Assembly: GCF_002105155.1 (NCBI RefSeq)
Contig: NW_019029013.1
Coordinates: forward strand, 1 to 64,000
DNA: 64,000 bases
Direction of reading: 5' to 3'
DNA from: Lobosporangium transversale
Lineage: Eukaryota
A program made the translations under genes and the position numbers. The notes beneath the pieces were generated by a model. The model made no database searches and was not told the origin of the DNA. It saw nothing but the letters and a program-made list of their open reading frames with translations. Positions 1 through 64,000 of the stretch are shown one piece after another (the first letter of the stretch is position 1; each line of letters starts with the position of its first letter).

Positions 1-14169: not shown

Positions 14170-15121
14170 TCCAGCCTTGGATATGGACTGACTATGCCTC
14201 TGCCACAGCGGTGCTTGTCTCGAATCAAACAAAGACGGCGTTCTTTTCTAGGATTATAATGATCAGCAGATTAGGAAGGGCAAAAAAAAAGTTTATTTTG
14301 CGCATTTGCCATGTACACAAGCTATAACCCAATTGGAAAACCTCCCAGGGCGTTTTTATCTGTACATACTGTTACTGTTACATAAAAGTAAAACACTGGA
14401 TGCATTGGAAGCGGAGCTACCTTTACCTGTTTGACTTGGTAATTTTATATACACATTGCAAACAAAAAAACCCTTGAGGTGGTTTTGGAATCAACAGAAA
14501 ATAAAAAAAAAAAAAAAAAAGGAGGATGAGAAGGAGGACGAGAAGGAGGACGAGAAGGAGGCGGGAAGGGAAGGGAAGGAAAGGGATCATACGTTTGAAC
14601 TCCATAGTCGTTTATACAACAGTTTACTTCGCCCAAGTAGGATTAGACTTTTTTTATTACTATTTATGCAGTAACAATCATGTACATGAACATGTATAAT
14701 GCATGTATAATATCAATATGTAGATGTATACGTTGTTTGATGACATGATTCAATGTTCAAACTCATGATGCCACAAAGAAAAAAAAAAAAAAAAAAAAAA
14801 AAAAATGAAAAATGCAATCGCTATTAATTTTATTTAATCTCTTTTTTATTGATTTCTTTTTAATGATTTCTACATGTCGATGTCGACACCTGATGCAATT
14901 TGAAAAAAAAGCTTTTTTTTTTTTGTAAAAGTACAAAGAGAAAAAGAAGGAGAAAGGATAGAGAAAGAGGAAAGAGAAGGAAAAGGAAAAGGGGAGAAAA
15001 GAGAATAAAAAATATATTGTACAAATGACTGTTGGGGCAGCGCAAGAGAGGGACATCTCAAAAACACTAAAAAGGATCAGTTATAATAATAATAAAAATA
15101 ATAAAGGAAAAGCTTTTTTTT

Positions 15122-16542
15122 TTAAAGCAACAACTCATCACCCTCTCCAACAACTGTCAAAACCTTGACTGCAGTCGCAGCAATGAGTTGCCACACTTCG
15201 CCTCGAAGCATAATAAGAGCCATGATCCAATACATCAGCGTCCTCATATCCGTTCGCATCATTTTATCCGCACAGGTCTTCACCACCTTCACCATCTTCT
15301 GTCGTACCCCCTGTTGAGTAGCCGCAATCCGCATGAAGACCGAGTTGGGTCGGAGGATCAGCCGATAGAACCGATTTCCACGGGGGTTCTTTGGATCACT
15401 TCCAGAATTACGGCTGATAGTGTTCCTCTCCTTGCGCGAAATCGGATACTGTGTAGGCAAATCTGACTCGATCGAGGGTGTGATCATGAAGGAGGGGATA
15501 TTGGCTGATGATTTCGAATGCCTAAGCAACGTTGCCCTCAGTGGCGTAGATTTGAGACTAGGATTAAAGTGGTGACCAGAACCATGGTGACGTTGATGGT
15601 TATGAGTTGTAGGACTAAGACTATTCAAATCCATAAGGGGGATCGAATTCGAACGTGATCCCAGACCAGGTCGAACAGACAGATTCGTATTGTTGTTATT
15701 ATTGTTGTTGTGGCTGCTATGACCAGAGGAAGGAGGCGCCATTGGCATCATCGGCGTCATCGACAAAAAGCTGAGGCCATCATGGGGTCGCAATTTGGGA
15801 CTGTGATGTGGTGTCGAGATGGCGTCAAAGTAGATAGAGTCGCAAGAGTTGACACGGCTGAGGGATGAAGTCGGTGTTCCTGGCTGGAGACTGAGCATCG
15901 GATAACCAAAGTAGTGGAATGCCTCACATGTCTCAGAGTCATATTGATAAGAGTCTAATCCACCAAAGTCTATTTCGTTAACACATGGAAATAGGGTTGA
16001 TGGGATTAGTTAATAAAAAGTCGGATAAGCTCGCATCAACGTCCATCCCTTACGACCTTAGGAATAACCCGAATCAATAGCCAGCATATGATAAAAAAAA
16101 GGGGAGAGGCAAAGTCTTTTATTTCTTTCTTACCAGTAGAGAGCTCTTCACGATCGAAATGTTCCTGGAGCTCATTAACGGAAGATGGGAAAGAGACCCG
16201 TGCGCGGGCAGTTTCCGGGAGAGCACGCTTAAGCATTTGCCAGATTCCGCCAAACACCCAGCTGTAGTTGAGCACATATACTTTTTTTTTTAAAAATAGA
16301 TAAACAAGCAGTAGGATAAAAAAAAAAAATAAAAAAAAAAAAAAGGATTAATGCTAAATTCACTACAGTGCCTTTAAAGATCGATAAAGAACAATCGGCT
16401 GATCAGGATAGACATGATCTAGCTTGGTCGTTAATTATTCCTTTATGCATGTATTCAAGGGCATGCTCCCGACTGGAGTATAATTAATCCATGCAAATAC
16501 ATTCCACAGCTCAACTTTTTTTTTTTTTTTTTTTTTTTTATT

Positions 16543-16582
<40 letters not shown>

Positions 16583-17267
16583 AAGAAAAAAAAACTGGTC
16601 ATTCATTTGTCATCAACATACCTTGGGCAATGCAACTGGGATAACGATGTTTGAGTAACTCAATTGTGAATGTGATCAGCTGGTGGTCCAGATCTGAGAC
16701 CGAAGCACCCTGGAGGTCAAGGATCAGCGTCGCCTGTAACGCATGATCCTGAGGAGGCTGACGACGACTGGACTCCCACAAGAGCTTGCGGGTGCATTCA
16801 AGAACAAAGATAATATAACGCTTGTACTCAAAAAACCGATCCTTCTCTGCACCAGCATCCGTAACCATCTCTGGGTCATAATCCAGCTGGGGAGCAGAAA
16901 CGTATTTTCCTAGACGAATAGTGATCAAAGGATGACCGTACCGATCCTGTCCTCTGAGTTGCACAAGTCCGTTTATCCATAACGGATTCTCCTCCAGATC
17001 TCGTGGGGTGATGTGGTCACATCCGACCTCTATCCTCCAGGCGATATTGGCTTCGACCAAGTTGTATGCTTCCTTGATGACATAGTTTGCCTTTTTGAGG
17101 AATCGGAAGAGGGTGATACGATCGTTCAAGTAACTTGTGGCGATATCGTATGAGGGGTGTTGTGGTGGATATTGCTGCTGAACAAGATGCTGCAGTTCGG
17201 TGACTTGTTGGATATGCTCTTGATAGAGCTCCAAGAGCTCGATGGTCGTCTTTTCTGCAGTATTCAT
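15122..17267 (-). CDS. CRAL-TRIO (Sec14-like) lipid-binding protein with disordered C-terminal half and terminal hydrophobic segment
   Basis: DRITLFRFLKKA..AWR, GQDRYGHPLI, ILDLQGAS, LLKHRYP, YVLNYSWVFGGIWQMLKRALPETARARVSF. Three exons (~17267-16622, 16281-16133, 15962-15122). Confidence 0.88.
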
Positions 17268-17860
17268 ATTATTATTTTCTAGAATGTTGTATCTTTTGTT
17301 GTATGTGCGTCAGACGTAGGAGGATTGAAAATATTGTAGAATGATGATATTTGTCCGTGTCTGTGCTACTTTCACTGTTTCGGTGTGTGTGGAGGACAAT
17401 GTGACCCTGTTTTAAAGACAAAATAGAATAAAAAATATAAAAATAAAATAAAAATAAAAATAAAAAAAATTTGCTTGGAAACTGATCGTGCTTATGATGA
17501 CCAGACCAGACCGGACCGGACCAGAACAAACAAGATGAGAGAAAGAAGAGCAATGATCAGAAATGCAAAAGAAATGCAAAAAATAAAAAAATAAATATAA
17601 ATAAAATAGAATAAAAAATAAACTAGGAACAGAGGAGCAAAAGAAGAAGAAGAAGAAGAAGAGATTTTTAGAGTTGAGCAGTTGTGTTATAGGGGTGTTG
17701 AGCTATGGAGGAGCGGAGTGAAAAGTGTGGAGAAAGAAAGAATAAGAGTTCTTTAATTGATTTAGACGGAAAGGGAAGGAAGAGAGGAAAGAGAGAGAGA
17801 GAGAGAGAGAGAGAAGGTGATAAGTGTGGATATTTGGATTTGGAGTCGATATGGCACCGT

Positions 17861-17891
<31 letters not shown>

Positions 17892-19214
17892 TGGAGTGGA
17901 GGAAAAAAAAAAAAAAAAAAAAAGAGATGGAATAAACAAAATAAAGAGAGAACCGATTGATGCGATGCGATGCGATGCAGAGTAGGGGGAAAGGGAGGGA
18001 GGGGATACAAAAAAAAGGGAGATTATAAACAACAACAAACAAGACCAACGAGAAGTAAGGAAAAGGGGATACGAAGCGAAAGGGTAAAGAAAAGGAACAA
18101 AGAGAGAGAAGAAGAAAAAAAAAAAGGTCTTGTCCTTTCAAGCAGGAACATTTAACATGTACATTTCTTAAATATGATGGATAGGACGTCATTCTTTGTG
18201 TATCCATTGTGTCCTTGTGGTTGTTTTTACGGTTTGGCATGTGAAAGCGGGGTAAGATGTCCTTTCTCTCTAAATGACTGTTCTGTCACTGTGAAAAATA
18301 AAAAAGATCCCTTGCCATGCCATCTGAGAGACCAGGGAAATGTACACGTACATATTGCTCTTGTTTAATGTTCAGTAAGTACATTTTTCTTTGTACAACT
18401 CTCCACTCTCCACGGGGAACTCTTCATCTTTTTCATGTTTCCACGTTTTTTTACACTTTGTGTTTGCATGCCTGCTTAGGATAGCAACCATCCCCATGTG
18501 CAAAAAAAAAAAGAAAAAGAAAAAAAAAAACACAACCGAATCCGGCGAATAGATATCCCACTTCTCAGCAGTAATCTGTACATGTATACAATCTGTTCAA
18601 TCTGTACGCCCATTTCTCTTGTGTTCAAGCATTTATAATCACTCTGAACAACTTAATCGGCTCATAGCAATGCCAACTTTTTTTTTTTTTTCTTTAATCC
18701 TGCAATGGTGAACTATTTCTGCCAAACTGAAATAGTTCAGTCTTGTCTTTCTGAGCTTCGTCCCCTACTACTGAGTTTTCTACCCCACTGTTGATAAAAG
18801 ACATTGTTTCAAGCACCTGCCTTCTCAAGCTCATAAATCTGTACTAGAACTCAACCATCTTTCTCCATATCTCATGGACTACGAATAAAAGCTTCGGCTC
18901 CTGAACTATAAAACTACGCAGGGTCACCATGCAAGGTGGCTGTTAATTTCAAATCTCTTTTCTCTATGGGACCCACTTGAGTAGGAGAGGGTTGATCAAT
19001 TAAAAAGTTGAACAGGGAGCATCTACACTAAAATAAATATCTAATTGCAAGTCATCTTGGAGATAGAGACCAGAGTCAATGACGCGTAAACTATGTTGAG
19101 AACTAGTCTATGAACATACTGACTTTCAAAATGCTCGATCAAGAGCTCAAGACAGTTGCACCATGCCAGAGTTAAAGGTCCTTTTAGCACAGTCAGAAAC
19201 AAAATGAGGCACCC

Positions 19215-19247
<33 letters not shown>

Positions 19248-20194
19248 CCGACATTATAACGACACCCGCCTCAAAATGACCCTGCCCCAATTAGCTAATT
19301 ATACATCAAATTATACAAATTATAAAACTTTTGAATGCTATACTCTGATGTCTTGGATCTTATTAAAAATCTGATTCAACTGTGATTCACGTTTAAGACG
19401 CGAGTCTCTCATCCATGTCTAAGACGCGCCTCCCCTCTCCCGTTTTTGTGGCTGTTGGGCTGGGGCCCATGTCTATTTTAGAAGTTTGAAACCTCATACG
19501 ACTCATGTGACACTAGATTACCTTAATAAATCATACGTTACACAACACTTTCAAAAAAAAAAAAAAAAAAAAAAAGTTCCTAGACGTATAGGATCTTGAA
19601 TATTATTCGCGCGTTGTCTGCCCACTTGAGTGCCATCGAACTCCTTCATACCCATACATCTAACTTCCTTATCAACCTACAAGCAGTATCTTTGAACATC
19701 AAGCCATTCATTCTCTTTCCGAGTACCTTTGCTCAGTTTCGTGAGAATATCAATGAGGAATTGTAGAAGGTTGGTAAACATGAAAAACATATATTTCCCT
19801 CCGTCCTGTTGATGGAGCTATATATATATATACATATATGTTTGTATGTATTATATATATATATTTAGAAGGCTTATTAGTGATCCTTTTTTGATTCTTA
19901 TTTCCTTAATGAATCACATGAGGTGAAGAGTCATGATGTCCTGAGCCTTACCATTTTTATTGATAAGCTCAATGCATTTCTTGACAAGGCCCCACCAAAA
20001 AGGGACTGGCATAGCAACGACAATGAGCAACTCTTGATCTCCACTCCCATAAAAGACTTTCTAGATGTCTCTACATCCCTCACAGGCTTGGTCCCAGCTA
20101 GGCTCCTATGACTCAAGGATGGTTGAAGCAACAACCATTGTCTACACTATCCCGTAATCTTGCCTCTCTTGCCGCTAATCAGGCTTGGTGGATT

Positions 20195-20230
<36 letters not shown>

Positions 20231-20366
20231 AGATGCTGGTGGATTTAAAAGTGCAATAATGTTTTAATCTAATCGTATAAGCTTACTTTGTAATATGAAT
20301 CTACAGTTCAAGAAGACAAAGAGAGGAAGTCTTTTTTTCAGGACAGATGACATCTCGTGTACTCTA

Positions 20367-20875
20367 TCCCTTAAACCGTCAACCTGGCAAATTTGCCAGG
20401 AAGTGATTTTTTTTTTCATGTTTTTTGCGTTTTTCTCATTAAAGTGTTAAGTTACACCCCCCCCCCATCTCTATGCCCAGAAGGAAGTACGCAAGCTGTT
20501 GCACCCTTGGTTGCTACATTGATCAACCCCATTCATAGCTGAATTCCGTTTAAATTGGCCATCAATTACTAATCATTACGCTCATGAGCTTATTCACTTC
20601 ATTCGAGATAGTGGACTTTTCACTCAAGGGAGAAGAAGGGGAGTTTACATCTGTACTTTGCTTTCCACAACATACAGAAGTGGACTTCGAAGCGGACGAA
20701 GAGGTTGATAGTGATCGTGAACCGACACCTGTAGAGGGGAGAAAGGGGGGACGAAAAAAGAAACCCACAAAAGAATTGCCCTCACCCAAACTAAAGTTTA
20801 CACTAATTTTTTAAATGGCTTTAGCACGCAATTTATCATGGCAAATTTGCCAGGAGAGTCTGACGGTTTAAGAGA
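20367..20875. mobile_element. Non-autonomous TIR element (MITE) flanked by TA dinucleotides
   Basis: Left end TCCCTTAAACCGTCAACCTGGCAAATTTGCCA. Right end, reverse-complemented, TCTCTTAAACCGTCAGACTCTCCTGGCAAATTTGCCA. TA at 20365-66 and 20876-77. Confidence 0.7.
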
Positions 20876-22039
20876 TACTATCGTCCGTACTACGTGAGTA
20901 AGTACTCAAAGTGATCGTATGCTTTGTCAGCTATGTCTGTGTGTATGATTCAGAAAGAAAATATGAAGAGACGAGGCCAGTCTGGGTGGTGCAAAAAAAA
21001 AAAGAGAACATAAAAGTAAAATGACTCCTGAATTGGTCTGTGCAGATTTCCTTTCGTGCTCCGTTCTTATTAATTTCCATCTTGGGATGGAATCCTCACT
21101 GAGATCAATGAACGACAAGACTTGGCAATTTTATCTGGCCATTCATTCGAGTTGTCTTGACGCTTATCAAGATTGAGTTGCAGCAATTTCCAGGGACTTC
21201 CAGGGTGGATTGGCCCTCTACAGAGCGTACGGCAGCATCAAGCCAACCTTTAAGATTTCGAGTGAATGTCGGACATCTCATCTCATGGCATTGCACTATA
21301 TTGTCGTCATGCATATCCTCTCATCCTTTTCATTTTATTTCACTGTCGTGTCTTGAGTATCCCCTCGTCTCATGAGCTTGACTTGTACACAACCTATAAC
21401 CAAATGCTGTGCCTTCTAAATCTATGCTCTGTGCCTGCTAGTTCCTCTGCTGTTGACCATTAGAGAGTCCCATGAAACCGGGGCCGTCTTAATTATAGAA
21501 GTGTAAATGCAGAAATGTAAATGCAGAAGTGTATACAGTATTAGTGTTGCATCTGAATACTATATATACTTTGTTTACACATTTCTATTCTCATTAAACA
21601 CACCTTGCTTTGCCTTAATTCTTTTTTTAAAATAAAAGCACACAGCTGTCTTTGGTCGCCCATGCATTCATGTACCATGACGAGCCGATAATGTATGCGA
21701 TCTAGAAAACTTCCTCATTTGTCCATGCTTTAAATACACGTGCTATTTTAGTCTTCTGGAGCTGAAATGAATAGCATGTGCTGTTTGGCCTAAATGAATT
21801 CAAGATCAGACAGAGTGACCATTGGTCTCCTGTGGTGATGACGACGTTGATGTCAATGGTTATATCCTACCTGTGGATAGAATAATCTTTTTTCATTCAA
21901 CCTCCGCAATTAACATGGTGAATAAAGGCTGACAGTTTTGTCTTTTTTTTTTTTTTTTTTTTTTTTCTTTCTTTCTCTCTTCAATCCTCTTCTCTTCCCC
22001 ACCACTCACACTTCTCCACTCTCCAAACACATTATCATC

Positions 22040-22625
22040 ATGTCCGCTGCTGCTGCTGCTCAAGCTGCTAAGAAGGCACCCTCTGTCTTCAAGACCTGGT
22101 TCGTTGTCGAGGCCATCCCCATCTACGCTGTCCTTGGTGCTGCTCTTGGTGGTGCCGGTAAGTCTCTTTTACCACTTACTCTTCCCTCTTTCTGCTCTAT
22201 TTCCACTTTCCACTTTGCTTGATTGTCTTGGTCGATCTGTTCAAACATTTCCCCTGCCTATCTTTTTTTTTTTTTTTTTGTCTCCTCGCTGTCTGTGCAA
22301 AAGTTGCACGACATCATTGTTGTGTTCCTGAATTATTTTTTGTTTTTCCCTCTCCTCCCTCCCAACGGCATTCTACGGAACGAGAATTTTTTCCGATCTA
22401 TTTTCGGCTTGACTAAATAAGAAAGACACACTAACGTCTGATTTTATTTTATTTATGATTTTAGGCTGGTACGTCACTCGCCTTGCTCGTGGTCCCGATG
22501 TCACCTGGGACCGCAAGAACAACCCCCACCCCTGGTTGCACATTGACCAACAGACTCAACTCAAGTTGATGACTGTCAAGGAGGGTCAGGGCTTCACTAA
22601 GTCCTACTCCCGTGATCGTCTGTAA
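22040..22625 (+). CDS. NDUFA4/MLRQ-like (COXFA4) small respiratory-chain subunit
   Basis: Two exons: MSAAAAAQAAKKAPSVFKTWFVVEAIPIYAVLGAALGGAG / WYVTRLARGPDVTWDRKNNPHPW...SRDRL*. The PDVxWDRKNNPxPW signature is present. Confidence 0.9.
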
Positions 22626-23338
22626 AAAAAAATAACAGCAATCATAAATTGACAGGAAACAGTCGCAACAAACAGGAAGGATAGAAGAATGGAGGAAAGG
22701 AAAAGAGATGAGGAAGAAAAGAAAAAAAAAACAATCACTACGACCTTGATCAAGCGTTTTTGATTATGAAGTTCTTTTTAATTCCTCAGCAATTATCATT
22801 CCATCATCAGTTTTACTTTCTTTACAATGCGATGCCGACTCTTCACAACTTCAAAAAAAAAAAAAAGAATAGAAAAAAAAAATAACCATCATCATCTCAT
22901 AAAATAGAAAGAAACCTGTATTTTTAACCGGTAATAAACATGCTTACCCTGCAGGAAGCAAAAAAAAAAACAACAACATTCTTTTGTCTTTGTTATTGCT
23001 CGACTAATTAGGCCTGTTATTACCAGAGTTGCAATTGTCACAACAACCAAACTGATGCATTCATTGCAGAATCAGTTTTTTCTCTCTTTAATGATCAATG
23101 TGATGACAATCTTTGTTCATTCCAAAGGTTGGGGTTTTGGTGAATACACTTGCTAATGTCGTTAATATTATTACTATTAATAAAAAATAATAATAAAAAC
23201 TCCTCGACTGAATAACTTCAGACAACAATCCTATCGGATATTGATTTGTGTTTACAAGCACAGGAATCGGTTTTTTTATTCTTTGCTCCTTTGAGAACAG
23301 GCCATGGCCCTCCCATGGGCAGTAAAGTTTCGCAATCA

Positions 23339-23370
<32 letters not shown>

Positions 23371-24616
23371 TCTTTTATTTCCTGTTTTGTTGGGTTGATT
23401 GTATATCATGGTTCCTGCAATAGGACAATAGGACAATAGGACAATAGGACAATGATATTAATCACCGCCAACCCAACGCTTGACCAACGCCGAATTTTTT
23501 TTGCATTTGAATCCCCGAAATGTTTCAATCCAGTCAACTCCTGTTTTTCAATAGTTCTTTCAGTTTGAAGCTTTTCTTTTATCGGAAAGGAATAAAGATA
23601 GAAAAAACTTGACTGTCATCAAAGCCAGTTTCAATCCTGATGTTGGGCGAGGCATTGATCGACCAGATTGGCCTGTTAAGGAGATATTGTATATCAATGT
23701 TCAGTCCCTATCTTGACTAAACATAGCCATAGCTTTTAGGCTTTCCCATAATGTCAGTATATGTTATTTGTAATCATACAAACAGTCGTATATTATAAAT
23801 CTAAACAGACGTATTCGAATACGCAGTACATGTACAGTAACTACATATCTAGATGACGAAGGATGGTTCCTCCAGGGAGAACCCTATAATTTTATTAGAG
23901 AAAGTAATCTTATTTGGTGTAGGAGATGTTGGATATGGCCTGAACCGATTAATTGGTTGTGATGAATAGAATATACCGCTCGATAAGATGAGAGAGTAAG
24001 GGTGCATGATTTCTTTTGAAGAGTCAACTTGAATGAGGATAGTGAAGACGACAGTTAACAAATACATACATTTTCTCTCTTTTGAAGTTTTTTTTTTCTT
24101 TTCAATTGAAAGGTATATACTTGTGAAGCACAAAGACAGAGGAGAGAGAGAGTCCTTGGTCTAAGAACCGAGAAGTAAAAAAAAAATAAAATAAAAAATA
24201 AAAACGTGACTGACAAGAATAAGCCCTTGTACATGCAGATAAAACGAGGATAGAGTCGCGTAAGTTTTGATTCATATTTGAGATAGAAATACATACATTC
24301 AATATTTCCCTTCTTTGTTGTTGTTGTTGCTCTTTTTGTTTTTTTTTAAAGGAAGCAAAAGGTGTAGAATACACAGGAAATGAATGCAAGGATTATGTTG
24401 CGTCCATATCCCGTGTCTGTGCTGTTGTCAGGGATATGTCTGTCAAACATTCTAATCATGTACTTGTACATTACATTTTTACATTTACATTTTACAGATT
24501 GTCTGCACGCGACAGAGCGCACTCACGTCATTCTCTCCCTTAAAAAACTTCATTCTCTTTTTTTTTTTTTTTCTTTTCTTCTCTTTCACATACCTCCCTC
24601 ATAACATATTTACACA

Positions 24617-25915
24617 ATGGCGAAAAGTAAGTGCTTTTCAAAACAAGAAATCACCAAATGCTCAGGGCAATAAAGCATACTCTGGACTACTCTGGACAAC
24701 ACTCGAAACAAGATATAAAAAAAAAAGTTGGGGGTGATGTGTTTACATATCCAAGCGCGTTCATTGGCGGACCAATTACTTGATTACCATCCATCCACCC
24801 ATCCATCCACGACAAGTTTACAAGAATGATCACAACAAAAACAAACCCCTTTCAATCTCTTCGCTTCATCTCAGAATGAGTCCTTTGTGCAATCAGCTTT
24901 TTATTCTCTTCACACAACAAGGACAAAAAAAAAAAAAAAAAAAAAAAAGAAAAAGAAAAAGAATGAAAGACACCAAAAAGCATGGTTATTAGACAAAGTC
25001 CACATAATGCACACCACCATGAATCCTACTCAAGCTTAATTTTATATGTTCGATATCATAACTGACTTTAATTGATTACATCTCTTTCTCTCTATTCAAT
25101 TCTATTTTTTTTTTTTTTTTTTTTTTTGGTTTTTTTCTTTACTACTCTTGACAATGTATATTGCAATAGTTCCCCGCAACTTCAAGCTGATGGACGAGCT
25201 CGAAAAGGGCGAAAAGGGCATTGGCGATGGCACTTGCAGCTATGGACTCTCAGATGGCGATGATATGACTATGTCAGACTGGAACGGAACTATTCTTGGA
25301 CCTGGACATGTACGTTTTATTTTATCTTTTCGTAGTATGCCTCTGTGTGTGCCCTATGAGAAGTAGCACCCTTTATTACTATTTTTTTTCTTTCTTTCTT
25401 TTATTTTATATAAATGAACAATCGGATGTACCAAAAATATGATATGATTAAAGAGGAGGCGTATCTTTATCCTTTTTTTTTTTTTTTTTTTTTCTTTTTT
25501 TATCATGGAAGAACCAAGGAGAGGGAATTACAATTATGCGAGAAGACGGACTCTGTGGATAATCAAGGAATGATGTGCTGGATATCTCTTTTTTTATCTG
25601 ATCTTTTATGTGTTCCCGATTCTTTCCTTGTATTTCAAACTTAGACCGTCCATGAGAACAGGATTTACAGTCTCAAGCTTCATTGTGGCGACCAATATCC
25701 TGATGTGCCTCCCACAGTATCATTCGTGTCTCGCATTAATCTTCCTTGTGTCAATCAGTCGACAGGACGTGTAAGTGAAGGGGAACTCGGAACTCGGTTT
25801 ACATGCAACTATTATAGGACCGAGGATTGGATGCTACGGATCTATCAGTTCAAAAAACGTTATATCCCACCCTCTTGCAGTCATTAATCAATGGGTTCTT
25901 TTGCTCCAACTATTT

Positions 25916-25949
<34 letters not shown>

Positions 25950-26212
25950 TCCTTATTTAGGTGGATCCCTCAAAACTCACTTGCTTAAGCAACTGGAGGA
26001 GAACTTTTGGCTTGGAAACCATCTTGACTGATCTGCGTCGGTAGGTTATCCATTCTTTTTTTTTAATTATATTTTTTATACACACTCAAGCGCCCATGTT
26101 TATAATAATTTGGACACAGTATTCATCAATCTAAATTTTTTTTTTTTACAGTGAGATGGCCTCACCCAACAATAGGAAGCTCCCTCAACCTGCAGAAGGA
26201 ACCACATTCTAA
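24617..26212 (+). CDS. MMS2: Ubiquitin-conjugating enzyme variant Mms2/UEV1
   Basis: Five exons: [78 protein letters not shown]../[19 protein letters not shown]. Confidence 0.95.
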
Positions 26213-26343
26213 GAGTAGAACATGTATTGGATTGACAGCAAATACAAAAGAAAAAACGAATAAAGACTATGTAAAGGAGCGTTTTTTTTTTTTTTTTTTT
26301 TTTTTTTCGTCTCTAAATATATTCTCTATTGAACACGTCTAAG

Positions 26344-26375
<32 letters not shown>

Positions 26376-26548
26376 TATAGGCGAATAACAGACCTAAAAA
26401 GCTCTAGTACTTTAATATATTTGAAATGGTGACAAAATGATGGACTTTGACCTGAAGGTCTTGAGATCTTGAAGACTCCCCCTCTCAACTTTCTTCACGA
26501 GCTTGGCTCTGAAGTGATATTTCGTTTCAACATGGAAAAAGAAAAAAA

Positions 26549-28332
26549 TTAAGGCCGAGTAATAGATCCAAGATATGATCTGTCATTGCTGGTGAGCATA
26601 TCAAAGTCATTGACAGCCATGTAGATAATGATCACCACGGCCGCGACAACGCCTCCAATGACATAGGTTTGTAGGATATAATGGCGCCCCAACGAGAACA
26701 ATCCACGTGTAGGCCTCGTCAGGATATACCCACAGACCACCAGGAGCAAAAGAATAACATAAACAATACCCACATAAAGACCTTTTGGATATTGACATGC
26801 AACACCTTTTTTTTAAAAAATATATATATATGTTAGATCATTGTTTGCGAGAAATCAAAAGAAAACAAGACTTTTTTATTTTTTTCCTTTTCCTTACCCG
26901 CAACAATGCCTCCGTAAAGCACACCTGCCAAGATCCAGAGGAACACAAGTCGTTTACTACTCTTGACTGACACATTAGGACCCTGGTTTCTCTTCGTCAA
27001 ATGTCCAACACGTGCCAAATTGACGCCTCTGGGCAAAACCTGTTCGGAATAAGCAATCATCTCACACCACGACATCCCCAAAGCTCCTATAGCATACATG
27101 TAATGAGACGCTTTATGTTCCCATACATCCTGCATCAACAGGTAACCGTCTTTGAGCTTCTGTGCCAATTCCATCGATAGTTGGCCATCTCCTTGAGTCA
27201 ACGGATGGGTCGACAAACCAATCCCTCGAGAATGTTCCTGTAAAAAGAAGGCAACGACGTTTTTGAAAAGCGCTGCTGCTGTATGGATCGCCCCTCCAGT
27301 CGCGTAGAGGATCAAAAAGAACGTGAAAATTAATGAAAGAGTTGTTTTGAACTTTGAAGAATTTTTAAATGATCTCTTGTTGTTGCTGTTGCTGTTGGCT
27401 GCGATTCCAGGCTCAAGTTGCGATTGTGCAAATGAACCAATGTTACTGTTACTGTTGCCATTGCCATTACCATTGTTGTTGGCATTAGCCCTTGCATGGT
27501 GATTCTCAGCCGCAACCGCAGCTGAATTAGCAGAGAATCGTCTTCGGGTCGTCATCGGAATGTCATGCTGTTTATTCGAAACACAATGTTGCTGCTGCCA
27601 GGACAGAGACATAGATTGATGATAGCCCCTTGTTGTCCTCATAAGATCAGAATTATAAAAGAACCAGGTATGGAATAACCCACTGACAAAGGGTTCAATC
27701 AACCGACAGGCATCCTTCCATGAATAGAATTGACCCCACTGGGTAGCTTTCCCTGATTTTACGACTACTGGTAAGACTGTAAATATGATTGTTGAGAGTG
27801 TCGTTAATAATTGGAGTGTAAGGGCCTTTCCTGGAGGTGTTAGGTATAATGATGACGATGATGATAATGAGGGGTCATTGAAATCGTCCACACAGGGGTA
27901 GCGATTATTTAGGTGGGACGAAGAATTAGAAATATCGCGTGGTGCCTCCTCATCAACAAGGACCGGTAACGTCGTTGGATCACCATCTTCTTCAGGCCTA
28001 TACTGATTACGTCCTTGTGGGGGAGTTATATCAAGATTATCAATAATAACATTATTGCCATTGCCACTACCGTTGTTGTTACTGTTGTTCAGGTATTGCC
28101 GTTGATGGGTATAAGTGGGTTCATTTGGGTATTGTTCTATGGATGAATACTGGCCACTATGGTGATTGCTGGTATCATGGACTGGGGTATAGTGCGACAT
28201 AGAAGACAATCCTTCAATAGATGATGACTTTGTATGTTGAAGGAGTGCGTTTTCGCCGTTAAAAGGGCCAGAAGAGAGAGTAGGAACAGGCTGGTAGTTT
28301 GGGTTGGAATGCTTTGAAAGGTGCTTGTCCAT
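26549..28332 (-). CDS. Multi-pass membrane protein of unknown function
   Basis: Long exon 28332-26898, intron 26897-26806 and terminal exon 26805-26549 splice in frame (GIVAG-VACQYPKGLYVGIVYV). Several hydrophobic segments and His-containing motifs. Confidence 0.8.
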
Positions 28333-28988
28333 GAAAGGGAAAATAAAATAAATAAAAAAAGTATGTAGATGTGCAATGACTATTAAACCACTGCAATGGA
28401 AATGACTAAAGTAGTCAAGTCAGTAAATAAAAAGAGGAAGAGGAAAGCGATGCAAGGAGAGGGGGAAAGGAAGAGCAGAGAGAGGTCTGGGCCTCCAGAT
28501 AGGTAAGGGTTTCTACGAAATGGAAAGAGAGAGAGAATGAGGAAAAAAAAAAAAAAAAAAAAAAAGATGGAGCCAAAATAGTCAAAATAGTGCGTAAAAG
28601 GAGAGCATGCATATTTACACAGCCATGGTGCCACAAGAAAACCACTTGCCCTCCCCAAAAGTCCAACAAACATTGTTTCTAGAATATCCATAGATGCTTT
28701 TTTTAGTATCGTGTCAGAAAAAGACAAAATCCATTGGAGTACACCAACAATGGCAATGAAATGTCTTTTTTTTTTGTAGCAACATATCACTCTGTATGAT
28801 GGGACAGTGCAATAAAAGTAAGAGAGCTATTTAGCTCAGCCGAGAGTGAACTTGATGTTCCCATTCACCAATGGTTTTTATTTTTTTTTGATAGCGGTTT
28901 TATTAAGAAACAATCTACTGAGCGGTAAAGAGGCTTCTAGGCGTGTTGCCACCATCTACCGGTGGGTTTTCTTTAAACACTTTAGATG

Positions 28989-30250
28989 TTTTTTTTTTTT
29001 TTTTTTTTTTTTTTTTGATAACTGGGACCCACGAGATCGTGAGGATTTATTTGAAATAGACTATAAATGGGTTGCCCTATTACTAGGGGCGCAAATAAAG
29101 CGTTTTTCAATAATCGGTCTTAACCGCATCGTTGAACTGTCACTGTACAACATCCTATCCACAAACCACGTCAGCATGAGTGGTAACTCTTGATCCCTAC
29201 GGAACCTATGACGAACCCTGCTCCCTACTTGACCGGTTGTGCGCGAAAGTCATCTTCTAGCCGCAGTCCTCAATCATCAAAAAGCGACACCCTCCCAGCC
29301 GCTCCATTACTGTCAGTTCTAATTGTTGCCGATAGCTCCCTGCTACTCTTTGGTCAACTTCCGTCCTAATCGCTTTCACGTCAGCTGTTCGTCGTTGTCT
29401 CAGGGTAGGCCCTAAGAAATCACCTCTGCTACGTCTGTGCTGCCCAACACAGGTGCGTCCCCTGGCGCGTTTGTTCACAGAGGTGATGCCTTCAGTTCTT
29501 TCCCAGTCGACGGTGACTTTATACCGTCTGTTCCAGATCTCGGTCCTTCCGATTTCCTCGATAGCTTTGATGAATCTGCAAACCACATATTTTGCAATGG
29601 ATGCGGTTGTCTTGAAAGTATCTTTCCAATTCTTGACCATGTCTTTCGGTACCAATCCATGGTAAAGGTCTTGGACTGTCCTGATGGCTCTCTCGCCGTC
29701 GCCATCTTCATCCTCTCCGTCGTCGTAACACAATTCGCCCGCCTGTGGAATAGCAGCAGCTCCTCTGTACATGGCTTCTAATGACGCTCATATCACCTCT
29801 TCGTTTGCTGGCATGAACGTAGGTCCCTTGCCAACCTGTTTCTGTCCTGGTGCCTGTGCCCGACGCAACTTGTCCTCCCAAAGTTTCCTCTCCTTCGCTA
29901 GGCCCCTTTGTCCGTCGCAATTGATATTCTCAATCGCTCTTGTCCACCCTTCCAACTGTTTGTCGTCTGTGATAGGGCACTTCCAAAGGTGCTCTGTGTC
30001 CTCTCTTTCCAATTCACACATTCTGCAGATGTCTGTGTCATAGAGATCTGGTCTCTGCTGCTTCATGTAAGCAAGCGTTGGGAGCATACCATGTAACTTC
30101 TTGATCCTGTAAGCTCGTCGTTGGCAGTCAGTTGGACTGGTGAATAGCCCTCTTGGGGTGTTACCGTCGTGGATAATGTGCAGAGTCGCCTTCCAATCTC
30201 TTTCCAATCTGTGATGTAACGGCTGGTCCTGTTCTGCACACTCCAGGTTG
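28989..30250 (-). mobile_element. 5'-truncated non-LTR retrotransposon (LINE) fragment, copy 1
   Basis: Poly(A) tail at 28989-29016, then 3' UTR and ORF remnants 29257-30207 with Cys/His motif CRMC..EDTEHLWKC. Homologous to copy 2. Confidence 0.85.
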
Positions 30251-31082
30251 ATGGATCGGAGAAGAGTTTTTTTACAAGCGCCCTCAGTTTATTTTATTTT
30301 TTGATAACAAGGACTCTCAGGGTCATGGGATTTATTTTCTACACTCTATGAACAAAATGCTCCAGAAACTATAGTCAATAAACAGTTATTACTGCACAAA
30401 CGACAAGAGCCGCTGTATCCATGATTTCATAAACCTTGACCGCCGTGGTTGGTACTCAAAGTCCACCTTTCCGACGTGGCCTGTTGCGCAACGCGACAAA
30501 TTATCCGCTATCCATCGTCATCAAAAACTTCATTCCACCTAGCCGCTCCATCACGTCCAGTTTGGTTTTCCCAAGGTAACTGTCCTGGACTCGGTTATCC
30601 GCGATCTTGTAAATCTCTTTCACATTCAGTTTCTGTCTTTGTCTGAGGGAAGGGACATTGCTACTACGTCTGTGCTCCCCAACACAGTTGCGTCCTCTAG
30701 CGCGTTTGCTCATAGCAGTGATTCCATGAGCCTTTTCCCATTCAACGGTGACTTTACACCGTTTGTTCCAGATTTCTTTACGACCGAATTCTTCTATGGC
30801 CTTGACGAAGCGCCTTGCCATATATGTAGCTATCCTTGTTGTTGTCTTGAAGCCAACTTTCCAACTCTGAGCAATGGACTTGGGCGTAAGTCCATGGTAA
30901 ATGTCCTGCACAGACCAATCTGGTGTGTGCTCTATCTCTTCCTCATCCTCATCATCGCCGTTCCTATCACCATGGCGTCGTACTTCTCGAACACCATTGA
31001 TATGCATCTCCAGAGTCCCCCAAATGTAGTCCTCCTCTGCCGCAGTAAAAGTTGGCTCTTTTGTCCGTGGTGGGTCTACACC

Positions 31083-31252
31083 TGTTACGTCCTGAGGCTA
31101 GGGAGTGTACCCAAATGGAGCACTCCCCTTTTTATTCATAGATCAGAGCAATTAGTGACGGCTATGTTGGAGCCTATATAAGGCTCCGACCTAGCTAAAA
31201 TAATAAACAACTTTTGATCTCCTTGACTTCCGATTTACCATAAAACATTTCA
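31083..31252 (+). repeat. 5' LTR
   Basis: TGTTACG...CATTTCA; contains TATATAA and AATAAA. Confidence 0.97.
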
Positions 31253-31346
31253 TTTTTTCAAGGATCTACATAGAGTTACATCCATCCATTTTATCAATCC
31301 ATCCAACCATTTTTTTTTCCATAATTTCAATCCCTTTATTTCAATC

Positions 31347-34300
31347 ATGTCTAATATTAATAAAGTACCAATTAACGAAGATGTTGATATGGAAATCTCT
31401 TCACCAGAGAATGGCTCAGGCTTGACACCTGTCGAGCAGTTGAACTTATTGGTGGCTAGCCTGGTCGTAGATACGACGGAGAGTGTAGTCGAGTTCGGCA
31501 GTGATGCTGTTCCCGATATCGAGAATGTTACGATGCTTCTTCGAAGTTATAGACTTCAGAAGGAGGAGACACTCAGAAAGAAGGCATTGCTGTTCCTTAG
31601 GTACAATGATGCCAAATCAAAGTTAAGAAAAATTGACATTGATGAAAAGACACTTACCAAGGCCTTAGGCGATCTCGCTCAACAGAAGGCAGACATCTTG
31701 AAGGTCTTAGTAAGACAAACTGAAGACTTGAATAGTTCTATTGAACATATGGAGGAGGTCAGAAATGGCTTATCTTCAAGCGAGGACATTTCGATTGATA
31801 GATCGAGTGTGTCTGAAGCAGATAGTCACCGTATAACGGTGAAATGGGATCCTGCTAATCCCGAACATGACGCACTTCATCGAATCTCCAAAGAAGAGAA
31901 CATTCCTTTGATGGAAGATTCAGAAGAGGTAGACTATACCAAGGTCAAGAAGAAAACGTTTGCGGATGCGCCTATGCTTGATTTAGACGTGTCCAAGGTT
32001 CCCGGCAAGAATATGGTCAAGGAAATAGCAATCAGGGTTGTCACTTTCCGTGATGACTTTGAGAGGATATTCCGTCGTAACCTTTCTGATGTTCTTTTCG
32101 ACAAACTAGCATGGGATTACTTATCCCTCTGCGTTTCCAAAGTGTCCGGCCTGGCGCGAGACTATGACGATCTCATCAAGAAAGTGCCTCTTCAAGACAG
32201 GACCTGGTCTCGGGCAGTTACATGCTTGAATAAAGCTCTAAAGTTTGACATTCTAGGGGCTTACATCGCTGATATGGCGCTAGTTATGAGGCCTGAGAAG
32301 AATGACACTATTAGGTCGTTCGCGCAACGATTGCTACCTCTGGTTGAGGCAGCTGGAATCCCAGATGATGGCTGCTATATGCTCATCAAAGCTTTATGCA
32401 ATCATCTGTCCGACGTAGGATTTCAGGCTGTCATCAAGGAATTCGGCTCAGTGAAAAGTGTTAGCTCTTTGAAGGAGTTTCTAGAGTCCCTAGAAAAGAC
32501 ACCAGGTGCCTTAGGTGAGAAACGAACCGATGACGCCCATTGGTTTATCCAGAAGTATGGAGGAGACGCTGGAGAACAGTATTTGCGATCCATCAAGTCC
32601 AGATCGGAATACACTCCTAGAGAGGTTCCGAGATCTAGTCATAAAAGATCTCGACCTAATGCCAATCCGTCAAGTGATAGAGAAGCCAAGAAGGCTAAAC
32701 CATTCAAGGTCTGGTGTAAGGGAACGGAGAAGTGTAGGTCGAATCCGTACAAACATGCCCCGGAGGACTGTCGCTATGCTAAGGATCAAGTCAGAGATCA
32801 TTCTAAGGATAAGCCCAAGGACGTCAAGAGAACTGATGTGCGCAAGCCGCTTGCCTCAGTCAGTGCTTTTAAGAGGATTAGTGATAGTGCGCTCATAAGA
32901 GACATAATTCCGAATAAAGAATCCTTCTTTTCCTCGTACTCAATTGTTGAGAAAGCTTGTATCAAGCACCTAGGGGCTTTCAAAGGTCCCGCTCCTGGTG
33001 ATAATAGAATAGCTGTGCCTATATTTATAAACGGGCAACAATATACAGCATTGTTAGATCCAGGCGCCACAACTTCTTTGCTCAGTAAGGAAGTAGCCAT
33101 AGAGCAAGGTATTCGCTATGGTCGAGTACCAGGAGAATCTATAGCAATGATAGAAAAAGGGACTAGCACGGATAATGTCATTACTTGTGATAAAGTCCAA
33201 TTGGTCTGCAACAATAGATCTGGAGAATATCAATTGTCGGTCATGGACATTGAGTATTATGACTTCGTGTTGGGAATGGATCTCTTCGCTAGACTCGGCT
33301 TTTCCATCACGGGAATAGCCATGCCGGAGATACGAGAGGAGGAATCCCTATGGGTCCCATATGATGAAAAACCTCAAGTCATTCCGTCACAAACTCCAGA
33401 AAGAGAAAACAATGCTGAGTTCAAAGCATTGAAAGAAAAGTTCCTGTTAGCACTGGAGCCTTATTTACAGGCGAATGAAGCCATCTCGCCAAATTCATTT
33501 TGCAATCTTGATACAATGAAGGTCCAGCTAAAGGTTAAACCCACCTGTATCATCCAGGAAAGATCTCGCCCATTCCATTCGCAAATTGAAAAAGAAGAAG
33601 TGGAAAAGACCATCCAGAAGTGGCAAGAAACGGGTGTTATCGTTCCAGCACCTAAGGGGTGTCCGTATAATAACTCCCTGACAATGGCAGCACGCCGTGA
33701 CCTGGATGGTAATATTCTGAAATATAGAGTATGCCTTGATCCAAGAACGTTGAATCGTCAACTAGAGGATACTGATGTCTTCCCTCTACCATTAATCACT
33801 GATATCCAGCAGAGGGTAGCAGGGCATCTGTATTTCACCACAATTGATCTGTCTCAGGCGTATCATCGCATGCCTGTAGAGAAATCAAGCCAACCACTAA
33901 CTGCATTTACGTACGGTGGTAAGCAATATATGTTTGCTAGAGCACCTGTTGGTTTAAAACCCCTCACGAGTATCTTCCAAAGAGGAATGTCACAACTCTT
34001 AGATGATCTGCACTTTGCTGACAATTATGTGGATGACATTATTGTCTATTCGCACACAGCAGAGGATCATATTCTTCATGTCAGCATTGTCATAGAAAGG
34101 CTTACAGCTGCAAAGTTGATAATCAATAGAGAAAAGAGTAAATTCCTTAGTACAGAAGTGCTACTACTGGGGTTCATAATCAACAAAGAAGGACGCAAAA
34201 TAGATATCAACAAGGTTGCTAATGTGCATTCATGGACACCACCTACCAATAAGAAGATGGTTCAACGCTATTTAGGCCTCTTCAATTATTTTAGGGAGTA

Positions 34301-36421
34301 TATACCCTTGTACAGCTCGCTCACAGCACCTCTAGATGCCCTGCGCAATGCCAAAGGCACTTTTGATCTTAATAAGGAGCAAATGCGAAGCTTTAACAGC
34401 ATCAGATCGCTTATAGCCCAAGCTCCAGCCTTATCGTTCCCTGATTTTACTCAGCAATTCTTTGTAGCCACAGATGCCTCTAACGTAGGCATAGGAGCTG
34501 TCCTATATCAGCTACCAGGTGGCAAGGAAGATGAAACCAAGGTCAACTACATATCCTTTCAAGCCAGAGCATTGCATAAGCATGAGAAAAATTACCCAGC
34601 TTACAAGAAGGAACTCTTAGCAATTATTTTTGCACTAATGAAATTTCACCATTACCTTTGGGGAAGAAGATTTACATTATATACTGATCACAGACCTCTG
34701 ACGTACATTCATGAACAGAAGGAGTTGCCACAAATAATCCTGAATTGGAAGGCCACTCTGCTCAACTATGATTTTGAATGTATTTATCGTCCAGGCCTGC
34801 TGAACATTATTCCAGACGCATTATCTCGCGCATTTCCTGAGGAATTGTGGAAGTCTCCTAAAGAAGAACAAGTTAAATGTTCTACGAGTCGGCAGATTGC
34901 TTCTATGAGGCGAGGAACAGAGACTACCGAGAATGTTCAGGCAGCTCCACAGTCATCTAATTCGCAGCAGCTGCCTTCCACTCTACAGGTTATTGATATA
35001 ACTGCTCCTTACTCTCATCAACTTCAGTTGGAGGATGCTTCTAGAAAAATCATCCAAGATCCTGAAGAAAAGCTTCAGCATCTTCGCCTAGCACACGAAT
35101 TCGGTCATCCTGGAGGAAATGCCATGGTTACTGCTATCCATGCTAAAGGCTTTACTTGGCCTAAATTGAGAGATGATTGTCTCAAATGGGTTAGCCAATG
35201 CGGACCATGCCAAAGATTCAACATAGCTAGAAAGGGGTATCATCCTTTAACTGCCATACATGCCAGACTCCCAGGGGAACACATAGCATTCGATTTAGCC
35301 TCATTTGAAACCAGTTCCAGGGGTAATAACTACGCTTTAGTAGTGGTTGACATCTGCACAAGATTTGTATTCCTGGAGCCTCTGCCTGATAAGGAAGCCA
35401 TTACGGTGGCCAGCACCCTCTTCAAGCTATTCTGCTCTATTGGATTCCCTAAAATTATCCAAACTGATAATGGCACTGAATTCGTCAATGGAGTGTCACG
35501 TCTCATAACGCAAAAGTTGCAAATAGAGCATAGACTCTCCACGCCATATCATCCACGCTCGAATGGTGTAGCGGAGAGGTTTGTCCGCACATTTAAGGAC
35601 ATCCTCAGAAAACAACTCGAAGGCATACAGAATGATTGGGACATCCATCTTCCAATGGTTCAGCTCCAAATGAATACTAGAGTCGCGAGTCTACATCATT
35701 CAACGCCATTCTCATTATTCTATGGACGCTCATTTGCAGGACTAACGGATTTTTCCTCAGCCGAGTCACATCTCCTGTCTGAAGAAGAATTACAGAACAG
35801 ATTGGAATATCTCACCGCGTTAGTTTTCCCTGCTATCGATGATAAGAGTTCTGACACGCAAAAAAGAATGGTGGAGAAATTCAACAGGACACACAAAATC
35901 CTTCAGTTCCCACCTGGAGCGTTTGTCATGGCGAAAGAAGAATTGCCCAATGGTAAATTAGCACCTAAATACCAAGGCCCATACAAGTAGTGGCTCGTAC
36001 CGAAAATGGTGCCTACACTCTGCTAGACGCTACCAACCAGAAATTGGCTCGTAATTATGCTCCGAGCCAGCTCAAAATGGTCACTCAAGCTCTTGATGCT
36101 CCCAGTGAAGAGTCGTATGAAATAGAGTCTATCGTTGACCACGAACTCACGGGAAAAGGAATGATGTATACTGTAAAGTGGAAGGGCTATGACTCCTCAT
36201 ACAACGAGCAAATTCCCTATGAGAATTTTGACTCGGACATCATCATTCGTCAATATTGGAAGAACCTAAGACAGCAAAATCCTCATATTAATGACAGAAA
36301 GAGGAAGAAGCAGCAAAAGAATAACGCATCAGAGTCAACAAGACTTCTTAAGAGGAAGCAGAGACAACTCACCCATAACCAGACCAAACGGCACAAGCGT
36401 CATGTAGCGGCAAAGCTGTAA
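31347..36421 (+). CDS. Gag-Pol polyprotein (Gag, protease, RT, RNase H, integrase, chromodomain) with one frameshift at ~35987
   Basis: Zn knuckle variant CKGTEKC..H..C, protease LLDPGAT, RT YVDD, RNase H TDAS, integrase H-H-C-C and D,D,E, GPY motif. The chromodomain (YEIESIVDH..YTVKWKGY) is in the shifted frame 35990-36421. Confidence 0.95.
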
Positions 36422-36578
36422 AGTGCAGAGAGCTGTTATATTAGTAGGGTTGAGATAACTGGAGTTTTTGTACAAATAAGTTTTCTCCAGTATGAAGAAA
36501 AGAGAGCACACACTCGTCCTCATTTCAATATTTTTTTTTTTTTTTTTTTTTGCAACGCAACAGTCAACAAATTTCAAT

Positions 36579-37215
36579 TTAGCAACCATCAACTTTATTC
36601 TTTCCCTTGCAGCATTTGCAACTAGCAACTGGATGTGATGGCAACTGAGAGTTAAGAGAATCTACAACTTTCTCTACCCGTATGCGCATAGTCTTATACT
36701 TCTCTGATTGCTTGCGCAACTTAGTATACTTCTTGTAGAGGCGTTCATACCTCTTAGCCCATGCGAATTCTCTTTGGAGGCGGCTCTTCGCGGAATCATC
36801 GCCACTCTCCGCCATCAAACGTCTTCTCTCCCCAAGAGTCGTGCACACTCCACAGCTTGACAATTCTGCTTCACTGCTTTCGCTGCCTGATGACTCTTCA
36901 TCACCAGAGGGCTCCTTTCGCTTCCTGATAGGACGAGGTCCTGGGATTTCCAGAGAGGCTGATCGGCTCCGTGCCTCTGGGTGGTAAAACTGATAGTGTG
37001 CCTTTTTCCAGGCACGAGTCTCCTCGTCACTATCCCACAGATCCTCCTCACCCTCATAATCCTCGTCGTCCTCAGCGTCATAGCTGCTCTCTTCCTCAGT
37101 ATCTCCTTCGAAGTTACTGCGATGAAAGCTCCGTAGGGATAAATTCATAGTCCTCATACTCATGTAGAGTTGAAGAGTCAGACAGGGGGGAAGAGGGAGA
37201 ATTGTTAGAAGGCAT
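36579..37215 (-). CDS. Antisense accessory ORF inside the Gypsy element (acidic, basic/coiled-coil, Cys pairs), probably frameshifted
   Basis: MPSNNSPSSPLSDSSTLHEYEDYEFIPTELSS, then a frame change near 37118 into FEGDTEEESSYDAEDDED...CGVC...RYERLYKKYTKLRKQ...CKCC. Confidence 0.5.
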
Positions 37216-37783
37216 ATTGATAATTGTCTGCTGATGGCTGTTATAAGGAAAGTAAGTAATGAGTATGTGTCCCTGCAAGAAGGTGTTTGAGTAGCAAAAG
37301 TGAATACTGAGGAATGAAGGAATGAGTGAGCGTTTGAAGTTTCCAATCTTCATTCCTTTTGACCTTAATCTTCTTCAGTTGCTTCGTGAATCCTGATTCG
37401 TCCTTCTGGGGAAGTGGATGGCGTGATCTTTTTGTGATCCCTGTTTGACAAAGGACCAATGAGATTTCTACATTTTTGACATGCTGAATAATTACTACCC
37501 ACATCTCCTGTATGACACATCCTGATCCAATGGCTGTTATATTTCCATGATCCATTTGCTGACATTACTTTTTGAGATAAAGTCTCTCTCTAATCACAGA
37601 AAAGAAATATCAAAACAAGTTTTAAGAATAGACACTGTGAAGTCTCACGTGAGGTTTAAATTTTTGTCCTCAAGAGGTTTATTTTTTTTCCTCCTACCTT
37701 TCAACAACAAGAGGTTTTTCTTATTTTTCCTCAAGGCCTTTAGACAAGACGCCAAAAACCCTACATAAAATCTGGGGGGGAGT

Positions 37784-37953
37784 TGTTACGTCCTGAGGCT
37801 AGGGAGTGTACCCAAATGGAGCACTCCCCTTTTTATTCATAGATCAGAGCAATTAGTGACGGCTATGTTGGAGCCTATATAAGGCTCCGACCTAGCTAAA
37901 ATAATAAACAACTTTTGATCTCCTTGACTTCCGATTTACCATAAAACATTTCA
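37784..37953 (+). repeat. 3' LTR
   Basis: Matches 31083-31252; preceded by the polypurine tract. Confidence 0.97.
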
Positions 37954-38761
37954 ACACCTCTCTCCCTGGCCCTTTGTGCTTGCTCCTACACTGCTTTCAA
38001 CTCTTTCCTCCATGTGCTCTCCCCTATCACATTCACATTTTGGATTATCTCCTTCCACTTCTCGGCCTGAGTCTTCATCGTCCTTGGACACTTCCAGATG
38101 TGCGATGTGTCTTCATCCTCTGTCCCACACACTCTGCAGTTGCCGTCGTCATAAAGGTCCGGTCTCCAGTGTCTCATATATGAGTGTGTAGGCAGCATTC
38201 CATGAAGTTTCTTGATTCTGTGCGCTCGCTTTTGACAGTCCGCTGGGCTGGTGAAGAGTCCTTTTGGTAGGTTGCTATCATGAACAATGTTCATAGTAGC
38301 TCGCCAATCAATTTTTGTCCAATCCTTAACATGCTCCTGCGTCCTGTTCTGGGCGATCCAAGTGTGATGTGTACGAGTTGTTGACTGTAACTTAAGGATC
38401 TGCCTTAAGTCATCTTCGCCGGTACACCGTTGAACTTTGCATGGCAGTACATGTCATTATGCTCCGTTATGTTGATATCCCATAGCTCGCCATAATGTCC
38501 ATGTTTTGCTGCTTCGTCCGCTTCTTCGTTCCCTCTGTTGCCGGCATGTCCTTTGACCCATTCAACCGTGACTTCCTATCCTTGTTGAATAAATGCGTTG
38601 TGTATAGCTGCCCACCATACTGCATACGGTGACCTAATACGTTGCCGCATCGTGCTGTCTACTCTGCCTCGGACCAATGTTCGGAATTGAGTCACAACTG
38701 CGCTGTTATCAAGTCGGATTGCCATAGGTCTGTTTCGTGGGCTGATAAGTATTCCTGCCAA

Positions 38762-39441
38762 TTTTTTTTTTTTCTTTTTTTTTTTTTCCTGTTAACAAGA
38801 ACCCACAGAGGTGAGGAATTTTATTTCATAATCTCGCTCTAAAGTAATGATATCGCCCTCAACTATGAAACAAGCGAAACTCTCAAAGTTCGCACGGGAT
38901 GGCTGTAAAGAGCCAATTCGTATCCATGTTTTTCTCTACCAATGTACACCGTGATCGGTACTCGAAGTCCATCCTTCCGATGTGGCCTGTTGCGCCCGTG
39001 AAAAGCCGCGGAGGCTGGCGTGCCGACTCTAGCTAAGGACGACTTTTAATTTTTTCTATCAAATCCACTGGCATGTGGACCCAAATCTTGCGGGATTGGT
39101 CTGAAATTTCTACTTTGGGCTCCGTCAAACTTTGTGATCATCGCTGTCCTAGTCAAGTGGGTGGATGGGGGGATGTGCTGCCAGATGTACCGCTGGTTCG
39201 GCTGGGGGGTGGAATATATACCTAAGACATGTGGCCAGCCAGGCGACTTAGGGTAGTGCACCCACGATCTTAGCCTTAGCGGAGAACACTAGGCTGTCTC
39301 GGAGAGAAAGTATAAAAACTCAAGCAAATTCCTGACCTGGCACATGTTTGCTTCACTTTATGTGCCTTAACCAGGACTCGAACCCGGCCCCTGGGCTAGA
39401 CAGGAGGGTGCCCTGACGAGTATACTACTCAGCCATTGGGC
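38762..39441 (-). mobile_element. tRNA-derived SINE
   Basis: 20-bp TSD CTGATAAGTATTCCTGCCAA at 38742-61 and 39442-61. 5' head with A box TGGCTGAGTAG (39435-25) and B box GGTTCGAGTCC (39384-74). 3' tail homologous to the LINE 3' UTR; poly(A) at 38762-38787. Confidence 0.88.
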
Positions 39442-39603
39442 CTGATAAGTATTCCTGCCAACAAACCAGCGGAAAACTTTTTTTTTCCTAAAAGTTTCTC
39501 AACGTCATGTGACTCATAATTTGGTAATCTACTTTAGATAATTCCTAAAACCGAAGATTTCATCGGATGCCGAGCCAATAGGCTCTCTCCTCCGTGTTAT
39601 TAT

Positions 39604-39675
39604 GGTCTACTGGCCCAATGGAAAGGCGTCTGACTACGAATCAGGAGATTGCAGGTTCGACCCCTGCGTAGATCA
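39604..39675 (+). tRNA. tRNA-Arg(ACG)
   Basis: Acceptor stem GGTCTAC/GTAGATC, anticodon arm TCTGA-CTACGAA-TCAGG, T arm GCAGG-TTCGACC-CCTGC, downstream T-run. Confidence 0.95.
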
Positions 39676-39781
39676 TTCTCTTTTGTATTGAATAGGTGCC
39701 TACACCGTTTTCTTTTCGTGTTTTTGATTGCAATCATTATCCTCGTAGCCATGATCCAGATGTAAGACCTCTTTTTATCTC

Positions 39782-40492
39782 GGATTAATCTATTTGGCAG
39801 CCCAGTTGCTAAATATTATTTGGCAGCCCATACCAAATATAGTAATTTTTGCCTCTATTTGGCAGCCTACTTCTGGGGGCTGCCACTTAACTTCGCACTC
39901 TTGGGTGGCAGCTGGGCTGCCAAATACATTACTTTTTTTTTTTTTTTTTTTTTGATAAACAGGGTCATAACATCAGTGGTAAAACAAGCAGCGTTCTGTG
40001 GATACATTGCCTTGCACAGCTAATGCCGCCGGAGGTACTAAGGGCAGCGGCGATGACATCTTCACAAAACAGCCTTCAATGTACACGGTTAGGGAATGAT
40101 TTATTGAAGACGTCTAGGTAGTAGGTGAGACGCGTTTGCTCCGAGCGAAAACCTCTCATAGGCATTGATCTCCAAATGGCACCTCCAAAACTGTATGAGC
40201 GACCTACTTGAAAAAAAAAGTCATTAGTTTTCTAAATGAGACAAGACAATGTCACTACACATAACTATGACGTAGAAGACGGGAGCTTTATTAATTTGAA
40301 GTATGAGCGTTATAAACATATACGGTTCCTAGGAATGAAAAAAAAAAAAAAAAAAAAAAAAAAATAGTTAGAGGCCAAATAACGCTGGGTAGGCTGCCAA
40401 GTAAATAATGAATGTTATTTGGCAACTGGGCTGCCAAAGAGAGTCTTGAAAGTTGATTATATTTGGCAATGGGCTGCCAAATAGATTAATCC
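39782..40492. mobile_element. Mutator (MULE)-type non-autonomous element 1
   Basis: TIR GGATTAATCTATTTGGCAGCCCA. 9-bp TSD TTTTATCTC at 39773-81 and 40493-501. Subterminal TTTGGCAGCC repeats. Confidence 0.9.
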
Positions 40493-40514
40493 TTTTATCT
40501 CTTCTGACCGAGAA

Positions 40515-41023
40515 GAATTAATCTATTTGGCAGCCTATTTTTTGAGGCAGCCACCTAACTTCACACGCTTAGATGGCAGCTGGGCTGCCAAATAATGTTT
40601 TGGAAAACTAATATGGAAAGGTTGATTGGCCACACACTACGCCTTGTTGCACTCATCATGTAATTACAAATATTAGTGTTTATCAGAAAGAGTAAAACCC
40701 ATATGAATAAGTTGCGCTTCGATGCCTGTTAGCGGCTTCGGATGGAGCGACGAAAATTGGACTTGAAATGAGTGACTTTGCTTACAGCACCAAGGTATCA
40801 ACATGTCCATAAAGAAACACTCCGTTATAATTTTTTTTTTTTTTTTTTTATTTCCACGGGAGGAGCAGTGTAAGTAAGGTGTGTATGGGACCGTGCAAAT
40901 ACCTTTTTTTATGAGGGTGCTATTTGGCAGCTGGGCTGCCAAAGAGAGTTTTCAAAACTGATCATATTTGGTAATGGGCTGCTAAATAATATTTGGCATC
41001 TAGACTGCCAAATAGAATAATCC
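40515..41023. mobile_element. Mutator (MULE)-type non-autonomous element 2, same TIR family
   Basis: TIRs GAATTAATCTATTTGGCAG / CTGCCAAATAGAATAATCC. 9-bp TSD GACCGAGAA at 40506-14 and 41024-32. Confidence 0.88.
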
Positions 41024-41285
41024 GACCGAGAAAACTAAATAAAATCTAGTGTTCGCTCTGATCCACTCTCTATCTTCTTTTTTCTCACTCAGGAACACAT
41101 CCAGCGTATTGAAGTTCCAAATGAGCGAGTATGACACTTCTAATCCAATTATACACTCTCTCCAGAGCCAGCTGGCTACACTCACCGGCCGGCTTGAGGC
41201 TCTCTCGACTAGCTCTGAATCCAGTCGATCTAACCCCTACTTGATTCCAAAAGAACCAGCGTACGAAATTACACCTGACGACTCC

Positions 41286-44200
41286 TGTAAGCGAAATTAC
41301 TGTTATGATTTTGTACGACATAGCATTTCGCCCAATTTTCAAGGGCATTCCTTACAACAGGACGTTAGATAGACTCACTTTTCTATCTCGTTCTGCAGCA
41401 CGAATCCTCTGAATAAAGAAACCTTTATTACACCCTTAGAGCCCCCTAGAATATTACCTTGATTTTTGCATTGGTAGCAAAGGACACCACGACTACATCC
41501 AGAGAACTACAAGTACCCATTGAGTTCCACCCCCGCCATGGAACACTTGGATAACGCCCTTTCGTCCATTGATCTTCCCTGTGAAAACTTTTGGATAGAC
41601 AAGTAGTAATCAGGAATAGAAGTAAGTGAGAATAAGATGTGGGAACACACATCACATCCATGAGGTATTTATTCAAAATCGTATATATCTAAGTGTAACT
41701 ATAAGTTTGTCTACGGGCACCATACATAGAGTAACCACGGTGCAAACGTGAATTACTACGCCCCCACTATGTTCGCACTGTGCCCCCTGCTTGTTACTAT
41801 TTACACATGGGGCGCGTTTTGATAATCTTGTGTACAAAAACTATATTATCTTTTTACATGAATACACATATTAATTTTTATGTAACACGTGTACTGTGAA
41901 ATATGCAACACCCTGAACATTCGCGAAGCCATAGCCACTGCTTTTAATCAGGCTCTCTCTACTGCCAAAGCCAACGAAGCCGCTGAGAATGACCTAGCCA
42001 GAACCCTTGCCACAATCCTTGAGCCACGGAAGCCTACGCCTTATGAAGGAGCTATTAACGCTGTTGCTGCAATAAACTTTGTCGACAGCCTGGAGGAGCA
42101 TTATACCATTGTCACTCTCACACCATCCAAATGGGTTCGATACGCTGTCCTTAGTCTCAATCGCGAAGCCAAGGCATGGTGGAGAGACTCCGGGTTGAAT
42201 CTCGATACACCTTGGGTTGACTTCCGTAAAGCGTTCCTCCGTCAGTTCACCCCTCCAGACTCTGCGAATGCAGCTCGCCGTGAGTTGGATAAACTTCGCC
42301 AAGGAAGGATGAGTGTGGCAGCGTATACGAGCAAGTTTAGAAGCCACCTACGTCTGGCTACAAATCTCGACAAAGACTCTGCTTTGCAAAAATACATGCT
42401 AGGCCTCGAGCCCGAAACAAGCAAGCAGGTAAGACTTAGACAGCCAGAGACGTTGGACGATGCCATTGAGCAGGCGACCATTATCCATAACATTCTACCT
42501 CCCGTCGATGCCACTCCTGTGTCCGCTGCCCCGAACGCCTTATCACCCATCATGAGAATAATTCTGGCCGTACACCAATGGAGCTTGATAACATGAGAGT
42601 GTTGGTTGCCAACCTTTACACCTCTTTCCATCAGCAACGACCAAACAGAAACCACTCCAGCCAAGCTCGCTACCCAAGCTCATAACAGCTGAACGAGAAC
42701 GCTGCGTCCGTGAGGGACGTTGTTTCAGATGCCGGAACCGAGGCCATAGAGCCGAACAATGCCAACTTACCTCTGTCTTCAATATAGAAAACAATGACCA
42801 TACGCTTTCTGAGTCGGGAAAAGAGGAGGGCGAGCAGTAAGCCAGGCCAGCCTCGCCCCCTCTAACCTCAGCCTTCAAGCCCTGGATAACTCACAGGCAA
42901 GCAAGGTGGATGGAACTGCTTCAAGAGTATGATTTCGTATTCAAGCACAAACCTGGTAAAGATAACGTCTTTCCTGATGCTCTTTCACGAAGACCTGACC
43001 TCAAGGACTTGGAGGCTACCCCTACTACTTTGAACTCGTTGGATATCAATCTGGACCCTGGCATTCGGAAACAACTGGCCAGTTGCTACCTACACGATCT
43101 AATTCTAGGTCCCCTCGTGCATCAGTACAAGGATGCTTCCACCTCGGATCGTTACTTTGTGGTTGATGGTCTACTCTGGATCAACGCTGGACAAGGCCCT
43201 CGCCTCTGCATACCAAGGACGACGGACTCCGTTCACAACTCTTGCATGACGCTCACGACGCTCCTATATCAGGCCACTTGGGATTCGATAAAACGTACAG
43301 TAGCATGCGGCGAACATATTTTTGACCACGCATGGCGAGAGATATAAAAAAATTCATTGCTTCCTGTGAACAACGCCAGCGTAACAAGCCTTCACTAAAG
43401 CCTCCTGCAGGGCTTTTCCAACCTTTGGCAATCCCAAGTCAACGATGGGATACTGTAACAATGGACTTCATTGTCAAGCTTCCGAAGACAACCAGAGGTT
43501 ATGACGCGATCATAGTCTTTGTGGACAAACTGTCCAAGCAAGTTCATTTCTCCGCTAGCTGAACTACCGACACAGCCTCTGACGTTGCACGACTCTTTTT
43601 CGACAATGTTTTTAGACTGCACGACATGCCTCGGACAATTGTATCAGACCGAGATTCGCGCTTCACTGGCAAGTTATGGACAACGTTGATGAAACTCATG
43701 GGCACCAAACTTAACATGTCTACTGCCTTTCATCTACAATCAGACGGACAAACAGAGCGTGCCAACAGAACACTAGAAGAAATGCTCCGCTCTTACATAT
43801 CGTACAAGCAAAACGACTGGGATCTTTTACTGCCTATGATGCAGTTCGCATACAACAACTCTGTTGATCCTACGACAGGTTTCTCTCCGTTCTTTCTGAA
43901 CTATGGCTACCATCCATTAGTCCCTGGATCTCTTTTAAAGCCGCCTGATACCAATGTTCCAGCTGTCAGTGATTTTGTTCGAACCCAGTCGATGAATTTG
44001 GCGCTAGCTCAGGATGGCATCATCGAAGCGCAGAATAGGCAAAAGGCTCAAGCGGACAAAACTCGTCAGGCTGCTACATTTGCTGTGGGTGACATGGTGC
44101 TCTTAAGCTCGGAAAACATCTCTGGCGCCGGACATAAAAACAGATCGTCGCAGAAACTGGAACCTGAATACATAGGCCCTTACAAGATCATTTCCAAGGT

Positions 44201-44432
44201 CAACGAAAACGCCTACAGGTTGGAATTACCACCTGACATGCATCAGCATCCGGTTTTTAATGCCGATCTGCTTCGCCCTACATTGAGTTATCTCGTGAAT
44301 TCGGCGGCCGCTCACCACTACGCCCTGCCCCTGAGCTTGTAGAAGGAGAGGAGGAGTATGAAGTCGACAAAATCATTGACTTCAAAATGTTTGGCAAGAC
44401 CTCTAAGCAGCTCGTTCTTTGGAAGGGCTATC
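41286..44432 (+). mobile_element. Degenerate, internally deleted Ty3/Gypsy chromovirus
   Basis: LTR 41286-41470, then PBS TGGTAGCAAAGGA. Gag at 41889-42840 (AKAWW, LRQG..SVAAY, CFRC..GH..C) runs almost directly into the RNase H end (WMELLQEYDF..DALSR). Frameshifted integrase (MDFIVKLP, IVSDRD, DGQTER, IGPYKI) and a truncated chromodomain (YEVDKI..LVLWKGY). Confidence 0.9.
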
Positions 44433-44630
44433 TGCAAAAGTCAAATAGTATTCTAGGGGATCTAAGGTTGTAACAAAGGTGTCTTTTATTCAGGGAATTT
44501 CTGCTGCAGGACTAGATAGAAAAGTGAGTCTATTTATACCAGCTAACGTCCTGCTGCAAGGAATGCTCTAGAAAATTGGGCGAAATGCTGTGTCGTACAG
44601 TACAAAATCATAATAGCAATTTCGCTTGCA
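44433..44630 (-). repeat. LTR of the same family as 41286-41470, in inverted orientation
   Basis: Reverse complement reads TGCAAGCGAAATTGCTATTATGATTTTGTAC...GCATTTCGCCCAATTTTC...ATAGACTCACTTTTCTATCT...GACTTTTGCA, collinear with 41286-41470. Confidence 0.9.
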
Positions 44631-44827
44631 TGCCTGCTGATGTTAATTTCAAATATTGGAAGAGATAAATCCATTGCAGACGACTTTAATTGAACGGGGT
44701 AGTGTAAGCTGTAGATTAGCCCTGTTGCTACGATCAACTGAAATTATAAACACCTCCTATTTATTTCTTTATGTTGCGATGGGCCGTAAGCTTAAGGGAC
44801 AACTATAGTTATAAACACTTAGAATAG

Positions 44828-47391
44828 TTAAGAAATAAACAACTTCTTGATTTCTTTAACTTTCGTCATGTTGGCTTTTGGTAATTTTTGGGTCAAGAAA
44901 GTAGCAAGGCTCTCCAGTACAGTGTTGAGCTCAGAGTTTTCAATGATTGGGATTGATTGTACACCAGGTGTGAAGAGTGCATGGATACTTTGTATTAACC
45001 TAAGAACCTCACTGGAGGGCTTGCAATGGGGGAGTGCACGCTTCACATCATCCAGTCTGAGAACAGCACATTCTCCATCGACAATCACCGATTTTCCGAC
45101 TCCATTAAGAATTATACCAGCTGCAAAGCTCGAACCCTTAACATTGCTGTGGTTCGCAAAAGTAAAAACAGTAATTGGCTGGAACAATGTGGAATCAGTG
45201 AGTGGTCCAGAACGCCTTGACAATTGGTAAGTGTCCATCAGGTGAAACTTTGTCCTCACTTGTCGTAGTTGCTCGGTTCCCATCTGTCTGGTGATTTTTT
45301 CGCAAGTCAAGTTTTCCATCTTTTCAACTTGTTGTAGGCGCTCTTTGTCAAGGAAGATCCTGATGTACTTCGATTCGCTCTCAGAAATGTTGAAATTTTG
45401 TGTGATTCCGCCAGCTGAAATTGACTCTACACACTTGATGTCGAGACGCAAACAACTGGTGACTAAGATATCACACTTGAATGTCCCAATTACGAGGTGC
45501 TTCCCACCACTCCTTTCCATTGTAATTGGACGAACGCCAAAGTAATGGTCCTCACCGGTTGTCTTTGGCATGGATGTTTCTTTGGGAACATCCTTCACTA
45601 TCCCTGTTTGTTCATGATGAGAATCATGGAGTCTTCCTCTTCCATAGACCTCCACCTCGTTAATGAGGAGGAGTGTTTCACTCCTTGAGTTAAGGAGTAG
45701 TGTCCCTGATAACAAATGACTTGCAATATGGCAGGCCTGAGGTGTTCGCTCCCATGAAAGGTTTAATTGCTCACTCGTTGAATCTGTCAATTCCGTGAAG
45801 GACCTTTTATTGATAGCTTCCGCAAATGGCGAGTGGCGGAGAATTCCCTCGATCGATGGAGGAACTGCATCGGATCGTTCGTTCTCCTGAATTTTCCATG
45901 GAGGCAGGTATCCAGAGGCATGGACAGATTTATTGACTAAAGCAAGGACAGATGCTGTTGGGAGTGAATGATAAACTGTTTCTGAAACAAGAGCATCAAA
46001 CTCACATCCAGAGATGGATATCCCCATTGGAAATTGTCCCATTCTGTCAGAATAATACAGCATCTTTTGCTTTTCCTGTTCTGATGATGACTCCAGTCCA
46101 CATGCGTGTATCAGAGCTTCGTTAAATGGACGCCAACTCTGAGGTGGCCGAGCCGACTGAAAGGATGGGACAGGGTGGGCGTCTGAATCTCTTTTGGCTT
46201 CATACTGCGTGTAACACGATTGGGACCCGAACAAATGCTTTCGGAAGCCAGATTTCGTCTCGAATGAGGCTTTACACTCCTTGCAGTAAAATTGACCATC
46301 ACCGCTTCTTCTTATAACCAGACACCTCTTTCCCAAGGCAACAACGCCATCAACGGTATGACAATCACCGATATGGACAGTGAGCTTTCGGATAGACTCA
46401 AATGTTCGTATCTTCGAACAATAATCACACACGATCTTCTCGATCTCCTTATCATCAACGACATCATCTTCAGATCCAACATCATTACTCTCTGAAAGTA
46501 CTGTAATTGAGTCATCGTTTCTCCGTTTCTTTGAGCAACGCCTAAAGGGAAAGAAAAGACTGAATATTAGTGCGTGGACAAGCAAAAAAAAAAAAAAAAA
46601 AAAAATCCTGAGTGGACAAGACAAGCAAAATAAAAAATTAATCTTGCATGGACAAACGAAATAAAAAATTAATCTTGCATGGACAAACAAAATAAAAATT
46701 ATTCTTGCATGGACAAGCAAAATAAAAAATTAATCTTGTATGGACAAACAAAATAAAAAATTAATCTTGCATGGACAAACAAAATAAAAAATTAATCTTG
46801 CATGGACAAGCAAATAAAAATTAATCTTGCATGGACAAGCAAATAAAAATTAATCTTGCATGGACAAGCAAAATAAAAATTAATCTTGTATGGACAAACA
46901 AAATAAAAAATTAATCTTGCATGGACAAACGAAATAAAAATTAATCTTGCATGGACAAGCAAAATAAAAATTAATCTTGCTTGGACAAGCAAAATAAAAA
47001 ATTAATCTTGTATGGACAAACAAAATAAAAAATTATTCTTGCATGGACAAACGAAATAAAAAATTAATCTTGCATGGACAAACAAAATAAAAATTATTCT
47101 TGTATGGACAAGCAAAATAAAAAATTAATCTTGCATGGACAAACAAAATAAAAATTATTCTTGTATGGACAAGCAAAATAAAAAATTAATCTTGCATGGA
47201 CAAACAAAATAAAAAATTATTCTTGCATGGACAAACGAAATAAAAAATTATTCTTGCATGGACAAGCAAATAAAAATTATTCTTGCATGGACAAGTAAAA
47301 TAAAAATTATTCTTGCGTGGACAAGCAAAATAAAAAATCCTGCGTGGACAAGCAAATAACAAAGGAGGACTTCTTACATTAAACTAGCCAT
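44828..47391 (-). CDS. Zinc-finger protein (two C2H2/C2HC-like motifs) with uncharacterised C-terminal domain
   Basis: Exon 1 47391-47378 (ATGGCTAGTTTAAT), intron 47377-46542 (GTAAGA..ACTAAT..TTAG), exon 2 46541-44828 in frame: MASLMRCSKKRRNDD...CDYC..H..CH...CKEC..HL..C. Confidence 0.75.
46575..47357. repeat. Minisatellite, 29-31 bp unit, about 25 copies
   Basis: Unit approximately GGACAARCAAAATAAAAAATTAWTCTTGYAT. Confidence 0.97.
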
Positions 47392-47904
47392 GTCTTAGAC
47401 TGCCGCAACAAGGGGACAACAGTTGTTGCAGAGAAAGCTGAAAATAAAAAGACAGTGGGCAGATTCGAAAATAACAAAAAAATAATAACAATAATATGTG
47501 GGCTAGTGGGCAACAGCTGTAGAAGAGAGTGACAACTGCCGAGAGAGAGAAAAAAAAAAGAGATGGCAGCTAAAATAAGGTAACGCCTGTTGCAGAGAGA
47601 GAAAAAAAAAAGAGACGAGAGGATACACCTGTTGAAGGTAAGGTAACAGCTGCCGCGAAGATAAAACGTGTTGAAGAAATAAGGAATAGAAAAGTGGTGA
47701 GCTGTGGAACAGTGACAAAAAGAAGCACAAACCAAATTTTTTCTCTGGGAGGCGCAGACAATAAACAACGTGAGAAAAAAATGAAATGAAGGACAAACTC
47801 TCAGTTCTGATCTCGGCAGGATGTTTATCCGCAGTAAGTACATGTACACCATGTTCTGCATCTCGTACGTTTACACCAGACCACTGTTGGAAGAAGCTGC
47901 TCTG

Positions 47905-48300
47905 CTGCGATGAAAAAATTTGTTTTTACTCTCGACCGGCCACTTTGAACTGTGACATCTCCTCAAATACTGGGACCTGAGGCCTGGGGCCTAGATCATT
48001 CGAAAGAGGATACTCGGGGCTATCGATCAGTCAAATTCCAAAAAATCGGACACGACGCCCTAAGTGCAAGATCTCTCCAAGTGCAAACCATGATAAGAAC
48101 CGGCTGCTAAGATCATCAAGCACTTAGAGAAAGTAGCTTTACTGAGATGAAAAAAAAAAATTATTGTTTTTACTCTCGACCGGGCACTTTAAGCTTCCAT
48201 AGCTCCTCAAATACTGGGAACTGAGGCCTGGGGTCTGGATCATTCGAAAGAGAATACCCAGAGCTACCGATCCGCCAAATTTCGAAAAATCCGACACGAC
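47905..48300. repeat. Two ~150-bp imperfect direct repeats (third, degenerate copy ~48340-48470)
   Basis: TTGTTTTTACTCTCGACCGG.CACTTT...CTCCTCAAATACTGGGA.CTGAGGCCTGGGG..GATCATTCGAAAGAG...AAAAATC.GACACGAC at ~47905-48056 and ~48142-48300. Confidence 0.9.
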
Positions 48301-50310
48301 AACCCCCCTTTGCCATTAAATACATCGCTAGAAAAAATCTGAAACAAAAATTTCATCATGTCACCTCTGTATCACATTAATTTACTCATTCAAGATTGGG
48401 ACCTGGGGCCTGAGATTTCAAGCACTTTAAGGGAATACAGAGTTCTCACAGTTAGTGAAAATGCGAAACTGAGTCAATGGTTCATTCCAATGTAAATTTC
48501 TTTTTTTCATTTCTAGAAACCGTATATGCATACAACTCTCATACTTTGCTTTAATAAGCTCTCGTCTACGTCATAGGTTGTGACATTGGCTTGTCTCATT
48601 TGGAAAGCTAATGACTTTTTTGTTCATTGTATCGTTTATTTATTGGCGGATGTAATATAACAGCGATAATATTCGCTGCCGTAGTATCGACTTGAAAGGA
48701 GGGCAATCTGAGTTGATTCAATCTACCGCACCATGGAGCTTGACTAACTTGATCTTTTCCTGTACAGCTCGGCAAGACTTGATTTGTCACATCGTTTGCT
48801 TTCTCGTCTTCTTGCGTTCCCTTAATATATCTGGGTTGGTAAACACTGCTAATAGAGTTTGCTGGGCCTGTTGAAACCAGAGGGAACCACAGCAACATAT
48901 CATACCCAAGGTGATACAAATATCTCTGTTGGAGTGAATGGTGAACTGTGTGTGGTTCAAATGTAGTGGACATAAACGGCGAAAGAATGCATCGAAGGCA
49001 TGCAAACGGTTATGAGAGCAAGGAAGAAGGGGTTGGTATGCCTGTTCAAGTCCTTGGCAACAGAGCATGAGTAGCAGTTATGATCACAAGTTGATTTCGG
49101 TGAGTCAGCATAACAATGGTATAGTTTCAAGACCCTATCATCCACGCACAGCATTGCATTATTGTTGTGTTCAGACCTGGCACCAATCATGCGAGGTATT
49201 TCTTTTTCTAAGGGTTCCTTGTGTAAAACGGCCAGACAAAAAGCTTAAAAGACATACAGACACAACGGTGAAAAAATGAATGTGAGCAAACAGTTGCTAT
49301 GCTTATTTGTTGTCTGCACATGCCTTCTTTCATCGCAGGCTTTTTTTTATTGTTTCGAAAATATTTGGCAAATATTGTTTCCTTTTTTGTTCGTCAATCA
49401 CTGTGTGCACGAACATGCACCAGGTTATTGAAGTGTCTCTTTGGTTTCTGTACATGGATAAACACATTTTGCATCGCGGCGTTTTTTTTTTGTTTTCTGC
49501 AATTCCAAAACATATGCGTTTTCCATTAGTGCCTCCAGAAGAAATAAACAAACTTTATTTTGGCGGCCACTCCACAATCATGCCATGGTTATAATAATCC
49601 CTTGGAAAGGATCAAACGCGTCGGTATTAATCTCGCTTCTGTAATTCTAGATGCATATATTTTGGCGATTGGTATCAACTATCAAATTCAGACCTACACA
49701 CACCAAACGACCGCTAAAAACCACCACTCTCGCTTCTGCTCTCCCTCCATCCACAAGGCGCTGCACAATATCACCATTAACAAGGCACCGTGCACTAAGA
49801 AAGGGTGCTTAGATAGCTTTTACTCCAAGCAATAAGCGCATGCAACTACATCACTCCTATCTCCGCCATTGATGCCGAAGCCTGAGAGCTAACGAATATC
49901 TCTGCTTTAACGCAATAGTGCTGGAGCTGTTGGAGCAAAGAGCGACATCTGAACCCATTCTCTGATAAAAAAGACTTTTTTTTCTCTTGTTGTTACCTTT
50001 GACAAGGATGTAATTACTTGTTCCAAAAAACTATATGAGACAATGTTAAAATTCATCATCAATCCAGGATATAAAAAGAGATCATTGTCTTACTCCTTTC
50101 CCGCTCGCTCACTCCAAAGTCCCATCCCTTTTACCACTGCTACTTGTTCCTGTATCTTTTTCTCAATATTCTTTATCTATTCACTATGGATCTTTAAACC
50201 ATAAAAAGCTCATTCATTTATACCTTTGTCGTTCTTTTTTTTTTCTTTTTCATTTCTTTTCATCACCGCCATTTTTCCTTTTTCCTTTCTCTTTCGCTTA
50301 GATATTGACC

Positions 50311-53300
50311 ATGGGGCTGAAGTCCTTCTTCAAACTGGTTGCGGATCGTGGGATTTTACCTTCGGAGACTGACGTGGGCACTTTCTTGGCGGCAAATCCT
50401 GACCATTCTGTTCATGTAGATCTTCTCAGTACGTTTTATTACGACATCCACCGTAGAGTCGTCCATGCTAAGATGAAAAACAAACCCAACGTTGATGTAG
50501 GAAGGTCCCTGGCTCTCGAGATAAAGGATCCTTTCATAACGGACAATCTGACTATACATATTGATGGGAGACCTTGTACTGAGAAAGAAACAGCAAGGAC
50601 AGAACGGCAAGCCATAAGACAAAAAAATATGGACGTTTTGGAGAACGATATGAGCACTTTCGAGAGAAATTCTCGGAGTGGGGTATGGATTCGCCCTCAA
50701 GTCATGAGGCGCATCCAGAAGGGTCTTTGAGATGTCCACACCCTGAGCGTCCAGGACAAGAATCAGCTGGCAACAGGCCTTGGCTCTGTCTTCGATGGCT
50801 GTCTGTGTGCAGATGAAGCGGATCCATGCATAGGGCGCCATAATGAGGAGAATGATAGGATCGTGATATCCCAAGACTCTAATTTTTTTGCGTACGAACG
50901 AGTCTGCATCCTAGTGCGACCCTTCCACACCGTAGACGGAGGTTTGGGGTTTACGATGTAGACAACGTTATCCAATCACTAAGACTGCCATCACACGAAC
51001 ATCTGGTGCTATTCTGTGCCATCGCAGGCAATGACTACTCAAGGAATCTCGAGATGTTGGGCCCGATTAATAACCTTCGATTAATTCGAAAGGTTGCACG
51101 GAGCAAGCACTACAATAGAATGCTTCGAGACTACCTAAGGGAAGCTAGTAAGGTGTTGGGAAGGGATGCAGCCTCTAAAGAAGGCCGTTTCAGAGTAGCT
51201 TTCCGCGTTTTTACTTCCGGCCATCAAACGTCTGCCCAAGCGTTATCATCGAACAATGAGTTCGATAACTTCAAGCAGCGTCTACTCAATGGAAAGGATC
51301 TTCGCCATAGAATGGCTCAGCAAAGGCGAGCGCAGCGCCGCAGAACGTAAGAAAGCTCAAGCTATAGTTTTTGTCTTGAAACCAAACGTCCCCAATACTA
51401 ATCGTTAGTCCCTTTCTCGGATATTGTAGAGACGCACTATCATTCTATATAGCGGAAGGGTCACATAGAAACCAGCTGCGGCCCATCTTTTCTGACAAGC
51501 CGAGTATATCGAATCGGCGCACAGTTGCTATCAGTAACTGCCGTAAGCACGATAGGCCGGGCCTTAAGCATCCACCACGTCGGAGAAAGGTAAAAAAGAA
51601 GCAACAGAAAAAACAAAAGCGGAAGCACAAAGACAAGAAGCCTCACAGGGCTAAAAAAGAAGGTGCACCAATTAGGAACTTGAAGGATGCTACGAAGGTT
51701 GATCACAGCTACAGCAGTAAGCACCTTATCAAGGCCTTAACAATTGGGTCCCTCAAGGCTTCCATGGCAAGGAAAGGCAGACTGGACGCAGATGAAAGGG
51801 ATAATATTGCAAGCCAGATTCGAGGGGCAGTTGTTGTCTTCAACCGACTACGCCGCTATGCATACTGGACGATTGCCTTGGACATTGAGAGGATCATGCG
51901 GCTACCAGGGGCAGCAAGGTCGAGGAAAAAGGCACTGGACGAGGTCTTGGATAGCACTGACTGTTCCTTCCGTCTCGCCACCCTTCTTTTAAGTGGTCAA
52001 GGTGGCCCCAATTCAGCTTACGCGAGGGCAAAAAACCAAGGAAGGGCGGTAGAAACGCCTCACTATCTCCTCGCTTATGAACATTTCAAGACCACCACTG
52101 AACTTTCCCCAATAAAGGAAATAGACATCACATTGGGGGACGTGCAAGGCTTTGATCCCAAAAAGCACTACAGGAACGCAATTGTATAACCTTGTGTAGG
52201 TATTTTCATGCATATTCTGCAATCAAATCTCTCTATTTAGACTCTTTTATTTTTTTATTTTTATTTTTTTTTCTAGTTTGATGTCGAGAAAACAAACGAG
52301 CGACATTGAGTTTTTTTGCGGGAGAATAAAAAAGTGAAAAAATACTCAGACTTTCCTACGTCCCCCTGCTCACCCGGGTATGTGTATCTGTCTGAACACG
52401 CCCTAGTTGACATCCTTTGGGCGAACGAAGATACCAAGCAGCTGCTGGAGCGTATTCTGCCTCCCAATAATCCCTCCAAGACTGCAATGTTTGAGTGTGT
52501 ACATACAGGGAATAAAAGGGGTTTTGATACAGGCTCTCTTTTGTGACATTGGTTCATGGATATCGAGATAAAGTATCCCTGCAGTCACAGGACAAAGATA
52601 TAACTCGGTTCAAACTCAAAGGAACGATTTCTACCAACGGTCTAGTCCTGAATCTACTTGCCTATGACACAACCCAGACGAAGAGACAGCAGCAGTCTGA
52701 CGTAGATGAAGAAGACGCCAGCCAAGAACTGGAGCTTTCTCAGGGATTTCTCAACACGATGTGTTCAAAGGCAGCCGGTGAAGTCCTGGCAGATGAAGAC
52801 TACGTAAACACAAACTGGAAGAGGAGCTCCAAACTGCTTGAAAATGTTGAGCTCACATTCAACGAGCCAGAGCGATGCCCATCCGCAAACACCACAACTA
52901 TCGTCGGATGCGATCCTGGTATGGTTAACGCCCTTACGTTTTCCTCGCTGGACCCTCACAACCCTAATTTGCGGCAAACGGTAAAGGTGAGGAGCAGGTT
53001 CTTGTACCTCCCCGTCCTCCGCTTCAATCACCTGTTGAACAAAAGGAAGCGTGAAAAAGGAATGATTGAGGTTGAGAGCGCCATCCCTGTGTTTGGAAGG
53101 GATACGTACAATAAGTACTTTCAATGGATGAACGAGGAGTCCCAGACACAGACAGGATCAAAGAATTTGGATGTGCTTCAAGAGTTCTACGAGTCCAGTT
53201 GGCACCTGAAAAAAAAATGGGACCTATGAAAGGCTCAACGAGTTACGTTCAACTACGTGGTGCAGCGAGTGTTGAAGATGCTCGGGGAAAAAGGAGTGCT

Positions 53301-53742
53301 TGTCGTCGGCCTAGGGTCCTTTGAAAGTAGTAAAGGAGTTCCCAGCAAGCACACTGCTATAACGAGACACCTTGCCACACAGGTATGACTTTTTTAAAAA
53401 AAGTAAGAAAAGCTGGAAAGCCATAGAACCCTTGCTAATAAACGACTGCCATTTGAAACGCTTAGGTCAAAGCGCGAGGACACTTCGCTGTAGGGGCGCA
53501 CGAATTTTACACCAGCGCCCACTGTCCCCGACCCCTCTGCGATAGCTTTTTACTTTTTAGAGGCGGTGTACCCTCGCTCTAAATATTGCCGGGCATGTAA
53601 GGCATTCTTCGACCGTGACGCAGTAGGGGCGGAAAACATCGCAAGAATCGGTCTTGCTCAAATTGAGAGGCAAGAGAGACCTGCAAAGTACAAGCCCACG
53701 GAAGAGTCACCTGCTCCGGCTGCAAAGCGCGCACGACGCTAG
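50311..53742 (+). pseudogene. Degenerate spliced gene: XPG/FEN1-like (PIN) nuclease fused to a Fanzor/TnpB RuvC nuclease
   Basis: N-terminus MGLKSFF..VHVDL..IHIDG..EK..EADP..ISQDSN..AGNDY. C-terminus KGTISTNG, IVGCDPG (RuvC-I), HEFYTSAHCPRPLC (RuvC-II), CRAC..FDRDAVGAENI (RuvC-III). Introns 51347-51429, ~52200-52276 and 53383-53465. In-frame TGA at 50728 and 53227 plus several frameshifts. Confidence 0.85.
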
Positions 53743-54138
53743 ACACAAGTATTTGGGTGCCGGCACACCCACAAAAAATTTGTAAGTTCTGTTTATTTTC
53801 GTCTCCTGTATCCATCCTCTCTAATCTTTTGCCCCTAAATTTCTGGACTAACTTTAAAAACCGTACAGATAACAGATAACTAAAACCAAAGTATAAGAGG
53901 ACAAGAATGGAAAAAGTTCGACTTCAACAAATAACCAAAAGCAATATAACATTTACTTTTTTTTGCGTTTACGACATATGGATATCTTTTTGTTCTTTTC
54001 TTTTATAAAAGACCAAGAGTACGTCGTGACAATATATACAAAACGAGTAAAACGATAAGGATACAAATGTAGTAAACTGTCAATGAATACTTGTATGACT
54101 GGTCAGAAGCTTTTTTTTTTCCAAAAAAAAAAAAAAAA

Positions 54139-55477
54139 TTAACGAAACTCAAAAGATCCAAGTGACGATGGTCGATCTGCAACATGCTTCAACATCAGTC
54201 TTTGGAACCTATTGGTTTTTTTATAGAAGGATATAATACATCTCAATAAACAATTTGGACATAATTCAAGCATTACAAGTTGTTCAGGAGAAAAAAAAAC
54301 TTACTTTTCACTTGATCGATGAAAGTAGTAGCCATCAATCTCCCCTGTAATTTTATTGTAGCAGATATAGTAAAATCCTGCGAAGCTTGCTCCGCTGATG
54401 CCTTGAACACGATGGTCTGGCACTAGGAAATGCTCCTTCCAACGCATAAAAATCACATCCTTGTTATGAAAGTCATATTTGATCTCCTTGTCACCAAAAG
54501 TGTCGATCATTGGTGCAAATGGGCTGAACTTATTCTAATATTGGAAAATGAAATGTTTTGAGTAAATTGTAGATTAAGAGATGGTGGCACAAAGAGAAGG
54601 ATTAAATGAGGAAAGGTCATGTGTGCATTTGAGAAGTTGCTACCGTGAATCCGGGAACAAGAAAGGAGGAATTGAACTCAAAGCCATAATCCATTTCTTT
54701 TTTTTTTTTGTTCTCAAGACGATAGAAGCTGAATTCATTCTGAAGCCTTACCCAATGCTCCTTGTCTGTACTAACGGTGGCATCCCATTTTTCTGTAACA
54801 AAAGAATAATCTGGTCCTACGATCTCGGCATCAAAGAATGTAGTCAATTTTGGGTATTCCTTAGTGAGTCCATTGATATGTAGATATCCACATAATGAGG
54901 AACCTCTCAGATTAACATCCTATAGATTGTCCCAAAAAGCCGTGATATCAGTAAAAGAATAAGGCCATGGTCAATAATGAAAGGAAAAAAAAGGCTTCAG
55001 CAGCCCAACTGATTACTCGGCAATGAAAATATCAAAAAGCTATACCTTAATGTCGACCATGACAACGTAGTTGCTACTTCCAGAAATTTGCTCGCCTTTA
55101 AACTGACTCCCTGGATAGAGATGACAAGACCTTGAGGGTTGTAGACGTACTGGCGCAAAAGGATCGTGCCGCCGAGGGATAGTCGAAACTGGAGGTTTCC
55201 GAAGCAAGGCCAGCCCACCGACCAACTTGAGTTGTGTTTGTTGCTGTTTTAGCTGGGATAGCGCGTTTTTGCCGTTGAGACTACTGAACGCGGACGCGTA
55301 GAGAGCACAGGTTGGGAGGTGACAAACACCGTCAGGGTGAATGAATGATGCATTGTTGTCCTTGCCGATGACATCGTCTGTGTCCATGCACAATTCATCT
55401 CCACAAGTGCAAGCAGCCAGCACAGCTGTTTGGTCTGCAACTGGATTAGCAGAGCATATCTGTGCAAAAACAGGCAT
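54139..55477 (-). CDS. GID4: GID complex substrate receptor Gid4/Vid24
   Basis: LYPGSQFKGEQISG..YVVMVDIK/DVNL..LCGYLHINGLT..LTTFFDAEI..FVTEKWDA..DKEHW/..FMRWKEHFLVPDHRVQGISGASFAGFYYIC../FQRLML..SFEFR*. Confidence 0.95.
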
Positions 55478-57356
55478 GGTTCTTTCTTGTAACTGCCGGC
55501 TGAGTTGTATTACTTTGAGCTATGGTATGTACTGTTTTTTTTTTTTTTTTTTTTTTTAACGCCTTTTTCTTTTTTTTTTTTACTCTTTGTCGCGCGTCTG
55601 CTTTGTGCTTTTATTTATGGCGGCGATGTCTGTGGTATTAGTGTCCTGTGAGGATTTCAGTAGTTGTTAAACTGGGCTTGTTCTGATGAATGTGTGTTGT
55701 TGGAGAGAAATGAGCGAGTGGTTTTTTGAGTTGCAGGTAATAAAAAGAGAGAAAGAAAGGAGAAAAGAGCTTATTTCTTGGAATATACATGTGCATACAA
55801 TGGTATCAATTGACCTGACCACCAAGCCCAAGCCCAAAACCAGACCAGCTGACAACCTGACAGGGAGACAGATAAAACGCTCTCACAATCATTGTCATTA
55901 CTGAGGATGGTAAAGCAGAAGAGGTGACAATGCATCCACTTTTGTTCGTCTTTTTTTTTTTTTTTTTTTTTTGCTTCATGTTGATTGGCCTTGCTCGTTT
56001 CGATGCGGTATGTGCGCAACGACAGGAGGATGACAAGGGGTAAAGAAAGGGAAGAAAAAAAAAGCCCACACGCTACACAAGTACGACCTGTTCTCAGCTT
56101 ACGGATGTATCTTTTTTTTTTTTTTGTTTATGCATCTTTTTCACCCTTTTATCCCTCAATTCTTTATTCCTCTCTGCCTCTTTCGGTCCACCAATGGAAA
56201 GAAACTTTCAAAAATGAAAAGTTACACATCCTATTCGAGAATGCACAAACACGGGTCTACGCCCGAATATGATACCCCTCCATGGGTTCTTTCTGCAATA
56301 ATCATCGGTCGGTAGCCAAATTCTACTCGTATGTCCTGCTCTATTCATATGAGATTATAAAAAAATTCATCAAGAGCCCGGAAGCAATTCCGGTTCATTG
56401 CTTCGCCCATTTTTTCTTGGCACTCTGGCTCCTTCAAGACTCCTCTGTTTTATGAACTATTCTTAGTAATTTTTTATTCATTCCGATAAGAAATCATCTC
56501 CTGTATGTTTAGCTTTAGTGGCATCGTGGGAAAACATTAGCTGGTGCATGTGTGTCATTGCCATTTCTGGCATGATATCAAAATGCATACAAACCATACA
56601 TACACCCGAGTTCAAAGGAAAAAAAAAATATCATTCAGTCTCAATGCAGATTCAGAATAATCCGTATTCTCGCAAAAGCGTCCGATAAAAAATAAAATGT
56701 AGAGAGACCTTGTACTGTACTATGCACTGATTGCAAAATGCCTGTTATAGTATCTAGCTGGAGACGAAGATTGAAGATCAATTCGATACGCCACCAAAAT
56801 GAGTTTGTTATCGACGTTAAGGAGAAATCCCGTACATTACTGTGTGAACGTTTGTCATGGAAACCATATGTTTGTAATCTCTATTATTTTAATGTCGATC
56901 GATGGACGCAGATGTATCCGATCAATACGTCAATAATATCAAGGTGTCCATGGCACAAGGATGACAGATGGGGATAGATCGATAAAGTTACCAGGGACTG
57001 ATAATTTTTCATTTCCTCTTTGGTTTTGGTGTGTGTGTGGAATGTGACTATCAATCACTTTTCACTCACACACAGTCAGACAAGAGACGGGAAGAGCGAT
57101 ATGATAATGAACACTCACATCTCAGCATCGCAAACCTTACAGCGAAAGTTATCATCGCGTATCAATCGCATCAGGGACAACACATGCGCTGCGGCCCTGG
57201 TATAAATATCTCTTGCTCGATTCTTTTTTTTTTTTTTTTTTTTTTTTTCCTTTTCTTTTCTCCCACACATCAACTCACTTCTCTTTGATTTGCCCTCGCA
57301 TTTACTCATACTTCACTTATCCATTCATATCTATATCCACATTCACATTCACAACA

Positions 57357-58725
57357 ATGGTTTATCTTTGGTTAAGAGCTGAGACTAAGGCTATGGAGCA
57401 CCGAGCTGCTCTGACTCCCTCTACCTGCAAAATACTCCTTGATCGAGGATTCAAGATCACCGTGGAGCGATCCCCGGAGCGCATCTTTGACGATGAGGAA
57501 TATGAAAAGTATGTCCTCAGTTTTTTTCCATGTTATTTTCTTTTTCCCACAGTGATCGTAATCCGATTTGAAGCTTTCATCGCATATTATCCTAACCACG
57601 TTCAACTCCATATTTCTTTAGGGTTGGATGCCATATGGTCCCAATTGGAGAGTGGCGTAAGGCTCCTGAGGATGCATATATTGTCGGACTCAAGGAGTTG
57701 CCCGAAGGCGAGGACGACCCTTTGCGCCATACCCACATTTTCTTCGCTCATTGCTTTAAGAATCAGAGCGGATGGACCGACATTCTCGGGCGATTCGATG
57801 CTGGAAACGGAACCGTCTTGGATCTTGAGTTCTTGAACGATTCTAATGGACGCCGTGTTGCTGCATTTGGATACCATGCTGGATTTGCTGGGGCAGCTAT
57901 TGGAGTTGACAACTGGTGCCATCAAAAGCTACATCCTGGTCAGCCCTTGCCTGGTTACACGCCTTTCCCTAATGATGCCTCTTTGATCAGCTATATCAAA
58001 GAGCGTTTGGAGCATGCAGGTAATAGATAGATTGATTGATATTACTCTTGGCGTTATGAGCTTTCCCACGACTAGACCATTTGTTTGGTTCGGTTGAGTG
58101 TGTTTGATTTTTTCCTAGCCAGTGACTAACTTTTTTCTGCGTGGTGTACGTAACCACTTACATAGTTGCCTTGAATCATGGTAAAGTCCCTGAGGTCATG
58201 GTGATGGGAGCATTGGGTCGCTGCGGAACAGGAGCCTGCGATTTGGCTCGTGCCGTGGGCATTCCTGAGGAGAAGATCATCAAGTGGGACTTGGAAGAGA
58301 CTAAAGATGGCGGTCCTTTCCCTCGTATTCTCGAGTCAGAGATCTTTGTCAACTGCATCTACTTGAACAAGCCCATCCCTCCTTTCTTCACTCCTGCTAT
58401 GCTTGACGGAGAACGCAACCTGTCGGTCATTGTTGACGTTTCATGCGATACTACCAATCCCCATAACCCTATCCCTGTTTACAGTATCAACACCACATTC
58501 GACAGTCCCGTCGTGCCAGTCTCCACCAAGAACCCCTTGCCTTTGGATGTCTGCTCGATTGATCACTTGCCCACACTGTTGCCGAGGGAATCCAGTGAGG
58601 CCTTCTCAAAAGATCTCTTGCCCACCATCATTGATTTAGAGCGTCGTGAGGAAAGCACTGTCTGGGGTGGCGCTGAGGCTCTCTTTAAAGAGAAGGTCCA
58701 AGCCATGAAGTCTCTCAAGCAGTAA
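57357..58725 (+). CDS. LYS1: Saccharopine dehydrogenase (NAD+, L-lysine-forming)
   Basis: Three exons. LWLRAETKAMEHRAALTP, GLKELP, FAHCFKNQ, DLEFL..GRRVAAFGYHAGFAG, GALGRCG, DVSCDTTNPHNP, IDHLPTLLPRESSEAFS. Confidence 0.97.
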
Positions 58726-59117
58726 AATATGGGATTTTGTCATCATAAAGAACCCCATTGATCTGTTCTCTCTTGTATCATACACATCTAAATCCATTCT
58801 TCCTCTAAATAAAAAAAAAAGTATAAAAATGAAATATTCATCTTGGATAAAACATTCGCTTCTGTTGGTCGATGATTCTGATTCGTAGAGCCAATAGGCA
58901 GCAACTCCATAAATGGATTGTTCACTTCCTGTCTGCCGGTTCCGATCATCGTCACATGACACCACTATTTTCCCCGCTACATTTTCTTTGGCCGTTCACT
59001 TTATTGACCCATTCGTTTCGTTTCGTTTCTGTCTCATTTTCTTCTTTACTCTTCCCATCGTTAACACTTGGTCTGTCCATTAACAACTGCGGCTAAATCC
59101 CATACCAACAGGATCCG

Positions 59118-60761
59118 ATGAGCGACAACAACAGCAGCAACGAAAATAGCAACAGCACTGCAGAGCAGACAGTTGACCCAGTCCACCAGCTCTTGCAAAG
59201 CAATGGTGGTAACAGTGTTCCAGGACAGGCTTTGACAGCCGAACAAAGAAATGAACGTCGTGAAGCGCTTTTGAAGCGTCAACGGGAGTCGAGGGAAAAA
59301 GCTCAGCAGATTTCTCAGGCTGCGAGAGCTAATGCTGCCACTGGAAATGGAAATGCATCCATTTCAACCAGTGGTGCAGCCTCAGTGGCTACAGCATCTA
59401 CACCTGCCAATGCACCAGCACCGGCACCAGTACCAGCAGCCATCCCGCCAGCCATTTCAGCGCCTGTCCCTGAAGCGCCTGTACGGGAAAACATGATCCA
59501 ACAGGCTGTTGCTTTCCTATCTTCTCCGAATGTTCAGTCAGCGGAAGAATCCAAGAAGATTCAATTTTTGGAGAAAAAGGGTTTGACGGCCAAAGAGATC
59601 GAGCTTGCTAAAGCCCGAGTTGCCGCTGGAAAGACCACTGCTACTGTAAGTGCACAACTTTTGTTTATTTTGCTGTTCAAGTATATATGAATATTTGTAT
59701 ATCAATAATAATCATTTATGCTATCACATCCTCAGACCACGGCCAACGTCGCTCCTCATTCACAGCAACAGCAACAGTCCTCGTATCAGCCGTCATCTGC
59801 ACCCGCATCACCACCAAGCAGCCTAACCCCGCCTCCAGTCCCACCTCGTACCTATACCACAGCACCAATGCATCCTCAACCCGTTCTCATCCCATCCCAA
59901 CAAGTTGCGCCTGTTGATCCAAATGCCTTCAAGAGAAAGCTAGTCATTGCGATGATTCTCTCTGGAGGTATTACTGTTTTGGCGACTGTCCTTATTCAGG
60001 TAAATGATGATGATAATACTAATAGCTTGAATACTGCGAAACGACCTTTTATTTAACGTGACAATTTTTCTCTTAACTGGCTACTATAGAAATTGTTGTA
60101 TCCCATGGTTCGTGGTATCACGAATGCACGCCAAAAGCTTGCGATCTCACAGACAGAATTACTCAGCAAACTTAAGGAGAAATTGCAGGGATACAAGGGT
60201 TACTTACTAGGACTTCAACTGGGAAGCAATCGCTTTACGCCTAATGTTAAGAAGATCAAAGACACCAAGACCACTGTGGAAGACGAGGAGCACGAGGTTG
60301 AATCAAAGGATGGTGATAAGAGGGTTACTACCACTAGCGTTACTACTACAACAACATTAAAAGCAGCAGCAATACCATCGACCGTTAAACAGCTTGATAC
60401 GTTCTCACAGAAATTGGAGGCGCACGCTAATAGCCTAAACTTTGAGCAATTGAAGGCAACGCGGGCCGTGACTCAAGACTTGGCAGAGTATATCACCAAG
60501 GAGACATATGCACTGACAAGCTCCATTGCTTACCCCACCTCACGGTACTACGGCTATAACACCGCAGGCGCAGCAGCCTCTGGAAAGGGCGGTTTATCAG
60601 ACCCTACATCACCCGAGTCTGCACTGAAGAGTGAGATCCGTTCCTTGAAGGGCTTGCTTCTAAACTGGAGAAATTTTCCTACAGCAAAAGAAACAGGAAC
60701 TGGCGTGGTACAGGGAGCAAATGGAGTTAATACATTGCCCAACCTCGTCCAACAGCAATAA
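59118..60761 (+). CDS. PEX14: Peroxin Pex14
   Basis: RENMIQQAVAFLSSPNVQSA..KKIQFLEKKGLTAKEI (Pex14 N domain), a TM segment, and LKSEIRSLKGLLLNWRNFP. Three exons (~59118-59645, 59736-59999, 60090-60761). Confidence 0.92.
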
Positions 60762-62663
60762 ACTGGGGGATGCACCGTTAGATAAAAAAAAAAATGTATA
60801 GACTAGGTATTATTTACTATAAGTAAAAAGAGCATGTTACATCGCACGACTCGTAACCGTTTTCTTTAGCTTGGAATATATTGAAAAGAATGAAATAATC
60901 AACATATTTTAGCAACATGAACTACAGCAGTACAGTATCTGAAGCATAATTTCGCCTTCACATCAGGAAATGCTCAATAAATCTGGGTTTGATCAAAAAA
61001 ATGAAGGCCAACTAAAAAGATGATAATAATTATAATAATAAACGCTACCGCGATACATAAAGTCTATCCTGTAAGGTAAAGAGTGATCCCATAATGTTTG
61101 TGGATATCCTTGATAGGTGAGTTAACATCGATATCGGGACTGGTGACCATCCAAAGAAAAATAAACTACCATAACTATTAAAAGTGCAAGCAACCCAATA
61201 ACATTTGATGGCCTCAAGCAAATAAGTGTTTCAGTTTGACCCAATATCAACGAATGAAGCACGGTAACGAGAGCGAGATGGTGATCTCGGAGCTCCATCA
61301 TTATCAATGATCTATGGGATCCATGTTGGACCGCGAAAGATGACAACGGGTCAATTTGCTCCTCTACTCGAAATCCGATATGATAACGCTCTTGTAAGCT
61401 TCCGATAGACTCTTTCAACATGAAATAATTGCATGAATAAAAGTCGACTCAATGGTGAAGAATCATATATTAGAAGATAAAAATATGTATCTATATATAA
61501 AAAGAAAAAGATTATGGGGAGACGTGTTTAAAACGTAATGTATACTGGTTGCAAAAACAAGCCGTTGTAAGTGTTTTTCTGCCTATCTGCCAGTCTCACT
61601 CTATAATGTTCACCGACCTACCCTTTACCAACAGGTAGCCTTTTTGTTGAGTCCCATGGCTTTGTCTCCGCAGAGCTCTCAGTGTATATAGGTCGATTGA
61701 AAGAGAAGATGTATGGGAGTATAAACAAGAATAGACTATTCATGGCAAAAAACTAGGCCCTAAATAAAATTAACGAATGCATCGTTCTTTTTTTATCTAT
61801 GCCAGTCTTCCTCAACTTTTTTCTCTCTTTCTTTCTTTTCTCGACTCGCTTATATCATTTAAATAAAATTGTAAGTGTATGTCATGTTTACATAGGATAC
61901 AGCGCCGTGTCTATCTGTCTGTCTGTTTGTTTGTTTATAGATATATCAATCTGTTTGTCTGTCATTGCTACCTGCTTGTCCCTGGTAGCCTTTGGCTTAG
62001 ACCATGTACTTAGAAGTCTAGATGTCTAGAGGTCAAGAGGTGAAAAGAGAGGAAAACAAAAAGGTTGCGTCTGTTTTTCGAGATTTGTAGGATGCGCCTC
62101 GGAGCATAAGATTCAATTGGCCCCTGCTCCTCCGATACGATATTGTACGACCCAACTCAAAGATATGAGATAATACATAGAATTGGGCTAATTCATTTAA
62201 ATACAAAGATTAATAAAAGCAATATACTTACGCGTGTACTTTGGAAGTCAGCTTTTTTTTTTTCCTTCTCCCCTTTTTCCATCTTTAAAAAAAAGGTGGA
62301 GGGAATTATTTTATAGCTTGTTGCTTGCTGTAAAGCAATAATCCCACTCACGTTGTGGTTCATTCACTTTTGCTAGGCTGATAATGGATATTCCTTACTC
62401 CCTATAATCACATTACCTTTTAATCACACATTCTAGCAAAACGTTTACTCTCGCGCACATTCCCATTTACACACACCCCTCTCTCCCTCACTCTCGCTCT
62501 CGCTCTCGTTCTCGTTCTCGTTCTCGTTCTCGTTCTCACTCTTACTCTCACCCTCAATCTTATATCCCGTCTTTCTTCTTTGTTTCTTCACACTTTCTAA
62601 TTCTCTCTCAGCTCTTCATCTTTCTTTTCCCTTCTTTCTCCACGAACCCCTTTCAATAAAACC

Positions 62664-64000
62664 ATGGCACAGCAGCTAAAGCCTCTTGATGACCTCAATA
62701 TCAACAGCAGCACAGTAGAGCCTGGCTGCGAAGCGACACCAAGCAAACGCAGCAACAACGATAAGGACCCCATTTCCGACAACATACCAATAGCCATGTC
62801 TGGAAATCCATCATCTTCCTCCTCCTCTGCCTCGACTTCAAATGAATGTCCTTTGCCCTCTTCAACAGATTCATCTCTTTTTCATGATAATCGCCTATCC
62901 TCCAACATCAATAAAAACCACATCAACTACAAAAACCATAATAGTAGCAGTAACATCATCTTTATCAGCGATAGTGATCGTTATACCAATAAACGCCGTG
63001 GTAGTGATAGCAGTAGTATCAGTAGTGCAAGTATTGGAAGTAGTACAAGTAGTGGAAGCAGTCCTAGACGTGGTAGCAGCAGCAGGCGTTTAAGAACCAT
63101 TAGCCATCAATCGATCCATGTACGCCTACTGCGATTGGTGTGGTCTATGGTGTTGCTGATGGGTGAACACGGTGTATACTGGGTTTTGATACATCGGTGC
63201 TCTTGGCCAGAGAACTCGTCATGGGTAAGTTTATTATTTAATACTTTCCCTTACCCAAATCCCCATCTCCATATTCTATTTCATCAGTTCTTTCCAATGC
63301 GCACTGGCTTTTTTTTTTTTTTTTTTTTTTTTTTTTTCATTCATAGCTGACATGAAAAGATATCCTTGAGTTACGAGTGATCCCTTTTTTTATTTTCCGA
63401 ATTGAAGAGGACTTTATTTAACCTCGAAGCCTGTGACCCCTTTTGGATGATGTGAATCGTGTCAGAGCAAAGTGTATATTATACTATCCTACTAAAAAAA
63501 AAAAAAACGTTCATTCATATTCAAACTGAGAGAAACCAGGCCAATATCACATGGAGATAATGAAGGGGTGTGTGTGTGAAAGAATACTTGGTGTGGTCTC
63601 TTTAAAGCCATTCACATGATCCTTCCAAAACAGTCCCACTTGTTCCTACAGTCGCGTTCCGTAAACATGACGTGAATACCAAAGCAAGCATAGATTTATC
63701 TAACTTCTCTCCGACATTATCGGATGGGTATGCAATTATCGATTATCTCTTTCAATAGGATCAGAGCTCTGAGACTCGAAAGGAACATTATAGGATTGCG
63801 TTAATTGCAGACCCACAGCTCACAGACTGGATGTCATATCATCAATCTGGGCTGCTGCTGGCCCTAGTCGAGATCTATACTGATATTTTTATGCGACGTA
63901 GTTTCAAGCGGTTACATGCCTCTTTACGGCCTGATGCTGTCATATTCTTGGGTGATTTACTAGATGGGGGGCGAACGACTTTTGGAAAGACCTTTGATAA
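62664..64000 (+). CDS. CDC1: Cdc1/MPPE1 (PGAP5)-type metallophosphoesterase, 3' partial
   Basis: Exon 1 to 63223 (TM, GE..V....CSWPE..W), intron 63224-63758, then RIALIADPQLTD..SY..DIFMRRSF..LRPDAVIFLGDLLDGGR. Confidence 0.88.

Follow-up and report, generated by a model that had tools for sequence, protein, structure and literature searches.

The closest described system to the gene reported here is the Fanzor1 nuclease SpuFz1 of Spizellomyces punctatus (PDB 8gkh and 9ceu-9cez; PMC10432273; PMC3627910), a protein of about 630 residues with a C-terminal D..E..D RuvC triad, encoded in a repeated single-ORF element that lacks a transposase and has a non-coding tail from the stop codon to its right edge. 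Fanzor1 proteins are recognised by the motif D-X(125,275)-[TS]-[TS]-X-X-C4 zinc finger-X(5,50)-RD (PMC3627910), with the RuvC-II Glu placed six residues ahead of the zinc finger (PMC13565253); they are guided by the 3' flank, and cuts by SpuFz1 leave 5' overhangs (PMC10432273). Restorative homing has been described for such elements, but the passage on Fanzor homing cites cleavage only, and the homing experiments that it lists concern TnpB and IscB (PMC13565253). A second set of relatives comprises EXO1, FEN1 and XPG (Rad2), which belong with the FEN-like PIN group, defined by seven acidic active-site residues (PMC5499597). Proteins in which an EXO1-type domain is linked to an RNA-guided double-strand cutter have been engineered, namely the EXO1-Cas9 'exonuclease editor', with which HDR goes up and NHEJ goes down (PMC11107001), and other exonuclease-Cas fusions.

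The window, that is, the whole stretch of 64,000 nucleotides of DNA of the Mortierellaceae fungus Lobosporangium transversale that was analysed, contains at 50311-53742 (+) a decayed gene with four exons, two TGA codons, six frameshifts and one catalytic Asp changed to Asn. The gene encodes an EXO1/FEN1-like nuclease head followed by a Fanzor1-like tail. A preliminary description had read FEN1/XPG/Exo1 motifs in the first part and Fanzor/TnpB motifs in the last part; all of them were found at the places given there, in order and on the + strand, and the read-through over two TGA codons and several frameshifts was likewise confirmed, with six frameshifts placed. As a refinement of the single-gene view, the gene sits inside a larger repeated unit. 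The features are as follows:

48497..53885 (about 5.4 kb), no strand assigned: repeated unit with the gene, from contig depth and divergence points; both edges approximate, the left one maybe out to 48461
48497..48628, no strand assigned: left terminal segment, with a T run before it, common to other repeats
50311..51346, +: exon 1, about 345 codons for the EXO1/FEN1-like PIN nuclease head; TGA 50728 and a frameshift near 50920
50311, +: start ATG, from the motif reading
50419 (VDL) and 50563 (IDG), +: Asp codons of the head
50584 (Lys) and 50605 (Arg), +: basic residues of the head
50728 and 53227, +: in-frame TGA codons; the stop codon of the gene ends at 53742
50815 (Glu) and 50821 (Asp), +: EAD motif
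50875 (Asp) and 50881 (Asn), +: DSN motif
about 50920, 52293, 52311, 52515, 52555 and 53546-53559, +: frameshifts
51033 (Asp), +: GNDY motif
51347..51429, +: intron 1 (GTAAGA, CTAAT branch-like site, TGTAG), joins the head and the Fanzor part in frame
51430..52183, +: exon 2, linker, Lys/Arg-rich stretch and start of the Fanzor-like lobe; homology to P0007
51578..51640, +: Lys/Arg-rich stretch, putatively nuclear-localisation-like, in the low-confidence linker of the model
52184..52276, +: predicted intron 2 (GT..AG, T-rich tract), whose removal brings back the spacing of the relatives
52277..53382, +: exon 3, Fanzor-like WED/RuvC-I region with Asp 52912, four frameshifts in 52292-52557 and TGA 53227
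52912 (Asp, GCDPG), +: RuvC-I
53383..53465, +: predicted intron 3 (GTATGA..CTAAT..TTAG), where several gene models of relatives end or derail
53466..53742, +: exon 4, RuvC-II Glu, four-Cys zinc ribbon and RuvC-III Asp, with a frame-shifting 7-base duplication near 53546
53502 (Glu, HEFYTS), +: RuvC-II
53617 (Asp, DRD), +: RuvC-III; the four Cys of the zinc ribbon are also present
53743..53885, +: 3' tail from the stop codon to the right edge, repeated in sister copies; candidate position of a Fanzor guide-RNA scaffold

The pieces of the gene align in order to a 998-aa Mortierella protein with 31-49% identity (tblastn, E 8e-145 to 3e-21), so the series of motifs is not a chance one; the region of exon 2 shares 46% identity with residues 345-681 of the relative P0007. 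In Pfam, the fragments of the window gave sub-threshold matches only (XPG_I_2, E 0.18; Cas12f1-like_TNB, E 0.099), and the gene is assigned to its family via its relatives and not through these fragments. The window copy is an inactive pseudogene, as had been proposed. Besides the two TGA codons and the frameshifts, three of which have counterparts among the indels of sister copies (50919, 52310 and 53546), it has lost about 20 codons in frame near 52165, and the Asn at 50881 replaces an Asp that is invariant in 36/36 family sequences, leaving six of the seven acidic residues. A third TGA, at 52307, was set aside, as it drops out of the reading frame when the frameshifts are taken into account. 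Two details of the preliminary description had to be changed: the Lys/Arg-rich stretch is present but lies within exon 2, past the intron and not across the junction, and the Fanzor part, which had been given as the last ~500 aa, is longer and begins soon after that stretch.

By sequence profile and by the modelled fold of relatives, the tail is Fanzor1-like. With P0007 as query, phmmer retrieved no significant match from the PDB; profiles and folds were needed. The profile search with relatives placed SpuFz1 first (E 3.4e-9) and a Fanzor2 (9b0l) second (E 3e-8), and Foldseek with the model of the unbroken relative P0093 gave SpuFz1 as its top match (E 2.2e-9), followed by FEN1, EXO1, PpFz1 and GtFz1; the proposed match of the C-terminus to a TnpB/Fanzor RuvC domain is borne out in both searches. 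The X-bridged read-through of the window shows the Fanzor1 motif, with Asp, 172 residues, TS, four Cys, 5 residues and RD, and six residues separate Glu 53502 from the first Cys, a spacing ahead of the four-Cys ribbon that is shared with SpuFz1, as are the D..E..D triad and the layout of the element. The locus also has spliceosomal introns, fungal relatives and repetition with a defined right edge, which are features of a eukaryotic mobile element. The family is probably a variant of Fanzor1 with an added nuclease head, the copy in the window being dead: SpuFz1 lacks this extra N-terminal domain, which has its own intact active site in the family, and unbroken relatives measure about 1,100-1,300 residues. 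A supplementary tree table published in 2023 (PMC10432273) already includes such proteins as Fanzor1: it labels as FZ1 both the relative P0122 (KAF9146337.1) and ORZ22893.1, a Lobosporangium sister fragment that is near-identical by eye. A comment on the nuclease head of these proteins was not found in the searchable literature.

Concerning the head, the P0093 model (mean pLDDT 77.7) is mostly above 85 over residues 40-340 and below 50 at residues 348-382 and 402-427, in the linker; a single-sequence model of P0009 was unusable (pLDDT 35.7). In the P0093 model the head consists of a PIN core, a helical arch and a C-terminal helix-turn-helix, and this modelled fold is that of a FEN-like PIN nuclease. 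It matches EXO1 (7mxr) with Z 23.0 and an rmsd of 3.1 A over 278 aligned residues, FEN1 with Z 22.1 and XPG with Z 21.0 at best, and the profile search with relatives retrieved FEN1 (E 3e-5). The PIN/FEN1 fold proposed for the N-terminus is thus upheld by profiles and by structure comparison of relatives, but the wording 'XPG/FEN1-type' fits less well, as EXO1 and FEN1 match at least as well as XPG; since the Z scores of EXO1 and FEN1 are tied, the head is assignable to neither over the other. In brief, the family shares with EXO1, FEN1 and XPG (Rad2) the fold (Z 21-23 over about 270-280 residues), a Met-Gly start, the seven acidic residues and the helix-turn-helix, and K93 and R100 of FEN1 align with the Lys and Arg of the head; it differs in that the head, only 14-20% identical to these enzymes, is fused to a RuvC nuclease on a repeated element. 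On DNA, the head is likely to act as a 5' nuclease by EXO1/FEN1 chemistry.

The fusion of the head with the Fanzor part is real; the two are encoded in one spliced gene and are inherited jointly. Both domain profiles were matched on one chain in 28/155 fetched relatives, which goes against the two parts always being separate proteins, a refuting case named in the preliminary description. One of them, P0128, is a single uninterrupted intron-free ORF of 1,281 codons, the sole ORF of its locus (L001), and it scores above the Pfam thresholds for XPG_I (28.9 vs 24.9) and for the zinc ribbon Cas12f1-like_TNB (27.8 vs 26.3). Trees of head and tail (19 sequences) show no supported conflict, the tail tree recovers 4/4 of the supported splits of the head tree, and the distance correlation is 0.77. 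That the locus instead holds two adjacent pseudogenes, or that gene prediction attached a captured host EXO1 to the tail, could be argued from the relatives, which are mostly automatic gene models, and from window fragments that pass no Pfam cut-off; however, the intron-free ORF, the congruent trees and an RNA-like splice described below largely refute it, and the head is only 16-17% identical to human EXO1/FEN1, which argues against recent capture. We regard this explanation as having a next to negligible probability. The 'Fendons' of large DNA viruses, named in one sentence 'candidate Fanzor flap endonuclease homologs' (PMC11071296), were considered as prior art and rejected: despite the link to Fanzor and flap endonucleases in that name, four of its sequences each consist of a FEN-like protein alone, in which no Fanzor tail is visible by eye, whereas the present family is a fusion. 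In viral contigs, exact peptide patterns of P0093 had no match, which is weak evidence. In the ESM Atlas there is a single close cluster; its 58 members all come from eukaryotes, and it carries an automatic name only.

The splice that joins the two halves was seen in run X5, in a contig in which 51346 is followed by three letters and then by 51433; it represents the 51347-51429 splice in a sister copy that carries one substitution. The support comes from a single contig of a single run (depth 17; short side of 43 letters), and X5 is taken as RNA as a guess, because four CT..AC splices of neighbouring genes are seen in it, no run being recorded as RNA. The joint is absent from the DNA run X3 and from X8, the latter having been left out with its coding region almost uncovered and a C-to-T-skewed pattern. 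The junction of the preliminary description is therefore retained, in a gene with three introns and not one; for introns 2 and 3 no RNA joint occurs among the joints listed (15/42 and 15/30), which is not counter-evidence. An alternative in-frame acceptor at 51408 was discarded, as the RNA contig uses another. X5 also contains an unspliced contig that spans intron 1, and translation of unspliced intron 1 meets a stop immediately after exon 1, near which seven head-only database proteins (342-390 residues) end. These observations would suit nucleases that share a gene but act apart, with retention of intron 1 yielding a head-only enzyme, or with a head that processes guide or other RNA, the tether being idle at the break. 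We consider this highly doubtful: an intron-blind gene caller would produce the same head-only entries, the intron-free ORF of L001 cannot give a head-only product via splicing, and the head retains the helical arch and helix-turn-helix of FEN-like enzymes that act on DNA.

Judged from aligned sequences, both active sites are conserved across members that are less than 50% identical. The seven acidic positions of the head are each 94-100% conserved (37 sequences), and the seven acidic residues together with the Lys and the Arg are kept in 27/31 rows that cover all nine positions. In the tail, D-E-D is kept in 22/24 rows covering these sites and all eight motif positions in 17/24 complete rows. 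The nine head sites and D-E-D occur together in only 6/33 relatives that match both profiles, many of the gene models being truncated, and only 2 of these 6 retain all four zinc Cys; zinc Cys are lost in P0111 and P0128. In KAG0303305.1 of Dissophora globulifera the gene model has both active sites and the four zinc Cys. Two conserved active sites could also serve a target-destroying device for defence or conflict, in which exonuclease action after a guided cut would remove long tracts of rival elements or foreign DNA, and engineered exonuclease-Cas fusions do give bigger deletions (PMC12581816, PMC13545839). This seems very unlikely to us, as numerous decayed copies in one genome are more easily reconciled with a selfish element than with a retained host gene, and a guide store was not found.

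We favour, as the more probable reading by analogy, a decayed multi-copy gene whose intact form would cut DNA under RNA guidance, the head trimming 5' strands and repair recopying the element. By comparison with Fanzor1, (i) an omega-RNA would come from 53743-53885, with the flank beyond the right edge as guide, and (ii) the Fanzor part would make a staggered double-strand break beside a short motif; (iii) the head would then perform 5' resection or remove the 5' overhang or flap at the break, as EXO1/FEN1 chemistry and the engineered EXO1-Cas9 suggest, and (iv) the trimmed ends would disfavour end-joining and favour restorative homing by homologous recombination; (v) for movement to new sites a transposase is assumed in trans, because none is encoded in the unit. 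The benefit of Fanzor to its elements has so far been argued mostly from the analogy of bacterial TnpB; in eukaryotes end-joining competes with homing, and a tethered 5' nuclease whose site stays intact through deep divergence would point to end processing as a limiting step there, an idea that two point mutants make testable. The family would be a natural counterpart of EXO1-Cas fusions engineered for more homology-directed repair: EXO1-Cas9 is artificial and Cas9-based, whereas the family is natural, eukaryotic and of the Cas12/TnpB lineage, known here from sequences and models. As the window copy is dead, the value lies in the family, whose unbroken members would be candidates for use as editors.

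In three DNA runs, the summed contig depth is higher over 48500-53881 than over 53882-55500 by a factor of tens. Sister contigs depart from the window after about 53885, with loose ends at 53870, deletions in sister copies have fused upstream sequence with the gene (49577 joined to 50750), and the five Lobosporangium sister gene models examined are all partial or broken. The search for a guide RNA gave no Rfam match; the 143-base tail 53743-53885 folds no better than shuffles (z +0.26; 124/200 as good) and does not resemble the 91-base L001 tail (43/300 shuffles as good). No terminal inverted repeat, which would set the unit apart from SpuFz1 elements, and no target duplication, terminal hairpins or transposase of its own were found at this single decayed copy, and six frames of 47400-50310 gave 0 Pfam matches and thus no transposase family. 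The head may alternatively serve copying or integration of the element, clearing 5' flaps or primers, maybe with no dedicated transposase, while the Fanzor part opens or chooses the target. The missing transposase and inverted repeats, L001 with its fusion ORF only, the high repetition with internally deleted sisters, and the T run that precedes the left edge in both window copies, as in Helitron2-type Fanzor elements (PMC3627910), are consistent with such a role. We nevertheless hold it to be unlikely: absence of a transposase is ordinary, because SpuFz1 elements also have none inside their ends (PMC10432273), and T runs are frequent, the window having 100 stretches of at least 7 T. An extension of the favoured cut-and-trim reading, namely a transposase-free RNA-guided element whose two-nuclease protein cuts, resects and drives its own copying into empty and new sites through host recombination, is unlikely; if true, it would be a natural cut-and-resect gene drive and a compact, ready-made editor biased to homology-directed repair. 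The left terminal segment has an 81% inverted match to 40209-40348 of the window, and other contigs diverge from it at 48621-48628.

The motifs of a FEN1/XPG/EXO1-type head and a Fanzor/TnpB-type tail, as listed in the preliminary description, are all present and in order on the forward strand at 50311-53742, in one gene that runs across several frames and was modelled as four exons. This copy is dead, as had been proposed. Indeed, the two TGA codons stand in frame at 50728 and 53227, the frameshifts number six, about 20 codons are deleted near 52165, and an Asp of the head that is invariant in the family is replaced by Asn at 50881. For three frameshifts (50919, 52310, 53546), sister copies of the same repeated element carry matching indels; the remaining three were positioned by homology. 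The X-bridged read-through product is ~1,060 residues long. None of the fragments of the window gene reaches a Pfam cut-off on its own, and the closest proteins with a name are five incomplete gene models of Lobosporangium transversale (81-87% identity), which points to a Mortierellaceae fungus as host.

The fusion architecture of the gene family, already preferred over two neighbouring genes, is established and near certain, being supported by single-chain relatives, by an intron-free relative and by a splice in an RNA-like run. Indeed (i) the tail used as query retrieved a 998-residue Mortierella protein spanning both halves (31-49% identity), which in turn retrieved a 1,153-residue relative extending to the zinc ribbon, (ii) this relative, used as HMMER query against representatives clustered at 50% identity, had 839 matches at E <= 0.001 and, in a set of 155 proteins including the best 150 of these 839, 28 matched the head and tail profiles on one chain, the shorter pieces being 19 head only, 15 head plus middle, 40 middle plus tail, 35 tail only and 18 middle only, (iii) the relative P0128 is a single uninterrupted ORF (contig L001, 567-4409) and alone among 24 proteins scanned passes the Pfam cut-offs for both XPG_I and Cas12f1-like_TNB. 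By name, 16 of 20 long members examined belong to the Mortierellaceae (Mortierella, Dissophora, Actinomortierella, Entomortierella, Linnemannia, Benniella); the other four are metagenomic, without an organism name.

The predicted intron 1 junction (51347-51429) was recovered in X5, a sequencing run treated as RNA, which behaves as such because canonical splices of neighbouring genes are seen in it. In one X5 contig, 51346 is followed by three letters and then by 51433, which corresponds to the splice 51347-51429 in a sister copy carrying a single substitution; this splice is absent from the DNA run X3. Its support consists of one contig from one run, and X5 also holds an unspliced contig, from a deleted sister, which counts against it. 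A head-only product acting separately from the tail could arise through retention of intron 1, since a stop follows directly after exon 1.

The folds proposed for the two halves were borne out. A profile from 23 head-containing proteins matched PDB entries for FEN1 (best E 3e-5), Rad2/XPG and EXO1, and one from 25 tail-containing proteins matched SpuFz1 first (E 3.4e-9) and a viral Fanzor2 second (E 3e-8). A structure model of the relative P0093 (124-row alignment; mean pLDDT 77.7, pTM 0.62) gave SpuFz1 as top Foldseek matches (E 2.2e-9, ~790 columns), with FEN1, EXO1 and the other Fanzor1 structures next. Its residues 2-312 superpose on EXO1 with Z 23.0 (rmsd 3.1 A, 278 residues aligned), on FEN1 with Z 22.1 and on XPG with Z up to 21.0. 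The tail matches the Fanzor1 motif of Bao and Jurka, as given in the available part of PMC3627910, and places a Glu six residues ahead of the zinc finger, a criterion found in the available part of PMC13565253. The Lys/Arg-rich linker is of low confidence in the model.

Judged by residue conservation, both active sites are kept in the fusion family. Seven acidic head positions, a Lys and an Arg are each 94-100% conserved in 37 head sequences, the last two aligning with FEN1 K93 and R100, which we take to be gateway residues. In counts that take in five close cluster members and the window read-through, all nine head positions are intact in 27 of the 31 rows covering them, D-E-D is kept in 22 of the 24 rows covering the tail sites, and the four Cys as well in 17/24. 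The full head and tail sets occur together on a single chain in six relatives, of which two also have all four Cys. P0128 and P0111, another metagenomic member, retain the RuvC triad and have lost zinc-ribbon cysteines. Head and tail trees, built from 19 sequences with coverage of at least 55% in each domain and without five near-duplicates, show no supported conflict, and their distances correlate at 0.77, a value reached by 0 of 2,000 permutations. This agreement shows the join to be old; it says nothing on why the join persists, because it would be expected of any stable gene. The four metagenomic members (P0128, P0111, P0077, P0127) form a separate branch in both trees.

This architecture was not found in a search of the Fanzor literature for XPG, PIN domain, flap endonuclease heads or Mortierell- hosts, subscription papers and Repbase lying outside its scope, and such a head is unmentioned in the available main-text passages of PMC3627910, PMC10432273, PMC10530073, PMC10711439, PMC10691335, PMC11423790 and PMC13565253. 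In the accessible part of its supplementary table, PMC10432273 labels as FZ1 over twelve Mortierellaceae proteins in which such a head is recognisable by eye, including P0122 (KAF9146337.1), one head-bearing row being a 'Rad2 nuclease' by NCBI name; the accessible part of a table of PMC10711439 includes at least one. Because supplement rows list such proteins while text passages omit the head, the fusion sequences are, as far as searchable, already catalogued as Fanzor1 with their architecture unremarked, pictured supplements excepted (PMC10530073 S1B, PMC10432273 file 2). The 'Fendons' of large DNA viruses, as described in the accessible part of PMC11071296, are, judged by eye from four sequences, stand-alone FEN-like proteins, unlike this fusion.

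As to function, the fusion protein would make a guided cut, its tethered head would trim the 5' ends there, and the occupied site would then be copied; we consider this whole chain moderately probable. Alternatively, the protein might act in transposition itself, or might destroy targets. The chain of cutting, trimming and copying is inferred from several considerations. Homologous repair requires 5' resection. According to the parts available of each source, SpuFz1 takes its guide from the 3' flank and leaves 5' overhangs (PMC10432273), a 2026 review sees Fanzor-type nucleases as homing enzymes restoring the element at the empty site, the direct homing tests it cites concerning TnpB and IscB (PMC13565253), and an EXO1-Cas9 fusion raises HDR and lowers NHEJ (PMC11107001).

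Summed contig depth, which is not copy number, was 3,700-31,600, 112-687 and 132-765 in three DNA runs over 48500-53881, and 93-152, 5-12 and 0-12 in the same order over 53882-55500. Together with the hundreds of contigs that are 82-99% identical, this shows that 48500-53881 is a repeated family. Sister copies part from the window sequence at ~53885, ~143 bases past the stop codon. The element's leftmost 130 bases (beginning at 48497) have an inverted copy at 40209-40348 (81%), a T run preceding both; the stretch in common may represent either a shared transposon end or a retroposed repeat's tail. The inverted copy adjoins a 27-base A run, and the same end is common to other families, which then diverge. 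Searches for terminal inverted repeats, a target duplication and a transposase of the element in the window came back empty, and nothing in its 3' tail suggested a structured RNA. Near each edge (48493-48524, 53836-53865) the same two short words, of 9 and 8 bases, occur in one order as direct repeats, with spacings of 24 and 22 bases; when the two ends were aligned with gaps, the score did not exceed that of shuffles. A 39-base stretch of the 3' tail (53793-53831) lies inside an abundant unrelated X5 contig (depth ~900), which suggests element tail fragments within host transcripts.

The following features lie to the left of the element.

Features of the window left of the element
31083-31252 and 37784-37953: 170-base identical direct repeat of a Ty3/Gypsy element
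31227-35990, forward: Ty3/Gypsy polyprotein ORF, 1,587 codons
36582-37349, reverse: weak DDE transposase match
39603-39676, forward: tRNA-Arg(ACG) gene
41886-44342, forward: decayed second Gypsy element

A short palindromic repeat occurs several times near the tRNA gene (39780-41025). The reverse strand encodes, at 44828-47716, an ORF of 633 codons that has single-copy-like depth, no assigned family and weak matches to C2H2 zinc fingers; its 836-base intron (46541-47376), spliced out in X5, is filled by ~26 copies of a 30-31-base unit. A second high-depth repeat (48172-48460), part of which is duplicated at 47913-48056 (83%), adjoins the left edge of the element. To its right, 54200-59700 holds ordinary host genes, namely a spliced Vac_ImportDeg gene on the reverse strand, a dehydrogenase-like gene and Pex14.
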